From an uncultured Candidatus Saccharibacteria bacterium (GTDB lineage: Bacteria; Patescibacteriota; Minisyncoccia; Minisyncoccales; Staskawiczbacteraceae): DNA of 64,000 nucleotides. The position numbers and the translations under genes are program-made. Position 1 is the first letter of the stretch. Every line of letters begins with the position of its first letter. Location: the NCBI GenBank assembly GCA_964424305.1, contig CAYRHW010000001.1:71947-135946 (forward strand), given 5' to 3'. Shown here one piece after another: positions 1 to 64,000 of this stretch. The notes below the pieces were generated by a model. The model had not been told where the DNA came from and did not search any database. It saw only the letters and a program-made list of their open reading frames with translations.

Positions 1-110
1 AAGATATGGCTATTAAAAAGGGCATGGTAACAATGCACCAGGCTGGACTAATCGAAACAATATTGGGGGTCACCACACTAGATGAGGTGAAGAGAATTGT
101 CGGAGATTAA
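1..110 (+). CDS. 3' end of a GspE/PilB-family secretion/pilus ATPase (partial, 5' end outside window)
   Basis: Frame 3 is open from base 3 to TAA at 108-110: DMAIKKGMVTMHQAGLIETILGVTTLDEVKRIVGD*. This resembles the conserved C-terminal tail of type II secretion / type IV pilus ATPases (G.TT.EEV.RV). Absent from the ORF track because it is truncated. Confidence 0.45.
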   Translation, partial: DMAIKKGMVTMHQAGLIETILGVTTLDEVKRIVGD

Positions 111-124
111 TTTAACAAACAAAA

Positions 125-257
125 AACAGCTACTTTATTGAAGGCGTCCTTATGTCTGAGACATAAGCCAGCCCCACCTGAGGAATAATCGAGCCGGAGC
201 CAAATTACCCTAACTGAGGTGAAACCAATAACACACGCCCTCAATAAAAAAGCTGTT
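125..257. other. 133-bp element closed by a ~21-nt imperfect inverted repeat (candidate structured sRNA or MITE-like insert)
   Basis: ACAGCTACTTTATTGAAGGCG (126-146) pairs with CGCCCTCAATAAAAAAGCTGT (236-256) at 18 of 21 positions. Internal perfect hairpin CTTATGTC-TGA-GACATAAG (149-167). No ORF; locally GC-richer than flanks. Confidence 0.3.
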
Positions 258-305
258 TAATCTACTTTTATATTAGAACCTGTATTATATCAGTTTTATA
301 AACCT

Positions 306-1316
306 ATGTCAAGAGTTTTAGACAAAAAAGTGGCGGAAGACGAAATATTGGATTCTGCCCTAAGACCGAAGAGTTGGGATGAATACGTCGGCCAAAGCAA
401 CATTAAACAAAACATCAAAATTATTGTTGATGCGGCCAAAAAGAGGGGTCAGGCTCCTGACCACCTTCTTTTGTGCGGAAACTCTGGCCTAGGGAAAACA
501 ACATTGGCTTATCTAATAGCAAAAGAAATGGGAGCGCCGATAAGAGTCACCTCTGGCCCGGCGCTAGAAAGAGCGGGCGATTTAGTTGCTATTTTAACGA
601 ACCTGGCTGACGGCGAGGTCCTATTTTTAGACGAATGCCATCGAATTAATAAAACAATTGAAGAATATTTGTACCCAGCGATGGAAGAGTATAAATTGAA
701 CCTAATTCTGGGCAAAGGACCAATGGCAAGAACCATGGAATTAAAGGTACCAAGATTTACCCTGATCGGAGCGACCACAAGACCAGCGATGCTATCGGCC
801 CCACTAAGAAACAGATTTGGAGCAACATTCCAATTAAACTTTTATGAAAACGGAGATATTGAAAAAATTGTTGAAAGGTCTAGTAAATTACTAAAAATCG
901 CCATCAATGATGACGCCAAAGAAATCATCGCCCAAAGGGCTCGTTTTACTCCAAGAGTAGCAAATAGACTTTTAAAAAGGGTGAGAGATTTTGCTGAAGT
1001 GGAGGGAGATGGCGTTATCACAAGAGAAATTGCGGAAAAAGCACTAGGATCTTTGGAGGTTGATGAAATGGGGCTGGAACCGTCAGACCGAAGAATTATT
1101 GAAACAATAATTAATAAATTTAATGGCGGTCCAACTGGGCTACAGGCCCTAGCCGCCGCCATCCAAGAAGAGGAAGATAGTATTTTAGATATTAATGAAC
1201 CCTATTTAATGCAATTGGGATTTATTGAAAGAACCCCCAGAGGAAGAATGGCCACTAAACTAGCCTACGACCACTTTGGAATTAAATATAACAGGCCGCA
1301 AAACACCCTTATTTAG
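306..1316 (+). CDS. ruvB: Holliday junction branch migration ATPase RuvB
   Basis: 336 aa; LRPKSWDEYVGQ, Walker A GNSGLGKTTLA, LFLDECHR, arginine sensor TTRPAML..PLRNRF, C-terminal winged helix. Confidence 0.97.
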   Translation: MSRVLDKKVAEDEILDSALRPKSWDEYVGQSNIKQNIKIIVDAAKKRGQAPDHLLLCGNSGLGKTTLAYLIAKEMGAPIRVTSGPALERAGDLVAILTNLADGEVLFLDECHRINKTIEEYLYPAMEEYKLNLILGKGPMARTMELKVPRFTLIGATTRPAMLSAPLRNRFGATFQLNFYENGDIEKIVERSSKLLKIAINDDAKEIIAQRARFTPRVANRLLKRVRDFAEVEGDGVITREIAEKALGSLEVDEMGLEPSDRRIIETIINKFNGGPTGLQALAAAIQEEEDSILDINEPYLMQLGFIERTPRGRMATKLAYDHFGIKYNRPQNTLI

Positions 1317-1318
1317 CC

Positions 1319-1813
1319 GTGCTAATAAAATTCTCTCTAATTGCCCTTATATTTCTAACAGTTCCCCTAATAATTTTTGCTGTGGATGGGGTAGAAATTA
1401 ATACGGCGACGCTACAACAACTAGATGGAATAACAGGGGTGGGGCCGGCGATAGGCCAAAGGATAATAGATGCCAGGCCTTTTTCTTCGATTGACGATCT
1501 ATTAAGAGTGAAGGGTATTGGAGAAAAAACTTTACAAAAGATAAAAGACCAGGGGTTGGCCTATGTTGATGGTCAGATCGCGCAACCCATACTCCAAACA
1601 CCCTCTGAGGCGCCGATAGAAGCACCTTCTGCGACTCTAGCCGAGCCACTTGATATATCTCCAGCAGAAACGCCACTGCAAAATGTGGTCATCCCAATAG
1701 TTTATCCGACGGGCGTGGTGATAAATGAAATATTGCCTAGCCCAGAGGGAGCAGATGAACAAAACGAATGGATTGTCTCCACAATACAACTAATAATTTC
1801 AGCCTATTTGTGA
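1319..1813 (+). CDS. ComEA-like helix-hairpin-helix DNA-binding protein; 5' portion of a gene interrupted by the integrated element (last 13 codons are element-derived)
   Basis: N-terminal TM segment, then the ComEA HhH motif INTATLQQLDGITGVGPAIGQRIIDARPFSSIDDLLRVKGIGEKTLQKI. It ends ...VVINEILPSPEGADEQNEWI (start of a lamin-tail-domain motif), then unrelated residues and a stop. Confidence 0.85.
   Translation: MLIKFSLIALIFLTVPLIIFAVDGVEINTATLQQLDGITGVGPAIGQRIIDARPFSSIDDLLRVKGIGEKTLQKIKDQGLAYVDGQIAQPILQTPSEAPIEAPSATLAEPLDISPAETPLQNVVIPIVYPTGVVINEILPSPEGADEQNEWIVSTIQLIISAYL
1766..1773 (+). repeat. attL core (GAATGGAT)
   Basis: 8-nt identity with 15336-15343. It lies exactly where the ComEA/LTD reading frame diverges into element sequence. 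Confidence 0.6.
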
Positions 1814-1995
1814 CAACTTACCTCCCGGATAGGAATTATAGCAAAGAAAGAAATATGGTAGCCGTAGAATGAAGGAGTTAAAAGCCACCTTTTAATCGGG
1901 GTGGTTTTTTGTTCTAGCTTTTGGTATATTTATATAAAATAATGAGTTATCAACAGTTATAGTAATTTTATAAATTTACTATAAGTACCAAGTTT

Positions 1996-3348
1996 ATGAA
2001 CCCTATAAATTGGCAACAATTTGGCTTGAAGAAAAATCCTTACGACACCCTACCACTTATAGAGGGAGGAGATCTGCCCATAGATAAAGCATTCGTTGGA
2101 AGAGACGGAGAAAGGAAATTCCTTGATGGTCTTTTTTCTTCAAATAATAGAATATGTTTGACTGTCTGTGGGGGTGTTGGAGTAGGAAAAACAAGCTTAG
2201 CAAATTTTCACAAGTTTATATGGAAGTATACAAAAGAAAAATTACTTTTTTCTTTTAGGAGAGAAATTGAGGCCAACTATGACTTACTTAATAAAAAAAG
2301 TTTTTTGATAGAAATAATTGGTTCCATATTAAGAGAAATTAGATTGCTAGAACCAAACTTGTTAAAAAACGAATTATTGAAAAAACTCAATCAAATAGTT
2401 GATATTAGTCAGACCATGAGCATATCTGGTGGAGCTTCTTTCTATGGATTCGGTCTAGACGTGGGAGGAAGCAAATCACCGACAATTCCGATACAGTTAT
2501 CCGCTACGTTGCTTGAAGAACATTTTATATCTCTAGTTAAATTTATTAAAAATAATGAGATTAAATCTTTAGAATATTCTGGTTTGATAGTGCATGTAAA
2601 TAACTTTGACATAATCTTGTCGAATGAAGAAGGCATAAAAAAGGCGATTAATTTTTTTGATGAGATAAGAGATATTTTGCAAACCCCTGATGTCTATTTT
2701 TTATTTTTAGGCCCCGAAAATTTATTTAAGGACGTGATCTGTTCCCGTCAAAGAGTAAAAAGCATCTTTTATCCAACTCCATTAAAAATAAATCCTCTAT
2801 CCAAAAAAGAGATCGTAAAAGCATTTGAAGAAAGGATGGAGTTTTTAAAATCCGATGATGTCTCCTCTTACATAAAGCCCGTAGAGGATGATGTAATTTA
2901 TAAGATCTATGATTTATATAATGGAGATATCCGCTCAATAATGACAAGCACCATAGATATACTAGGACAATATTCAGATAAACTTGCGAAAGCTTTAACT
3001 ACTAATGAGGCCATGTTGCTTTTGGGGAAAGAACGCTGGGATAAGATTGAAAATGTCATGAGGCTAACTCATGAACAAAAAGAAATACTTAAATATTTAG
3101 CAAGTGCAGAAAAGTTTATCAGTCAAAAGGAAATAGCAAAAATGTTTAACAAACAAACATCAAATGTTTCTGGTTATTATTTTAAACCATTAAGAGATAA
3201 TAATATTATTGAAGAAAAGGAACGCATTAAACAAACCCCATATTATGGTTTAACATCTGATTATGTCCCCATAAAATGGTTAATAAAATCTCAAAATGAA
3301 GTTAAAAAAAGCATAGAATGTAAATCAAAACAACTAAGCTTGCTATAA
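1996..3348 (+). CDS. P-loop NTPase (AAA/ORC-Cdc6-like architecture) with C-terminal winged-helix HTH
   Basis: 450 aa; FVGRDGE...LTVCGGVGVGKTSLA Walker A; hydrophobic strand then D (GLIVHVNNFD) as candidate Walker B; C-terminal MarR-like wHTH (HEQKEILKYLASAEKFISQKEIAKMFNKQTSNVSGYYFKPL). Confidence 0.6.
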   Translation: MNPINWQQFGLKKNPYDTLPLIEGGDLPIDKAFVGRDGERKFLDGLFSSNNRICLTVCGGVGVGKTSLANFHKFIWKYTKEKLLFSFRREIEANYDLLNKKSFLIEIIGSILREIRLLEPNLLKNELLKKLNQIVDISQTMSISGGASFYGFGLDVGGSKSPTIPIQLSATLLEEHFISLVKFIKNNEIKSLEYSGLIVHVNNFDIILSNEEGIKKAINFFDEIRDILQTPDVYFLFLGPENLFKDVICSRQRVKSIFYPTPLKINPLSKKEIVKAFEERMEFLKSDDVSSYIKPVEDDVIYKIYDLYNGDIRSIMTSTIDILGQYSDKLAKALTTNEAMLLLGKERWDKIENVMRLTHEQKEILKYLASAEKFISQKEIAKMFNKQTSNVSGYYFKPLRDNNIIEEKERIKQTPYYGLTSDYVPIKWLIKSQNEVKKSIECKSKQLSLL

Positions 3349-3360
3349 AAATTTATTAAT

Positions 3361-3387
3361 AAAACAGTCTATATGTGCTGTTTTTTC
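3361..3387 (+). terminator. Rho-independent terminator candidate
   Basis: AAAACAG-N10-CTGTTTT followed by a T-run, directly after the ATPase stop. Confidence 0.45.
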
Positions 3388-3458
3388 TTGATTTTACTAT
3401 GCTTTAGCACTAAGGTTAAAATAACAACTTAATATTGAGCCTAAACCTATATTTTATA

Positions 3459-3582
3459 GGCATGGCACAAAACTCCAAGTGCATACTGAACCCGTCGTTC
3501 AGGCTCCATGCACTTGGTCTATATCCGAAAGGGTATAGGAGACGCAAGTCTCGGCCTAGCGGCGGGCTTTGTGTTATGCCGC
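3459..3582 (+). promoter_or_regulatory. Highly structured 5' leader (candidate riboswitch or cis-regulatory RNA) upstream of the secreted repeat protein
   Basis: Hand-folded helices: 10-bp CCAAGTGCAT/ATGCACTTGG (3475-3484/3508-3517) enclosing 6-bp CTGAAC/GTTCAG. 9-bp stem capped by a GAAA tetraloop (3518-3539). 5-bp GAGAC/GTCTC capped by a GCAA tetraloop (3539-3552). GCGGC/GCCGC (3559-3563/3578-3582). Ends 10 nt before the ATG at 3592. Confidence 0.5.
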
Positions 3583-3591
3583 TATAAAACT

Positions 3592-5424
3592 ATGAAAAAA
3601 TTTATCATCGCAGTCATTTTATTATTAACGCCTTTCTTTGCGTCTGCTTCCATAGATAAGAATTTATCTTATGGATTAAAAATTGACTCAGATGTTATGG
3701 AGTTGCAGGAGTTCCTAAAAGCCGATGGTTGTTATAATGGCTTTACGGGGGGGAATTTTCTGATGCTCACCCTTAAGGGTGTAAAATGTTTTCAAACAAA
3801 ATATCACGATGAAATTTCAGCTTTGGCCGGTTATTCTATAAAATCCTCTGGTTTCGTCGGCTCTGGAACAAGGACTTTTATTAATCAAAAACTTAATGAA
3901 GAACTCGCCGATTCCAATATAGATGCTAACCAAGAAGGAACAGTTGCCTGTTCTCCTTTTTGGAAATGTAGCAATTGGAGTGCTTGTGCGGGATCTCAAC
4001 AGACAAGAAGCTGTATTGATTCAAATAATTGCAAGGTTACAACTGGGAAGCCCAATGAAGCACAGGGGTGTACCACCGCTTGTACTCCGAATTGGCAGTG
4101 TACTTCCTGGGGTTCTTGTATTAACTCTCAATGGGTAAGAACCTGTAACGATTCTAATAGTTGCGGAATTACAACAGGAAAACCGAGCGAAACACAGTCC
4201 TGTACGGTTGCTTGCTCTCCTAATTGGCAATGCTCTTCGTGGAGCACCTGTGCAAATTCACAACAGACGAGAACCTGTAGTGATTCTAATAGTTGTGGGA
4301 CTATGACGGGAGAGCCAACTGAAGCACAGGTGTGTACGGTTGCTTGTAGCCCAAACTGGCAATGCAATGCATGGAGTACGTGTTCCAATTCTCAGCAAAC
4401 AAGAATTTGTAATGACGCCAATGGTTGCGGAGTTTTAACTAATAAACCGTTGATAGCACAATTTTGCACAGTTGCCTGTTCTCCTAATTGGCAATGTGGA
4501 GAATGGGGTATTTGCACAAACTCCCAGAAGGCAAGAACATGTAATGATGTCAACAATTGTGGGCTCGCCAGCGGTAAACCGAATGAAACAGATTCTTGCA
4601 TTGTATATTTTGTAGCAGATATATCCCTTGATAAATATACGCTTGCTAATAATGGTGTAGACTCTATTAAGGTCAACATAAAAACTAAGGATTCAAACGG
4701 TAATATCCTTCCCAACAAAACTGTTCAAATTACGACAGACAGTACCGTCAGCGCCACATCGGACTCTAATGGAGATATAAACACAACAATATCTACCACG
4801 GGATTACCAGGATCACGCAAACTTAAAGTTAGTGCTGATGGTTATTCGTATGATTCTAATAATTATGAGGTGATCGGAACGGGCGCAACCGCCATGGGCT
4901 CGGTTTGTTTCCCACAAACTGGTAACCTAACCAGACTTATGGCTCCCGGGAAAGATCAGGAATTACTTCAGATAGCACAATTGAGAAGTTTAGGAATAAC
5001 AAATTTGGGTTTAAAAAAGGTAAACTTTAAGGTGAGTGGTATAGATTCTACTTGGATAAGCAATATAAGGATTCAAAAATACCCACCACCTTGTAGTGAA
5101 TATTTTTGTTATCAGGGGAATATAACTGCGCCGAGTAATGCTGTGGGCACCATATCTAGTGATGGGATAATTAGTGTGGTCTTAGTAAATCCGTTGCCAA
5201 TTCGTAATGACGATCGTGTATATGTATATGCAGATTTGGCGAATCCAACCTCGCCAAGAACCGGTACGACATATACTAATGAATTTATTTCAGCGGAATT
5301 TACGGGGATGGTTGCAGGTTATACGTCAAATAGTATATCTTTTGGGGCATTTAATTGTATGAGCACAACTGATGGGTTGGGCGATCACGAAACATTTTTA
5401 AGTCAAATATTTAGGGGTAACTAA
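3592..5424 (+). CDS. Secreted protein: peptidoglycan-binding-like domain, 5 tandem Cys-rich repeats, bacterial Ig-like domain, C-terminal domain of unknown function
   Basis: Start moved to MKKFIIAVILLLTPFFASA (signal peptide); the track start at 3508 lies inside the RNA structure. PG_binding-like SDVMELQEFLKADGCYNG; repeats ACSPNWQC..W..C.NSQQTR.C.D.N.CG; Big_1-like SIKVNIKTKDSNGNILPNKTVQITTDS. Confidence 0.8.
   Translation: MKKFIIAVILLLTPFFASASIDKNLSYGLKIDSDVMELQEFLKADGCYNGFTGGNFLMLTLKGVKCFQTKYHDEISALAGYSIKSSGFVGSGTRTFINQKLNEELADSNIDANQEGTVACSPFWKCSNWSACAGSQQTRSCIDSNNCKVTTGKPNEAQGCTTACTPNWQCTSWGSCINSQWVRTCNDSNSCGITTGKPSETQSCTVACSPNWQCSSWSTCANSQQTRTCSDSNSCGTMTGEPTEAQVCTVACSPNWQCNAWSTCSNSQQTRICNDANGCGVLTNKPLIAQFCTVACSPNWQCGEWGICTNSQKARTCNDVNNCGLASGKPNETDSCIVYFVADISLDKYTLANNGVDSIKVNIKTKDSNGNILPNKTVQITTDSTVSATSDSNGDINTTISTTGLPGSRKLKVSADGYSYDSNNYEVIGTGATAMGSVCFPQTGNLTRLMAPGKDQELLQIAQLRSLGITNLGLKKVNFKVSGIDSTWISNIRIQKYPPPCSEYFCYQGNITAPSNAVGTISSDGIISVVLVNPLPIRNDDRVYVYADLANPTSPRTGTTYTNEFISAEFTGMVAGYTSNSISFGAFNCMSTTDGLGDHETFLSQIFRGN
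3946..4605 (+). repeat. Five tandem 132-bp (44-codon) coding repeats, 6 Cys each
   Basis: Repeat units ACSPFWKCSNWSACAGSQQTRSCIDSNNCKVTTGKPNEAQGCTT, ACTPNWQCTSWGSC..., ACSPNWQCSSWSTC..., ACSPNWQCNAWSTC... and ACSPNWQCGEWGIC... read directly from the translation. Confidence 0.85.
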
Positions 5425-5427
5425 ATA

Positions 5428-5745
5428 ATGAGTATATTTATAAAAGACAATTGGTTTAAAATTATAGCTACAATATTATTATTGTGGGCACTAGCAGATA
5501 ATCCTTACGGATATTATCAATTTCTAAGATGGGTTGTGGTAATAATCGCTGGCTATACTGCTTATGTCGCCTATAACAATCAGAAAATCGGTTGGGCATG
5601 GGTTTTTGGTATTGTAGCTATTCTGTTTAATCCTATTTTCCCTTTTTACCTCTCGAAGGGTAATTGGCAATTTATAGATGTGGTAGTAGCCGTGTTATTT
5701 TTAGTATCGTTATCTAAAACACAAAAACTTGAAAAAAGTAATTAA
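5428..5745 (+). CDS. Small integral membrane protein (3-4 TM)
   Basis: 105 aa and strongly hydrophobic (IIATILLLWALA, VVVIIAGYTAYVAY, WAWVFGIVAILFNPIF); 3 nt after the upstream stop. Confidence 0.65.
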   Translation: MSIFIKDNWFKIIATILLLWALADNPYGYYQFLRWVVVIIAGYTAYVAYNNQKIGWAWVFGIVAILFNPIFPFYLSKGNWQFIDVVVAVLFLVSLSKTQKLEKSN

Positions 5746-6106
5746 AATATTTTCCTTATTGTCGCTTCTATTAGTTCTTGGTGTATTGCCCATAGTCGTT
5801 GATGCTAGAAGCGGTTGTTGCTCTCATCATGGCGGAGTTTGTGGCTGTGGTTGTTGTGACGGGACTTCTCTTTCAGCGACTTGTGCCCCATACTATCCCG
5901 AGTGTAGTCGGAATGTTTATACTCCGACAACGAACACTAATTATAATCCCCCGGCCGATAACACTTATATCCCACCAGTAGTTAATAATAGTCAGGATAG
6001 TAATGCTGGAGAGAATAATGATAGTTCTGGTTGGTGGACATTAGGAATACTTGGCTTAGTTGGATATGGAATATATCGTTACGTAAAAAACAAAAATAAT
6101 AAATAA
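5729..6106 (+). CDS. Cys-rich secreted protein with C-terminal membrane anchor
   Basis: TTG start, signal peptide, SGCCSHHGGVCGCGCCDG cluster, Pro/Asn/Thr-rich linker, C-terminal TM WWTLGILGLVGYGIY. Confidence 0.6.
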   Translation: MKKVIKIFSLLSLLLVLGVLPIVVDARSGCCSHHGGVCGCGCCDGTSLSATCAPYYPECSRNVYTPTTNTNYNPPADNTYIPPVVNNSQDSNAGENNDSSGWWTLGILGLVGYGIYRYVKNKNNK

Positions 6107-6110
6107 ACTT

Positions 6111-6347
6111 ATGAAAAAAATATTACTATCAGTATTTATATTATCAATGCTATTTTTTGGTGGTTTTAATGCCGTTGATGCTAAAATTCTAAAGATAAAT
6201 GGCTATTATAAACCGAGTATCGGAAAGTACGTTCAACCATACTATAAGACCAGCCCGAATAAAACTAAAATTGATAACTATTCAACGAAAGGAAATTACA
6301 ATCCCTTTAATGGAAAGATCGGAACGATAAACCCCTATAAGTTCTAA
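6111..6347 (+). CDS. Small secreted protein
   Basis: 78 aa, signal peptide MKKILLSVFILSMLFFGGFNAVDA, Lys/Tyr/Asn-rich mature part. Confidence 0.55.
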   Translation: MKKILLSVFILSMLFFGGFNAVDAKILKINGYYKPSIGKYVQPYYKTSPNKTKIDNYSTKGNYNPFNGKIGTINPYKF

Positions 6348-6357
6348 TACTAAATCT

Positions 6358-6528
6358 ATGAGTCTCTCAAAAGAATCCATAGATGAATTTAAGCGAATCT
6401 GGAAGAAACACTTTGGTACTGATATTTCAGATGAGAAAGCTCGGGAAGATGGAGGGAGGCTTCTTCGGCTAGTAGAAATAATTTATAAACCCATGACCCA
6501 GAAAGAGTACGATATATATAGTAAGTAA
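6358..6528 (+). CDS. 56-aa hypothetical protein (paralog of 12726-12896); absent from ORF track
   Basis: ATG 6358 to TAA 6526-6528: MSLSKESIDEFKRIWKKHFGTDISDEKAREDGGRLLRLVEIIYKPMTQKEYDIYSK. About 60% identical to a second copy on the other strand; conservation at protein level supports coding. The antisense track ORF 6389-6715 is probably spurious. Confidence 0.55.
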   Translation: MSLSKESIDEFKRIWKKHFGTDISDEKAREDGGRLLRLVEIIYKPMTQKEYDIYSK

Positions 6529-6539
6529 TAAGCAAATTT

Positions 6540-7529
6540 ATGAAACAAATATCTAAGATTGTAATAACTTTATTAATTGTTTCTTTTATCGTCCCGCAAG
6601 TAGCATTGGCGTCTTGGTGGAATCCCCTTAGTTGGAATATCTGGGGTGGTATTTTCCATAAAACTGATTCTAAAACACAAATATTAGAGAATCGTGTGAA
6701 AGAGCTTGAAAACAAGTTAAATAGTCAACCCACCTCTACAACTACAAAAACTGATAATACTAAACAGTCAGTCATCACTAAACAAACAGAACCTAAGTCA
6801 GAAAACAATATTAATAAGCCAACAACAGAAACTACTAAAACAACCAACAATACACAAGCTACAACGATGAAGCTTTCGGTCTATAATTCATATATAGATT
6901 CTGCAATAAAAGCATATCAAGAAAATATCACTAACTATAATCAGATGGCGAGCTATATACAAGGCACAAAAGATGGATTGGATCGGGAAGAATCTTTGCT
7001 CTTAGAACTCAAGGCATCGGAAACCGATTCTTGGTGGAAGGGTGCTTGGCAATTAGTAATTGATAAGGCGGTTGTCCCGCCAAGAGAACGGTGTAATCAA
7101 TTTTTGGATAATTTTAATAAAAATATTCAGGCAATAAATTCAAATATTGCTATTCTTAGAAATGAAAAGGATAAAAATAATGTTTCTGCTCCAGTCAGCA
7201 TTGAACAATATATAGCGTATTTTGACAAATTGAATAGTTTGATTATCATTGATAAGTTTTCACAAGATGTAGATAGCACTTCTTTATTACTTGAACCATT
7301 TAATCAAAAGACTTTTGTCGACCTTAAGGGTGCTGTTAAAATATTTGCTGACAAACAAACGGAGCTTTACTATAAATCTATTGGCACTGCCTATGTTCCA
7401 AGTCAAAACACATACAACCAAATAAATAATTATTATGTTCCGCCAGTATTCCCCACGATTCAAGTACCACAAACAACGCACTGCACAATGATGCGTACGA
7501 TCAACGGAGCAACTATGGATTGCTATTAG
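6540..7529 (+). CDS. Secreted protein with Thr/Asn-rich linker and helical domain
   Basis: 329 aa, signal/TM IVITLLIVSFIVPQVALA, low-complexity TTTKTDNTKQ...TTETTKTTNNTQ region. Confidence 0.65.
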   Translation: MKQISKIVITLLIVSFIVPQVALASWWNPLSWNIWGGIFHKTDSKTQILENRVKELENKLNSQPTSTTTKTDNTKQSVITKQTEPKSENNINKPTTETTKTTNNTQATTMKLSVYNSYIDSAIKAYQENITNYNQMASYIQGTKDGLDREESLLLELKASETDSWWKGAWQLVIDKAVVPPRERCNQFLDNFNKNIQAINSNIAILRNEKDKNNVSAPVSIEQYIAYFDKLNSLIIIDKFSQDVDSTSLLLEPFNQKTFVDLKGAVKIFADKQTELYYKSIGTAYVPSQNTYNQINNYYVPPVFPTIQVPQTTHCTMMRTINGATMDCY

Positions 7530-7539
7530 TTTACTAAAT

Positions 7540-7562
7540 AAGCCCTTTTTGGAGGGCTTTTT
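7540..7562 (+). terminator. Rho-independent terminator
   Basis: AAGCCCT-TTTTGG-AGGGCTT followed by a T-run, 11 nt after the stop at 7529. Confidence 0.65.
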
Positions 7563-7564
7563 GG

Positions 7565-7594
7565 TTGGAAAAAACATCAAAATCGTGATATAAT
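7565..7594 (+). promoter_or_regulatory. Extended -10 promoter candidate
   Basis: TTGGAA (7565-7570), 18-nt spacer, TG-n-TATAAT (7586-7594), 33 nt upstream of the ATG at 7627. Confidence 0.4.
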
Positions 7595-7626
7595 TTAAGC
7601 GAAATTAATGAAAATTTAAGATAAAA

Positions 7627-8835
7627 ATGAGAGAGAAGTTTAAAAAACCAAAAAATAATCTAGGAGCTGACAGCTTATTTTTTAATAATCCCCTGGCATA
7701 CATAGACGAAAAAGGAAGATTTATTTATAAGGCGAGCGGTTTTTTTCGTCTCGAAAAGATATATGGAGCTTCTTATGGTATAGCCGGTGAGGTTTCTAGA
7801 CCATTAGATTTTGATACTGTATATAAGTGGCCGAACTTGAAGCGGGATGGGTACGAACTGATAAGCGAGCCGAACGAAATAACTATTTGTGGGGGTGGCA
7901 AGGTTACAAGGATTGATAATGCCTTATCTTTTAAAGATATTGAAATAAAATTTAATAATCGGAAGGATTTAGTCAATTTGTGTTCTTATATTGATGACAA
8001 GAAATCTTCACTGGAAATCTTTATCAATGTTGCCAGCGTTCTATCTGAACAAGGAGAAATCGATTTTGCAAACGAACAGAACAATTACTTAAAAATTAAG
8101 TCTGAAAAAATAAGCTCGCTTTTAAGCTTCGGGTCTACTTTTATAATAAAAAATAAATCAATGGAAGTAAAAGGCGGGGATAGATATATTTTTGAAAGCG
8201 ATGAACTAATTGATCAGCTAACCATTTCAACGCTTCTATATTTTGCCAAGAAAGAGCACATACCATCTCACAATATATTAATAGCTCTTCTTTTGGACGG
8301 ATTAAAAAAATTTCTAAGAAGTTATACAGAAAACATTGATGAGTATGAAAAAGATATATTAACAAATGAGGCGTTAGAGTTAATAAGCCTTGTTATCCTA
8401 AATAAGAATAAGAGATTTGTGTTTAATCCAAATAATAGACAATCCTTACAGCATTATTTTTTTGGAACTGGTCATCCTGTTACGACCAATAAAGGTGGCT
8501 GGATACCTAAAATTCAGGAGTATTTGAAAGATAAAAATTTAGAGAAGCATAGGTTAAAGGAGGAAGCTACTGTGGTTGAGAGCAGAATTGAGGATAAAGA
8601 TTACGATAAAATATACAGTGATTGGGGTGCTTTTTTAAGAATGGACCAATCGGCCCAGACGGCATTAATAAAAGATAAAACTAAGGATTGGCCAGCAAAA
8701 GATCGGGATATATTGTATATGCATTATTTAGAGGGAAGTACCCTTGAAGATATTGGTAAAAAATATGGTGTAAAAAAAGCCCGAATTTCTCAGATTTTAA
8801 ACAAACTAGTAAAAAAACTAGGCACTATGCATTAA
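7627..8835 (+). CDS. Protein with C-terminal sigma-70 region-4-type HTH (element-encoded regulator or sigma-like factor)
   Basis: 402 aa; C-terminus DRDILYMHYLEGSTLEDIGKKYGVKKARISQILNKLVKKL matches the region 4.2 pattern. The N-terminal ~330 aa is unrecognised. Confidence 0.65.
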   Translation: MREKFKKPKNNLGADSLFFNNPLAYIDEKGRFIYKASGFFRLEKIYGASYGIAGEVSRPLDFDTVYKWPNLKRDGYELISEPNEITICGGGKVTRIDNALSFKDIEIKFNNRKDLVNLCSYIDDKKSSLEIFINVASVLSEQGEIDFANEQNNYLKIKSEKISSLLSFGSTFIIKNKSMEVKGGDRYIFESDELIDQLTISTLLYFAKKEHIPSHNILIALLLDGLKKFLRSYTENIDEYEKDILTNEALELISLVILNKNKRFVFNPNNRQSLQHYFFGTGHPVTTNKGGWIPKIQEYLKDKNLEKHRLKEEATVVESRIEDKDYDKIYSDWGAFLRMDQSAQTALIKDKTKDWPAKDRDILYMHYLEGSTLEDIGKKYGVKKARISQILNKLVKKLGTMH

Positions 8836-8871
8836 ACTTTTTCACATAACCCTCCATTTATTATACTAATA

Positions 8872-8896
8872 GCCCCATTTATTGGGGTTTTGTTTT
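8872..8896 (+). terminator. Rho-independent terminator
   Basis: GCCCCA-TTTAT-TGGGGT followed by TTTTGTTTTG. Confidence 0.6.
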
Positions 8897-9049
8897 GAAA
8901 AAAAATGGAGAATTATTCTACTTATACTGCGAGGCAGGGAGCGCATACTCCAAAAAACAACGCAATATTTGAAGTGGTGGTTCTAGCCTCAAGCTCACCA
9001 TACGAAGAGCGAAAAAAGAAAATGCAGAAATGGATTAATTATTTTTGCT

Positions 9050-9325
9050 TTGAATCAGGAGAAAGTATTAACGATGAGAAAAAATAAACCTATGCAACAA
9101 TACACCGGCCAGTTTCCAAAGTACGAATTTAGCGAAACCCAAAGACTTAATCCTTGCTGGAGCTCCCTAATTTGTTTTCACGAAGTAATCAAAAACAGAA
9201 AGGCGCTGCATCCACGCTTAATCAGAAAATGGTTTTATAAATTAGTTGATAAAGATGACTATGTAGTAAAAGACAAGGATGAAGTTTTAAGCTATGCCCT
9301 AAAGTTAGCGAGAGGCGAAGCATAG
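9050..9325 (+). CDS. Hypothetical protein (true start possibly at 9074, MRKNKPMQQ)
   Basis: 91-aa ORF with no recognisable motif; coding status supported only by length and context. Confidence 0.4.
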   Translation: MNQEKVLTMRKNKPMQQYTGQFPKYEFSETQRLNPCWSSLICFHEVIKNRKALHPRLIRKWFYKLVDKDDYVVKDKDEVLSYALKLARGEA

Positions 9326-9432
9326 GGGGGGGTGAATTCCCCTAATAAAAAAGACAAAATATGCCACCAGCAGGCAGAGAAACAGAATGGCGGTAAAAGG
9401 TACATCTAAACACCCTTTCCAGCCCAAAATCT

Positions 9433-9729
9433 ATGAAATTACAAAATTTAACAATAAGTGAAATTAATGTAATACCAGTTAAACCAAACGAGGGGCTAAT
9501 TGGATTTGCCTCTTTTGTTTTAGACGAAAGGTATTATGTTGGCTCGGTTGCAATCTATACAAGATTAGATGATTTTGGTTATAGGTTAGTTTATCCAACC
9601 AAAAAGGTAGGAGATAAAAATATAAATATCTTTCACCCCATTACCCAAGAAGTTGGCGGGGTTATTGAGGAAGAAGTAATAAAAAAATTAAGTGAAATAT
9701 TTGATGAAGATTATGGACACAGAAAATAA
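9433..9729 (+). CDS. spoVG: SpoVG-family nucleic-acid-binding protein
   Basis: 98 aa; pattern I.V.PVK..EGLIGFASFVLDE.YYVGSVAIYTR.D...YRLVYPTKK....INIFHPIT matches SpoVG (MK..V.I......LKA.ASV.LD..F.V.......G..GLFV.MP). Confidence 0.8.
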   Translation: MKLQNLTISEINVIPVKPNEGLIGFASFVLDERYYVGSVAIYTRLDDFGYRLVYPTKKVGDKNINIFHPITQEVGGVIEEEVIKKLSEIFDEDYGHRK

Positions 9730-10771
9730 CAAAAAATTAAGTGAGGGACTAGAAGAGTTTGTAAAAGAGATTGCATATAATAATTTAGTTCCTACTGGTT
9801 GGGAGGTTATAAAAGGTGAACATCTTTTGAAAATGGAAATATCAAAACGAGAATTTCTGATAGATGGTCTTCTTCCATCTCAGGGGATCATCATTTTATC
9901 CGGTAACCCCGGCTGTGGTAAAAGTTGGCTGGCAATTGAGATCGCAAGGGTTATCTCTTCGGCCAGCTCTTCATTGTTCAATAAATTTGAAGCCAAAGAC
10001 GGCTCTGTACTTTATATTGATGAAGAATCAAATATTCAAGAAATGCAAAGGAGGTGGAAGGCGTTGGGAGCAGATATTCTTTCGTTTACTGATTTTACGT
10101 TCCTTCGTGGGTTTAAAATTGATAATAGAGAGGAAAGAGAAAAATTACTAGATTTTGTTAGCCACAAAAAATACTGTTTAGTTATTTTTGATAGTTTAAG
10201 AGATATCCATAGTAAGAATGAGAATGACTCCCAACAGGCGCAGGAGTTGATAGATTATTTTCGTGAACTAATAAAAATGGGCTCTACTGTATTAATTTTG
10301 CATCACAACAGAAAAGAGAGTTTTCTTAATTCTAAAGATCCTTCTCAATTATTGCGTGGCTCAACAGCTATTTTAGCGGGCCTAGATTGTTTAATTTCGG
10401 TTGAAAGCAAAAAAATAAATGACCGGGTTATTGAGTTCACTATAAGTCAACCAAAATTAAGACAGGGGAAACCAGTATCCCCATTCAAATTAAATCTAGT
10501 TGAAGAGGAGGGTAAGATAAAATTTGAGTATGTGGGAGAGATAGAAGAAGAGGCTACAAAACTTCAGAAGGCCAAAGAGGCTATACTAGAACTTCTTAAA
10601 GACGGAGAGAAATATCACGGTGAAATCGTCCAAACCCTAATCTCGCTTTACTTTGCAGAGAGAACAACCAATAGAGCCATAAAAGAACTAAAGGAAGGCA
10701 AAAATATCCAACCAAGAAAGGATGGCAAGAAGATTTATTACACTATTGGTGCCATGGTGCCAAGTGATTAG
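9692..10771 (+). CDS. RecA-fold AAA_25/RepA-like replicative ATPase with C-terminal wHTH (start may be 9713, MDTENN)
   Basis: Walker A LSGNPGCGKSWLAIEIA, Walker B VLYIDEE, VIFDSLRD, LILHHNRK. This is typical of plasmid/phage RepA/DnaB-like helicase loaders. C-terminal winged-helix-like region. Confidence 0.75.
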   Translation: MKYLMKIMDTENNKKLSEGLEEFVKEIAYNNLVPTGWEVIKGEHLLKMEISKREFLIDGLLPSQGIIILSGNPGCGKSWLAIEIARVISSASSSLFNKFEAKDGSVLYIDEESNIQEMQRRWKALGADILSFTDFTFLRGFKIDNREEREKLLDFVSHKKYCLVIFDSLRDIHSKNENDSQQAQELIDYFRELIKMGSTVLILHHNRKESFLNSKDPSQLLRGSTAILAGLDCLISVESKKINDRVIEFTISQPKLRQGKPVSPFKLNLVEEEGKIKFEYVGEIEEEATKLQKAKEAILELLKDGEKYHGEIVQTLISLYFAERTTNRAIKELKEGKNIQPRKDGKKIYYTIGAMVPSD

Positions 10772-10928
10772 TGCCAATGGCACACGTTCACCCTTAAAAC
10801 CTTCTAAAGAAAGGTGGGGATTAGTGCCAAACACCCCCTTTAGGGGGTTGGCAGTAATACCTTTCTTAGAGGGTTAAATAAATTAATTATAAAGGGCGCC
10901 CGTCCTTTAAACCAAAGGTTGGTGCCAA
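10749..10928 (+). repeat. Five GTGCCA(A/T) iteron-like repeats plus hairpins (candidate element origin or regulatory region)
   Basis: GTGCCAT 10749, GTGCCAA 10757, 10771, 10824 and 10922. GTGCCAATGGCAC is a near-palindrome (10771-10783). CCCCC-TTTA-GGGGG hairpin at 10834-10847. Confidence 0.45.
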
Positions 10929-10935
10929 ACAATAA

Positions 10936-11568
10936 ATGGAAAAAGAAATACAAAAAGAAGAGAACAAGTTATTAATTAAAAAATATACGCCAGAGAAGGC
11001 CAAAGAGTTTGTTGTGGATTGTTTTGTGCTCCCCGGAATAGATGCGAACCATAATTTAAGAATTATTGCCAATGAAATAATGCCAAAGTTTTTCAGCGAT
11101 AATAAGGAAGAACAGGAAGAGGGGCAAAAGAGAATAAATGAAATTTCCTTAAATGTTCTAAGGGCTTTTGAGACTGAAACTTATATAGGATTGATGGAGG
11201 CAGTTAGCGAACAATACAGATCTTTAGCCAAAGAACTAACCATTCAAATTATTAAAGATTACGCTTGCAAAACAAGCATAGAAAAACTTATTGCTGAGGA
11301 TGTTGTTCATTCATATATTAAGGTGCTTGATAGTTCACGAAGATTAAATAGTCAGCTTAATAGCGGAAATACAACCTCACTTTTAAATACATATATGGGC
11401 ATACTGAGTAAACAGGCAGACAGAGCCCATAGGCAATTCCTTAATGCCCTAATGACACTTAAGCAAATAAAGACTCCCTTAATTGAAATGAATATAAAAA
11501 CAAATAATGCTTTTGTTGCTCAAAACCAACAAATTAATGCAGACAAGAAAATCAATGAAGCTAAATGA
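10936..11568 (+). CDS. Hypothetical protein (helical)
   Basis: 210-aa ORF with no diagnostic motif; co-directional and adjacent to the replication module. Confidence 0.55.
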   Translation: MEKEIQKEENKLLIKKYTPEKAKEFVVDCFVLPGIDANHNLRIIANEIMPKFFSDNKEEQEEGQKRINEISLNVLRAFETETYIGLMEAVSEQYRSLAKELTIQIIKDYACKTSIEKLIAEDVVHSYIKVLDSSRRLNSQLNSGNTTSLLNTYMGILSKQADRAHRQFLNALMTLKQIKTPLIEMNIKTNNAFVAQNQQINADKKINEAK

Positions 11569-11890
11569 TTTAGGAAATAAATTATTAGTTGAGAACTGCC
11601 AAAAGATCTCTATTAATACCTTTTCCAGACAAGCAAATAAAAAACTAAAAGAGATGTTTTTATCTTCCCAATTTGAGATAACAAGCAGGAATATTGAGCT
11701 CACTACCTCTAGTGTTCATTTTGGTGGTATCAGGTATTGGTTTAAATGCCCCTTGTGCGAGAAAAAGATGGGAACCCTATTTATTCACCCCCTTAACCAA
11801 CAGGTCGGCTGTAGGGGCTGTTTAGGGCTTGAGTATAGAAAAAGAAGATATAAAGGAATGGTTGAGGGAGAGGTTATCAACACCACTTAG
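11555..11890 (+). CDS. Zinc-ribbon protein
   Basis: Start set at MKLNDLGNK (overlaps the upstream stop by 14 nt). CPLC...GCRGC four-Cys motif. Confidence 0.5.
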   Translation: MKLNDLGNKLLVENCQKISINTFSRQANKKLKEMFLSSQFEITSRNIELTTSSVHFGGIRYWFKCPLCEKKMGTLFIHPLNQQVGCRGCLGLEYRKRRYKGMVEGEVINTT

Positions 11891-12072
11891 CACATAACCA
11901 AAAAGCCCTCCGTTTTGGAGAGGACTTAGTGGGAGCTGTTAAATTGTACTTTTTATCATTTCAAATACTCCAGGATAAATCCAACTTACTACTTTAACGG
12001 AAACAAACGGAAATAAAAACAGCAGGAAAATTGTTAAAATTATTGTGTAAATTATTTTCTTGAAAGACACTT

Positions 12073-12411
12073 TTAAAACTTAAAAATAAAACCCAGTATG
12101 GCTATCACGATAAGGACAAGGATTAGATATAGCAATGGACCAAGCCAAAAGGTAAGAAAACCTACTCCTATACCCAAACCCACCTTTCCTGCTTTCTCCG
12201 CCAGACTGTCTTTCTTGTTTCTCTGTCCATTATACTGGTTGTGCTTAACATAATATCTAGTAGCCACCACCTTAAAAACATGCCTCGCCTCTTCTTCGTT
12301 CAGTCCACCTTCAATTAATTTATTTACCCATTCGGATTTGTTAGTCGGATTAAATGAATAGTCTGCAAACAACTTTTCGGTAGCAACCTTAATGTTTTCT
12401 TTTTCTTCCAT
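12073..12411 (-). CDS. Membrane-anchored hypothetical protein
   Basis: 112 aa with a C-terminal double TM (VGLGIGVGFLTFWLGPLLYLILVLIVIAILGFIF). Confidence 0.55.
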   Translation of the reverse strand: MEEKENIKVATEKLFADYSFNPTNKSEWVNKLIEGGLNEEEARHVFKVVATRYYVKHNQYNGQRNKKDSLAEKAGKVGLGIGVGFLTFWLGPLLYLILVLIVIAILGFIFKF

Positions 12412-12415
12412 AAAT

Positions 12416-12715
12416 TTATTTTTTAATCTTGGATTTGAATGGACTCATAAGGACATTACCTATCATTTGCGGTAGCGGAATAAATGCAGAGGCATAATAA
12501 ATAATAACTCCCAAAAAAGCCACTTTCCAATTTATAAATAAAATAGCTATCCACGTTCCTATGCCAATCCAATAAAAAAGTAATGTCCACTTAGGAAGAT
12601 TTGGCTCATTTGTTGGAATATCCCCAAACTTTTTAGCTTTTGCTAAATCTAAATCAAAAAGAATTATTGATAATGATAGAAAGAATAAGATGACTAACAG
12701 AATTAATATATCCAT
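12416..12715 (-). CDS. Small integral membrane protein
   Basis: 99 aa, three hydrophobic segments. Confidence 0.55.
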   Translation of the reverse strand: MDILILLVILFFLSLSIILFDLDLAKAKKFGDIPTNEPNLPKWTLLFYWIGIGTWIAILFINWKVAFLGVIIYYASAFIPLPQMIGNVLMSPFKSKIKK

Positions 12716-12725
12716 AGATTATAAA

Positions 12726-12896
12726 TTATTTACTAAACTTGTCGTATTCTTTCTGGGTCATTGGTTTATAGATTGCCTCTACCAGCTGAATAAGCTTGCT
12801 ACCACTTTCTTGAGCCTTCTCGTCTGAAATGTCTTCTCCGAATTTCCTCTTCCAGATTCGTTTAAATTCATCTAGCCGTTCTTTAGAGATTATCAT
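12726..12896 (-). CDS. 56-aa hypothetical protein (paralog of 6358-6528); absent from ORF track
   Basis: Reverse strand from ATG (12896) to TAA (12726-12728): MIISKERLDEFKRIWKRKFGEDISDEKAQESGSKLIQLVEAIYKPMTQKEYDKFSK. Confidence 0.55.
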   Translation of the reverse strand: MIISKERLDEFKRIWKRKFGEDISDEKAQESGSKLIQLVEAIYKPMTQKEYDKFSK

Positions 12897-12899
12897 AGG

Positions 12900-13061
12900 T
12901 TATTTTTTATTTTCTATTTCTTCACAAAAAAAGAACCCGAGCCAAAAATATGCAAAAATTATAAAGCATGTCCCAAAGGTGAAATAACCGTTTCCAACAC
13001 CGATTAGAGAAAATGGAGCGAGACTAATAGGAAGATATAAAATTAGATTTATAGCTTTCAT
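12900..13061 (-). CDS. 53-aa small membrane protein (tentative)
   Basis: Reverse-strand ORF MKAINLILYLPISLAPFSLIGVGNGYFTFGTCFIIFAYFWLGFFFCEEIENKK. It fills the gap between flanking co-directional genes. Confidence 0.35.
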   Translation of the reverse strand: MKAINLILYLPISLAPFSLIGVGNGYFTFGTCFIIFAYFWLGFFFCEEIENKK

Positions 13062-13065
13062 GGAT

Positions 13066-13296
13066 TTATTTGGTTTTGTGCTTCATTATCATGATGCCGA
13101 TAGCAATTAACATTGCTCCAACTGAAATAGCCATAAGAACATCTTCTGAATAATAATAGTAATTAGCGCTACCACCGAATGTATGATAAAAATTAAAGGC
13201 ATTATAAGAAAAAACCCCAATTCCTATTATTGTTAGTAACTCTCCTAAATACTTCTTGATAAATACTGTTATTTTATTCGTTGTTATTTTATCCAT
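13066..13296 (-). CDS. Small membrane protein (2 TM)
   Basis: 76 aa; LLTIIGIGVFSYNAF and AISVGAMLIAIGIMIM. Confidence 0.5.
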   Translation of the reverse strand: MDKITTNKITVFIKKYLGELLTIIGIGVFSYNAFNFYHTFGGSANYYYYSEDVLMAISVGAMLIAIGIMIMKHKTK

Positions 13297-13300
13297 ATAT

Positions 13301-13474
13301 TTATTTCTTATGTTTCTTAATAAAACTATTCAGATCTTTTCCATCAATACGAAAATGCTGGTCAGTCAACTTAAGAACCTTGAGCCTTTTGGACTCAATA
13401 TAACGATAGATAGTCTTCTTACTTACACGGAGGTAGTCAGCAACCTCTTGTATGGTTAGAAATTTGTTAGACAT
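13301..13474 (-). CDS. Excisionase-family (MerR-like) HTH DNA-binding protein
   Basis: Start set at MSNKFLTIQEVADYLRVSKKTIYRYIESKRLKVLKLTDQHFRIDGKDLNSFI, the canonical Xis-type HTH pattern. Divergent from the integrase. Confidence 0.75.
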   Translation of the reverse strand: MSNKFLTIQEVADYLRVSKKTIYRYIESKRLKVLKLTDQHFRIDGKDLNSFIKKHKK

Positions 13475-13558
13475 TAATTCAATATAATACCAATGGAAAC
13501 AACAATCAATACCTGTCCACACTTGACACGCCATCTCAACACGAGGTACAATTAAACC

Positions 13559-13664
13559 GTTGAAGATAATAACCAGATTCTATAGTTATTTATTTTATAA
13601 AACTATATAATAACTACGGGGACGGAACTGGTTATCTTCAACAAATAACTATAGATTCCGTCCC
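13559..13664. promoter_or_regulatory. Interleaved inverted repeats in the xis-like/integrase divergent intergenic region
   Basis: A GTTGAAGATAATAACCAG (13559-13576) vs A' CTGGTTATCTTCAAC (13628-13642). B TCTATAGTTATTT (13579-13591) vs B' AAATAACTATAGA (13643-13655). C GGGACGGAA (13619-13627) vs C' TTCCGTCCC (13656-13664). Confidence 0.5.
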
Positions 13665-13681
13665 TTTTAGTTTATAAAAAT

Positions 13682-15355
13682 ATGAAAACAACATTACAAA
13701 ACTATAATATAGGTCAAGGAGTGACCCTCAAAACTAAAAGAGCGGCGATTTATATTAGATGCTCATCAGATGAAGCTGGGAAGGAAGGATACAGCCCTCA
13801 AACACAACGAGATAAAACAATGGATTTTATCAGAGCAAACAATTACCAAATAAATGAAAGATTTATTTATACAGATATTGGCTGCTCAGGGAGCACGGAC
13901 AAAAGACCAGACTTCCAAAGATTTTTAAAAGACGCTAAAAACAAAGAATTTGATGTGGCTGTCGTTTATAGAATGGATAGGTTTTTTAGAAACCTGAGGC
14001 TGCTTTTAAACACCGTGGCCGAGCTCAGAGACATCGGAATAGAGTTTAAGTCAGTAACAGAGCCCTTTGATACTTCAACTCCCACAGGAAGGGCAATGTT
14101 TGCGAATGCGGGTGTCTTTGCAGAGTGGATGAGAGAGGTTGGGTTAGAATCAAGGAATGAGGGGATGGTGAAAGCAATGAAAGAAGGTAAATATTTAGGC
14201 GGAACCCCTCCCTATGGATGTAAAATTAACAAAGAAACACAAAAATTAGAGATTGAAAAAAACGAAATTAAGGTAGTAAAGATGATATTTGGATGGCTTG
14301 TGGACGAAGGGCTGAGCGAGTATAAAATACAGCAAAGGTTAAATACAATGAAAGTTCCTACTAAGTTTGATTTAGTGGGAAGGAAAAAGAAAACTGGGAG
14401 TACGTGCTGGTGGAATAGAAAAACCGTAGACAGGGTATTGAGCAATGAAGTATACACAGGAACATTCTACTACAGAAAATATTTACATCCTGGCAGGACA
14501 AGAAATGAAAATAATTTTAGACCCAAGGAGGATTGGATAAAGGTTGAAGATAAGTCTCTAATGGTTATATCTAGGGAAAGATTTGAAAGAGGACAAAAAC
14601 AATTAAAAAAGAACAAAGAACAGGCGGCTAGAAACACAAAAGAATTATACGCCCTACAACATAAAATAGTCTGTGGTGTGGATGGTTACAGATACCAGTG
14701 CGGGATTAGGCGCTACCAATCAACAAAAACTGGCAATAAAAGATCAACTAAATATTACTTTTGTGTGGGTACAAGATCATATATGGCCGCCAGAAGGTGC
14801 CACGTCCCGACAATAAGTGAATCCAGGATAATACCACCCGTGTGGAATAAATTAAAAGAAATTTTTCTCAACCCAGAAATAGTTCTAAAAGAAATTGAGA
14901 CCTGTAAAAACCAAAATGCCGGGAGTAGTGTGTCTGATCGGCTAGAGATTGTTAAAAAAGAGCTTGCCTCCCAAGAAGAAAAGAAAGAAAGATATGCTGA
15001 ATTATATGCAGAGAAATCTATCAATAAAAATTTCTATGATAAAAAAATAAAAGAATGCACCGATAAAGCTGAAAAAATGCAAGAAGAGGGAATAAGGCTG
15101 GGAAGACTTGCAACATCTGAAGACGAGAAAAAAACTCAATTAATGTCTATAATAGAACTTTATGGGCGATTGAAAAATGGACTTGAAAATGCTACCTATG
15201 AGCTAAAGAGAGAAATTCTCCAGGACCTAGTAGAAAGGGTTGTAAAAACCGATAATAAGCTTGAAATAGAATTCCTTATACCGTTATTAGGAGAAAGGGA
15301 CCAGGAGAATCAGTCGGGTTGTAGTGACAACCCAAGAATGGATAGAAATATATAA
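13682..15355 (+). CDS. Large serine recombinase (integrase)
   Basis: 557 aa. N-terminal resolvase domain AAIYIRCSSDEAGKEGYSPQTQRD with catalytic Ser and VVYRMDRFFRN; recombinase domain; Cys-rich zinc ribbon (C..DGYRYQC...YYFC); C-terminal coiled coil. The stop lies 12 nt beyond the attR core. Confidence 0.95.
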   Translation: MKTTLQNYNIGQGVTLKTKRAAIYIRCSSDEAGKEGYSPQTQRDKTMDFIRANNYQINERFIYTDIGCSGSTDKRPDFQRFLKDAKNKEFDVAVVYRMDRFFRNLRLLLNTVAELRDIGIEFKSVTEPFDTSTPTGRAMFANAGVFAEWMREVGLESRNEGMVKAMKEGKYLGGTPPYGCKINKETQKLEIEKNEIKVVKMIFGWLVDEGLSEYKIQQRLNTMKVPTKFDLVGRKKKTGSTCWWNRKTVDRVLSNEVYTGTFYYRKYLHPGRTRNENNFRPKEDWIKVEDKSLMVISRERFERGQKQLKKNKEQAARNTKELYALQHKIVCGVDGYRYQCGIRRYQSTKTGNKRSTKYYFCVGTRSYMAARRCHVPTISESRIIPPVWNKLKEIFLNPEIVLKEIETCKNQNAGSSVSDRLEIVKKELASQEEKKERYAELYAEKSINKNFYDKKIKECTDKAEKMQEEGIRLGRLATSEDEKKTQLMSIIELYGRLKNGLENATYELKREILQDLVERVVKTDNKLEIEFLIPLLGERDQENQSGCSDNPRMDRNI

Positions 15356-15860
15356 TCAAAACCCGACTGCAGTAGATTTATCTGGATGGAAAATATCTGA
15401 CACCGAAGGAAGTAGCAATGTCTACACCTTCCCAATTGGTTCAAAAATACAAAGCAATGGTTATTTAGTCCTGGGAAGACCCGCGACAAAGATTGTTTTG
15501 AATAACGCCAAAGACGGCCTAATAATTAAAAACCCAGCGGGGGTAATATCAGATGAAGTTAGCTACACGAAAGCCCCAACAAATCAATCATATAATAGGC
15601 TAAATTCTGTTTGGGCTTGGAGTAAGACCTTGACTCCTGCCTCAAAAAATATTATCTCTACAGAAAGCGGGGGAAGCACCGATATCGCCTCCCAAGAAAC
15701 CGAAACCATTGGTGAAGAGGCCCTATTGGCATCCCTAGAAAAAGGAATCCCAGAAAAGAAAAACTTCGCCCCTACCCTCTTATTCGGAATTATTGTTTCT
15801 CTATTTTTAGTAATATCTTTTTACTTTTTAAAAACAAAATTAACCAATAAAAATCTATGA
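15324..15860 (+). CDS. Lamin-tail-domain (LTD) protein with C-terminal TM anchor; 3' portion of the interrupted comEA-LTD gene
   Basis: ...QEWIEIYNQNPTAVDLSGWKISDTEGSSNVYTFP...GYLVLGR is the LTD signature. The GTG start in the track is probably fortuitous. C-terminal TM LLFGIIVSLFLVISFYFL. Confidence 0.8.
   Translation: MTTQEWIEIYNQNPTAVDLSGWKISDTEGSSNVYTFPIGSKIQSNGYLVLGRPATKIVLNNAKDGLIIKNPAGVISDEVSYTKAPTNQSYNRLNSVWAWSKTLTPASKNIISTESGGSTDIASQETETIGEEALLASLEKGIPEKKNFAPTLLFGIIVSLFLVISFYFLKTKLTNKNL
15336..15343 (+). repeat. attR core (GAATGGAT)
   Basis: Identical to 1766-1773; same codon phase (GAA TGG AT.) in the LTD reading frame. Confidence 0.6.
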
Positions 15861-16579
15861 GCGGACATAGTCATTTCAAAACAATCAAAGCCCAAAAAGA
15901 AGTAAGTGACGCAAAGAAGGGAAAAGCATTCTCTAAGGTGGCGAAGCTAATCATAATAGCAGCAAAAGAGGGTGGAGACCCAATCACTAACCCAAAGTTA
16001 AGGGTAGCCATTGATTTAGCCAAGAGCGTTAATATGCCCAAGGATAATATTGAAAGAGCTATCCAACGAGGGACTGGAGAATTGGCTGGAGACAATTTAG
16101 TAGAGGTTGTCTTCGAGGGATTCGGTCCAGGAGGAACGGCAATTATTATCGAGGGTATCACAGATAACACCAATAGAACGCTGAATGAAATAAAGCAGAT
16201 TTTGGGTCAGCATAACAGCAAAATGGCTGGTGAGGGGGCGGTTAGGTGGATGTTCGAAAGAAAGGGCGTAATCACCATCACCATTGACCAACCGGGGATC
16301 AACAAAGAACAGCTAGAGATGATGGCAATCGAAATCGGCGCCGAGGATATTGCTCTCCAGGAGAATTATTTAAACATATTCACGAAGCCAGAAGATTTAG
16401 AAACCGTAAAGAAAAACCTGGAATCAAAAAACATTGCCATCGAGGCCTCCTCTCTGGGATGGATCCCAAAAGACAAGGTGGCCGTAGAGGAGAAAGAGAT
16501 GGCAAAATGCCAAACATTGTTTGAGGCCCTAGATGAAAATGATGCTGTCCAGGAAATATATTCTAATCTAAAAGACTAA
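15857..16579 (+). CDS. yebC: YebC/PmpR-family transcriptional regulator
   Basis: MSGHSHFKTIKAQKEVSDAKKGKAFSKV..KEGG.DP..NP.LR.AI..AK..NMPKDNIERAI is the family signature. Confidence 0.95.
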   Translation: MSGHSHFKTIKAQKEVSDAKKGKAFSKVAKLIIIAAKEGGDPITNPKLRVAIDLAKSVNMPKDNIERAIQRGTGELAGDNLVEVVFEGFGPGGTAIIIEGITDNTNRTLNEIKQILGQHNSKMAGEGAVRWMFERKGVITITIDQPGINKEQLEMMAIEIGAEDIALQENYLNIFTKPEDLETVKKNLESKNIAIEASSLGWIPKDKVAVEEKEMAKCQTLFEALDENDAVQEIYSNLKD

Positions 16580-16582
16580 CCA

Positions 16583-17056
16583 ATGATTATACTAGGCGTC
16601 GACCCAGGGACAGCAACAACGGGTTTTGGTGTAATTAGAAAAGAAAAAGACAGGAAGTTTACTTCTATCACCTACGGCTGTATCTTAACCGACCCGAAAG
16701 CTTGCCCGGGAGATAGATTAAAAAAAATTGCAGACGAGCTAGAAAAAATAATCAAAAAATACAGCCCTGCGTTAATTGCTGTTGAAAATATATATTTCTT
16801 TAAAAACCTTAAAACAGTTATCCCAGTTAGCCAAGCCCGCGGAGTAATATTACTCACAGCGGCTAAAAAGAAAATCCCAGTTTGTGATATCACCCCCCTC
16901 CAGATGAAAATGGCCATCGTCGGCTATGGCCGGGCTGAAAAAAAGCAGGTTCAGCGGATGGTTGAAACGCTTCTAGATTTAAAAAAACCCATAAAATCCG
17001 ATGATGCAGCAGATGCGTTGGGCATCGCCATCTGTGGAGGATTAAAAAATTATTAG
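16583..17056 (+). CDS. ruvC: Crossover junction endodeoxyribonuclease RuvC
   Basis: MIILGVDPGTATTGFGVI, AVENIYFFKN, DAADALGIAIC catalytic acidic residues. Confidence 0.95.
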   Translation: MIILGVDPGTATTGFGVIRKEKDRKFTSITYGCILTDPKACPGDRLKKIADELEKIIKKYSPALIAVENIYFFKNLKTVIPVSQARGVILLTAAKKKIPVCDITPLQMKMAIVGYGRAEKKQVQRMVETLLDLKKPIKSDDAADALGIAICGGLKNY

Positions 17057-17075
17057 CCCCGGACTTCTCCACATC

Positions 17076-17103
17076 TTGACAAACCTTCGGATAAAAATAC
17101 AAT
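17076..17103 (+). promoter_or_regulatory. Sigma-70-type promoter candidate
   Basis: TTGACA (17076-17081), 16-nt spacer, TACAAT (17098-17103). Confidence 0.45.
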
Positions 17104-17178
17104 GTAGTAAATAATAATAATTAATTTACTAAAGGTCGAATAAATCTTTAAAAATTATAACAAATTAGCACAAAGACA

Positions 17179-17331
17179 ATGGTTGAGGAATATTTAACTC
17201 ACTTCGTAAATCTTGATGAGGAAGATGACTTAGACGTAACACTTGACGATGAAGAGCTAGAGGGCGACGAGAAGGACGCCGATGCCGAAGAAGACGACGA
17301 TACAACGGTAGCCCCAGAAGAAGATATTTAA
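17179..17331 (+). CDS. 50-aa extremely acidic protein (absent from ORF track)
   Basis: MVEEYLTHFVNLDEEDDLDVTLDDEELEGDEKDADAEEDDDTTVAPEEDI*; flanked by its own promoter-like motif and a strong terminator. Confidence 0.5.
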   Translation: MVEEYLTHFVNLDEEDDLDVTLDDEELEGDEKDADAEEDDDTTVAPEEDI

Positions 17332-17337
17332 AAAAGG

Positions 17338-17364
17338 AACTCCGCCCGTGGGGCGGAGTTTTTT
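17338..17364 (+). terminator. Rho-independent terminator
   Basis: AACTCCGCCC-GTG-GGGCGGAGTT (10 bp) followed by TTTT; 7 nt after the stop of the acidic ORF. Confidence 0.85.
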
Positions 17365-17412
17365 GTTCCTTCCATTATTTACTTTTTTATTGTTTAATAG
17401 TAGGTATATACA

Positions 17413-19626
17413 ATGAAAAACTATTTTACATTAATTCTCAAAAAACTAGGCTTTAAAAAAGACGCAAACAAGAAAACCGGCCCGCGAAATTTGTGGTGGG
17501 TTTTTCTTTTAATTATTAAATACATCGTAATCGCCATATTATTATTAATCCTCGCCATTTTTGTATTATTCATATACTACGGCCGAGACTTGCCTCGCCC
17601 AGAGAAATTCACCGAGAAACCCTTTATCCAATCGACAAAGATATATGACAGAACTGGGAAGATTCTTCTCTATGACATCTACGGCGAAGAAAGGAGAGAG
17701 CTCGTGACCCTAGACCAAGTATCTCCGAACCTAATAAATGCAGTGATAACATCCGAAGACTCTAGATTTTACCAACACTCGGGGGTTGATTTTAAGGGCA
17801 TTGTTAGGGCAATTTTGACTGATTTAAAATTGGGAAACCGTAGCCAAGGAGCATCTACCATAACCCAACAGCTTATTAGATCTTCTTTTCTAACGATGAA
17901 GAAAACCATTGATAGAAAAGTAAAAGAAGTCATATTAACTCTAGAATTGGAAAGAAGATACTCAAAAAACCAAATTTTAGAATGGTATCTGAATCAAATA
18001 CCATTTGGAGAAAATTGTTATGGGATAGAAGCTGCTAGCCAAACCTACTTCACAAAATCGGCCAAGGATTTATCCTTAGCCCAATCGGCCGTGCTAACAG
18101 CCATGATCCCGGCTCCTAGCTATTATTCCCCCTACGGCCAAAACAAAGAAAAATTGTTAGACCGTAAAGACTATATTTTAAACAGAATGGCCAGGGCTGG
18201 TCTTATTGACCAAGCCCAGCTAGAAAGTAGTTTAAAGGAAGAATTGGTATTCGCCGACACCTCGAAAACAATAAAGGCCCCTCATTTTGTTTTTTACATA
18301 ATTAACTACCTAGAAAATACCTATGGGGAAGACTATTTAATTGAAAAGGGCCTCAAGGTTTACACAACACTAGATTGGGATTTACAACAACACATGGAGG
18401 CCGTGATTACAGAAAAAACTAGTGTCAACGAAAGCTTCAATGCTAATAACACTGCCGCAGTAGCATTAGACCCTAAGACGGGCGAGATTTTGGCTTTGGC
18501 GGGTTCTAAAAACTACTTTGGCAAATCATATCCAGAGGGATGTAATTCCCGCCAAGGAAAGTGTTTATTCGACCCTAAATTCGACGTAGCCACATTGGGG
18601 AAAAGGCAGCCAGGGTCTGCCTTTAAACCCTTCGTTTACGCCACTGCTTTTAATAAAGGGTACACCCCGAATACTACTTTATGGGACACCCTAACAGAAT
18701 TTAATACGAGTTGTAGCCCAAATGCCAACCAAAGCAAAGATATCTACGGATTAAATTGTTACAACCCACGTAATTATGATGGAGCATTTAGGGGAAAAGT
18801 TTCTTTACGACAAGCGCTAGACCAGTCTCTTAACGTCCCCTCTGTAAAGCTTTTATACCTAGCTGGAATCGACAATAGTCTTAAAACCGCACAAGATATG
18901 GGGATGACGACCTTAAACGATCCTACGCGCTACGGATTGTCTCTGGTGCTTGGTGGCGGAGAGGTTAACCTTTTAGAAATAACATCTGCCTATGGGGTCT
19001 TTGCTGATGATGGGTTGATGATCCCACCTGTAAGCATTTTAAAAATTGAAGATGCCGATGGAAATATAATTAAAGAGAATAAAAAAGAGGCAAAGAGAGT
19101 TTTGCCGCAGCAAACAGCCAGATTGATGAATGATGTTTTATCTGATAATGATGCTAGGGTGCCGGCCTTCTCCAGAGACAACCCATTGTTTTTCAACGGT
19201 TACCAGGTTGCCGCTAAAACAGGGACAACCTCGAGTTATGTTGATGTTTGGACAATAGGATATACCCCATTCGCCGTTGTCGGCGTTTGGGCTGGCAACA
19301 ACGACAATTCACCAATAAACAAAAAGTCTGGGATTGGGTTAGCCGCCCCAATTTGGAGAAAAATTATGGAAAAGATAATTACCACTCACCCCGTTGAGAA
19401 TTTTATAAAACCAGAGCCGCTCACAACAACAAAACCAATGGTAAATGGACCAACTCCAGCGGGGGAAAATCACGATATATTATATTACGTTGACAGAAAT
19501 AATCCCCTGGGAGACCCCCCACAAAATCCTGCAGCTGATCCTCAATATTTACCATGGGAAGTTGGTGTTGAAAATTGGTTACTATCCCATCCTCAGCCCG
19601 TCCCGACCCCTATTCCTGCTCAGTAA
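17413..19626 (+). CDS. Class A penicillin-binding protein (PBP1A-type transglycosylase/transpeptidase)
   Basis: GT51 motifs EDSRFYQHSGVD, GASTITQQL and RKVKE; transpeptidase SAFKP (SxxK), SLN (SxN) and KTGT. Confidence 0.93.
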   Translation: MKNYFTLILKKLGFKKDANKKTGPRNLWWVFLLIIKYIVIAILLLILAIFVLFIYYGRDLPRPEKFTEKPFIQSTKIYDRTGKILLYDIYGEERRELVTLDQVSPNLINAVITSEDSRFYQHSGVDFKGIVRAILTDLKLGNRSQGASTITQQLIRSSFLTMKKTIDRKVKEVILTLELERRYSKNQILEWYLNQIPFGENCYGIEAASQTYFTKSAKDLSLAQSAVLTAMIPAPSYYSPYGQNKEKLLDRKDYILNRMARAGLIDQAQLESSLKEELVFADTSKTIKAPHFVFYIINYLENTYGEDYLIEKGLKVYTTLDWDLQQHMEAVITEKTSVNESFNANNTAAVALDPKTGEILALAGSKNYFGKSYPEGCNSRQGKCLFDPKFDVATLGKRQPGSAFKPFVYATAFNKGYTPNTTLWDTLTEFNTSCSPNANQSKDIYGLNCYNPRNYDGAFRGKVSLRQALDQSLNVPSVKLLYLAGIDNSLKTAQDMGMTTLNDPTRYGLSLVLGGGEVNLLEITSAYGVFADDGLMIPPVSILKIEDADGNIIKENKKEAKRVLPQQTARLMNDVLSDNDARVPAFSRDNPLFFNGYQVAAKTGTTSSYVDVWTIGYTPFAVVGVWAGNNDNSPINKKSGIGLAAPIWRKIMEKIITTHPVENFIKPEPLTTTKPMVNGPTPAGENHDILYYVDRNNPLGDPPQNPAADPQYLPWEVGVENWLLSHPQPVPTPIPAQ

Positions 19627-19628
19627 AC

Positions 19629-19657
19629 AAAAACCCCGTTATAACAACGGGGTTTTT
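19629..19657. terminator. Bidirectional terminator between PBP1A and dnaN
   Basis: AAAAA-CCCCGTT-ATAAC-AACGGGG-TTTTT. Confidence 0.8.
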
Positions 19658-19666
19658 GTTTATTAA

Positions 19667-20791
19667 TTAAGTTGCTTTTATCGGCATCGCGACATAGAGA
19701 TAACTCGCGTCTCCGACTGGCCTTAATATACAAGGCCCATCTTCTCCGCTGATCTCAAAAAGGATTTCTGAGCTTTTTATATTCATAATCCCATCTATCA
19801 AGAATTTGTAGTTGAAGGAGACCTCTATCGGCGATCCGTCTATCTTCGCGGGAAGCGTAGAATTGCTTTCTCCGATGTCTGGATTTTTTGCTAAAACCTC
19901 TATATTTTTTTGATCTGGTTTCACAACAAACTTTATTTCACTAACCTTGCCACTGAATAATGATGCTGCCTTTATTTGATTAATAAACTCGTCTCTTTTC
20001 ACGGTGACAGTTGTCTTAAACTTCTTCGGAATGATTTCTTTATAATTTGGGTATTCCCCCTCTACCAATCTAGAGAATATTTGTATTTGGGGATGATCCA
20101 CTTCTTTCATTGGGAGTTCAAATAAGGTTTGGTTGGTAGAAAAACAGATTTTAAGCTTGCCCTCTTTATCCCCAAGGGTGTTTATTATCTCCCGTGCTGA
20201 TTTTTGAGGGATAATAAAGGAATATTCTTTTCCTTTTTTATTCTCGATGCTGATAGTTTTTTCTCCCAACCTGAAGCTATCTGTTGCCACCATTTTTAAA
20301 CTATCTTTTGAGAATAGTAAGAAAATTCCCGCTATTTCTGGCCTTGTTTGAGAGGAAGAACACGCGTCTATAATTTGCTCTAACCCTGCACAAAATTTCT
20401 TATTATCAATAACCAAAGACTCGTGGTCTTTTATCTCGGGGATTAATGGGAATTCTTCTGGGTTAAACCCTTGTATTTGGTTTTTGTAGTTTTTACATTC
20501 AATTAATAAATTCTGCTTCTTTTCCTCAAAAGATATTTTATCTTCTGGCAGTAAGGAGATGAAACTAGATAAAAATTTAACGGGGACAACAACGCTTCCT
20601 TTTTTTGTTATCTTAGCCATCGCCCAATACTTTATAGCAGTTTCTAGGTCTGTCGCTGTTAATAGTAGAAAAGTATCTTCGGCGGTTATTAAAACATTAT
20701 CTAAAATTGGGAGGGTTATATTTTTCCCGACAATTTTTTCGACAACACTTAATCCAGTTTTTATGTTGTTTTTTAGAATTTCTATTTTCAT
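19667..20791 (-). CDS. dnaN: DNA polymerase III beta sliding clamp
   Basis: 374 aa, directly downstream of dnaA, three-domain clamp pattern (MKIEILKNNIKTGLSVVEKIV.....PIL..VLI). Confidence 0.93.
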   Translation of the reverse strand: MKIEILKNNIKTGLSVVEKIVGKNITLPILDNVLITAEDTFLLLTATDLETAIKYWAMAKITKKGSVVVPVKFLSSFISLLPEDKISFEEKKQNLLIECKNYKNQIQGFNPEEFPLIPEIKDHESLVIDNKKFCAGLEQIIDACSSSQTRPEIAGIFLLFSKDSLKMVATDSFRLGEKTISIENKKGKEYSFIIPQKSAREIINTLGDKEGKLKICFSTNQTLFELPMKEVDHPQIQIFSRLVEGEYPNYKEIIPKKFKTTVTVKRDEFINQIKAASLFSGKVSEIKFVVKPDQKNIEVLAKNPDIGESNSTLPAKIDGSPIEVSFNYKFLIDGIMNIKSSEILFEISGEDGPCILRPVGDASYLYVAMPIKAT

Positions 20792-21019
20792 ATTAATTAA
20801 TATATTAATATATTTATATTTATTATTACTATTAGTATTTGATATTTTAAAAAGTGATTGTGTTTGTTTAAGATCAAATTTTCTGTGGATTAATTGTGTA
20901 AAATATGTATTACCGAACTGGGTATTAAAATATTTTTTAAACTGTCAGTATTTTTTAAATTCTTATACACAGTTTTTCTCCACTCTTTTATTAATACTTT
21001 TTCCCACTAGTTATCCACT
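20792..21019. other. Candidate oriC segment (AT-rich DUE plus DnaA-box-like sites) between dnaA and dnaN
   Basis: ~220-bp very AT-rich spacer. TGTGGATTA (20884-20892), TTATACACA (20963-20971) and TTATCCACT (21011-21019) are each one mismatch from TTATCCACA/TGTGGATAA. Confidence 0.5.
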
Positions 21020-22372
21020 ATATACTCTCTGTTTTATGAGGTTAATTTCTTCGGTTAACTTGTTGTTATTATTAAACTCTTGCCCTATTTTTTTACATGC
21101 ATAAATAGCGGTCGTGTGGTCTTTGCCGCCGAACTTTCTGGCGATTGCTGGGAAGGAATATTTTAATTCTCTTCGTAATAAAAACATAGCTATTTGTCTT
21201 GGGCGGACAATTTCTCGTTTCCTTGTTGCCTCAAAAATATCTTTTTCCTCTAAATTATAGAATTTAGAGACAGCTTCTATTATTTTTTTGTAGTTAGCTA
21301 CGTCAAATGGAGAGAATATGTAGCTTTTTAATAGTTTTTTGGCAGTCTCTAAATTGGGGATACTATTATTAAGCTTAGAATAAATTAAAAGACGGTTTAG
21401 GGCCCCTTCTAACTCCCTAATATTCTTTTTTACATTTGATGCGATATAATCTAGAACGTCTTCAGATATGTCTAGGTGCTTTTCTTGAAGTTTATTCTTC
21501 AAAATGACTAACCTTGTCTCATAATCAGGGAAACTGATGTCTGCTATCATTCCTCCCTCAAAACGCGACCTAAGGCGTTCCTCGAGCTCTGGGATGGCAT
21601 TTGGTGGGCGGTCCGAGGAAAGTATAATTTGTTTATTCTTCTCGTATAGGGAGTTGAAGGCGTGGAAGAATTCCTCTTGGGTCTTATTCTTCCCAGCTAA
21701 AAATTGGACATCATCAAGTATTAACACATCGATCTGAGAAAGGGTGGATTTGAATACATCGATATTGTGGTTCCTAATAGCATTCACAATGCCAGTGATG
21801 AATTTTTCAGAAGAAATATATCTTATTTTTTTCTTTTTAGAGTTCTCAACAATTTTATTGCCAACCGCCTGTAATAAGTGAGTTTTCCCCAGCCCTACCC
21901 CACCGTATATAAACAAAGGGTTATATGTTAGACCAGGGTTCTCAGAAACCGCCCAAGCCGCTGCATGGGCCAACTCATTGAAAGATCCTACAACAAAATT
22001 ATCAAAAGTGTAGCGAGGATTAAGATTAGTCTCTTTGTCTATTTTGAACTCTTCGAAGTTGAGTTGTTCAATATTTGCCTTCTCGGCGTCCACATTGCTG
22101 TTTTTAGGAGGGATAATAACAGCGGCCTGTGGTTTTATTATATATTCAACGTCTTTTATCCTGTCATCCAGTCCGTGGAGAATTTTTAAAATAGTTTTAT
22201 TATATTTGTTGCTTAACCATTCCTTTGAAAAAGCGTTGGGCACAGAAACAACAACTTTCTCCTCTTTTATAAAGATAATTTCGGTATTTTGAAACCACGT
22301 GGCGAAGTTTGCTTTAGAGATATCCAATTGGATTTGGGATAGCGTTGACTGCCAAAGCTCTTTGATGTCCAT
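21011..22372 (-). CDS. dnaA: Chromosomal replication initiator DnaA
   Basis: 453 aa; YTFDNFVVG, Walker A GGVGLGKTHLL, LILDDVQFL, and the C-terminal domain IV DHTTAIYACKKI. Confidence 0.97.
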   Translation of the reverse strand: MDIKELWQSTLSQIQLDISKANFATWFQNTEIIFIKEEKVVVSVPNAFSKEWLSNKYNKTILKILHGLDDRIKDVEYIIKPQAAVIIPPKNSNVDAEKANIEQLNFEEFKIDKETNLNPRYTFDNFVVGSFNELAHAAAWAVSENPGLTYNPLFIYGGVGLGKTHLLQAVGNKIVENSKKKKIRYISSEKFITGIVNAIRNHNIDVFKSTLSQIDVLILDDVQFLAGKNKTQEEFFHAFNSLYEKNKQIILSSDRPPNAIPELEERLRSRFEGGMIADISFPDYETRLVILKNKLQEKHLDISEDVLDYIASNVKKNIRELEGALNRLLIYSKLNNSIPNLETAKKLLKSYIFSPFDVANYKKIIEAVSKFYNLEEKDIFEATRKREIVRPRQIAMFLLRRELKYSFPAIARKFGGKDHTTAIYACKKIGQEFNNNNKLTEEINLIKQRVYSG

Positions 22373-22630
22373 ACTTTACTTTTTAAAACAATTAATAAAC
22401 TAAGTAGTGAAAAATTCAACTTGGTTCCATTATACTAGATGTCAAATATTGAGGGAAATAAGCTCAAATAGTCCAAGGGTGTTAATAAGGTGGGGATAAC
22501 CTGTGGTGCCGTCCTTTTATTTAAAAATTTTGGTTGACTACGGCGTGTTTATATAATATACTAATTCATATATTAAATACAATAATTGCGACTGTATTTA
22601 ATGTGCTAAAGCATTTCATAATATAAAAAA

Positions 22631-22765
22631 ATGAGTTTTACCTACAAACCAAAAAAGAAAAAAAGGAGAAAAACCCATGGGTTTTTAAAAAGATCGAAAA
22701 CCCAAGACGGGAGAAAGGTAATAAAAAGGAGAAGGCAGAAAGGAAGAAAAAAACTGACGGTGTAA
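22631..22765 (+). CDS. rpmH: 50S ribosomal protein L34 (absent from ORF track)
   Basis: [44 protein letters not shown]; canonical position upstream of rnpA. Confidence 0.9.
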
Positions 22766-22833
22766 AAATCCGTCAGTCTTTGTGTCGGCTTCTCAATATT
22801 ATCTATAAAGGAATTGGTAGATTAACCGTGGAT

Positions 22834-23166
22834 ATGTTAATTAAACAAAATAGACTTACCAAAAAAAGGGATTTTGAAAATATCTTTAAAAGGGGGTTTG
22901 GAGTGAAGGCGGGGTTTCTCCTTTTAAAATTTATTCCTAATAAGTCTGACAGTACTAGATTTGCTTTCGTTGTGAGCCAAAAAGTTTCTAAAAAAGCGGT
23001 CCAAAGGAATAAAATTAGAAGATTTCTGAGAGAGGAGGTCCGGAAGAGAATGGCGCAGGTGGAGAAGGGATTCGATTGCATTTTAGTGGTTCTCCCGGGC
23101 CTTAAACTAGAGACGGCTGAGGGAACATTAAATGATTTATTAAAACAAGCAAAATTAATAATTTAA
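22834..23166 (+). CDS. rnpA: Ribonuclease P protein component
   Basis: Start set at MLIKQNRLTKKRDFENIFKRG....; VSKKVSKKAVQRNKIRRFLRE is the RNR motif. Confidence 0.9.
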   Translation: MLIKQNRLTKKRDFENIFKRGFGVKAGFLLLKFIPNKSDSTRFAFVVSQKVSKKAVQRNKIRRFLREEVRKRMAQVEKGFDCILVVLPGLKLETAEGTLNDLLKQAKLII

Positions 23167-23171
23167 ATTAA

Positions 23172-23900
23172 ATGATTGCATTCCTTGTAAAAGCATTCGA
23201 CGTAGTCTTATACCAACCACTCTTTAATTTTTTGGTTTTAATATACAATTATTTCCCGGGGCATGATTTTGGTATATCAATTATAATTTTAACTTTAGTA
23301 ATTAGATTTGTATTATACCCCTCCACGGTAAAAGCCATTAAAACCCAAAAGGCCCTTGGAGAGATTCAGCCGAAACTTCAAGAAATACAAAAAAAATACA
23401 AAGACGACAAAGAAAAGCAAGTTAAAGAGACCCTGGATCTTTATAAGCAAGCCAAAATTAACCCACTGGGGAGTTTACTACCAACATTAATACAGCTTCC
23501 GCTTCTAATCGCCCTGTACCGCGTATTTTGGAACGGCTTCAAACCAGAGGCGCTAGTGAACTTATACGGGTTTGTTTTTAACCCGGGATATATTAATGCT
23601 AGTTTTATAGGTTTAATTGATTTGTCTAAACCAAGCTTGATTTTAGCAGTTATTGCTGGTATATTTCAGTTTATCCAAAGTAAAACAGCGATGCCCATCA
23701 CTAAGAAAAAAGATGGCAGTGGCCCCGATTTCGCCAATATTATGCAGAAGCAGATGATCTATTTCTTCCCCTTCTTAACAGTAATTATCTTAATGGGGTT
23801 GCCTTCCGCGCTTGGACTTTATTGGGCAGTTGGTAGCGCGTTTATGATTGTTCAACAGTATCTTATTTTCAAAAAACCAAAACTAGAGGGGATAAAATAA
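23172..23900 (+). CDS. yidC: Membrane protein insertase YidC (short form)
   Basis: GISIIILTLVIRFVLYP, QPKLQEIQKKYKDDKEK, NPLGSLLPTLIQLPLLIALY, PSALGLYW. Confidence 0.93.
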   Translation: MIAFLVKAFDVVLYQPLFNFLVLIYNYFPGHDFGISIIILTLVIRFVLYPSTVKAIKTQKALGEIQPKLQEIQKKYKDDKEKQVKETLDLYKQAKINPLGSLLPTLIQLPLLIALYRVFWNGFKPEALVNLYGFVFNPGYINASFIGLIDLSKPSLILAVIAGIFQFIQSKTAMPITKKKDGSGPDFANIMQKQMIYFFPFLTVIILMGLPSALGLYWAVGSAFMIVQQYLIFKKPKLEGIK

Positions 23901-23901
23901 T

Positions 23902-24411
23902 ATGATAAACGCAGAAGACATCAAAAATATTAAAGAGATTATAGGGGCGTTTTTTGATAAAATGACGGTTGCCGCAACTTTTGAAATAAATTCAGGGGTT
24001 TCTAGTTTGGATGATATTTTGTCTAAAGATAGCGAGGGAGGGAGACAAGAGAGGGATACGATAGAGGTGGTGGTAAGGACCGATGACCCCCAAATCCTTA
24101 TTGGTGAGAAGGGCCAAACGCTGAGTGAAATCCAAAAGATCTTAAAATTTGTTATAAGCAAAAGGTTAAGTAAAAATGTTTATTTAAACCTTGACATCAA
24201 CGAATATAAAAAGAAAAAGACAGAATATCTCAAGAATTTTGCCAAAGAGCTAGCTGACGAAGTTTCTTCGACAAAGGAAAAAAAGATTTTATCTCCAATG
24301 TCTTCTTATGAAAGGAGGATCATCCACGCGGCCCTATCCGATAGGGACGACGTAAGAACAGAAAGTGACGGAGAGGGAGAAGAAAGAAAAGTAGTCATAT
24401 TCCCTAAATAA
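23902..24411 (+). CDS. jag: Jag/KhpB RNA-binding protein (KH + R3H)
   Basis: GEKGQTLSEIQ (KH GxxG) and SPMSSYERRIIHAALSD (R3H); conserved position after yidC. Confidence 0.85.
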   Translation: MINAEDIKNIKEIIGAFFDKMTVAATFEINSGVSSLDDILSKDSEGGRQERDTIEVVVRTDDPQILIGEKGQTLSEIQKILKFVISKRLSKNVYLNLDINEYKKKKTEYLKNFAKELADEVSSTKEKKILSPMSSYERRIIHAALSDRDDVRTESDGEGEERKVVIFPK

Positions 24412-24420
24412 TAAACACTT

Positions 24421-24453
24421 AAAAACCACTCCGTTCTCTGAGGAGTGGTTTTT
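24421..24453. terminator. Bidirectional terminator
   Basis: AAAAA-CCACTCC-N9-GGAGTGG-TTTTT between convergent jag and the pilin-fusion gene. Confidence 0.75.
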
Positions 24454-24477
24454 AATTACAGTTGTATCTCTATCCCA

Positions 24478-25647
24478 TTAAAGAGGAGACGACACAATTG
24501 GGAAGATAGCCACCCTGTTGGGGATATCTCCATATTTGCGTATGTAGTCCCATTTCATTTCTTTGGGGCCAATAAGGTTTAGGTCTTCGGGTGTCGGGAA
24601 TATTTGGCAATTGCTCCACTTATATGGGTTGGGGCCGCTGGCGGAACTGTGTCCACCCACATAGAAAAATAATACAATATAGTCTCCATTAGTTTCTATT
24701 GAATTAATGTTTTCCATCGTTACTTTTGGGCACCTTCTCGAATCTTTTGCACATTGGCCAGTGGGTTCCCACTTTATGCAGTCTTGTTCCTCCTCGGGGA
24801 CAGTGCAGTCTCCCCCATCGCCGTCAAATGTTATGTCACCAAGGGCGAATTCTTCGGCATTTATTCTAACCCATCCACCGGCTTCATTAAAATATGGTTT
24901 TCTATAAAACTTGACGCCATCTCCCATGCCACCGGTATAGAATTGGTATATGCTCATAGATGAGGCTTCAGCGGTGGGCTTAGCCGGGCTTGTTACATTC
25001 AGGCACACTTGGTTGTTGGGATCAATTTGCTCACAGCCTCCTAGAAAATTTGGTAGTTCATGGAAAAACATAATATATGATGAGGCCCCCTGGACAATCT
25101 TGCCAGACTTTAATTTATATTTCATTTCTTTCAAATTTGTTTCCGATTTGGTATAGCGCGTGTAGGTGGGCTCTTTTGAAGGATCTTTGGGGGTGGTTTC
25201 TTCCGCGCAGTCAGCTGTAGTATATAGGTATACACCAGGGGAGAAAATTTTAGTGGGAGGGCGCGGAGGAGTCGGGGTTGTGGATATGGGGTTGTAGTGG
25301 AATATGCCTAAGTCTGGGCTAATAGTTGTGATGATTAAATAAGTGAAGGCTAGAAGCAAAAATCCGGTTATTGCCCCAGAAATTCTATCGGAAGCAATGG
25401 CCTTCAATTTGGGGTGGGCAGAGGATAGCACCCAAAGAACCCCACCAACCGCGAGGGTAGCCACAACTATCAACATTCCCAGCCCCATTCCCAAATCAAA
25501 AATATATTTAAAGGATTGGGGAAGAGTGGCGTCTCCTCCTAGTCCCGGGTTAGATCCTATCTGCGGGTATTGTACTTCCAGCGCTTGGGCGCGGCTATAA
25601 AAAAACAAACAAGATAGGATAAAGCTTAAAAAAAGGCGTTTTTTCAT
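24478..25647 (-). CDS. Pilin-module fusion protein 3 (signal peptide + VirB2/TrbC-like two-TM module + ~270-aa extracellular domain)
   Basis: N-terminus ...GMGLGMLIVVATLAVGGVLWVLSSAHPKLKAIASDRISGAITGFLLLAFTYLIITTISPDL parallels the modules of 25690-27048, 27063-30098 and 45887-46255. Last gene of the VirB4 operon. Confidence 0.6.
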   Translation of the reverse strand: MKKRLFLSFILSCLFFYSRAQALEVQYPQIGSNPGLGGDATLPQSFKYIFDLGMGLGMLIVVATLAVGGVLWVLSSAHPKLKAIASDRISGAITGFLLLAFTYLIITTISPDLGIFHYNPISTTPTPPRPPTKIFSPGVYLYTTADCAEETTPKDPSKEPTYTRYTKSETNLKEMKYKLKSGKIVQGASSYIMFFHELPNFLGGCEQIDPNNQVCLNVTSPAKPTAEASSMSIYQFYTGGMGDGVKFYRKPYFNEAGGWVRINAEEFALGDITFDGDGGDCTVPEEEQDCIKWEPTGQCAKDSRRCPKVTMENINSIETNGDYIVLFFYVGGHSSASGPNPYKWSNCQIFPTPEDLNLIGPKEMKWDYIRKYGDIPNRVAIFPIVSSPL

Positions 25648-25689
25648 TATTTAATGCTGTTTTAAACTGTTAATCGGAAAGTAGCGGAG

Positions 25690-27048
25690 CTATCTTTTCC
25701 CCTCTAATATTTCTATGCTTTTTAATTTCCTGCCGTCTCCGAAAAGGGTCTTGTTGTCTTTGTAAAAATCTTGGACATCGCTAGAAAAAACCAAACAATA
25801 GGGGGCCGGCTTGGGGGTCGCATCGCCCGGGTATTCAGCCTTAAGTTTTACCACATAGTTTCCTAAAACCTTAGCAGAGCCCGGGCAATTTTGTTGGCCC
25901 AAAGAGGAAAGATCTTTACAAACATCTTTTATGGCTGGTAGTGTGTCGGGAATTTTAGAATAGTCGAATGTGGTGTTTTTTACGTCGGAGACCGTATGGG
26001 TTGTGCCGAAGCCTTTTATTTCAGCTACCCCCCCCTTGTTTTCAGTATCTTGCCAAAATTTAATCCCGTCGCCAGAAGAAGATTCAGCTTTTTGGACTAT
26101 AGTTAAAGAGGCCGGACTAGTGACGCCCGGGGCAGAGGCGCCCAATTTTTTGCATGTGCCGACCCCGCTAAAGGTCAATTGGTAAAAATCAGAGCAGCTT
26201 CCTTGGTAGTCCTTACTTTGGTGTTCTGCCACCACAAAAGTTGACGTCTTAGAAAGAGCAGCGCCAAACCACCCATAATGGACAACGACGATGGATTTAG
26301 CCGAACCAATATCTTCGATAGAGGCAGTCAGCGGGTTTTCGCTCACGATATCATTACAGGTGGCATCGTTAAAAAGATAAACGCCAACCCTTATCGTTAC
26401 AAGTTTGTAAGATTTAAAGGCTCCTAGTGGAACTCCATTGGTGTTGCCACACTCTAACACTGTTTTGGTGGCGGCGCCTTTATAATTTTCGTCAGCGTAT
26501 CTTATTAAAAAGTATTTTGTATATCTTTCCGGATCGACCCCATTCGGACAAACATAACTAATAGTTGTATAGCCCGGCCAATTTAAAAGGGATGGGACCG
26601 AGAGAGAGTATTGCGTTAAAACCTCTGGGGCGCCCGCACTGGCGGGTTTTGTTAAAAGAACGGAAGTGCCGGGAGGACCAGCGTCAACGGGGGTCGTCCC
26701 CACTGTTTCAAATTGGGGGTTTATCGACCTCAGGATTATAAGGGACCCAAGGGTTAGCGTTACCCCCAAAATGGCGCTTATCATTTTACTCTTTCCTTCA
26801 CCGGCGGTTGTTGGGTTCCCCGACGAGGCCATATATTGGACAGCTCCAATGATAAATGCTATCCCCGCCAACCCTCCCACCACCATCATGGCAATATCAA
26901 ATATTTTTTTTGTAAACGAACCGAGCCCTTCTACGTTTTTAAACTCATCCACCTCAGCCCCGAATGCAGTAGTGGCGAAGGCGATCCCAATAGTTAATAA
27001 AAGAAAAATTAGAAGACTGGCCCGTAGATAGTTGTGTTTTTTTTGCAT
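25690..27048 (-). CDS. Pilin-module fusion protein 2 (VirB2/TrbC-like module + ~340-aa extracellular domain)
   Basis: ...MMVVGGLAGIAFIIGAVQYMASSGNPTTAGEGKSKMISAILGVTLTLGSLIILRSINPQF, then a Cys-containing beta-rich domain. Confidence 0.6.
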   Translation of the reverse strand: MQKKHNYLRASLLIFLLLTIGIAFATTAFGAEVDEFKNVEGLGSFTKKIFDIAMMVVGGLAGIAFIIGAVQYMASSGNPTTAGEGKSKMISAILGVTLTLGSLIILRSINPQFETVGTTPVDAGPPGTSVLLTKPASAGAPEVLTQYSLSVPSLLNWPGYTTISYVCPNGVDPERYTKYFLIRYADENYKGAATKTVLECGNTNGVPLGAFKSYKLVTIRVGVYLFNDATCNDIVSENPLTASIEDIGSAKSIVVVHYGWFGAALSKTSTFVVAEHQSKDYQGSCSDFYQLTFSGVGTCKKLGASAPGVTSPASLTIVQKAESSSGDGIKFWQDTENKGGVAEIKGFGTTHTVSDVKNTTFDYSKIPDTLPAIKDVCKDLSSLGQQNCPGSAKVLGNYVVKLKAEYPGDATPKPAPYCLVFSSDVQDFYKDNKTLFGDGRKLKSIEILEGKR

Positions 27049-27062
27049 GTTATAATAAATAT

Positions 27063-30000
27063 TTAATTTTCTTCTTGCTGTTGTTTTTCACAACTGAACC
27101 AGTTGTCTAATAATAAATTTCCTGGCTGCAGATAGGCGCTTACTTTTTCTCCATAACAATACCCAGGAATCTTTTTATTATTTATTACCACATCGTCGTT
27201 AATGATAGTGGGGAAGAGTTTGTTCTGGATTTGGTAGCAGCTGAAAATAGAAATGGTTTTGTCCGGGGTTATTTTTATTTTAACACTATTTTCATCCATT
27301 TTCTTGCGAGAATAACTCAGTCTTTTTAATACTTCTGCCCGAGCCAAGGGTAAAGAAGAATTTTTCAAAGAAGCAAGAGATTCGGAAATTTTGTTCGCGT
27401 AATCTTTAATTCCTTTATATTCCGTTCCTTTCGGGCACTTATCCTCGGCTTTTTTTCCAAGCATTAAGTTAAGCATTTTTTGGCAGGGACTCCCATCACA
27501 GTTTGATTTGACACACGCACAATTTACGCCAATTGTATCTCCATTCTCATCTGATGCCGGTGTCTCAGATAAGTCGCACGTTGCTTGGCAGGCAGTTTTG
27601 CCATCTCCACAGGGGCTGTCGCATTTACAATAATCCCTTTCGTCAGCGATTTGTTTAATAAGCTGTACCAGGGCGCTAGTTTTTTGGCGAAAAGCTGCGG
27701 CGTATTTTTCCAATTCGTTCCCCCAGGCAAGGGCCCCGTCAACGGTTTGCCCCACTGGAACTTCGGTATTTTTTTGACAATACATGTCGGTTTGGCGGTC
27801 CCATATATCTTGCATCCATTGGGTCGCGGTATGGGCACTGGGGCAATAGTATGTCAACGGTTCTCCGCTATAGGAAAATTTTTCACAGGTACTACTGCAA
27901 TTAAGTAGATTAAGGTCCAGGGCTCCTGGGGTACATGCATCATCAGTACACGGAGCCTTTGGAATATATGAGCAAGAAGGGCCCTTCCAACATTCTTGGA
28001 ATTGTTGGATGCCGCTAGTTGTGGCTTTTTTTGTTGTAGGGTCAATCTCTACTTTTCCAGTTGCCGGATCTATCTTTTGTGTGCAATTTGGACACTTTTG
28101 CTGAGATTGGTGGTTATAGAAATATAGGGAAGAGTAATCTCCGTTGTTAGGCATCATGGTAGCTGGCCAAACTGGGTCTTTAAAAACATCGGGGTCTCCA
28201 GGATTTTGGTTAGAACAATATCTCCCCTGTAATGCAAACTCCGCACATCTTTTAAACTGGGGAAAGTCGCTAAAGTTATCGGCGCATGTTTTAATGTCAG
28301 TGGTAGCAAGATAGGTTCTATCTCTGTTGGCGATAAGACTTTTTGAATTTGCGACACAGGCATCTTTGCATTCCTTAAGGGCATCGGGGCAATTCGAATA
28401 CTTTGCATCGCAATCTTTTGAGCAGGAAATTTTACAAGCGCCTACACAATATTGTTTATTTTCTTCGCCATTCGCGGCCGCCTCTTTGTAAAAACCATTG
28501 AAGCCCGACTCTTCTGTGCAGCTTGCATTGTTAATGCAATCACTAAGACATTTTTTTTGATTTGTAACGCATGTTTTGTATGTCTCAGTATTTTTATCCC
28601 CAGTACAAGAAGAGCAATTTTTAAAGCACTGTTGTCCCGCCTCGGTTATGGGGTCGCATGTTTTTTGGCAGTAATAGAAGCAACTGGAGTTGCTATAGCC
28701 GAAGCCTTCGCAATATTTCGAAATGTCCACTGGTTTTTTAGTGACTTGGTCTGTAAACCCATTGTTGGTAGAAGTGGTAAACTTTTCTTTGTTGATAGTC
28801 GCCGAATCTATTAGAAATTTCACGGCTGAACTCCCAAAATAGCAGTTGTTGTTTACTTTTGTTTTAGCGGTTTTTAAATTATTCAGATCTTTTTCTAAAT
28901 TGATGTCTTTTATTTTTTCGCTAAGATATTTCAATTTGTCAACTAACCGCAATTTTTTCCAAGCCTCTTTGTCAATAATTTTTATTTTTTCGTCGCTACC
29001 ATCAACTTCGATTTCTTTTTCAACGGCATCTAAAATGGCAGAATCAGCGAACTGACTCCTAAATTCATCTAACCCCGCGTATTCGCAAGCTTCTTTACAC
29101 GTATCTGCGCATGCCTTTTTACACTCTTGTCCGCACTCTTGGCCAGTGCGGGTTTTGAAGTTCTTTTCACAATCTGATTGACAAGTTTGGCAAGTTCCCC
29201 CACAACCGTTATCGTCTAGGGTCATGGGGCCGTGTTCCATTTTTTTAATTGCGTCCGCACTACAACATTGCTTCCCAATACACGGTTTGGATTCACAATC
29301 TGAGGGGCAAGTATTCGGGACACAAGAGGCACCCTTCTGTACCGCGGCTCCCGGATAGCTACAGTTGCAACCTCCTGCGAGCTTACAATCTCCTCCACCC
29401 CCTCCGCAAGAGCAAGTGTTCATTACTTCGGCTATCTTTTCAGACAATAAGTCAAAAAGTTTAGCTTTTTTTTCTACTGCTTCCGCCAGCTTCAAAACGC
29501 AATCCATTCTATCGTGGTTGAAGAAAGTTGGCTCCCATTCGTCAGCAGTGGACACATCTCCGTCGATTGGTTCTCCGCTACCATTAAAATCATAACAACG
29601 CATGCCCCTTGCCACAAGATTCTCGGCTAAAACCCCAATTGGTATTTCGTCAAAGGATAGATTTTGGGTTGTCCCCCGGGTCACCGGCGGATCAACGTGG
29701 ATCCACGGGATTTGGATGGGGACCCACGATATTTTTGCGAAAGATAGGATCTCGGGATTTATCGCTTTAACGAAGATATAGGCGCCAGTGGTAAGGATTA
29801 AACCGAATAAACCTGCTTTAACCCACTCTTTCCCTTCGTTAGTAACCTTGCTCATTCCCAAAGAAACCAACCAATATAGTCCGCCGATGGTTATAACTAG
29901 AATAGATAGTGACGCCGCAGATAGCATTATCGTATTTAAAACGAACGCGACATATTCTGGTATGGACGTTGTTCCCGCTAACTCAGCAACTTCAGCGGCT

Positions 30001-30098
30001 TTGGCTGTTAATGGAACAAAAAAAGTCAGACCCATGCTTAAGCAGGCAGAAAGAAAAAAGGGAGCAAAGAACAAAAATTTGCTTTTTTTTGTTTGCAT
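27063..30098 (-). CDS. Pilin-module fusion protein 1: 1011-aa, extremely Cys-rich extracellular protein
   Basis: N-terminus ...LSAASLSILVITIGGLYWLVSLGMSKVTNEGKEWVKAGLFGLILTTGAYIFVKAINPEI, followed by ~870 aa with about 68 Cys (hand count), e.g. CSCGGGGGDCKLAGGCNCS and CGQECKKACADTCKEAC. Confidence 0.65.
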   Translation of the reverse strand: MQTKKSKFLFFAPFFLSACLSMGLTFFVPLTAKAAEVAELAGTTSIPEYVAFVLNTIMLSAASLSILVITIGGLYWLVSLGMSKVTNEGKEWVKAGLFGLILTTGAYIFVKAINPEILSFAKISWVPIQIPWIHVDPPVTRGTTQNLSFDEIPIGVLAENLVARGMRCYDFNGSGEPIDGDVSTADEWEPTFFNHDRMDCVLKLAEAVEKKAKLFDLLSEKIAEVMNTCSCGGGGGDCKLAGGCNCSYPGAAVQKGASCVPNTCPSDCESKPCIGKQCCSADAIKKMEHGPMTLDDNGCGGTCQTCQSDCEKNFKTRTGQECGQECKKACADTCKEACEYAGLDEFRSQFADSAILDAVEKEIEVDGSDEKIKIIDKEAWKKLRLVDKLKYLSEKIKDINLEKDLNNLKTAKTKVNNNCYFGSSAVKFLIDSATINKEKFTTSTNNGFTDQVTKKPVDISKYCEGFGYSNSSCFYYCQKTCDPITEAGQQCFKNCSSCTGDKNTETYKTCVTNQKKCLSDCINNASCTEESGFNGFYKEAAANGEENKQYCVGACKISCSKDCDAKYSNCPDALKECKDACVANSKSLIANRDRTYLATTDIKTCADNFSDFPQFKRCAEFALQGRYCSNQNPGDPDVFKDPVWPATMMPNNGDYSSLYFYNHQSQQKCPNCTQKIDPATGKVEIDPTTKKATTSGIQQFQECWKGPSCSYIPKAPCTDDACTPGALDLNLLNCSSTCEKFSYSGEPLTYYCPSAHTATQWMQDIWDRQTDMYCQKNTEVPVGQTVDGALAWGNELEKYAAAFRQKTSALVQLIKQIADERDYCKCDSPCGDGKTACQATCDLSETPASDENGDTIGVNCACVKSNCDGSPCQKMLNLMLGKKAEDKCPKGTEYKGIKDYANKISESLASLKNSSLPLARAEVLKRLSYSRKKMDENSVKIKITPDKTISIFSCYQIQNKLFPTIINDDVVINNKKIPGYCYGEKVSAYLQPGNLLLDNWFSCEKQQQEEN

Positions 30099-30099
30099 T

Positions 30100-31902
30100 C
30101 TATTGCGCTGCTTGTTTTCTGGCTTCCTTCATTTTTAATATCTCTTCGGGTGAGGTGGTGACAATTTTATCTTCTGTCGGGCTGGCAACTATCTGGATTG
30201 CTACGTGTTTACTACCAGCAAAAAATATTCCTTCGCCGACAGCCGATTCTAATAGTAAGTATTTTTCTTGTTCGGTTAAGTTGAATACTTTTTGGACGGC
30301 ATCAATTGTTGCTGGCGATTGTTTTAATAGAATGGACATAGAGGAATTTGTGATAATGGGCTGGCCATATTCTGATTTCATAAAATCAGCAACATCTTGA
30401 GTAATCGTTGTTACCCCTAAATAGTATTTTCTAGAACGTTTAACTAGGCCGAATAGAAAGGATGCGCCTTCTGGAGTTTGCATCATCCACCAGGCCTCAT
30501 CAATAACTAAAATTCTCTTCTTTAACTTTGATCGGACAATGTTCCAGATGTACCGCATAATGATATACAGGGCCATTGGTTTTAGGGCCTCCTCCATGTC
30601 TCTAATTCCAAAAACGATCATATTCTTTTCCATGGTGATATTGGATTTCTGGTTGAAGAAATCGGCGTATGTTCCTTTTGTAAATTTTCTGATTCTTCTT
30701 ACTAAAGACTCTGCTCCAGTCATACTTTCTAAAATTTCTTCAAAATCAGACATCAGTGGTATGTTCTCTTGCCACGTTATGGGGTCTGAGGTTGCCGTAA
30801 TATCTTTTATGGCGTATGTTTCGGTCAGTGCTTGATCAATAATGCTATCCTCTTCTGGAGTTAACCCACCTAACATAATCCTTAATAACCCGACCAAGTT
30901 TATAATATTAGATCTTAATATGTCTTCTTTATTTTCTTCTTCTCCCGGGATCGGTAGATCAAATGGGTTTAGTTGGTGGGCCGATGTTAGGGAAATTTTG
31001 AAATATGATCCGCCGACAGCATCTCCCAGCGTCTGGTATTCATTCTCTGGATCGATGACAATAACATCGACTCCCTGCATCAAGTACCTTAAAATTTCTA
31101 ATTTAATGGCATATGATTTTCCACTTCCTGATTTTGCAAAAACAACAGAGTTTGCATTTTCCAAGCTAAATCTGTCAAAAAGGACAAGAGAATTATTGTG
31201 GCGGTTAACGCCATAAAGAATTCCTTCATTGGAACTTAGGTCGAAAGATATAAAGGGAAAGGAGGTAGATAATGGAGCGGTGTTCATTGGGATATGTACC
31301 CCAATCAAATCTAACCCATAGGGGCTACAAGAGATGAATCCCTCTTTCTGTTTATATAGGGCAGGTTTAATATATATTAGTCGCGCCTCAAAGATTGACC
31401 TTAATGTGAACTCAGTATCTTTTAGGGCTTTTAAATTATCTTCATAGACAGTTATATATAATCCGAAGCGGAACATTCTTTCTTCCGCTGATTGTAATCT
31501 GGTTCTTAGGGCTTCGATATTTTGGTAGGCCATTTCCAGGGCCGGATCACGAACCAAGCCCTTATCTCCCCTCTCTAATAACTCAGCAGACACTTCGGTA
31601 ATTTTCTTCCTTAACTTTTTTAAAATTAATTCTGTGCTGATCGGCGATATATGGAAGGCTATGTCCATCGGCGAATTCAGATTGATTACTGGGGACAGCC
31701 ATCCAGTGTTTAGATATCTGGGGTAAGAAAAAATAAAAAAGGAACGGCAAAGTCTTTCGCCAAGCACAATGTGGTCTGGGTTCACTCCAATGTGCGGGGG
31801 CGAAATGATGTCTCGTACATCAAAAGCCTCTTCTTCAAATATTTTTTCTTCAAGAAGGTCGTTTTTTTTGGGTAATAGTTTATCTAAAAATGGTATCTTC
31901 AT
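30100..31902 (-). CDS. virB4: VirB4/TrbE/PrgJ-family type IV secretion ATPase
   Basis: 600 aa; Walker A VFAKSGSGKSYAIK, Walker B RILVIDEAWWMM, GVTTITQD motif; N-terminal CagE/TrbE/VirB-type domain. Confidence 0.9.
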   Translation of the reverse strand: MKIPFLDKLLPKKNDLLEEKIFEEEAFDVRDIISPPHIGVNPDHIVLGERLCRSFFIFSYPRYLNTGWLSPVINLNSPMDIAFHISPISTELILKKLRKKITEVSAELLERGDKGLVRDPALEMAYQNIEALRTRLQSAEERMFRFGLYITVYEDNLKALKDTEFTLRSIFEARLIYIKPALYKQKEGFISCSPYGLDLIGVHIPMNTAPLSTSFPFISFDLSSNEGILYGVNRHNNSLVLFDRFSLENANSVVFAKSGSGKSYAIKLEILRYLMQGVDVIVIDPENEYQTLGDAVGGSYFKISLTSAHQLNPFDLPIPGEEENKEDILRSNIINLVGLLRIMLGGLTPEEDSIIDQALTETYAIKDITATSDPITWQENIPLMSDFEEILESMTGAESLVRRIRKFTKGTYADFFNQKSNITMEKNMIVFGIRDMEEALKPMALYIIMRYIWNIVRSKLKKRILVIDEAWWMMQTPEGASFLFGLVKRSRKYYLGVTTITQDVADFMKSEYGQPIITNSSMSILLKQSPATIDAVQKVFNLTEQEKYLLLESAVGEGIFFAGSKHVAIQIVASPTEDKIVTTSPEEILKMKEARKQAAQ

Positions 31903-31904
31903 TT

Positions 31905-32579
31905 TTACTTAATTAGCTCTGGTAATATTTCTGGGTAATAACCAATTTCTGCTTGGTCTGGGTGATGGATCGCCCAAAATAATTCTATAAGTTCTGCTGT
32001 GGTTAGGGGGATAGATTCTATTCCACATCGTCTTAGCCCCATGGCCAGAAATTCCATTCTTTGCCAAAGTTGGGTTCGAGCTCTTTCAAACTCTTCGTCA
32101 GACATCGCTTTTTGAGCTGGGGTTTGGCCCTTATTCCCACCGAGAATTCCCCCAAGGTTAAAACCCTTAATGGCTGATTTAACACCGAGGGCCTCCATGA
32201 GAGAATAGGGGACGACGAAATAGAAATTCTTTACCATAATAGTTTCTCCCTGCACTAGACTTTGTATATATTCTCGGTAAGAAGCGGTTTGTATTTTTAA
32301 AAGGTCATTAGTGTGTTTCTCTTCCAAGGTTTTTAGACTATCTAAATACGGTGTTATATTTATTCGTTTTGATTGAAGAATAATTTGGCAGGGAAAATCC
32401 AAGCTGTTTAAAAAGTTTTGGTAAGCAAAAATAATGGCGGTTTGCTCGTCTTCAGATTTCAAAGCAAAATTTAAGGAAGAGACCATTAGAACCCCGCGGA
32501 TACCCTGGTTTTTTAAAATCAACACTCCCTCTTTAATATCTCGGACTTCTAAAAAATCTTGTGTCGAAGATTCTGGCAT
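31905..32579 (-). CDS. T4SS-associated protein resembling the N-terminal (non-ATPase) domain of VirB4
   Basis: 224 aa. FLEVRDIKEGVLILKNQGIRGVLMVSSLNF...FPCQIILQS parallels FDVRDIISPPHIG..IVLGERLCRSFFIFSYPRYL...MDIAFHISP of the adjacent VirB4. No P-loop; 2-nt gap to virB4. Confidence 0.45.
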   Translation of the reverse strand: MPESSTQDFLEVRDIKEGVLILKNQGIRGVLMVSSLNFALKSEDEQTAIIFAYQNFLNSLDFPCQIILQSKRINITPYLDSLKTLEEKHTNDLLKIQTASYREYIQSLVQGETIMVKNFYFVVPYSLMEALGVKSAIKGFNLGGILGGNKGQTPAQKAMSDEEFERARTQLWQRMEFLAMGLRRCGIESIPLTTAELIELFWAIHHPDQAEIGYYPEILPELIK

Positions 32580-32585
32580 TTTTTA

Positions 32586-32996
32586 TTATTTTGTTTTTAG
32601 TTCAACTTGAGTTTTTAAACTTTTTAAAGCACTGGCCCGGCCCATGCCTAGTTTTTTCTCTTCAACGACAAATTTTAGCGGTGCTTTCTGTATGGTTTTA
32701 AATGGGTAAAGAGATTCTTTCTTTTTCCATGTGTAATTTTTTGAGCTGCCCAGAAACCCGATAGAATTCAAAATAACCGTTAAGGCGGGAATCCCGTCCA
32801 TTTTGTAAAAAGCTAAACCAGCCGTTCCCACTCCGATTATGAGGGCCAGAATTATAAACAATGAAAATGGGAGGAAGGAATAAAGCAAAAAGATAACAAC
32901 GCCAGCGCCAACTAAATAGAGGAATTGTTTTGTAGTAAGAAAAGAAACAATTTTTGATTCTTCTTCGATAAATTGTGGTACCGAGTATTGTTCCAT
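32586..32996 (-). CDS. PrgI/VirB3-like small T4SS membrane protein
   Basis: 136 aa; MEQYSVPQFIEEESKIVSFLTTKQFLYLVGAGVVIFLLY followed by a second TM. Pattern and position (upstream of VirB4) match the PrgI family. Confidence 0.6.
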   Translation of the reverse strand: MEQYSVPQFIEEESKIVSFLTTKQFLYLVGAGVVIFLLYSFLPFSLFIILALIIGVGTAGLAFYKMDGIPALTVILNSIGFLGSSKNYTWKKKESLYPFKTIQKAPLKFVVEEKKLGMGRASALKSLKTQVELKTK

Positions 32997-33040
32997 GTTT
33001 TATTATTATAACATAACAAAAAAATGGAAACAAAAACGGG

Positions 33041-33081
33041 TGTCAATATCTATTGACATATAGAATTGTAAATGGTATAAT
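33041..33081 (+). promoter_or_regulatory. Perfect consensus sigma-70 promoter with palindrome over the -35
   Basis: TGTCAATATCTATTGACA palindrome (33041-33058); TTGACA (33053-33058), 17-nt spacer, TATAAT (33076-33081). Leader hairpin GTTGGGA-N5-TCCCAAC at 33093-33111. Confidence 0.65.
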
Positions 33082-33168
33082 ATAAGAGTGATGTTGGGAG
33101 TGTTTCCCAACAAATGGATCGGACATTGACATCAAAGATGTCTAAAAGAAAACGTGAAGGAGACTGTC

Positions 33169-34518
33169 ATGAAGAATTGGAAAAAATGGTTGGTAATGGG
33201 GATGCTTATCTGGGTGTGGCTACTGGGGCTCTATGTTTTGTGGGCCCTCGGTGGAACGTTCCAGAGGATCATCACAGTCGTGTTGGCCCTGATTATGGTC
33301 AACTGGCTGGCGCATGGATTCACGATTGTCAAAGAGGCGACGGCCAAGTTGGTCGTGTCTTTCGGGAGCTTCAGCCACTGTATGATGGCCTGGAAAGATC
33401 ATGATTTCCGGAGGAACCTTCCGGACCCGCGCAATCTTATCACTCCTGACAACGAGTGGGATGTGATCGACGCCCCTGGTAAACAGTCGGCCTGTGGGTT
33501 GCGCTGGATTGGGCTTTGGCCCGTGTATTCGGTCGTCAAATACGACCTCAAATACCGGGTCATAGAGTTGGTGGAGGGACAGGAAGTGGTCGAAACCTAT
33601 GATCTAAGAGGGATCGATTTCTTCACCCTCAAGCAGCACATGAACTGGTTGGATTTGCTTGATGCAGAGTCAGCTGGTGAGGAAGACGGCACCGGAGCGT
33701 TGAAGTTTGATCTGGAGTTCCTTCTTGGGCTCCAGATCATCAATCCCTATAAGGCTCATTACGGGGCCCCGGGGGATTGGAACACGAACACGGTGGCGCG
33801 TCTGAGTTCTTTCTTGAGAAACTGGGTGACAAGTAAGTCCCCCAAGCAGCTTCTGACCATGAGTCGGTTGCCGAAACGGGCTCGCAGGGCTGTTGGAAGT
33901 GTCACCCCCAGAGTGCCCACCCTCTATCAGGAACTCCTGAAGGATCCCGTCGTCAAGGACATCGAACGGAACTGGGGCATCAAGGTGATCGAGAACGGAA
34001 TCGATGTCCGGGATATCGGGATGACCGAGGAGCTCCAGAAAGCTTTTGCTGCTGAGCAAGAGCAGAAGCTGTTGGCGAAAGGACTCGCCGCACAGACGGC
34101 TGACCCAGTCATGCAGTATCTTTCGGCGATGACCGGGAAGACTGTCCGCGATCTCCAGGTGGAGTACAACGCAGACCCGGAAGTCTTCAACGGGAGATAC
34201 GCGCGACAGATCTCCAAGGCCGAAGAAATGGCGGAGCAGGTTCTACCATTGGCACAAGGGAGATCACAGCATATGTTCCCGGGTGCTGATGGTATCGGGA
34301 AGCTACTTCTCGGGCTAGTAGCAACGGCCCGAAGTGGTGACCAGGGTGGGGACAATACTCCACCCCCGGCACCCGTAACGACCCCCCCCGTTCCGCAACC
34401 AACTGGAGGAGCAGGACAGCCCGTGGTGTCACCACCTGCTGGCGTTCCGATGACCACCGAGGAGGCAGAGGCCTTCCATGCGGAGATGGAGGAACTATTG
34501 GCGAGAGGAGGAAAGTGA
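33169..34518 (+). CDS. SPFH/Band-7 (prohibitin-like) domain membrane protein with Pro-rich C-terminus; GC-rich, likely horizontally acquired
   Basis: Start set at ATG 33169, 7 nt after AAGGAG. N-terminal TMs, IVKEATAKLVVSFGSF, GIKVIENGIDVRDIGMTEELQKAFAAEQEQK (SPFH-like), PPPAPVTTPPVPQP tail. Hand-counted lines are 45-67% GC vs ~35% in flanks. Confidence 0.75.
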   Translation: MKNWKKWLVMGMLIWVWLLGLYVLWALGGTFQRIITVVLALIMVNWLAHGFTIVKEATAKLVVSFGSFSHCMMAWKDHDFRRNLPDPRNLITPDNEWDVIDAPGKQSACGLRWIGLWPVYSVVKYDLKYRVIELVEGQEVVETYDLRGIDFFTLKQHMNWLDLLDAESAGEEDGTGALKFDLEFLLGLQIINPYKAHYGAPGDWNTNTVARLSSFLRNWVTSKSPKQLLTMSRLPKRARRAVGSVTPRVPTLYQELLKDPVVKDIERNWGIKVIENGIDVRDIGMTEELQKAFAAEQEQKLLAKGLAAQTADPVMQYLSAMTGKTVRDLQVEYNADPEVFNGRYARQISKAEEMAEQVLPLAQGRSQHMFPGADGIGKLLLGLVATARSGDQGGDNTPPPAPVTTPPVPQPTGGAGQPVVSPPAGVPMTTEEAEAFHAEMEELLARGGK

Positions 34519-34536
34519 AAAGGGGCTTACAAGCTC

Positions 34537-34568
34537 AAAAAAGGCGAGACACACGTGTCTCGCCTTTT
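34537..34568. terminator. Bidirectional terminator
   Basis: AAAAAA-GGCGAGAC-ACACGT-GTCTCGCC-TTTT between convergent genes. Confidence 0.8.
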
Positions 34569-34580
34569 CACTTACTTTTT

Positions 34581-35156
34581 TTAATTAATCGGCTCCCTGT
34601 AGGCATCATCTTTTTTTGGTTCTGTCGGTGGTTGTTTCTCCGTGTTTTCTTTTTCGGGAAATTGGGTGGATGGTGTTTGAATCTCGTCATCAGTAGGCCC
34701 CGGTTCCAGCGGCACATTTTGCTCAATTGGTTTTGGTGGGAGCACCGAGAGTTGACTTAAATCTTCCCGAGAATCAGTTGTTGCTTCTAATATGGGATCT
34801 TGCTCGTGTTCTAAAGTAGAGGGTTTTTCTTGTTCGGCGATTTCCTCTGGGGTTGCCCTTCTTGCTCCTAAAAGTAGTTTTTCCTTAACATCAGCAGCAA
34901 GTCCTTGGGCTGTTTGATCGGATACCATTAATCTCTCCTTAATTAAGGAGACTAAGTCATTTTCTTGGGTTGTCCCAAGAACAATTTCTTCAACTATCGT
35001 TAGAATTAAATCTCCGTTGAGTAATTCCTCCCTTTCTAGTTTATCGGAGATCTCATCGGGTTTCTCCTCTAAACCATACTTCTGAAGAATTTCGGCAATA
35101 GTAGTGGCAGTGTCTCTGTCAAAAAGTACTTTGCCGTAGTTATTAGTGTCATTCAT
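34581..35156 (-). CDS. Hypothetical protein (acidic, disordered C-terminus)
   Basis: 191 aa, 3 nt downstream of the VirB6-like gene; no recognisable motif. Confidence 0.55.
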   Translation of the reverse strand: MNDTNNYGKVLFDRDTATTIAEILQKYGLEEKPDEISDKLEREELLNGDLILTIVEEIVLGTTQENDLVSLIKERLMVSDQTAQGLAADVKEKLLLGARRATPEEIAEQEKPSTLEHEQDPILEATTDSREDLSQLSVLPPKPIEQNVPLEPGPTDDEIQTPSTQFPEKENTEKQPPTEPKKDDAYREPIN

Positions 35157-35159
35157 ATT

Positions 35160-37511
35160 TTATTTTTTAGGAAGATTAAAAAATGTTGATTTTGGAGGAT
35201 TCTTTGAAATATTTGAAATATGATCAGCATCTCGGCTTATTGATTGTGAGTGGGCGTCGTCCGCTGGTTGTTGTGAGGTTCTCCCTGACGCTGCGTTGTA
35301 TCCCCTTTTGAAGGTGCCGGCTATTTTCCTTCCTGCTTTTTGAAACCCTTTTCCTGTTCCCCTCAATGTTTTTCCCCCCACATTTTTAATTTGTCCTGGC
35401 AATCTTTTAGTTGCGTTTTTGGTTGCGTGACCTGCTTTCCTAAGAGCAGCAGGAACAGCTGTTTTGACTGTGCTTCCTGCTCTTGCTGTTGCGCCAACCG
35501 CCCTTTTCCCAGCCCCATATATTGTTTGCGCTACCTTCGGGGTGGTAACCGCGCCATATGCTGCGCCAGCTCCAACCGTTACGCCCTTCGCTGCTGCGCC
35601 CACTGTTCTGGCGGCGCCAGTTACTGCGGTTTTTGTTACATTGGCTACCTTGCTCGCAGTAGACACCGGTGTAGTGGGTGATTTGTAGTATGCGGGCCTG
35701 CTGGTTCGGATTGTCTTTATGTTCGTCATTAAATTTCTATGTTCGCCATCGTAGCGATCTGCTTCGGCAGTATTCCCGGCGACTCTCGCGGCAGCAGCTT
35801 TTGTTTTAAGTACCTTGCCGTAAGCTATCTGATTTTTTAGTCCTCCACCTCCGCCGCTAACAGAATCGTACATTTTTTTCTTATCGGCTGGGCTTGCTTT
35901 AGATAACGCGAGCCCAACATTTTTGCCACTCATTGCAGCAAGACCATGGGGGCTACCCTGGGTAAGAGCCTTTGCTTTTTCTCCGGGAGTCTTTAAGCTA
36001 TTAATATTGTGCCCTACTTGATCTAATTCAGCGACAGTCGGATTTTTCTTATTCTTTATCGCGCTGTCAGCAGAAAGTTTGGTGAGTACATCGGGTTGCA
36101 CTCCACGGGCAGCAGCTTTCTTAGCAAGGTTGGGGAATTTTGCAGAGTTAAGAGTTCCAGCGCTTCCTCTACTCGCTAATTCTTTCATTCCACCAGCGAC
36201 AACACTGCTAGAAGCCCCTCTTCTTTCAACGGCTTTTTTAATTTCAGTGTCAGACATGCTCTTCATTTGTTCTTGGGCAGCATTGGTTCCCTTGGCTTGT
36301 TTTGCAGCGGTTACCCCAACCTTTCTTAAGCCAACACTCTCTAAGAATCTTCCACCAGACGCAGAAACTTTAGATGCAGCATTTGATACTGCACCGGCAC
36401 CTGGAATTTGTCTGGCCATTGCTCCGGCAACCCCCGCGGCTGACCCACCAACTGATTTAACGGCACCCATTGCCCTACCGGCAACGGTAGCTCCTGCCGC
36501 CATTGCCATTGCTCCTGCTGCTCCGCTACTTTTCATTGCTAGTTTGAGGCCGACATAGAGGAACATACAGACTATAAAGACAGCAGGAAGCATGGCCGAA
36601 GCGGTTGTCCCCTTTGGTATAGCCTTGAAAACATCACCAGCAACTTTTATACAAAACATCACTCCTACCCCCACAAAGGCCCATTTTAATAGAGCCCCCA
36701 TCCACTCGTCAAAATATTTTTTAGAAAATTCGAAAGTGATACAAAAGAATGCAAACGGTGACATTATGAATAGCAATATCAGTAGTGCCCATCTTGCCAA
36801 CATAACCCCAGCCAAAAGGAAATATATGAAAGCCGAAAAAACGTAAAAAATAGCGCCGATTATGCAGAGTTTCAAATATTCGAAAGGCTCTATCCCCATC
36901 TGCGTACATTCGCCCATGCTTCTTCCCCTTATCTTGGTTCTTAGTGGTGTTAATATATCATTTTCATACTTTTCTATCGGCCCTCTTATGCTATCACCCT
37001 GAAGCCCCTTCATAATTATGTAAGAAGTATCTATAATTAGTCCGCACATTAGTGGAGTAAAGTTTATCAGGATAGCAACTATTATCAGCTTCCCCAATTT
37101 TCTTTGAGCAGCATATTCTTGAATCCTTAGCGTTGTGGCAATGCCGATGAATACAAATCCCAAAACAACCCCCATGTTAGCGATATCTCTCACTGAGGAC
37201 CATATTTTATAATAGTCAGGGTTACCAGTGATGTTATCGTGGTTAGTCATGGTCTTAAGAAAGGTAGGACTTGACACTGTTGAGAATAAGCTGATCGCCA
37301 TGTCGGCGATATAATAGGTATATCGGATTAAATCCGCAGTAGCGGTTGTGATCATCCCCAACATTTGCGTTCCTAAGCAGTCATACCATGCGGCATTGGT
37401 TATATTGGGTATTGCAATAAATAAAAAAGCAAAAAGAAAAATCAGAGATACAGAAATAATAATTGATTTTTTCTTTTTGCCCGAGAGGAAGTCTTTAATT
37501 TTTTGGAACAT
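35160..37511 (-). CDS. VirB6/TrbL-like polytopic T4SS membrane protein with ~450-aa Ala/Gly/Lys-rich tail
   Basis: 783 aa. The N-terminal ~330 aa has at least 6 TM segments in a TrbL/VirB6-like arrangement. The C-terminal part is low complexity (AGATVAGRAMGAVKSVGGSAAGVAGAMARQ...KGVTVGAGAAYGAVTTPK). Confidence 0.55.
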   Translation of the reverse strand: MFQKIKDFLSGKKKKSIIISVSLIFLFAFLFIAIPNITNAAWYDCLGTQMLGMITTATADLIRYTYYIADMAISLFSTVSSPTFLKTMTNHDNITGNPDYYKIWSSVRDIANMGVVLGFVFIGIATTLRIQEYAAQRKLGKLIIVAILINFTPLMCGLIIDTSYIIMKGLQGDSIRGPIEKYENDILTPLRTKIRGRSMGECTQMGIEPFEYLKLCIIGAIFYVFSAFIYFLLAGVMLARWALLILLFIMSPFAFFCITFEFSKKYFDEWMGALLKWAFVGVGVMFCIKVAGDVFKAIPKGTTASAMLPAVFIVCMFLYVGLKLAMKSSGAAGAMAMAAGATVAGRAMGAVKSVGGSAAGVAGAMARQIPGAGAVSNAASKVSASGGRFLESVGLRKVGVTAAKQAKGTNAAQEQMKSMSDTEIKKAVERRGASSSVVAGGMKELASRGSAGTLNSAKFPNLAKKAAARGVQPDVLTKLSADSAIKNKKNPTVAELDQVGHNINSLKTPGEKAKALTQGSPHGLAAMSGKNVGLALSKASPADKKKMYDSVSGGGGGLKNQIAYGKVLKTKAAAARVAGNTAEADRYDGEHRNLMTNIKTIRTSRPAYYKSPTTPVSTASKVANVTKTAVTGAARTVGAAAKGVTVGAGAAYGAVTTPKVAQTIYGAGKRAVGATARAGSTVKTAVPAALRKAGHATKNATKRLPGQIKNVGGKTLRGTGKGFQKAGRKIAGTFKRGYNAASGRTSQQPADDAHSQSISRDADHISNISKNPPKSTFFNLPKK

Positions 37512-37526
37512 ATTTTATTGAGTATC

Positions 37527-38381
37527 TTATAATTTTGTAATTATACCACGATTAGAAATAATAGGAAAAGTTTTTGTCAAAGTTACCCAGGCATTTATAG
37601 ATAGAGTTTCCGCTCTTCGGTCAACCTCAATGTTGTTTTGTAAAAGCCACGCTTGAACCTCTACTTTGTTTAATTTTAATCCTTTGGCAAGATTTCCTCC
37701 AATTTGTTTTCTTGGCTGGGAGAACCCAGCTTTCAAAATTTGGAAAAATAGCTTGGTATTAATTTCCGGGTTGTGTATGTTTGTTATTTTTAATATCGCG
37801 CTATCAACTTTTGGCATTGGCCAAAAAGAACCAGCCGAAACTTTACTAATAATTTCTGGCTTTCCGTATATCTGTACAGAAATTGATAAAATACTCATTT
37901 CTGGTGGTTTGGCGCAGATCCTTTGGCCAACCTCTTTCTGAACCATTAGTGTCATTGATCCCGGTTGTTTCCCGAGTGGCGGATTCTCTAAAAACATTCT
38001 AATAATTGCCGTAGCGACGTTATACGGAAGATTAGCAACCACTTTATAGCCAATCGGGAGAGAGAAGTTAATGGAAGATAGTTTCAGGGCGTCCGCGTGG
38101 ATAATCTCAACATTCTTTAAATCCTTTAATCTTTCCTTTAATATCTCTACCATCTTTCGGTCTTTTTCCACCGCGATAACCCTTTTCGCCTTTTTTGCCA
38201 GCTCCATCGTTAAAACTCCAAGCCCGGGGCCTACCTCGACGATAGTGTCGTCTTCTTTTATATCAGCAGCCCGGACGATCTTATCTAAGATCCCCCTGTT
38301 AATCAAAAAGTTCTGTCCAAATGATTTGGATGGTAGGATGCCGTAGGAATTAAGAATGTCTTTGGGAGAATTTAAGCTCAT
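37527..38381 (-). CDS. rsmA: 16S rRNA (adenine1518/1519-N6)-dimethyltransferase
   Basis: PSKSFGQNFLIN, VVEVGPGLGVLT SAM motif, ANLPYNV. Confidence 0.93.
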   Translation of the reverse strand: MSLNSPKDILNSYGILPSKSFGQNFLINRGILDKIVRAADIKEDDTIVEVGPGLGVLTMELAKKAKRVIAVEKDRKMVEILKERLKDLKNVEIIHADALKLSSINFSLPIGYKVVANLPYNVATAIIRMFLENPPLGKQPGSMTLMVQKEVGQRICAKPPEMSILSISVQIYGKPEIISKVSAGSFWPMPKVDSAILKITNIHNPEINTKLFFQILKAGFSQPRKQIGGNLAKGLKLNKVEVQAWLLQNNIEVDRRAETLSINAWVTLTKTFPIISNRGIITKL

Positions 38382-38587
38382 TTGGTCTATTATACAGGGG
38401 ATTCCCCTTTATTGGAGGGTGTGGATAAAATCTTGACTTGACCCCTCTTTAATGATATCTTAATGATAAGACCTTGACCCTGATAATAAGGGAAAAAGGG
38501 CATTAAAATATTTATAATCAACCTTTTCACAAACTGAGAAGTAAGATATTAGCTGTTGGCCGCTATATATGGGAAAGAGTAGGATTC

Positions 38588-39682
38588 TTGGCCGAATTCA
38601 AGGGGTTTTGCAAGACACCTTGTTTTTATTATAGTTTAATTTCTTTGGTTGTGCTTGCTATAATATTTTTTGGCATTAACAAATTTCCTAAAACAGTAGC
38701 CCTAACACGGGCGGGTTATGTTAGCGTTGCAGAGGCTTCATTTTTTACGCCCGTTTTAGCCAATGTGGATGATTCAAAAGAGGGGGTCTTCTTCTTTAAC
38801 CAAAGTCAGTTTCGTAGTTTAGAGGCGCCTGAATTAAAAATTATCCAAAATGATTGCTTGGCTGCTTTCTCCACCCCAAGAGTATTGTCGCCGAAGGTTT
38901 TAGGAGCAATTTTCGGACAAGGGCCACAAATTAGGAAAGAGGTTGTAGAATATGAAATTAAAGCTGGAGATACGTTTAAATCTATTGCCGCCAGCTATGA
39001 TATATCTTTAGATACGTTATTATTAGCAAACGACCTAACAAAATCTTCAAAAGTAAAAGTTGGGCAAAAATTGATTATTTTGCCAGTAACCGGTTTAGTC
39101 CACATAGTAAAATCCGGGGACACCTTAACTGCTATTGCTAAATTGTACAAAGCCAACGTGGACGAAGTCGTCGAGACCAATGATCTCTCCGACGAACTAG
39201 ATGTATATGTTGGTGATATCTTAGTCGTTCCCAACGGCACCATGCCGAAGAAAGCGCCTGTCTACGCGCAAGCATATCTACCAGATAGCTATTTCAGTTT
39301 CCCAGTTCAAGGAAGAATTACCCAGACCCTGCATTGGTACAATGGCGTGGATATTGCCAATGAATGTGGAACTCCAGTTTATGCTTCAGCCCGGGGAGTA
39401 GTTCTAAAAGCTAAATTGGATACAATCACCGGTGGGGGTAACGTTATTACAATAAGACATGACAACGGAGTTGTGAGTTGGTATGGGCATTTAGAAACGA
39501 TGCTGGTAAAAGTGGGTGATGTGGTCGGTCCGGGGGACAGAATCGGTTCAGTGGGTGGTAAGCCTGGGATGGCAGGAGCTGGTATTTCGACTGGTTGTCA
39601 TTTGCACTTCACTATTATCGGTGCCAAAAATCCATTTGCCAAACTACCCTTCGGATACCAGATGAAATATGTCTCGAGTTAG
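38588..39682 (+). CDS. LysM-domain M23 family metallopeptidase
   Basis: Two LysM repeats (YEIKAGDTFKSIAASYDISLDTLLLANDL; HIVKSGDTLTAIAKLYKANVDEVVETNDL) and an M23 core (NGVDIA..GTPVYA...GCHLHFTI). TTG start per track. Confidence 0.9.
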   Translation: MAEFKGFCKTPCFYYSLISLVVLAIIFFGINKFPKTVALTRAGYVSVAEASFFTPVLANVDDSKEGVFFFNQSQFRSLEAPELKIIQNDCLAAFSTPRVLSPKVLGAIFGQGPQIRKEVVEYEIKAGDTFKSIAASYDISLDTLLLANDLTKSSKVKVGQKLIILPVTGLVHIVKSGDTLTAIAKLYKANVDEVVETNDLSDELDVYVGDILVVPNGTMPKKAPVYAQAYLPDSYFSFPVQGRITQTLHWYNGVDIANECGTPVYASARGVVLKAKLDTITGGGNVITIRHDNGVVSWYGHLETMLVKVGDVVGPGDRIGSVGGKPGMAGAGISTGCHLHFTIIGAKNPFAKLPFGYQMKYVSS

Positions 39683-39715
39683 ATACACCTGCCCGGATAG
39701 ATGTTAGATAGACTC

Positions 39716-39748
39716 AAAAAAGCAGGGAGACCCCCTGCTTTTGTTTTT
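39716..39748. terminator. Bidirectional terminator
   Basis: AAAAA-AGCAGGG-AGACC-CCCTGCT-TTTGTTTTT. Confidence 0.8.
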
Positions 39749-39760
39749 CACAATCTGTTT

Positions 39761-40114
39761 CTATTTACACTTGATACAGAATTTTGCCTCTGGGCAGGCC
39801 TCTAACCTTTCGGCGTCCAGTTCTTTGCCACACCTTTCGCATATCCCGTACGTTCCTTTCTTTATTTTTTCTATGGCTAGGTTTACATCTCTTAGCCTCT
39901 TCTCTAGGCTATACTCAACGGATAACAATTTCTCGTATTCTTGAACCTCATCGGCCTCAGATTCCATGCCACCGCCCTCAAACTTCGGGAATTTTGTTGC
40001 CCAATCGCCCTCTGGCTTGAAATCTTCTTTCGCGAAAGAATTGAGCTCTTTTTCTAAAGATTCTTTCTCTGACAGCAGTTTTTTCTCAAGCGTCTCTTTT
40101 TCTGTTTTTGTCAT
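39761..40114 (-). CDS. DksA/TraR-family C4 zinc-finger protein
   Basis: C-terminal GTYGICERCGKELDAERLEACPEAKFCIKC, preceded by a coiled coil. Confidence 0.8.
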   Translation of the reverse strand: MTKTEKETLEKKLLSEKESLEKELNSFAKEDFKPEGDWATKFPKFEGGGMESEADEVQEYEKLLSVEYSLEKRLRDVNLAIEKIKKGTYGICERCGKELDAERLEACPEAKFCIKCK

Positions 40115-40128
40115 TTTATTTAGGTATT

Positions 40129-41172
40129 TTACTGTTTCTTTTGTACTTTATCTTCTTCTGCCCATTCGTCGATCCTTTTTAGAAATTTTTGTCTTTCGCT
40201 TTCTTCTTCTGCGGCACCCTGGTGCATTTTTTGGGCTAACCTTTCTTTTTTCTGTTCATCTTCTACACTATTTAACACAGGAACTTCTTTGTTTATTCGT
40301 TCCTGTCTTCTAATCTCTTCTTTCTTTTTTCCCTCTATCTCTGCGCGGCGCACTGCCTCTTGATCCCGTTGTTCTTTTTTAGCCCTAATGTTTTCCTGTT
40401 CCCTTAGCATTATCGTCTCGTAGGTGGTTCTCAGCGTTTCGGTAATGGTTGTAATCCTGTCTCTTAGCGTTTTTTGTTGAGCCAGGAGTTTCTGGTATTC
40501 TCCTTCTGTTGTTTTTATCTTTTCTTCGGCGGCTTGTAACTCTTGTTCGATTGCCCATCTTTTTTTCTCTAACCCCTCTCTCTCTGCCTCTAGGCTCCAT
40601 CGTTTCTTTTCCAAGTCTTTTTTGTCTTGGTTAACATTTGTGTTTCTCTCGCTTTCTTCCACAAACTTTTGTTCTTGTTCCAGTTTTTTCTCTTCTTCAA
40701 CAAAAACCTTAAGCTTATCCTCCGCATCATTCCTCGTAAGCATCTCCCTGTTTTTTTGTAACTGTAGGGGAGGTTCTTGCTCCTGTTGCAGAGATAATAG
40801 TTCCTTCTCTAGATTACTTTTTTCTGTTTCGAGATAAAAGATTTGTTGACGCTCTTCTTCGGTCGCACTTTCCTTTATTTGAGAAATGGCAATTTTCTCT
40901 TCAGCGGTTTGTTTTTGGGCGATTTCTTCCCGGGCTACCTTTTGCTTTTCAAAGTCTGCTTTTTGTATTTGTTCTTGTTTCGTTTTCTCCAGATTTGCCT
41001 TTTCAATCATTTGCTCTTCCGGAGTTTTAATCTTTACGATCTTGTCTCTTTGTTTTAACGCAATATTCTCCCTTAATTTTTGAAGATCCTTTTTCATCGT
41101 TCTAATCTCAGATCTATTCAAAAATTCCTTTAATTGTGTCTCTTCTTCGTTTTGTTGAGGAGTATTTACCAT
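40129..41172 (-). CDS. Glu/Lys/Gln-rich coiled-coil protein
   Basis: 347 aa, highly charged heptad-like sequence throughout; no catalytic motif. Confidence 0.6.
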   Translation of the reverse strand: MVNTPQQNEEETQLKEFLNRSEIRTMKKDLQKLRENIALKQRDKIVKIKTPEEQMIEKANLEKTKQEQIQKADFEKQKVAREEIAQKQTAEEKIAISQIKESATEEERQQIFYLETEKSNLEKELLSLQQEQEPPLQLQKNREMLTRNDAEDKLKVFVEEEKKLEQEQKFVEESERNTNVNQDKKDLEKKRWSLEAEREGLEKKRWAIEQELQAAEEKIKTTEGEYQKLLAQQKTLRDRITTITETLRTTYETIMLREQENIRAKKEQRDQEAVRRAEIEGKKKEEIRRQERINKEVPVLNSVEDEQKKERLAQKMHQGAAEEESERQKFLKRIDEWAEEDKVQKKQ

Positions 41173-41208
41173 AATTTGTGTGTTATTGGATTATGGATTA
41201 CCTAATTC

Positions 41209-43326
41209 TTATTTCTTCGGCTTAAATCCGGCCTCTATGGCAGAAAGATTTATCCTTCCTAGCTCGTCTACGGAGATTACTTTGACGGGAACAATGTCCC
41301 CAACCTTTAGTACTTCTTCAACACTTTTTATGTGGTAGGGAACTATTTTTGATATATGTACCAACCCATCTGTCCCTGGTAGTATCTCAACGAAAGCTCC
41401 AAAGTCAGTAGTTTTTTGTACTTTTCCCTGGAAGACCTCGCCAACCTGTACTTCTCTGGTGATCCCCTTTATCTGTTGGATTGTTGCTTCCACTGCGGCA
41501 TCGTCTGTTCCGGTGATAAAGACCAAGCCACTGTCCTCTATATCAATACTAACATTATATTGTTCAATTAACTTGTTAATTACGCTTCCTCTCGGGCCAA
41601 CAACCTCGCCGATCTTAGCAGGATCAATCTGTACTGTTCTAATTTTAGGCGCCCAGATGGAAAGTTTTTCTCGTGGAGCTGGTATTACCTTTTTGATTGT
41701 ATCAAGAATTTCTAATCTTGCTCTCTTTGCTAGGGCCAAAGCATCTTTCATCAAATCTTTATCTATACCATCAGTTTTGGTATCCATTTGGATGGCAGTA
41801 ATGCCATTTTTAGTTCCAGCCACCTTGAAATCCATCCCCCCCAAATGATCTTCTGGGCCCTGGATGTCTAGCAAGAGTTCATTTTTTGATGGGTCCTCGT
41901 GCTCCGCTAATCCAATGGATATTCCGGCGCAGGGTTCTTTAATTGGTACGCCAGCGTCCATTAGGGCCAATGTAGCGCCACAAACTGAAGCCATTGATGT
42001 TGATCCATTGCTAGAAACCACCTCAGACACAACTCTTATGGTATATGGGAATTGCTCGGCATCTGGGATTAGTGGCAGTAAGGCTTTCTCAGCTAAAGAT
42101 CCGTGTCCAATTTCTCTTCTTTTTGGTCCACGAGAGAACCCTACTTCTCCGGAAGAGTACGATGGGAAGTTGTAGTGGTGCATAAATCTCTTCTTCCCGA
42201 TAAATTCCATTCCTTCTAGTAGCTGGGAATCTCTTGGGCTACCAAGGGTTAAAATTGAAAGCACGCGAGTTAGTCCCCTCGAAAAGATGGCGGAACCATG
42301 GGTTCTTGGTAAAACCCCGACTTCTCCGTAAAGTTTTCTCAGCTCGTCCTTTTTCCTCCCATCCGGTCTTTTATTGTTCTCTATGATATTTTTGTAGACA
42401 GCTTTTTTTATCTCTTCTTCAAAATATTCGAGAGCAAGTTTTGCTTTGTTCTTGTCGGGATATTTTTCTGTAACTGTTTTTTTAAATTCCTCTCTTAGGT
42501 CATCAACGGTGGAAAGGCCCTTCTCAGTTTCTTTCATCCCCCTAACGGCTTTCTCTAGTTTGTCTTTGGCAAAATCCTTAACTTCTTTTTGTAATTGGTC
42601 GTCTGTTGTTACCGGCAAAACGATCTTTTCTTTGCCGACTGCTTTTGCGATTGTATTTTGAAAATCAATTAGTTTTTTTAACTCCACCTCGGCTGCCTTG
42701 GTTGCTTCCATTATGTCTTCTTCTGTTATCTCTTTGCCACCCATTTCAACCATATTAATTAATATCTTTTTGTTTATTTCAATGGCAGCCAATGTTAAAT
42801 CAACATCACTTTTCGCCCTTTCTGCGTAGGTAGGGTTAAATATCCACTGGCCATCTACGCGGCCAACTCGGACGATGCTTACGGGTCCGGAGAAAGGAAT
42901 GTTGGAGATAGATAGAGCAGTTGAAGCTGCAATTAGTCCCAAAACATCTGGATCATTTTCTCCATCCCAAGAAAGGCAGGTAACAACTACTTGAGTCTCT
43001 CTTTTAAATTCTTTTGGGAATCTCGGTCTTATTGCTCTGTCTATCATTCTCCCAGTTAAAACCGCATCATCGGTCGGTCTGCTCTCCCTTCTTACAAAAC
43101 GAGAACCGAAGATCCTCCCAGCAGCATAATACCTTTCTTCGTAGTCAACGGTTAAAGGAAAGAAGTCTTGATCTTCTTTCTCTACATTGGCCATCACTGC
43201 CGTGGCTAAGACTTCGGTGTCTCCCACTTGTACCAGACAAGATCCAGAGGCTTGTTCAGCCCAGTTCTTCATCTTTACCTGCAGTGTCTTATTTTGTATC
43301 TCTATTTTAAACGTTTTTTCTTCCAT
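41209..43326 (-). CDS. pnp: Polyribonucleotide nucleotidyltransferase (PNPase)
   Basis: 705 aa; two RNase PH domains, GGMDFKVAGT, KH (VVGPRGSVINKL) and S1 (GEVFQGKVQKTTDFGAFVEI). Confidence 0.97.
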   Translation of the reverse strand: MEEKTFKIEIQNKTLQVKMKNWAEQASGSCLVQVGDTEVLATAVMANVEKEDQDFFPLTVDYEERYYAAGRIFGSRFVRRESRPTDDAVLTGRMIDRAIRPRFPKEFKRETQVVVTCLSWDGENDPDVLGLIAASTALSISNIPFSGPVSIVRVGRVDGQWIFNPTYAERAKSDVDLTLAAIEINKKILINMVEMGGKEITEEDIMEATKAAEVELKKLIDFQNTIAKAVGKEKIVLPVTTDDQLQKEVKDFAKDKLEKAVRGMKETEKGLSTVDDLREEFKKTVTEKYPDKNKAKLALEYFEEEIKKAVYKNIIENNKRPDGRKKDELRKLYGEVGVLPRTHGSAIFSRGLTRVLSILTLGSPRDSQLLEGMEFIGKKRFMHHYNFPSYSSGEVGFSRGPKRREIGHGSLAEKALLPLIPDAEQFPYTIRVVSEVVSSNGSTSMASVCGATLALMDAGVPIKEPCAGISIGLAEHEDPSKNELLLDIQGPEDHLGGMDFKVAGTKNGITAIQMDTKTDGIDKDLMKDALALAKRARLEILDTIKKVIPAPREKLSIWAPKIRTVQIDPAKIGEVVGPRGSVINKLIEQYNVSIDIEDSGLVFITGTDDAAVEATIQQIKGITREVQVGEVFQGKVQKTTDFGAFVEILPGTDGLVHISKIVPYHIKSVEEVLKVGDIVPVKVISVDELGRINLSAIEAGFKPKK

Positions 43327-43329
43327 AGT

Positions 43330-43836
43330 TTATTGGTCTTTATTAAGAAGGAATTTTGGTAATTCTTTATCCATGTCGATTACTTCATCGGCCACCTCTC
43401 TAAGCCTGGATGAAGTAGTTTTCCCGAATGCCATAATTTCAACTCTCTTCCCTTGGTTTTTTAAATATTCAACTAACGGTACAAAATCTCCATCTCCGGA
43501 CACCAGTATCACAACATCTATCCCGGGAGAAGTTCTAATGGCATCAACAACAATACCCACATCCCAATCGGCTTTTTTTTGGCCATCATAGAATTCTTGG
43601 AGATCTTTTATCTTTGTTTCAATGCCTAATTTCGTTAAAGCCTCAAAAAACGGCTCCTCGGCGCCGGTTTTAGTTCTAACGACATAGGCAAAGGCTCTTA
43701 TGAATTTTCTTCCGGCGATTGCCTCCTTGAGTACTTCTTTGAAATTAACTTTAAGATGATAGAGATTCCTTGCAGAATGATAGAGATTCTGAACATCTAT
43801 TAAAACTTCTACTCTCTGCTCTTTTGGTTTTGCCAT
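43330..43836 (-). CDS. NYN/LabA-like domain protein
   Basis: VEVLIDVQNLYHSA, DVGIVVDAI, VVILVSGDGDFVPLVEYLK..GKRVEIM. Confidence 0.8.
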   Translation of the reverse strand: MAKPKEQRVEVLIDVQNLYHSARNLYHLKVNFKEVLKEAIAGRKFIRAFAYVVRTKTGAEEPFFEALTKLGIETKIKDLQEFYDGQKKADWDVGIVVDAIRTSPGIDVVILVSGDGDFVPLVEYLKNQGKRVEIMAFGKTTSSRLREVADEVIDMDKELPKFLLNKDQ

Positions 43837-43856
43837 ATATTAATGAGTGAAAACTT

Positions 43857-44123
43857 TTAGCCCTTCTTTTTTGGTGCCTTCGATGTGTTTTTTATCTTTC
43901 TGTCGGCTTCTTTTTTCAGGTAGGCTAATAGTTTTTTTCTCTTAACTACCATTTTAATTAAACCCCTTTTTGAGTGGAGATCCTTGGGGTGCTTTTTTAA
44001 ATGCAAGACTAATTTGTCGATTTCTTCTGTGAGTAAACCAATTTGAACCTCAGGAGATCCTGTGTCTGTTTCGTGGGTACCGAGTTTCTTTATTATCTTT
44101 GTTTTTTCTGCAGTTTTTAACAT
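43857..44123 (-). CDS. rpsO: 30S ribosomal protein S15
   Basis: [36 protein letters not shown]. Confidence 0.95.
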
Positions 44124-44193
44124 ATTGTGTTTTATTGTGTTTGTTTTGCTATTAGAAATGAAAAAAAGCCGGAGCTCTATTTATTTGATTTTA

Positions 44194-44222
44194 ACTATAG
44201 ATTATTAGAGGGCAGTTGTCAA
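44194..44222 (-). promoter_or_regulatory. Sigma-70-type promoter candidate for rpsO
   Basis: Minus strand TTGACA (44222-44217), 17-nt spacer, TATAGT (44199-44194). Confidence 0.5.
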
Positions 44223-44272
44223 TTGTGGGGAGGAACCCGGAAGCACTGGCAGAGGCCATAGGGGGCCTGGAA

Positions 44273-44302
44273 AGTAAAAAAAAGTAGAGGGATTGGCTCT
44301 AC
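44273..44302 (-). terminator. Rho-independent terminator of the TolB-like gene
   Basis: Minus strand GTAGAG-CCAATCC-CTCTAC followed by an 11-nt T-run. Confidence 0.75.
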
Positions 44303-44322
44303 ATTTCTTCAAATGTGCAACT

Positions 44323-45636
44323 TTATTTTCCAAGTTCTGACTCGAGACTTTTTTGAGCCAGGGCTTGTTTTTTCTCTTGTTCCTTTTGGGCTAGCTGTAC
44401 TAGCTTCGTCCTTTCGAAGGTCAATTGTTTCTGGGTAGTGCCATTTATGCTCACTTTCCAGATTTCATTGTCTTTTCCGACGAAGGCAATCGTTTTGTTG
44501 TCGGGAGACCATGACCAACGAGGCCAATAGAGATAACTTCTTGGTCGTATCTCATTGGCTTCCACCGGCGAAAGGTTGGGCACCTTCAGCCGTGAAATGA
44601 CTGCTCCCGCGGGGATTGTCTCGCCATGTTTGGCTATATCATTGGCAACCAATTTATTCACATTGAGAATTTGGACGTTGTCGTCCTTAACAACTGCCAC
44701 CATCTGGCCGGTCAGCCCCAATATGCTTGGTAGCCTGCTCGATCTGTCCCCGTAAATAGGCGCGGTTGTCGGCTGGCTTCCGTCTGGTTTCGCCACATTC
44801 AAACGGGCCGTATTGGTGCAAAAAATATATTTTGAATCCGGCGATACGGCGATGTCTTCAAGCATTGAGAAGGCGCCCTCGCTTGGATTCTTTACCTCTG
44901 TAAGGTTTTTGCCGTCAACATCAATAATGAAAAATGAGCATTGGCTTGGTTCGCCAGTGGCGAACGTAATTCTCTTGCTATTTGGGAACCAAACTGGGTT
45001 GAACCCGTCTGTGAGCTTGAACCAGAATTTTCCTTGTGCATCTGCAATCCAGATTTGAAATTCACCATCCTTGACAGAAAAGGCAAGCTTTGTCCCATCG
45101 GGCGACCAAGCAAGGTAGCCGTATTCTGCCCGCACGTGTTCTTTGTGATTTGTTATCTGAACGCGCGCTTTGGTGGCAAGATCGATGGTGTAGATGTTGC
45201 TATCGTTGGGATCATTTTCGACGAAAGCAATTTTTTTGCCGTCAGGTGACCAGCAAAAGTTTCTAAAGGAGTTTGATATTGAGGCAATTACCCTTGGATT
45301 GTCACCGTTTTCTTCGATGACATATAGTTGGCGCGCGGCCGGGTCATTGTCCCAGACACCGCTTTCTAATCTGATAAAAGCTATTTTGTTTCCAAGGGGA
45401 GACCAAACAGGGCTTCTCGCCATTACCTTAATATTTTCCACCTTAATCGGATCAGTCGGAGACGGCAACTTTTTGGGTCCGGCTGATGAGGATAAATCTT
45501 CAGTTGCAGTCGGGGAAGGCGTTTTCTGTGGCGCTTTCCACGAGTTTGATGGTATATTTTGTGCTATCACGTTGTCGGCTGATAGCAGTAAAGCGGCAAA
45601 GAAAGCAAAAACAACTAAGGTACCCATGTTTTTCAT
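44323..45636 (-). CDS. TolB-like beta-propeller (PD40/WD40-like repeat) secreted protein
   Basis: Signal peptide; repeated WSPDGKKIAF, WSPDGTKLAF and WSPDNKTIAF PD40 motifs; C-terminal coiled coil. Confidence 0.8.
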   Translation of the reverse strand: MKNMGTLVVFAFFAALLLSADNVIAQNIPSNSWKAPQKTPSPTATEDLSSSAGPKKLPSPTDPIKVENIKVMARSPVWSPLGNKIAFIRLESGVWDNDPAARQLYVIEENGDNPRVIASISNSFRNFCWSPDGKKIAFVENDPNDSNIYTIDLATKARVQITNHKEHVRAEYGYLAWSPDGTKLAFSVKDGEFQIWIADAQGKFWFKLTDGFNPVWFPNSKRITFATGEPSQCSFFIIDVDGKNLTEVKNPSEGAFSMLEDIAVSPDSKYIFCTNTARLNVAKPDGSQPTTAPIYGDRSSRLPSILGLTGQMVAVVKDDNVQILNVNKLVANDIAKHGETIPAGAVISRLKVPNLSPVEANEIRPRSYLYWPRWSWSPDNKTIAFVGKDNEIWKVSINGTTQKQLTFERTKLVQLAQKEQEKKQALAQKSLESELGK

Positions 45637-45797
45637 GGCTTCCTCCTTGTGGGGTTGGGGAGATTAAAATTGAAAGGTACAAGAACAAGATTCGCTAAGT
45701 TTATTCTAAAATTATGCAGAGAGAGTGTCAAGGAAAAGTATCGGGAGAATATGTTTGTTAAAATAAAAACATCTATTTACGATGTTCTATTTTTCTG

Positions 45798-45872
45798 TGG
45801 TGCGCCCGGCGGGACTCGAACCTGCAACCTTATCCTTAAGAGGGATCTGCTCTGCCATTGAGCTACGGGCGC
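45798..45872 (-). tRNA. tRNA-Lys (anticodon CTT), CCA encoded
   Basis: Minus strand GCGCCCG-TA-GCTC-AATGGCA-GAGC-A-GATCC-CTCTTAA-GGATA-AGGTT-GCAGG-TTCGAGT-CCCGC-CGGGCGC-ACCA. One A-C mismatch in the T stem and one G-A at the base of the anticodon stem. Confidence 0.85.
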
Positions 45873-45886
45873 GTAGTATCCTGATG

Positions 45887-46255
45887 CTATATCGGTGTTC
45901 CTCCTAGTGCAGTTAGAACGGTATTAACAATCACCGCGGCCCCATATGCCAAGAAACCTCCAATAAGCGTTGCGAAAATAATTTTTTTACCAAGAGCCAA
46001 CAAATTTGGACTTCCTCCCGAGAAAAGCATTACAAGTCCGCCGATCGTTATCAACAGAATGGCTACTGGCAAGATAAGGTTATCTTTAATCCAATTAATA
46101 ATAACAACCGGCATGCCAGTTAAGTCGCTGAATTTGCACCTGGCATTTGGGCTGTCGCCAGTTCCGCAATTAACAATCGCACCAGCCGCTAATATCATAG
46201 TGGGTAGTAGCACAAGGGAGAGGAGGGTTATTAAAAATAATTTTTTCATAAACAA
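45887..46255 (-). CDS. Stand-alone VirB2/TrbC-like T4SS pilin candidate
   Basis: 122 aa; signal peptide, then ...PVAILLITIGGLVMLFSGGSPNLLALGKKIIFATLIGGFLAYGAAVIVNTVL. Same module as the N-termini of the three fusion proteins. Confidence 0.55.
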   Translation of the reverse strand: MFMKKLFLITLLSLVLLPTMILAAGAIVNCGTGDSPNARCKFSDLTGMPVVIINWIKDNLILPVAILLITIGGLVMLFSGGSPNLLALGKKIIFATLIGGFLAYGAAVIVNTVLTALGGTPI

Positions 46256-46308
46256 AGTATTAAGCTTCTTTTAATATACAATAAAACCGCAAAAAAGAAA
46301 GACTAATG

Positions 46309-46380
46309 TGCCCCCGGCAAGAATCGAACTCGCATCCCTGGGTTCGAAGCCCAGTACTCTATCCGTTGAGCTACGGGGGC
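46309..46380 (-). tRNA. tRNA-Arg (anticodon TCG), no encoded CCA
   Basis: Minus strand GCCCCCG-TA-GCTC-AACGGATA-GAGT-A-CTGGG-CTTCGAA-CCCAG-GGAT-GCGAG-TTCGATT-CTTGC-CGGGGGC-A. Confidence 0.85.
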
Positions 46381-46460
46381 AAATTTCATCTAAACTTTAA
46401 CACAAATTTAAGGTAAAATCAATTGAAATTACTTGGTCTTTAAGATAGAATTACAGAATC

Positions 46461-47924
46461 ATGGTAATCCCAAAAGAGGTAAAAAAAGTAATCACGGAGT
46501 TGAAGGGCAATGGTTTTGAGGCATATATTGTGGGCGGATGTGTCCGAGATTTTTTGCGTAATGTCGAGCCGAAGGATTGGGATGTTACAACCAACGCTAC
46601 TCCAGAAGAAATTCAAAAAGTATTCACAGAAAGTTTTTATGAGAATAAATTTTTGACGGTGACTGTTAAAACAGGAAGCAAAAAGGAGGGGCTAGGAGGA
46701 ATTGAAGTTACAACCTATAGGTTGGAGGGGCAGTATTCTGATAATCGTCATCCAGACCAGATAAGTTTTGCTAAAACGTTGGGGGAGGACTTGGCTCGTC
46801 GAGATTTTACAATAAACGCAATTGCCCTAGATATTCCGGTTAGTGGGAGCAAGAATAAAGTGGTAGATCTTTTTGGAGGACAAGAGGACTTAAAAAATAA
46901 AGTTATTAAAACTGTTGGCAAGCCGGAAGAAAGATTTTCAGAAGATGCTTTAAGGATGATGAGGGCGGTTAGGTTCGCCACAACCCTAGATTTTAAAATT
47001 GAGCCTTCTACTCTTGGGGGGATAAAAGATAATGCGACAAGATTAAAAGATATTTCTGCAGAAAGAATAAGGGACGAATTTTTAAAAATCATTATGTCAG
47101 AGAGAGCCGACCAAGGGGTAGACCTGTTAAGAGAAACCGGGTTGTTAAAATTTATCGCTCCAGAAATATTGGAGGGATTCGAATGTGGGCAGAACAAACA
47201 CCATATATATGATTGCTATCGGCACTCTGTGCTGTCTTTGAAATATGCTGCGGGAAAAGGCTTTAATCAAAATGTAAGGCTAGCTGCTTTATTCCATGAT
47301 GTTGCTAAGCCAAGGGTTAAAAGAGGAAACGGTCCAGATTCCACCTTTTACAATCACGAAGTGGTTGGGGCCCAAATAACGAGTTCCATATTAGAAAGAT
47401 TAAAATTTTCTAAAAAAGATATCGAAAAAATTGTAAAATTAGTTCGTTATCATTTGTTCTATTACAACACCGACGAGGTAACCGACTCTTCGGTTAGAAG
47501 GTTAGTAAGAAATGTCGGGCCAGAGAGTATGGAGGAGCTTTTACAGGTTCGTATGGCGGACAGGATTGGTTCCGGGGTGCCTAAAGCTGAGCCATACAAG
47601 CTAAGACATTTAAAATATATAGTTGATAAGGTGGCCCAAGATCCGATTTCTGCCAAGATGTTGAAGATTACGGGGAACGATGTAATAAAACTTTTAAAAA
47701 TTGAACCCGGGCCAAAGGTTGGTCAGATTTTAGATATATTATTGGGGATTGTTTTATTAGATCCAAAAAAGAATAAAAAAGAATTATTAACCAAAGAAGC
47801 AATAAGCCTCGGAAAATTATCCGATTCTGGGCTTCAAGGAAAGGCTGGTAGTGCTAGAAAGGAAAGAGAAAAAACAGAGACAAAGCGAGACGAAATGACG
47901 AAGCAAAAGTATTGGGTGAGTTAA
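46461..47924 (+). CDS. cca: CCA-adding tRNA nucleotidyltransferase (PolyA-pol head + HD domain)
   Basis: YIVGGCVRDFLR, DWDVTT, RDFTINA, and the HD region HDVAKP...H...G. Confidence 0.9.
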   Translation: MVIPKEVKKVITELKGNGFEAYIVGGCVRDFLRNVEPKDWDVTTNATPEEIQKVFTESFYENKFLTVTVKTGSKKEGLGGIEVTTYRLEGQYSDNRHPDQISFAKTLGEDLARRDFTINAIALDIPVSGSKNKVVDLFGGQEDLKNKVIKTVGKPEERFSEDALRMMRAVRFATTLDFKIEPSTLGGIKDNATRLKDISAERIRDEFLKIIMSERADQGVDLLRETGLLKFIAPEILEGFECGQNKHHIYDCYRHSVLSLKYAAGKGFNQNVRLAALFHDVAKPRVKRGNGPDSTFYNHEVVGAQITSSILERLKFSKKDIEKIVKLVRYHLFYYNTDEVTDSSVRRLVRNVGPESMEELLQVRMADRIGSGVPKAEPYKLRHLKYIVDKVAQDPISAKMLKITGNDVIKLLKIEPGPKVGQILDILLGIVLLDPKKNKKELLTKEAISLGKLSDSGLQGKAGSARKEREKTETKRDEMTKQKYWVS

Positions 47925-47929
47925 AATAA

Positions 47930-48001
47930 CGGGGCATAGTGTAACAGAAACATGCACGCTTCGGGAGCGTGTGACTCTGGGTGCAAGTCCCAGTGCCCCG
48001 A
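47930..48001 (+). tRNA. tRNA-Pro (anticodon CGG) with non-canonical D and T loops, no encoded CCA
   Basis: CGGGGCA-TA-GTGT-AACAGAA-ACAT-G-CACGC-TTCGGGA-GCGTG-TGACT-CTGGG-TGCAAGT-CCCAG-TGCCCCG-A. C1:G72 and G37 fit bacterial tRNA-Pro. The D loop lacks GG and the T loop reads TGCAAGT. Overlaps the false N-terminus of track ORF 47952. Confidence 0.7.
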
Positions 48002-48008
48002 CAAATAT

Positions 48009-48758
48009 ATGCCATATCTTTTCGAAATACCATCTCACAAATTCTTAGCAGGCGTAAAGGTTCTTACTGGGATATCAGATAAGAAGATTTTAGCGTTCAG
48101 CCCTCATTCCGATGATTTGAGTATTGGTGCTGGTGGGTTTTTGGCGCATCTCTCGAAGACTAATAATATTAAACCAGTTTTGGCATACACGGGCTGGCGA
48201 GGTGTAAAAGACAATAACCCAGTGGCAGGGGCGATTAAGACAAGGGAGAAAGAGATGGAACAAGAGACGCACATTTTGGGGATAAAGGAACCCATTTTTC
48301 TTCATTTGTTAACCTATGAGAATGATAATAAAGAGGACAGGAAGAAAGATGCTATAAAGATAAAGGAAGTCATTAGGAGAGAAAAACCAGATATTATTTT
48401 TCTTCCCAACGAAAAAGACATACATCCGAGGCATAAGCTACTTTCTTTTCTTATCCTCTCCGTGCTTAAAGAATTGGAAATAAGCATTGAGCTTTTTTTC
48501 TATGAAATACCTTGGTCTGTTTTTTCTGGAGAGGAATTTAACTTTGTTGTGCCACTTTCTAATAAATTAGTTAGCAAAAAGATAAATGCAATAAAAGTAC
48601 ATAAATCTCAATTGGCGAGAACAAACTTTGTCCGGTTGAGTAAGGCCCTCCTATCTTTGAGGGCAGGGATGGTCCCAGAGCAAAAGATAGCAGGTTATGG
48701 GGAGAGTGTCTCCTTGGGTAATTGGGTAGAAGTCTATAAACATAAACTTTTGAAATAA
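48009..48758 (+). CDS. PIG-L/LmbE-family deacetylase
   Basis: Start set at MPYLFEI (the upstream part is the tRNA). ILAFSPHSDDLSIGAGG and HPRH motifs. Confidence 0.8.
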   Translation: MPYLFEIPSHKFLAGVKVLTGISDKKILAFSPHSDDLSIGAGGFLAHLSKTNNIKPVLAYTGWRGVKDNNPVAGAIKTREKEMEQETHILGIKEPIFLHLLTYENDNKEDRKKDAIKIKEVIRREKPDIIFLPNEKDIHPRHKLLSFLILSVLKELEISIELFFYEIPWSVFSGEEFNFVVPLSNKLVSKKINAIKVHKSQLARTNFVRLSKALLSLRAGMVPEQKIAGYGESVSLGNWVEVYKHKLLK

Positions 48759-49474
48759 TGCAAATTTTTATTGAGGACAATTATGAAGCAATGTGTAAAA
48801 AGGGATCAGAGCTGATTGCCTCTGCTATAAAAGAAAATCCAAATATTGTTTTGGGTTTGGCAACTGGGTCTACGGTAGTTGGGGTATATAAGGATTTGGT
48901 AGAAAAATACGAGAGAAAGGAAATAGATTTTAGCGGGGTAACGACGTTTAATTTAGATGAGTATGTAGGAATCAATCCCGACGATGAGAAAAGCTATCAT
49001 AGCTATATGAAGGATGTCCTTTTCTCTAAGACCAATGTAGATATTAAAAATACTTTTTTCCCCAGTGATTATTCCGAAGATTATAGTAAGTTTGAAGATA
49101 AGATAGAAATATTGGGGGGAATAGATTTGCAGGTTTTGGGCATAGGTGGCAATGGTCATATTGGTTTTAATGAGCCAGGGTCAAGCTTCGGCTCGAGGAC
49201 AAGAGAGATCACACTAACCGCTGGGACAATAAAGGATAATGCAAGATTTTTTAATAGCGAAGATGATGTTCCTAAGAAAGCAGCAACAATGGGTATGGGG
49301 ACAATTATGGCGGCCAGAAGAATCGTTTTCTTCGCCAATGGGGAGAAGAAAAAAGATATTGTCAAAAAGGCATTACAAGGGTCAGTGACGGAAGACATTC
49401 CAGCTTCAGTCTTACAGAACCATAAAAATGTTATAATAATCTTAGACAAAGAAGCAGCCTCAGAGCTAGAATAA
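48758..49474 (+). CDS. nagB: Glucosamine-6-phosphate deaminase
   Basis: LGLATGST, FNLDEYVG, LGIGGNGHIGFNEPGS. Confidence 0.93.
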   Translation: MQIFIEDNYEAMCKKGSELIASAIKENPNIVLGLATGSTVVGVYKDLVEKYERKEIDFSGVTTFNLDEYVGINPDDEKSYHSYMKDVLFSKTNVDIKNTFFPSDYSEDYSKFEDKIEILGGIDLQVLGIGGNGHIGFNEPGSSFGSRTREITLTAGTIKDNARFFNSEDDVPKKAATMGMGTIMAARRIVFFANGEKKKDIVKKALQGSVTEDIPASVLQNHKNVIIILDKEAASELE

Positions 49475-49491
49475 AAATAATATTCAATAAT

Positions 49492-50424
49492 ATGCAAGAA
49501 AAAGTAAAAATCTCGCCGAAGCATGTTTTTCTTCATCTTTTTTCAATAATAATGCTGTATGCAACAACCATTAGTTTGTTGACCCTAGCATTCCAATATA
49601 TTAATGTTCTGCTCCCAGATGCACTGGCCGATGCTGGGTTTATATCTACATATTCTTTTGATTTAATAAGAACCTCTCTGGCATCTATCCTGGTAGTTTT
49701 CCCTTTGTTAATTTTAGTTTCAGTATTTCTAAATAAAAGCTACAAAAAGGATCCAGAAGTGAGAGAAATGAAAAGTAGGAGATGGTTGATATATTTTACT
49801 CTTTTCGCAGCCGCGTTAATTATTGTCGTTGACCTAACAAGAATTATCTGGGTATTTTTAGGGGGAGAAATCACCCTAAGGTTTATATTAAAGTCAGTTG
49901 CCGTTTTACTATTAACTGGAATAATCTTCTTCTATTATCTACAAGATGTAAGGCAAGATAAGGCCATCCCAAGGGTAAAATATTTTGTTTTAGAAGTTTC
50001 AGCCATGGTTCTTCTAATGGTGGTTTCGGGATTCTTCATAGTCGGCTCCCCGCAGAAAGAAAGGATGAGACGTTTCGACGACCAGAGAATTAGTAGTCTA
50101 CAAAATATCCAATGGGAGATTATCAATTACTGGCAACGGAAGCAAGCATTACCAACCAAATTGGCAGATTTGAATAATGATATTTCTGGTTTCATGGTTT
50201 CTCAGGATCCTCAAACGGGGGAACCCTATGAGTACAATGTTCTGAAGAAGGATTCATTTCAATTGTGCGCTACCTTTGATCTATCAAGCGCGGGGCAAGC
50301 GGGGGCGGGAAGAGAACCGGTCTCCGTCCCGGTGGGGTATAGCCAAAATTGGGATCATGCGGCAGGCAGAGTTTGCTTTGATAGAACAGTAGACGCGCAG
50401 TTGTATCCCCCAATTAAGAATTAA
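49492..50424 (+). CDS. DUF5671-like polytopic membrane protein
   Basis: 310 aa. Four to five TMs in the N-terminal two thirds with a soluble C-terminal domain; the pattern is common in CPR genomes. Confidence 0.55.
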   Translation: MQEKVKISPKHVFLHLFSIIMLYATTISLLTLAFQYINVLLPDALADAGFISTYSFDLIRTSLASILVVFPLLILVSVFLNKSYKKDPEVREMKSRRWLIYFTLFAAALIIVVDLTRIIWVFLGGEITLRFILKSVAVLLLTGIIFFYYLQDVRQDKAIPRVKYFVLEVSAMVLLMVVSGFFIVGSPQKERMRRFDDQRISSLQNIQWEIINYWQRKQALPTKLADLNNDISGFMVSQDPQTGEPYEYNVLKKDSFQLCATFDLSSAGQAGAGREPVSVPVGYSQNWDHAAGRVCFDRTVDAQLYPPIKN

Positions 50425-50456
50425 AAAACAGCCCCAGTTACGGGGCTGTTTTTTTG
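50423..50456. terminator. Bidirectional terminator
   Basis: AAAAA-ACAGCCCC-AGTTAC-GGGGCTGT-TTTTTTT. Confidence 0.85.
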
Positions 50457-50462
50457 TTGCGC

Positions 50463-52685
50463 CTATTTACTCTTATAGAATTTCATCGATAGAGCATTTA
50501 AGACAACACTCACCGAAGAAAAGGCCATTGCCGCCGCTGCTATGGACGGGCTAAGAAGCCAACCAGTGGCGGGATAGAGAGCCCCAGCTGCTATAGGTAT
50601 ACCGACTATATTATAGAAGAAGGCCCAGAATAATCCTTGTTTTATCTTCTTTAAAGTATATTTGCTTAAATCAATGGCGACGACAACGTCTCTTAGATCG
50701 TCTTTTATTAAAACAATTTCTCCTGTCTCCATGGCAACGTCGGTCCCTGATCCAAGGGCGATCCCTAGGTCTGCTTGGGCTAACGCTGGCGCATCATTTA
50801 TACCATCTCCTACCATGGCAACTATATTTCCTTGGCTTTGTAGCTTTTTAATCTCTTCTGATTTTCCTTGTGGCAGTACCTCTGCTAAAACCCTATCGAT
50901 GCCCAATTGTTTCGCTATTGCTTGGCCGACCCTTCTATTGTCGCCCGTAATGATAGCTACTTGTTTCCCCATCCTATGCAGACTGTCTACGGCTTCTTGC
51001 GAATTGTCTTTTAATGTATCGGCAACGGCAATCAACCCCAGTATTTTTCCATCCACCCCCAAGATCATCGTTGTTTTCCCTTCCTCTTCAAGTGCTACAA
51101 TGTTTTTCTCTGCGCCTTGATAATCAATGTTGTTTTCTTCCATCAGCATCCTTGTCCCCAAAAGGATTTTTTGATTGTTAATATCGGCAGAAACTCCCTT
51201 GCCCGGGATTGCTTGGAAATTTTGTATCGGCAAAAATTCAACTTTTTCTTCTTTCCCTTTTTGGACAATCGCTTGGGCCAAGGGGTGTTCTGAGTTGTTC
51301 TCTATCGAAGCGGCAATTTGTAAAATATCCAGAGTTTTTCCAGAAACTTCTACGATGTTGGTGACAATGGGTTCCCCTTTTGTTAGCGTGCCGGTTTTAT
51401 CAAAGACAACCACATTCACCCTTTTGGCAATTTCTAGGGCTTTCCCCGTTTTGATCAAAATTCCTTTTTCTGCAGATATACCAGTCCCCATCATCACCGC
51501 TGCTGGGGTGGCAAGGCCAAGGGCGCAGGGGCAGGCGATGATTAATACAGCCACGAATATACTAATTGCAAAGGCGAAAGGTTGGCCCGTAACTAGCCAA
51601 ATGCCTGCGGCTAAAATCGCAAGGATAAAAACAGTGGGAACGAAGTAGAAGGAGACTTTATCGGCCAATAGTTGGATCGGTGCCTTTGAGCCCATGGCTT
51701 CCTCTACTATCTTTATTATCTGTGCCAACATTGTGTCTTTCCCAACTTTAAGGGTTTTTATTTTCAAAACCCCCGTTTTATTTATCGTCGCGCCGATTAC
51801 CTGATCTCCTATTTTTTTCTCGACAGGGATGCTTTCTCCGGTAATTGCTTTCTCGTCCACGCTAGAATATCCATCGACAACCATTCCATCTACTGGGATT
51901 TTCTGCCCAGGCTTTATTAAGATTATATCTCCAACTGCGACTTCAGATATGGGGATAATAATTTCCTTTCCGTCTTTTATAACAATAGCCTCTTTGGGTT
52001 GTAGTCCCATTAGTTTTTTAATGGATTCGTTCGTCTTCCCTTTTGTTATTGCCTCTAAATATTTTCCAAGGGAAATGAATATTAGGATGAATATCGCACT
52101 TTCGTAGTATAAGCTTTCTGGAAGCCTACTTGTTATCAAATAGATGATAGAAAGAATAACGCTGTAGAAATAGGCTACGCTGGTGCCAATGAATATCAAA
52201 GAATCCATATTCGGCGAGAGCGCTAAAAGTTTTTTTAAACCAGAGGACCAGATATTAAAACATGAAATAATCACCGCAGTGGCAAGTACAAGTTGGATTA
52301 TTAATCCGTACTCTTCAAATATTTTTGGCATTGGCAGGCCCAACATCTCTCCCATAACCATATAGATAATAGGAAAGCCAAAAATTAGGGAGAAGAGGAA
52401 TCTCTTTTTAAGTTTTTTCATTTCGGCTTCCTTGGCTATTTTATTGTGGTCGTCTCCCCCCGTCTCTTCCGATGCCCCATACCCCAGGTGCTTAATAGTC
52501 TTTTTGATTTTTTCTATAGTAGTCTGTTTCTCGTCTATTTCTAAATAAAGTTTTTCATTGGCAATATTTACATTGGCCGATATAACTCCTTTTTCTTTTT
52601 TCAGACCGTTTTCAATAACAGAAGAACAAGAGGCACAGTGCATCCCAGTAATAGAGAATATTTTTTTGTTTGGATTATTTTCCAT
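50463..52685 (-). CDS. copA: Copper-translocating P1B-type ATPase
   Basis: N-terminal [15 protein letters not shown]; CPC motif [11 protein letters not shown]; DKTGTLT; GDGINDAP. Confidence 0.95.
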
Positions 52686-52878
52686 TTAGGTCTTTTAATA
52701 AACCCTTTAAATCGAGATCATAGGCCGCACATATTTTTCCGATCTTCAATGTAGATATTTCCTGAGCTGCCATGGGGCAGGATAAACAGGGCAAATTGTA
52801 TTTTGCCAAAATTCCCTCTGCACCCGGGAGCTCCAGTATTTTTTCTAGGGTTGTGTCTTTCGTTATTTTTGTTTTCAT
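52675..52878 (-). CDS. DUF1858-like small redox/metal-associated protein
   Basis: Start set at [37 protein letters not shown], which avoids overlap with the upstream gene. Confidence 0.65.
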
Positions 52879-52888
52879 AAAATTAAAT

Positions 52889-54400
52889 TTAATTTCCGCC
52901 ACAGGTTCCACCAGATCCTCCTCCACCACAGCTACAGCCACTTGCTCCTGACGGGATAGTGTTCGCGTCGTCAGTAATGGCGGTAGCTGTAGCGGAGGTG
53001 GTGGTCACCGCACTACCGCTTACATTAACTACTTCTATCACCCCAGAGATCATCCCCATTGAACAGCTGAATTTGTATCTTCCAGGAGTTGTTGGAGTAA
53101 ATTCTTTAATAGATACTTGGCCTGGAGTTAAATTAATTGAGCCGGAGAAAAGACTTGTTGAAATAATTGATCCATTGCATCCCAATGAATTAGCGGCGGT
53201 GATTTCCCATTTTACCGGGATCCCTGCCCTAACTTTGATGTAATTCGGACTGTCAGAGGAAGCATAGGCTGTCATTTTAATAACCTGCTTTCCATCAACA
53301 ATTTCCGGTAGGTCTTTTAAATCTATCTTTGTGGTTTGGTTTGTGTTTGATATTTTAATATCACTAAGGCTAGTAACCCCAAGGACATTTAGTTGGGAAT
53401 TAACATTATAGATAGCAAAAAATAGTATTAAGACTCCGGCGACCTTGGAGAATCTTTCTGCGAGGTGAGGCTTTTGGGATATTTTAACGCTTGATAGGCC
53501 GATGGCTAAAAGTGGCAGTAAAGTTCCTAGGGCGAAAGATCCCATTATCAGAGCTCCCTGTATGGGGTTCCCAGATATTAATGCCATCCCTTGGGCAGCT
53601 ATAGTAAACCCGCATGGTAAGAAGAAAGTTAGGGCTCCCATTAAGAATGGCATATTCTTACCTTTAAAATTTCTTTCATTGGCGATATTTCTAGTTACGG
53701 ACTTTGGTAGACTAATCTGTAATTTTCTGAAGGCTTTTATCCCTAGCATCTGCAGGCCAATGAAAAACATCATTACGGAAATGGCGATTACCAGAAAAGA
53801 GGTGAACTTAATAGATAACTGGAATCCACTTCCTAAAAACCCCAACAGAGATCCAAAGAATATGTAGGATAATAGTCTCCCAGTGTTGAACATTATATGG
53901 GGCTGGAGTTTTTTGATCGTTGATGGTTCTCCGGCATATAGGTCAAGCCACTGTTTTGACATAGAAAGAATTAGTCCGCCCACTAAAGCCGCGCAAGTAG
54001 AAACGCCGGCCAGAAGGCCGAACATGAAAAAGGTGGGTAGAGAAGATTTTGAGCTCACATTCATCCAATTTGTTAAACCCAACTTACTAATAGCCATAAA
54101 GCCAGCAATAATTAAAAGGGCGATAAAAATACTTCCACCGATCTTTTTCCCATTTGCGCTTGTCTCCTGCTTGTTTATTCCATCAGAGAATGTATATCCC
54201 TCTTTCTCAAATAGGTTATTCAGTCTTGCTATTGCCGGTTTTCCCTCCTCGTATTCTATGAAAACCGTCCCCTTATTTGAAGAGGCGTCAACGGCTTTGA
54301 CCCCCTCGATAGCAATTAACTTCTGCTCTATTAATACCTCGCAAGAGGCACAATGCATCCCCTTTACCGAATATGTGTGTTCTTTGAATTTTTTTTGCAT
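52889..54400 (-). CDS. HMA domain + TauE/DsbD-like membrane domain + C-terminal cupredoxin-like domain protein
   Basis: GMHCASCEVLIE HMA; ~6 TMs; C-terminal GRYKFSCSMGMISGVIEV cupredoxin-like motif; Cys/Gly tail CSCGGGGSGGTCGG. Confidence 0.7.
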   Translation of the reverse strand: MQKKFKEHTYSVKGMHCASCEVLIEQKLIAIEGVKAVDASSNKGTVFIEYEEGKPAIARLNNLFEKEGYTFSDGINKQETSANGKKIGGSIFIALLIIAGFMAISKLGLTNWMNVSSKSSLPTFFMFGLLAGVSTCAALVGGLILSMSKQWLDLYAGEPSTIKKLQPHIMFNTGRLLSYIFFGSLLGFLGSGFQLSIKFTSFLVIAISVMMFFIGLQMLGIKAFRKLQISLPKSVTRNIANERNFKGKNMPFLMGALTFFLPCGFTIAAQGMALISGNPIQGALIMGSFALGTLLPLLAIGLSSVKISQKPHLAERFSKVAGVLILFFAIYNVNSQLNVLGVTSLSDIKISNTNQTTKIDLKDLPEIVDGKQVIKMTAYASSDSPNYIKVRAGIPVKWEITAANSLGCNGSIISTSLFSGSINLTPGQVSIKEFTPTTPGRYKFSCSMGMISGVIEVVNVSGSAVTTTSATATAITDDANTIPSGASGCSCGGGGSGGTCGGN

Positions 54401-54401
54401 A

Positions 54402-54674
54402 TTATTTATTAAATAATTTAGTTACCTTTAAAATTTCTTCGGTCATTCGTTTCTTTTTACGTGTATCTCTTGTCGCCATGGCTTTTTTAAAACAGGTGTT
54501 CAAATGATTCTCCATCAAATCTTCGTGGGCGGATCTTAAAAGCCCGATAACAGCTAAATTCTGTTGCATGATATTCATGCAATAGTGGTCATTTTTAACC
54601 ATACTGATTATGTTAGAGAGTAGGCTATGGGCCTTTTTGAAACTAATTAAAGTCTTTTGTTTTTTGTTATTCAT
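54402..54674 (-). CDS. csoR: CsoR/RcnR-family metal-sensing repressor
   Basis: 90 aa; DHYCMNIMQQ..A....L..AH..L...HL..C matches the C-H-C ligand pattern. Confidence 0.85.
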   Translation of the reverse strand: MNNKKQKTLISFKKAHSLLSNIISMVKNDHYCMNIMQQNLAVIGLLRSAHEDLMENHLNTCFKKAMATRDTRKKKRMTEEILKVTKLFNK

Positions 54675-54690
54675 GTCTTTATTTTATTAG

Positions 54691-54719
54691 ATACCATACC
54701 TGGGGGGTAGGTATGGTCT
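54691..54719. promoter_or_regulatory. CsoR-type operator
   Basis: ACCATACCT-GGGGGGT-AGGTATGGT (9-bp perfect inverted repeat around a G-tract), 17 nt upstream of the csoR start. Confidence 0.6.
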
Positions 54720-54799
54720 TATGATAGCAGAGTAGCAAAACCCTGTCAATGCTTTCGCTCTTGTGAGAAAACTGGTAAGATTAATTAGATAATAACGCC

Positions 54800-55252
54800 A
54801 TGGCAACAGAATTAGAAAAAATTAGGGACACGGAATTAATACTCAGCAGGAACTTGTATATTATTTGTGCCCTTGTAACATTCGTCACAATGGTGATGAC
54901 TGTTATGGAATTTTTTAGTCGTGGTATGTTTTTCCCAAACCATATGGACCTATTTTATCTTGGGATTTTGGCTATCTATGCTTTGCACAAGGAGCTAGTA
55001 AGGTGGCTCAGTCGTAGAAAGATAGAGAGGCAGGGAGAATATTTTGTGTATGCCTGGGTAATACTTACTACGGTTTTGTATATAATTAATTTTGTTTCTG
55101 GAGATTTCTATAACTATATGCCGCAGGGTGGCCCAGCCAGTTCTTTGAGGGATGCTTCCATTATGACCATAGAAGTACTCGGGATGTTCATATTGACTAG
55201 GTCCCTTAAGATTGTTAGTCTGGCGATAAAAGAGCACAAGATAAAGACTTAG
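54800..55252 (+). CDS. Integral membrane protein (4 TM), function unknown
   Basis: 150 aa with four hydrophobic helices. Confidence 0.55.
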   Translation: MATELEKIRDTELILSRNLYIICALVTFVTMVMTVMEFFSRGMFFPNHMDLFYLGILAIYALHKELVRWLSRRKIERQGEYFVYAWVILTTVLYIINFVSGDFYNYMPQGGPASSLRDASIMTIEVLGMFILTRSLKIVSLAIKEHKIKT

Positions 55253-55256
55253 TTTG

Positions 55257-55327
55257 GGGCCTATAGTATAGTGGCAGTACGCGGCATTCGCATTGCCGAG
55301 ACGCGAGTTCGACTCTCGCTGGGTCCA
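55257..55327 (+). tRNA. tRNA-Ala (anticodon CGC), no encoded CCA
   Basis: GGGCCTA-TA-GTAT-AGTGGCA-GTAC-G-CGGCA-TTCGCAT-TGCCG-AGAC-GCGAG-TTCGACT-CTCGC-TGGGTCC-A. The G3:U70 alanine identity pair is present. Confidence 0.8.
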
Positions 55328-55336
55328 TAAGTTAAA

Positions 55337-56017
55337 ATGACAAAAAATAAAATAATAGGAATTTTAGGCGGAATAGGGCCCGAATCAACGGGGAATTTTT
55401 ATTTGAATTTAATTTCAACACTTCAAAAAAATGGGTTGATTAATTCGAATACAGATTTTCCCCAAATTATAATAAATAGTATCCCCGCTCCGGAGTTAAT
55501 TTACGAGAAAATCACGGATAAAGATTTAGAATTATATATCAAGGGTTTAAAGGAATTAGATAAATTTGGAGTAGATTTTATTGTAATGGCTTGTAACACG
55601 ATTCACTTATTTCACGAAAAACTACAAAGGGAGGTTAAAACACCAATATTGGACATAAGGAAAGAGCTGAAAGACTTTCTTATAAAAAAAGGCATAAAAT
55701 CTATCGCAGTTTTGGGGACTCCAATGACAATGAATCAAGGGTTATATAAATTTGACGAATTCAAATATCTCGACCCAGAAGAAAGCGACGCGAGGCTTAT
55801 CACCGACGCTGTATTTAACTTTAATAAAGGATTTGAGAAAGAGAAACAAATTAAAATTATAGAAAATATTGCCAGGATGTGTGTTGGCAGGGGCGCAGAA
55901 ATTATAGTTTTGGGGTGTACTGAACTATCGTTGATGTTGGGAGACATTGATATTCCCAAAATAGACACGATGGAAATATTGTCGGCGGCCGTAATTAAAA
56001 ACCTATGGTCATCTTAG
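55337..56017 (+). CDS. Aspartate/glutamate racemase family protein
   Basis: GILGGIGPEST, MACNTIH and LGCTELS catalytic Cys motifs. Confidence 0.85.
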   Translation: MTKNKIIGILGGIGPESTGNFYLNLISTLQKNGLINSNTDFPQIIINSIPAPELIYEKITDKDLELYIKGLKELDKFGVDFIVMACNTIHLFHEKLQREVKTPILDIRKELKDFLIKKGIKSIAVLGTPMTMNQGLYKFDEFKYLDPEESDARLITDAVFNFNKGFEKEKQIKIIENIARMCVGRGAEIIVLGCTELSLMLGDIDIPKIDTMEILSAAVIKNLWSS

Positions 56018-56379
56018 TAAAGAAGAGAAGCAATATACACAAAATTGGTGTTTTCGCGAAAAGTTTTATCCCCAAGGGTTCGAAATTTTACATGCTCCCC
56101 CTGGGAAAGATATTAAATGCCCCAAAGAGAGGGTGTGCTCATGTCGGGAATAATAAGTATTTATCTGACGAGATAGTGTTAAACTGGGTGAACCATTCTT
56201 GCGATCCCAACAGCCGGTTGGACATTAATAGCAAAGAGCCATGTTTGGTTTCTCTGAGGGATATCAAGGTTGGGGAAGAGGTTACCTGTGATTATAGTAT
56301 AACTGAAGTAATGGGAACTAAGGTTAAATGTAATTGTGGAAAGAATAATTGTAGGGGATATTTTTTAAGGAAAGAATAA
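56005..56379 (+). CDS. SET-domain protein (putative lysine methyltransferase)
   Basis: NHSCDPN, GEEVTCDY, post-SET CNCGKNNCRGY. Confidence 0.85.
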   Translation: MVILVKKRSNIHKIGVFAKSFIPKGSKFYMLPLGKILNAPKRGCAHVGNNKYLSDEIVLNWVNHSCDPNSRLDINSKEPCLVSLRDIKVGEEVTCDYSITEVMGTKVKCNCGKNNCRGYFLRKE

Positions 56380-56432
56380 TTTTGCTAAATCAACGGGCCC
56401 CCTCCGTTTTTATTTTTTCTATTTTACTCAGC

Positions 56433-56475
56433 AAAAAAAAGACCCAAAACTGCACGCTAGGGCATAGTTTTGGGT
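56433..56475 (-). terminator. Rho-independent terminator of the T-box-regulated gene
   Basis: Minus strand ACCCAAAACT-N14-AGTTTTGGGT then C + 8 T. Confidence 0.75.
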
Positions 56476-56480
56476 ATAGT

Positions 56481-57329
56481 TTAGGAGATTGTTAGTCCAA
56501 GGAAGGACATTAATGTTTCAAAGTCCTTGAGGGCATTGTCATGGTTGCTAGTTTTTGTTCTTAGTTCGTAATAGCGCTCGTGGCACCAATCGTGTCCGGA
56601 AGTGGTTAAATCTGGTAGTAACGGCTCTCCTTCGAGAGGGATATAGCAAGGGGTTTTGCAAATTGTCATGAAGCGATCAGTCGGATTATTTTTCGTGCAT
56701 AGGTCGGGCCTTCGTTCTCGGAGGAATTTTCGTATTACCGCAAAGCGTTCTTCGGATTGACTCATCAGATTAACAAATTGGTATCCCATAGTGGGGTAGG
56801 ACCTTTTCCAAATCAGTGGATGATGCATGTCTAGCCAGGAGAACGGATGGGCAGCCATATACACGGTGGCGTTATTGGCTCCCGCGGTGCCTCCGTGTTT
56901 CTTCCCAGACGTTTTGATCCTTTGGACAATATCGGCCACCTTCCCGCCGGAAGAATGGTTTAGCTCCGCCCCAAGGGTTGCCATGACTTCTAGCGAATCC
57001 TGGTTGATTGGTTCGGCCTCGTCAAAAAAGAAATCAACGCCGTGCCTATTGAAAAATTCAGCAATTACCGCTTGAAACTGTGATTGTCTGGGTTGCCATC
57101 CATTACAATAATTAGCGATGGGGGTTGGATCAATCACCCGTATTATTGAGGTAAAACCAATTTGTTTAAGTCGCTTCGATAATTCGATGGCAGGGATCAA
57201 CCCAGCACAAAATCTTGCTGGTAGCCCCAGTTGGTGCTCATAGGCAACAATACTAATTTGCACGATTTCCCCAGGTTTGAGGGAAAGGTTTCCTATAATC
57301 AGCGGGGATTTGATAATGACGTTGTTCAT
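56481..57329 (-). CDS. Uncharacterised 282-aa protein under T-box control (GC-richer than genome)
   Basis: AAGGAG 7 nt upstream of the ATG. No motif I can assign with confidence. By-eye spacing of EHQLG / VIDPTPIA / LMSQSEE is faintly reminiscent of a class-I aaRS-like Rossmann core (speculative). Confidence 0.7.
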   Translation of the reverse strand: MNNVIIKSPLIIGNLSLKPGEIVQISIVAYEHQLGLPARFCAGLIPAIELSKRLKQIGFTSIIRVIDPTPIANYCNGWQPRQSQFQAVIAEFFNRHGVDFFFDEAEPINQDSLEVMATLGAELNHSSGGKVADIVQRIKTSGKKHGGTAGANNATVYMAAHPFSWLDMHHPLIWKRSYPTMGYQFVNLMSQSEERFAVIRKFLRERRPDLCTKNNPTDRFMTICKTPCYIPLEGEPLLPDLTTSGHDWCHERYYELRTKTSNHDNALKDFETLMSFLGLTIS

Positions 57330-57382
57330 GACGCACTCCTTCTTAGTAGATTAGATTTTAATGTGCTGGTCGGAAGTTTAAC

Positions 57383-57652
57383 AAAAAACTTCTCGTCTCT
57401 GCGGTGTAAATAGATTACACAGCAAGGACGAGAAGTCATATCTCGCGGTACCACCTTGATTCCCAATCCTCGAGGGGTCGGGCGCTTTATTGACTCCATC
57501 TTGCCTAGATTTCATCAACTATCCCATGGTTACGGGGGAATCCGGATCTCCACTTTTTGCAGAAATCACCTTGCCCCTTTCGGCGGGGCGAATCGGGCCC
57601 AACCTCGCGTTAGACGCGAGACCCGTTTCGTAGGTTTTGTAATTGTTAATAT
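57383..57652 (-). promoter_or_regulatory. T-box riboswitch leader (transcription-termination type)
   Basis: Minus strand T-box core AATCAAGGTGGTACCGCGAGA (57461-57441). Antiterminator: AAGG/CCTT lower helix, 7-nt bulge UGGUACC, CGAGA/UCUCG upper helix. Competing terminator ACTTCTCGTC...GACGAGAAGT (57436-57427 / 57397-57388) plus a U-run. Confidence 0.85.
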
Positions 57653-57658
57653 ATTAAC

Positions 57659-57687
57659 AATATAGCAAACTGCAGAATAGCTGTCAA
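57659..57687 (-). promoter_or_regulatory. Sigma-70-type promoter for the T-box leader
   Basis: Minus strand TTGACA (57687-57682), 17-nt spacer, TATATT (57664-57659). The 18-bp perfect palindrome TTGTTAATATATTAACAA (57643-57660) spans the predicted start site. Confidence 0.55.
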
Positions 57688-57829
57688 TTTTTTTGAAGGT
57701 CAGCATCATGGTGTTGACAGTAGGGATTAGTCTTGATAAGCTAATAATTAAAGTAATGACTGTTTAGAAACACTGTCCGTCTGACCACGGGCTTTTTTTA
57801 AAAATTAATTTCGTAAAATAATAAAAAAT

Positions 57830-59101
57830 ATGGAAATAGATATAAAGTCGTTTCATCGAGCCTTGGCTCAGATCGCCCAAGAAAGGGGCATCCCAGCTGA
57901 GAAAATTATAGAGACCCTAGAATCGGCCATGGCCACTGCATACAAAAAAGATTATGGTCAAAAGGGTCAAAAGATTAAAGCTAAATTTAATCCCGTCTCC
58001 GGAGAAGTTAAGTTTTGGCAGGTAAAGTTGGTAGTCGACAAAGACATGATCTATACCGAAGAGGAGATAGAACAACTAAAGGAAAAGAAAGAGATCTTCT
58101 TCGCTGAATCAGCAGAACATGAGGAGGGCAAGAAGGTAGTTTTTAATGCAGAAAAACACATAATGGTGGAGGATGCTAAAAAAGAAGATTCAAAATTAAA
58201 AGCAGGAGAGGAGTTGGAAATTCCACTGGTCCCCAAAACAGACTATGGGAGAATCGCTGCTCAGACAGCAAAGCAAGTCATATTACAAAAAATCAGAGAA
58301 GTAGAAAAGGAAGTTATTCTTAGTGAGTATAGGTCTAAAGAAGGAGAAATCGCTTCCGGTATTGTCCAAAGAATTGAGGGTCACTCCGTTCTTGTCGACA
58401 TAGGCAAGACACTGGGTGTTTTAAATAGGGAAGAACAAATTCCAGGAGAATTCTACAGACCTGGGCAACGTTTAAAATTTTACATTTTAAAAGTTGATGA
58501 AACCCCAAGGGGCCCCGCCGTTATATTATCCAGAGCCTACCCAAAATTGATCTCAAAACTATTTGAATTGGAGGTTCCAGAAATACCCGCAGGCACAGTT
58601 GTCATTAAGGGCATCGCCAGAGAGCCAGGATTCCGTACAAAGATAGCAGTTGCCTCAAACGCCGAAGGGATCGATCCTATCGGTAGTTGTGTTGGGCAGC
58701 GTGGCACCAGAATTATGGCAGTGATTAATGAGTTGGGAGGAGAAAAGATCGATGTTGTGGAATGGAGTGATTCCCCAGAGAAGTTCATAACCAATGCCTT
58801 GGCTCCAGCAAAAATTGTTGAGGTAAAAATTGATTCAAAAAACACCGCAAAGGTTTTTGTCCCCGGAGATCAATTGTCTTTAGCTATTGGTAAAGATGGT
58901 AGGAACGTTAGATTAGCAGCCAACTTAACTGGTTGGAAAATTGATATTGAAGGAGTAGAGGCGGGGGCGGTAGTCGAGGAGAAAGCAGAAGAAGAGCCAG
59001 TAAAAGAAGTAGAGAAAGAGAAGAAGGTTGCTAAAAAAACTAAAACTAAAAAATCTGCCAAAAAAGAAGTTAAGGCAGAAGAGGTCGCTAATAAAGAATA
59101 A
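57830..59101 (+). CDS. nusA: Transcription termination/antitermination factor NusA
   Basis: N-terminal domain, S1 (GEIASGIVQRIEGHSVLVDIG), two KH domains (GSCVGQRGTRI; LAIGKDGRNVRLA), Lys-rich tail. Confidence 0.95.
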   Translation: MEIDIKSFHRALAQIAQERGIPAEKIIETLESAMATAYKKDYGQKGQKIKAKFNPVSGEVKFWQVKLVVDKDMIYTEEEIEQLKEKKEIFFAESAEHEEGKKVVFNAEKHIMVEDAKKEDSKLKAGEELEIPLVPKTDYGRIAAQTAKQVILQKIREVEKEVILSEYRSKEGEIASGIVQRIEGHSVLVDIGKTLGVLNREEQIPGEFYRPGQRLKFYILKVDETPRGPAVILSRAYPKLISKLFELEVPEIPAGTVVIKGIAREPGFRTKIAVASNAEGIDPIGSCVGQRGTRIMAVINELGGEKIDVVEWSDSPEKFITNALAPAKIVEVKIDSKNTAKVFVPGDQLSLAIGKDGRNVRLAANLTGWKIDIEGVEAGAVVEEKAEEEPVKEVEKEKKVAKKTKTKKSAKKEVKAEEVANKE

Positions 59102-59149
59102 TTATTAACAAACAACGGTATTTTCATATCGTTGCTAATTTTCATTATT

Positions 59150-61159
59150 ATGGACAATAATATTTTAATACCAATAATCGTGTCGATCTTCACAATTGGT
59201 TTTGTTTTCTTCTTAATCAAAAAGGTTCAAAATGCTCCTGCCGGAGAAGGTAAGATGGTAGAGATCACAAAAGCCATCAGAGAGGGTGCTGTCTCGTATC
59301 TTAAGAGACAATATAAAACTGTTTCCATCGTTGCGGTAGTTATCTTCCTATTATTAATAGTCGTCTATAGTTTAAAAACGAATAATTTTAAAACCGGACT
59401 AATTACAGGAATTGGTTTTCTGATCGGCGCAGCTTTATCGGGGTTTTCTGGATTCATCGGGATGATGGTTTCCACACAGGCCAACGTAAAAGTAGCTCAA
59501 GCCGCTAAGAGTGGCCTAAAGCCAGCGCTGAAGTTGTCATTTATCGGAGGATTAATTACCGGCTTATTGGTAGTGAGCTTGGGCTTATTGGCGATAGCCG
59601 GATTTTATTGGATAACAAAGGACCTCAAGGCTTTAATCGCTTTGGGGTTTGGAGCAAGTCTAATTTCAGTCTTTGCTAGAATCGGTGGCGGTATCTATAC
59701 AAAGGCTGCTGATGTAGGGGCCGATTTAGTTGGTAAGGTTGAAAAGAACATTCCCGAGGATGATCCAAGAAACCCAGCCGTTATCGCAGATTTAGTCGGA
59801 GACAATGTCGGGGACTGTGCAGGTATGGCAGCTGATATTTTTGAAACATACGCCGTAACAATTGTAGCCACAATGATTCTTGGAGCATTGTTATTTCCAT
59901 TAACGCCTCAATTTATACTTCTACCATTGATGTTAAGTGCAACAGCAATTATCGCTTCGATAATTGGGAGTTACTTTGTCCGCTTGGGGAAAGGGAATAA
60001 TATTATGGGGGCTTTGTATAAGGGGATTGTGGTCACGGCAATTCTTTGTGCAGTTGGTTTCTATCCAGTTATCAATAGCATCGCAGGGAATCTGTCTAAT
60101 AAGTTATATTTTTCTACTTTAGTTGGTTTAGTAATTGCAGCTGGTATGTTTATCATCACCGAATACTATACCGCAAGAGATAGGGGTCCGGTAAAAAGCA
60201 TTGCTTTTGCTTCTCAGACAGGACATGCAACAAATGTTATCACTGGTTTGGCGATCGGCATGCAATCAACCGCTCTGCCAATCTTGTTGATATCAGCTGG
60301 TATAATTGTAAGTTATTCCTTCGCTGGCATATACGGAGTAGCTTTAGCGGCGTTGGCCATGGTTTCTTTGTCCGGTATCGTCGTCGGTGTTGATGCCTAT
60401 GGGCCAATAACCGATAACGCCGGAGGCATTGCAGAAATGGCTGGACTGAATGCAGAAGTAAGAAAAACAACAGATGCCTTGGATGCAGTTGGAAATACAA
60501 CAAAAGCAGTAACAAAGGGTTATGCTATCGCCTCTGCCGGATTAGCTGCTTTAGTCTTGTTCTCCGCCTATTCTCAAGAGCTTTTGGATCTTGGGAAAAA
60601 CATCCAATTCGTGTTAGCTGACCCTAAGGTTATCGCTGGATTATTCATCGGTGGCTTGCTTCCTTATCTGTTCGCTTCTTTGGCAATGAGTTCTGTAAGT
60701 AAAGCGGCAATGGGAGTAGTTGGAGAAGTAAGGAGACAGTTTAGAGAGATTAAAGGATTAATGGAGGGCACAGGGAAAGCCGAATATGGAAAGTGCGTTG
60801 ATATCGTTACAAAGTCCGCCATAAGAGAAATGATGCTCCCTGCTTTAATTCCAGTTATTGCTCCAATCTTAGTTGGATGGATATTGGGGGTTGAGGCATT
60901 GGGTGGATTATTAATCGGATGTATCGTTACTGGTTTGTTTGTTGGTATTTCAATGACTACCGGTGGAGCTGCTTGGGACAATGCGAAGAAGTATATTGAG
61001 ATAGGAAATTTTGGTGGCAAGGGTTCCCCTGCCCACCAAGCTGCAGTTACTGGTGATACGATTGGAGACCCATACAAAGACACTGCGGGTCCGGCAATTA
61101 ATCCGATGATTAAGGTTATTAATATTGTCGCCCTATTAATAGTTGCTTTCTTGGTCTAA
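59150..61159 (+). CDS. hppA: Membrane-bound proton/sodium-translocating pyrophosphatase
   Basis: Start at ATG 59150 (track uses TTG 59132). [53 protein letters not shown]. Confidence 0.93.
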
Positions 61160-61171
61160 CTCTTTCTGGAT

Positions 61172-61438
61172 ATGCTAGAAATAGAAGAAGTTAAAAAAGA
61201 AATAGCTCTAATAAAAGAAAGGAACAAAAGGGTTGAGATAGATAAGGCGTGGGAGACAAGCGCCCTCCGCATCTTTTCCGTTTTAACAATGACCTATATT
61301 GTCACTGCGGTTGTTTTCTATTTTATAGGAGTCAAGAATTTTTTATTGAGCGCGTTTATTCCGACAATTGGTTTTTATCTTTCCACTCAATCTCTGCCGT
61401 TTATAAAGAAATGGTGGGTCAGCAAATTTTATAAATAA
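61172..61438 (+). CDS. Small membrane protein (2 TM)
   Basis: 88 aa; charged N-terminus, then two hydrophobic helices. Confidence 0.5.
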   Translation: MLEIEEVKKEIALIKERNKRVEIDKAWETSALRIFSVLTMTYIVTAVVFYFIGVKNFLLSAFIPTIGFYLSTQSLPFIKKWWVSKFYK

Positions 61439-61441
61439 ACC

Positions 61442-62743
61442 ATGAAACACACAATAAAGAAGTTACCAAAATCGCAAGTTGAAATCGAAATCGAAGTTCC
61501 TTCAGAAGAACTAGAAGATTTCATATCCCACGCCAAAGAACATTTAGCAGAACATCTTAAAATAGATGGTTTTAGGCCTGGCAATGTTCCCAAGGAAATG
61601 GTTGAGGGCAAGATTGGAGCAGAACAGATTTTAGCTGAAGCTGCTGACATGGCAGTAAATCATTCTTACAAAAAAGTAGTTACAGAAAACAATCTGGAGC
61701 CCATCGCCCATCCAGAGGTTAAAGTTTTAAAATTGGCCCAAGGGAATCCCTTCATCTTTAAGATAACAGTAAATGTTTTACCGGAAGTTGAATTAGGTGA
61801 TTATAAGAAGATTGCTTCTCAGGCGAAGATAAAAGAAGTAGAAGCAACCGAAGAAGAGATTAAAGATTCTTTGGAATATATCAGAAAGTCTAGAGCGAAA
61901 TATTCTCAACTAGAGCGACCGGCGGAAGACAAAGACTATATTGAAATTGAATATGAAAGTCCCGAATTGGGGACCATGTCTGTCCTACCAGACGGGAAGG
62001 GAAGTAATAAAACGAGGGATCAATTCATCTTAAGTGATGGAGGTTTTATGCCCGGCTTTGAGCAAAACATTATCGGGATGAAAAATAATGAAGAGAAGGA
62101 GTTCTCCATCATTTTTCCCCAAGCTGCTCAAAGAAAAGACCTAGCCGGGAAAGAGGTCCATTTTAAGGTGAGGGTGATAAGTATCCAGAAGGTAGAATTA
62201 CCAGAAATTAATGATGAATTCGCAAAAACTTTAGGGAAGTTTGAAAATGTAGCAGATTTAATGGTTAGTGTTAAGGAGGGCATAAAAATGGAGAAGGAAG
62301 AACAAGAAAAACAAATTAGAAGAAATGAGACTCTAGAGAAGATATCTGAGAAATCAAAGTTTGATCTTCCTCAATCTTTGATTGATATGGAAAAGGAGAA
62401 CATATTTAAGAATTTCCAGAACAAGATAACGCAGAATTACAAAATAACATTCCAACAGTATTTAGCTTCTGTTAAGCAGGATGAGGCCACAATGAAAGAT
62501 TCCTTTGCTAAGGAAGCAGAGAAAAAGGTTAAAAACTATCTAGTATTGAAGGAAATTGGGAAAAAAGAGGGTGTCTCGGCTGACTCAGAAGAGGTGGAGA
62601 AACAGGTCAATTTAACCCTAGGTAATTACCCCAAGGAAACGATAGCCAAAATTGACATTAGTGAGCTAAAAGAGTACACTAAGGGAGTAATATTTAATGA
62701 AAAAGTTTTCCAAAAGTTGGAAAGCTTCATTGAAAAGAAGTAA
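61442..62743 (+). CDS. tig: Trigger factor
   Basis: 433 aa; N-terminal ribosome-binding [13 protein letters not shown] signature; position upstream of clpP. Confidence 0.93.
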
Positions 62744-62748
62744 TTATT

Positions 62749-63342
62749 ATGCCAATAGTACCAACTATTGTAGAGAAATCGCAACGTGGTGAGCGTGTCT
62801 ATGATATATTCTCTCGATTATTAGAGGAGAGGATAATTTTTCTTGCAGGCCAGATCACAGATGCTAACGCAAATGTGGTAATCGCTCAAATATTGTATTT
62901 GGCCTCAAGAGATGCAAAAAGAGATATTAAGATCTATATAAACAGTCCAGGAGGATCTGTTACAGCAGGTTTGGCCATTTACGATACTATGCAGTACGTA
63001 AAATGTCCTGTCTCCACTATTTGCGTTGGCCTAACGGGGTCAATGGCAGCTATACTTTTAGCTGCAGGCACAAAAGGAAAGCGCTTTGCATTGCCTAGCG
63101 CCGAAATTATGTTGCACCAAGTAGCGGGAGGAGTAAGCGGCCAGGCAAGCGAGATAGAAATTACTGCGAAACAGATAATGAAGTTGAAAGCGAGACTAAA
63201 CAAGATCTTAGTGCATCATACTGGTCAGCCAGTATCAAAGATAGAAACTGATACTGACAGGGATTATTATCTTACTGCAGAAGAAGCCAAGCAGTATGGT
63301 TTAATAGATGATGTTATAGGGACAAAGGAAAAGATAGACTAG
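62749..63342 (+). CDS. clpP: ATP-dependent Clp protease proteolytic subunit
   Basis: [24 protein letters not shown]; catalytic Ser in GSMAA and His in MLHQ. Confidence 0.97.
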
Positions 63343-63381
63343 TCCCATTCTTTTTCGTAATTCATAGACGCTAAAGTTAAG

Positions 63382-63403
63382 CTCACCCCGCTGGTGGGTT
63401 TTT
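63382..63403 (+). terminator. Rho-independent terminator after clpP
   Basis: CTCACC-CCGCT-GGTGGG followed by TTTTTG. Confidence 0.6.
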
Positions 63404-63477
63404 GTTGTTTAGGTGCTAGGGGCAAGATATTAGAATTGATATCTTGCCCGTAGAACTTAATTAATAAAAGAAAAATT

Positions 63478-64000
63478 ATGGATTTAATAATATCAATCGT
63501 ATTAGCAATCGTCGCCCTAGCCATAGGCGCGATTATAGGGTACTTGGCGCGTCAGTCCATCGTTAAAAAAAGAGCAGGAAATATAGAGACAAAGCTTCAT
63601 CAAAAAATGGAGCAAGTTAAGTCAGAAAGTGCAGCTATTTTAAAAAATGCTCAAGAAAAAGCATTTAATCTAACATCAAAAACGGAGAAAGAAATTGACG
63701 AAAGAAGGAGAGATTTCCTTAAGTCCCAACAGATACTATTAGAAAGAGAAAATCTTTTGGATAAAAAGATGTCTTCTTTTGATGTAAAAGAGGAAGAGTT
63801 CCACCAGAAAGCCGAAAAATTAAAGGAGATAAAAGAGAGTCTAGAAAACTTGAGGAAAGAGGCAGAAGAAAAATTGGAGAAGGTGGCCAGTTTATCGCGG
63901 GATGATGCGAAAAAGGAGCTGTTGGCTTTAGTCGAGATAGAGAGCCAAAGAGAGCTTTTAGAAAAAGAAAGAAAGTTAAAAGAGGCCGGCATAGAGAAGT
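63478..64000 (+). CDS. rny: Ribonuclease Y, N-terminal part (runs off window end; absent from ORF track)
   Basis: MDLIISIVLAIVALAIGAIIGYLARQS (N-terminal TM) followed by a long coiled coil, ...LSRDDAKKELLALVE. Matches RNase Y N-terminal organisation. Confidence 0.85.
   Translation, partial: MDLIISIVLAIVALAIGAIIGYLARQSIVKKRAGNIETKLHQKMEQVKSESAAILKNAQEKAFNLTSKTEKEIDERRRDFLKSQQILLERENLLDKKMSSFDVKEEEFHQKAEKLKEIKESLENLRKEAEEKLEKVASLSRDDAKKELLALVEIESQRELLEKERKLKEAGIEK

Follow-up and report, generated by a model that had tools for sequence, protein, structure and literature searches.

A GC-rich SPFH-family gene, probably a long-resident accessory of a chromosomal T4SS-like locus in Patescibacteria

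The GC-rich gene at 33169-34518 (+) of the 64,000-nt stretch of DNA analysed here (the window) probably encodes a divergent, stomatin/HflK-like SPFH scaffold that is resident, vertically maintained and a conserved accessory of the chromosomal T4SS-like locus of Patescibacteria. As a locus-embedded scaffold gene present in several lineages, it is a concrete new candidate T4SS component, and it brings with it two companion candidates, a 191-aa protein with an invariant DxYREPIE tail and a conserved leader. The gene also holds a caution for genome scans, in that a gene standing out sharply in GC and codon use, and equipped with a promoter and a terminator of its own, mimics textbook horizontal transfer, here in what appears to be a long-resident gene. 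It further raises the question of what keeps a single gene rich in GC when the reduced genome around it is AT-rich.

Family profile and predicted fold confirm the 449-aa product as a membrane-anchored, divergent SPFH protein, and so sustain the original prediction of a TM-anchored SPFH/Band-7-like protein with a Pro-rich tail. Since the window sequence alone has no Pfam Band_7 match at E ≤ 0.1, the assignment draws on its family: 56 of the 65 aligned members match Band_7 (PF01145; best 1.8e-14), and the best profile-to-sequence match is the Pyrococcus horikoshii stomatin 3bk6 (E 9e-18). An AF2 model built from the 65-sequence alignment reached a pLDDT of 84.2 (a 2-sequence alignment gave 42, unusable). 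It predicts two hydrophobic helices (aa 3-27 and aa 29-48) that form an anchor directly before an SPFH beta/alpha core (aa ~51-285), followed by long helices (aa 287-362 and 376-391), a disordered Pro-rich linker (aa ~392-428) and a C-terminal helix (aa 430-448). The top 45 Foldseek matches of this model in the PDB all belong to the SPFH superfamily (probability about 1.0), and its matches include HflK/C, stomatin, QmcA, prohibitin, erlin, flotillin and the major vault protein. NCBIfam has no model for the gene family, and the window protein has no match in PHROGs; its score against the HflK equivalog (NF008181 / TIGR01933) is 21.7 bits, below the 660-bit cut-off, and TIGR01933 matches 2 of 19 family members, weakly. 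Hydrophobic segments, one to three per protein, are found in 55 of 61 scored members. The N-terminal net charge averages -0.28 in one-helix members versus +1.63 in two-helix members (p 9e-6), which, under the positive-inside rule, places the SPFH domain on the cytoplasmic side in both forms; we therefore predict that it faces the cytoplasm.

Among known SPFH systems, the closest in structure is HflK/HflC of E. coli (PDB 7vhp, 7vhq, 7wi3, 9cz2), which likewise has an N-terminal anchor, an SPFH1/2 core and long C-terminal helices, and which gave the best Foldseek matches (E 4e-9). At the sequence level HflK also matches directly, if weakly (E 7e-5), in a region that spans the anchor and the first part of the SPFH domain. 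In contrast to HflK/C, which faces the periplasm, the window protein has an SPFH domain predicted to be cytoplasmic and carries an additional Pro-rich tail and terminal helix; it is encoded by a single gene rather than a K/C pair, with neither hflX nor ftsH adjacent. The other likeness is to stomatins, as in the PH1511/PH1510 pair of P. horikoshii, compared with which the window protein is longer (449 aa), with core insertions at aa ~75-120 and the Pro-rich tail. Where stomatins pair with NfeD, the gene here is flanked by that of PrgI and that of an acidic 191-aa protein. The SPFH side of QmcA is cytoplasmic. QmcA, which forms the E. coli QmcA-YbbJ complex (PDB 8z5g), is also among the top fold matches.

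The surroundings of the gene are those of a T4SS. Starting from dnaA (21011-22372), the window continues with rnpA-yidC-jag and then with the T4SS locus, in which the genes nearest to the SPFH gene all lie on the minus strand. On its upstream side these are a VirB4-like ATPase (30100-31902; NCBIfam conju_CD1110, 358 bits versus a cut-off of 325; Pfam TraG P-loop), a TrsD/TraC-like homologue of the N-terminal part of VirB4, hereafter VirB4-N (31905-32579; NCBIfam VirB4_plasma over residues 103-235, and TrsD; Pfam TraC-like), and the divergent PrgI/VirB3-like gene (32586-32996; Pfam PrgI, E 5.8e-9), which is upstream of and divergent from the SPFH gene in most related loci as well. On the downstream side, the convergent gene for the acidic 191-aa protein (34581-35156), with the C-terminal motif DxYREPI(E/N) and no match in Pfam or NCBIfam, is followed by a VirB6/TrbL-like polytopic membrane protein (35160-37511) with a long Ala/Gly/Lys-rich C-terminal part. 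Orthologs of the 191-aa protein adjoin the SPFH gene 3′ or 5′ of it, the motif being found in about 46 loci; those of the VirB6/TrbL-like protein match Pfam TrbL/TrbL_3 weakly, and tblastn detects the gene across loci. This annotation agrees with the earlier description of a reversed gene that parts VirB6-like from VirB3/VirB4 genes. Within the window locus, we found no ftsH, hflX or NfeD gene beside the SPFH gene and no second SPFH gene.

Compositionally, the gene is atypical. Its GC content is 0.556 (55.6%), ranging over its 60-nt lines from 0.45 to 0.68, close to the 45-67% counted originally, and the 500-nt windows over it have 0.54 and 0.59. Both flanks are indeed poorer, although not at the approximately 35% first given, since the left flank (31905-33040) has 0.37-0.38 and the right (34581-35600) 0.42-0.44. 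A shift in codon choice had likewise been proposed and is evident in a GC3 of 0.658 against a length-weighted 0.382 for the 49 other window ORFs (sd 0.05), which corresponds to a z of 5.5 and rank 1 of 50. At four-fold sites C is raised and G is raised too, G-ending codons for Gln, Lys and Glu account for 70% versus 32%, and GC1 and GC2 are shifted together with GC3. The edges of the GC-rich block are the edges of the coding sequence, with no wider tract and no elevation in adjacent genes: after an intergenic stretch of 22% GC and a leader of 42% GC, the first codons already have a GC3 of 0.72. Along the gene, GC3 falls from 0.64-0.74 in the conserved core to 0.48-0.54 in the tail, which is variable.

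These features had suggested that the gene was a recent arrival, transferred horizontally from a donor of high GC, possibly a host, into an already existing T4SS locus. An outlier of this rank would fit such an event, as would the rise of C and of G throughout the degenerate sites, and of GC1/GC2, which resembles a foreign mutational history, and the possession of an own promoter and terminator in reversed orientation. We nevertheless regard this origin as highly improbable. An ortholog from a Ca. Berkelbacteria MAG (GCA_026397155.1; L001) is GC-rich too and has the same position and orientation, with promoter, leader and terminator conserved. The two SPFH proteins share ~68-69% of amino acids, in line with the 55-87% of neighbouring genes, and NG86 dS between the loci is 1.1-2.9 per site for the six genes compared, a saturated range in which individual values are unreliable. 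The nearest relative thus holds the gene at this site, with a divergence that matches that of its surroundings, an outcome named beforehand as one that would speak against a recent insertion. Apart from this ortholog, no homolog above about 32% identity was found among 1.84 billion protein representatives, and of five nearest homologs looked up, the four with readable context all sit in the same type of locus, which points to the Patescibacterial T4SS slot rather than to a distant donor lineage; the labelled genome loci are not from high-GC lineages. In the flanks of the gene, direct and inverted repeats do not exceed chance level, and neither mobility genes nor tRNA-type junctions were seen; on the grounds of the repeats, we also rejected a mobile or invertible cassette.

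The abrupt change of composition at both ends of the gene could in principle also stem from an assembly chimera with a GC-rich fragment of another organism. Over the 21,137 bases compared, which include both junctions, the window agrees base for base with a second assembly (ENA, 96-kb contig), and the junctions recur in an independent MAG from a different sample, which makes a chimera unlikely. Together with the recurrence of junctions, promoter and terminator in that MAG and in dozens of metagenome contigs, this reduces its probability to next to nothing.

Across Patescibacteria, the slot is occupied rather than newly filled. We found 10 further genome loci by way of VirB4-N, and 9 of them have a reversed SPFH gene between PrgI and the 191-aa/TrbL genes; one T4SS locus (L010) has an empty slot, and another (L011) was too short for its slot to be judged. 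Four more distant family members keep the slot or have T4SS genes alongside, where the contig allows. With a 19-sequence subset of the 65-sequence alignment, we recovered 68 metagenome loci of the SPFH family, 58 of which have T4SS neighbours, so that co-location with virB4, prgI or virB6 is seen in these 58 and in 13 genome or look-up loci. A metagenome scan with a 2-sequence alignment detected no family members, and a word-indexed protein search returned the SPFH gene itself and one ortholog only, its repeat with the 65-sequence profile being unproductive. All genome loci with the gene are labelled Patescibacteria; for most homologs, which carry no taxon names in the searched libraries, lineage was inferred from context. 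The gene lies elsewhere in at least five longer loci, for example beside hrcA-grpE-dnaK (L095), after dnaA-dnaN (L097), and in L079/L086 and L023.

Within this family, a GC3 excess is the rule. SPFH GC3 exceeds local GC3 in 51 of 57 loci (median +0.076, p 6e-10), the SPFH gene has the highest GC3 in 30 of 44 metagenome loci, and SPFH and local GC3 are correlated (Spearman 0.69, slope 0.8-1.2). The window is the extreme of the family, with an offset over its own locus of +0.28; its Berkelbacteria ortholog has +0.21. Because dS between these two is saturated and the SPFH dN/dS is 0.086, the excess appears to be maintained rather than to be an un-ameliorated relic. This bears on an older transfer, from a GC-rich source into the ancestor of the two orthologs or of the family, with amelioration still incomplete. 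Such a history would explain why both orthologs are GC3-rich and why the Berkelbacteria copy is lower, as if further ameliorated. At the dS range given above, a rough two-state amelioration estimate would leave about a fifth to a third of the initial excess, and the +0.28 would therefore call for an impossible starting GC3 above 1. Moreover, the family offset persists at 15-40% amino acid identity while GC3 tracks each locus, which argues for an equilibrium with a gene-specific push and against decay. We thus consider an ancient transfer very unlikely.

Similarity between loci in SPFH and in VirB4-N is all but unrelated (Spearman 0.09): L007 and L008 share 81% in VirB4-N and 22% in SPFH, and L007 groups with L015/L014 by SPFH and with L008 by VirB4-N. 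L009 has two tandem SPFH paralogs, and L006 a very divergent copy. The data thus fall short of demonstrating that one ortholog has been inherited strictly vertically, and sorting of paralogs or exchange is possible. Taken further, the slot could be a hotspot of recombination or replacement, with SPFH cassettes, each bringing a promoter and a terminator, exchanged among Patescibacteria or ancient paralogs sorted, and linked GC-biased gene conversion raising GC3, an idea to which the general character of the GC shift, including GC1/GC2 and with no restriction to tRNA-matched codons, would also conform. On the other hand, the slope of about 1 between SPFH and local GC3 indicates that the copies are compositionally at home, the GC-rich edges match the coding sequence without elevation of adjacent genes, and at 15-40% identity trees cannot be drawn with confidence. 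We judge a hotspot unlikely, and prefer a resident gene whose GC-rich coding is a gene-specific bias, recurrent in the family and actively maintained, with the window lineage at its extreme.

What maintains the bias may be selection on mRNA or expression, or else recombination at the locus accompanied by GC-biased gene conversion; both are possibilities. Translational selection through high expression as the cause of the high GC3 is conceivable but unsupported, because G-ending codons rise too, rpsO, with a promoter of 11/12, has an average GC3 of 0.38, and promoter score and GC3 offset are uncorrelated across the family (rho -0.03). The antisense ORFs over the gene, noticed originally, are present (33220-33402 and several within 33670-34457). 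In the Berkelbacteria ortholog, such ORFs overlap the gene's 5′ end (1665-2252 and 1703-2215 of L001). A conserved antisense gene as the source of the high GC was rejected, since these ORFs are differently placed in the two loci.

The signals around the gene would make it a monocistronic unit of its own, transcribed opposite to the T4SS genes around it. The promoter announced as a perfect TTGACA-17-TATAAT is indeed a 12/12 sigma-70-type match (33053-33081, +) with an extended -10 (TGG; TG at -15/-14), and it aligns with a conserved counterpart in the Berkelbacteria ortholog. Perfect sites number 2 in the 64-kb window against 0.03 expected, and in the family, 39 of 61 SPFH copies score at least 11/12 versus 7 of 336 neighbouring ORFs. 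The predicted 5′ leader (33088-33168, +), whose start is placed from the -10 box, is ~81 nt long, close to the ~85 nt first estimated, and has the two hairpins and the AAGGAG that were described with it. It folds with an MFE of -23.1 kcal/mol (z -2.2) and has no family match in Rfam at E ≤ 10, where sub-threshold matches fall on the terminator only. Its 5′-proximal stem-loop (UGUUGGGA/UCCCAACA, 33092-33112, +) comes from folding and from alignment with the Berkelbacteria ortholog, in which a U-A pair becomes C-G and a G-C pair becomes G-U. Over the first 48 nt of 38 family leaders, the mean folding z is -1.95, with 30 of 38 below -1. A stem-loop thus lies near the start of most long family leaders, the window having a local form; read by eye, its sequence varies among loci (e.g. 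CAAGGAA/UUCCUUG) and pairing is retained. It is likely to be an mRNA-stabilising hairpin. The Shine-Dalgarno AAGGAG (33157-33162, +) stands 6 nt upstream of ATG 33169 and is conserved in the Berkelbacteria ortholog, and GGAG or GGAGG precedes the start codon in nearly all family leaders listed (by eye). At the 3′ end, the GC-rich bidirectional terminator of the original prediction is found at 34539-34568 (both strands), with a 13-14 bp stem, perfectly complementary 14-nt arms and T-runs on both strands, and is common to the convergent SPFH (+) and 191-aa (-) genes. Its stem, GGCGAGAC/GTCTCGCC, is identical in the Berkelbacteria ortholog, and a hairpin with T-run lies 3′ of most family members listed (by eye).

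A consensus extended -10 promoter, a stem-loop-led leader, a strong Shine-Dalgarno and a hairpin terminator would together suit a protein needed at far higher copy than its neighbours. Such a need would arise because the cages built by solved SPFH proteins are large, with some 16 to over 40 subunits each. Anchored by one or two N-terminal helices, with its SPFH domain predicted to be cytoplasmic, the protein modelled here as a monomer might, by analogy with the solved cages, enclose a patch of membrane, and the scaffold may gate or arrange components of the T4SS that lie in the membrane (VirB6-like, VirB3-like). The functional link to the secretion apparatus that had been proposed is therefore plausible, as the slot is kept in most loci, and synteny is what speaks for it. 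A bolder version, which we put forward tentatively as less probable than not, would have the cage as an abundant structural T4SS module in much of Patescibacteria that gates or encloses the VirB6-like/VirB3-like translocon from the cytoplasmic side; in otherwise AT-rich genomes, mRNA selection would hold its coding sequence GC-rich, alongside a conserved 5′ stem-loop leader. If true, this would be the first case of an SPFH microdomain dedicated to a secretion system and encoded in its locus.

Alternatively, the gene may encode a general housekeeping SPFH scaffold, for example a protease partner resembling HflK/C-FtsH, that shares a near-origin neighbourhood with the T4SS and has no role in it. 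Some family members outside T4SS loci retain a strong promoter, the T4SS locus of L010 lacks the gene and that of Southlakia has none annotated, the gene is separately transcribed, and reduced genomes keep gene order for a long time. Against this, the gene is internal to the locus and not beside it, with VirB3-like genes on one side and VirB6-like genes on the other, in the co-located loci counted above, and its slot has been kept although VirB4-N has diverged to about 50% identity among loci and genes around it have been gained and lost; ftsH and NfeD, moreover, are not adjacent. We find a purely housekeeping role doubtful, though worth bearing in mind, and favour the conserved T4SS accessory.

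SPFH proteins have been connected with secretion before. In Staphylococcus aureus, FloA aids assembly of the T7SS. In Agrobacterium, SPFH proteins are described as sharing detergent-resistant membranes with the T4SS and T6SS (PMC8656257), and a flotillin homolog of Helicobacter pylori takes part in the accumulation of cholesterol, in the responses of epithelial cells and in colonisation of the host (PMC5460342). As far as these accounts extend, the SPFH genes of Agrobacterium, H. pylori and S. aureus are unlinked to secretion genes, whereas that of the window family is embedded in the locus in a phylum-level group. The locus itself is of the type described for Patescibacteria (Quinonero-Coronel et al. 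2025, PMC12102498; Wang et al. 2023, PMC10633639), with which it shares VirB4, TrsD-like, PrgI/VirB3, VirB6 and VirB2-like pilins, the lack of a relaxase and the closeness to dnaA. An SPFH gene in the locus goes unmentioned in both of these principal accounts. In cultivated Ca. Southlakia ML1, the sole annotated SPFH protein, SEML1_0609, is encoded outside the T4SS cluster SEML1_0006-0019. In the one member of the Patescibacteria that is amenable to genetics, epibiotic growth requires the T4SS-like system (PMC10633639).

Some finer features of the upstream region remain to be placed. The -35 box is, as had been noted, part of an 18-nt inverted repeat (TGTCAATA-TC-TATTGACA, 33041-33058, +), of which it forms the right arm; the repeat is an imperfect palindrome, with 8-nt arms around 2 central bases. 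A TGTCAA...TTGACA repeat also occurs in the Berkelbacteria ortholog (6-nt arms, equal 18-nt span) and in L019, and the TGTCAA half-site is found in only 3 of 67 family upstream regions, most members being without the inverted repeat. We rejected the half-site as the -35 box of a promoter for the divergent PrgI gene, the minus-strand -10 position being TTTTTT. GTG 33154, proposed as start by the ORF tool, is not likely, and ATG 33169 is preferred. A second TTGACA, at 33127-33132 in the leader, recurs in only 4 of 67 family members and was rejected as a conserved element. It overlaps the second, small hairpin, GACAUC-AAA-GAUGUC (33128-33142, +), whose counterpart in the Berkelbacteria ortholog reads GACAUU/AAUGUC.

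In this analysis, we find the GC-rich SPFH gene, which carries its own promoter and terminator, to be a conserved scaffold gene within a type IV secretion system (T4SS) locus, an essential and poorly understood setting, and to hold a maintained GC bias. Its function there and the cause of that bias are discussed here as inferences. The region forms a single neat transcription unit on the plus strand. A consensus promoter (TTGACA-17-TATAAT, 33053-33081, score 12/12, TG at -15/-14) precedes a predicted leader (33088-33168) with two hairpins (33092-33112 and 33128-33142), and an AAGGAG Shine-Dalgarno (SD) sequence lies 6 nt ahead of the ATG at 33169. The coding sequence (33169-34518, 449 aa) is followed by a hairpin that reads as a two-way terminator (34539-34568): its 14-nt arms pair without a mismatch, and both strands carry T-runs. 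All four elements had been read correctly in the original prediction, and its 18-bp palindrome is indeed an inverted repeat (TGTCAATA-TC-TATTGACA), although not a perfect palindrome, as two central bases separate its 8-nt arms. Perfect promoters of this kind number two in the 64-kb window against 0.03 expected; the other, also with TG, lies at 284-312 (minus strand) and faces the left end, where its gene is cut off. At 32994-33011 (minus strand), the start codon of the divergent PrgI gene has no SD but has a TATAAT about 8 nt upstream on its strand (TATAATAATAAAACATG), and the PrgI mRNA could be leaderless or almost so; its best promoter match scores only 9/12.

The compositional contrast is genuine, with a GC content of 0.556 in the coding sequence (0.45-0.68 over 60-nt lines) against 0.37-0.38 in the left flank and 0.42-0.44 in the right, the latter above the ~35% initially claimed. 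Codon choice is shifted as proposed: GC at third positions (GC3), at 0.658, is the highest among 50 ORFs, the remaining 49 averaging 0.382 (sd 0.05, z 5.5). The shift is general and does not follow the C-over-U pattern of tRNA matching, since C and G both rise at four-fold sites (0.30/0.33 vs 0.22/0.17), G-ending Gln, Lys and Glu codons make up 70% versus 32%, and GC1 and GC2 are elevated too. Along the gene, GC3 is high from the outset (0.64-0.74 in the opening codons and across the conserved core) and lower, 0.48-0.54, over the final 300 nt; upstream, the intergenic stretch has 22% GC and the leader 42%.

The assignment to the SPFH superfamily proved right, by family profile and fold and not by the single sequence. 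Pfam did not recognise the window sequence by itself, and direct searches gave weak matches only, to HflK at E 7e-5 (over the anchor and the beginning of the SPFH domain) and to stomatin at E 0.5. When 1.84 billion representatives were searched exhaustively with a profile, a family emerged whose members usually measure 350-450 aa, with 275 proteins at E ≤ 1e-3 and 88 at E ≤ 1e-10; 56 of 65 aligned members match Pfam Band_7, and the family profile finds P. horikoshii stomatin (E 9e-18), then human stomatin, HflK and QmcA. With the 65-sequence alignment, AF2 modelled the protein at a pLDDT of 84.2 (42 with two sequences), and the top 45 Foldseek PDB matches to the model are all SPFH-superfamily proteins. 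The N-terminal anchor comprises one to three hydrophobic segments across the family; one-segment members have a short N-terminus of net charge -0.28 and two-segment members, including the window protein (MKNWKK...), one of +1.63 (p 9e-6). By the positive-inside rule, the SPFH domain would be cytoplasmic in both forms. The protein falls outside HflK proper and its gene outside stomatin-NfeD operons, and none of the NCBIfam models covers the family. We would class it as an SPFH subfamily without a curated model and with a new genomic association.

That association is with a T4SS. As originally described, VirB3/VirB4-type genes lie on one side and a VirB6-like gene on the other, all on the minus strand: the VirB4 ATPase (30100-31902; NCBIfam conju_CD1110, over its cut-off), a TrsD-like VirB4 N-terminal protein (VirB4-N, 31905-32579), PrgI/VirB3-like (32586-32996), a 191-aa acidic protein (34581-35156) and VirB6/TrbL-like (35160-37511). 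This is the Patescibacterial T4SS of Quinonero-Coronel et al. 2025 and Wang et al. 2023, reported to combine VirB4, TrsD-like, PrgI, VirB6 and pilin arrays near dnaA, with no relaxase (PMC12102498, PMC10633639). Directly before the locus, at 19667-24411, lie dnaN and dnaA (minus strand) and rnpA, yidC and jag/R3H (plus strand), so the T4SS abuts a likely replication origin, in agreement with a remark in PMC12102498; the related locus L017 has an identical layout. Neither description mentions the SPFH gene, the sole annotated SPFH protein of Southlakia ML1 falls outside its T4SS cluster, and a full-text literature search returned no paper connecting SPFH proteins with Patescibacteria. SPFH proteins of other bacteria have been tied to secretion systems (PMC8656257 and, as a weaker parallel, PMC5460342), there through unlinked genes, whereas here the gene lies inside the secretion locus.

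Conservation of this slot bears directly on the origin of the gene. Scanning VirB4-N against one genome per species gave ten further Patescibacterial loci, and in nine of these the SPFH gene lies reversed between PrgI and the 191-aa/TrbL genes, two copies (L006, L013) having been missed by tblastn and recognised by Pfam or phmmer. The slot of a Staskawiczbacteria locus, L010 (6925-7529), holds no gene; L011 was too short for a judgement; and L009 carries two tandem divergent paralogs (2379-3695 and 4348-5778, minus strand) of 20% mutual identity, one of them 40% identical to the L008 copy. Four distant members checked individually occupy the same slot or adjoin T4SS genes. A metagenome scan added 80 loci, 68 with a complete ORF, and in 58 of the 68 the gene adjoins VirB4-N, PrgI, 191-aa or TrbL homologs; a divergent PrgI gene lies upstream and a convergent TrbL gene downstream. 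Exceptions among the longer contigs place it in other contexts, in L097 directly after dnaA-dnaN. The closest comparison is L001, a Ca. Berkelbacteria genome from a different sample, whose ortholog (about 68-69% aa identity) has the same slot and orientation and a 12/12 promoter with TGG and the TGTCAA...TTGACA arrangement. Its leader corresponds too, hairpin 1 showing one compensatory and two G-U changes, and its SD and terminator stem are those of the window. SPFH identity to L001 (69%) is within the range of its neighbours (87, 80, 58, 55, 69%); each of the six genes has a dS of 1.1-2.9, with a dN/dS of 0.086 for SPFH. Over 21 kb a second assembly matches the window base for base, and the unit has neither repeats nor mobility genes at its flanks. 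The proposed recent transfer from a high-GC donor is thus not supported: the same GC-rich gene holds this slot across the clade, recurring in the same orientation in relatives, which is the finding that the original prediction had itself named as refuting it. The fidelity of the gene to T4SS genes in most loci supports a possible link to the secretion apparatus.

The GC excess is likewise a family trait. Across 57 loci with enough neighbouring ORFs, SPFH GC3 rises with local GC3 (Spearman 0.69; slope 0.8, or 1.2 minus one GC-rich outlier) and exceeds it in 51 (binomial p 6e-10; median +0.076); of 44 metagenome loci, 30 have no gene with a higher GC3. The window has the largest offset (+0.276), followed by L076 (+0.243), L084 (+0.240), L030 (+0.208), L001 (+0.205) and L006 (+0.203). 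Tracking of the host genome marks the gene as compositionally at home, and the steady positive offset is gene-specific. Synonymous sites are saturated between the window and L001. A rough two-state estimate of our own would leave roughly one fifth to one third of an ancestral excess, and the present +0.28 is therefore maintained and not a relic. Selection on mRNA GC content is one candidate for what maintains it. GC-biased conversion at a recombining slot is another, suggested by the incongruence of SPFH and VirB4-N similarities between loci (Spearman 0.09). The size of the offset is unrelated to promoter score, and rpsO has an 11/12 promoter yet average GC3; seven other strong-promoter ORFs average +0.10 versus -0.01 for the remainder. 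Two genes with near-consensus promoters, both for secreted-looking proteins, are likewise high in GC3 relative to their loci and hint that the effect is not confined to the SPFH gene: a PD40 beta-propeller protein (44323-45636, minus strand; GC3 0.49, 11/12 promoter) and a 111-aa protein in L095 (11988-12323, minus strand; near-consensus promoter, GC3 0.70, +0.26 over its locus).

Expression signals are shared as well. A promoter of at least 11/12 lies within 220 nt upstream in 39 of 61 family members (19 perfect) versus 7 of 336 other ORFs of the same loci (2 perfect), most of the family promoters, by eye, having the TG extension. Most leaders of at least 50 nt open with a stem-loop, an element known to stabilise mRNA; in 33 of 38, the first 48 nt fold more stably than their dinucleotide-shuffled versions (mean z -1.95, p 3e-9). 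By our reading, the stem varies with pairing retained (CAAGGAA/UUCCUUG in many, GUUGGGA/UCCCAAC in the window); no Rfam family matches the leader. With consensus promoter, 5′ stem-loop, strong SD and strong terminator, the gene is apparently highly expressed and its protein would be made in large amounts. Solved SPFH proteins are many-subunit cages, with which such a design would agree. A YCTTT(A/G)A motif occurs in 15 of 60 leaders (0.7 expected from shuffles), among them L012, L014, L015, L035, L080, L089, L092 and L097, and its CUCUUU could pair with the AAGGAG; the window leader lacks it and has CATTGACA at the corresponding place.

Other components of the locus also deserve mention. The 191-aa protein, without a Pfam or NCBIfam match, ends in a near-invariant D-x-Y-R-E-P-(I/V)-(E/N)-stop in the window and about 46 related loci, kept between loci less than 30% identical elsewhere and present in L010, which is without the SPFH gene; the motif resembles a tail for docking or recognition, and the protein a T4SS-locus component that has so far gone unrecognised. 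In L004, a Patescibacteria MAG, the 1265-aa VirB4 ATPase ORF (8674-12471, plus strand) contains an intein, which sits behind the residue equivalent to position 263 of the window VirB4 and includes a LAGLIDADG homing endonuclease (Pfam Intein_splicing 8e-19, LAGLIDADG_3 1e-16). A small gene is wedged between VirB4-N and the ATPase in L001 (28-420; a 23S rRNA-intervening-sequence-type protein by precomputed Pfam), L005 (8688-9116; a PD-(D/E)XK nuclease), L007 (8712-9095), L008 (8733-9116), L009 (7211-7576) and L010 (8722-9084); in the window the two parts are adjacent, with 3 nt between. Finally, the locus encodes a secreted-looking 1011-aa protein (27063-30098, minus strand) without a Pfam match and extremely rich in Cys (C-x-x-C and C-x-C runs), and both L004 and L005 have a homolog of 30-35% identity in the equivalent place.
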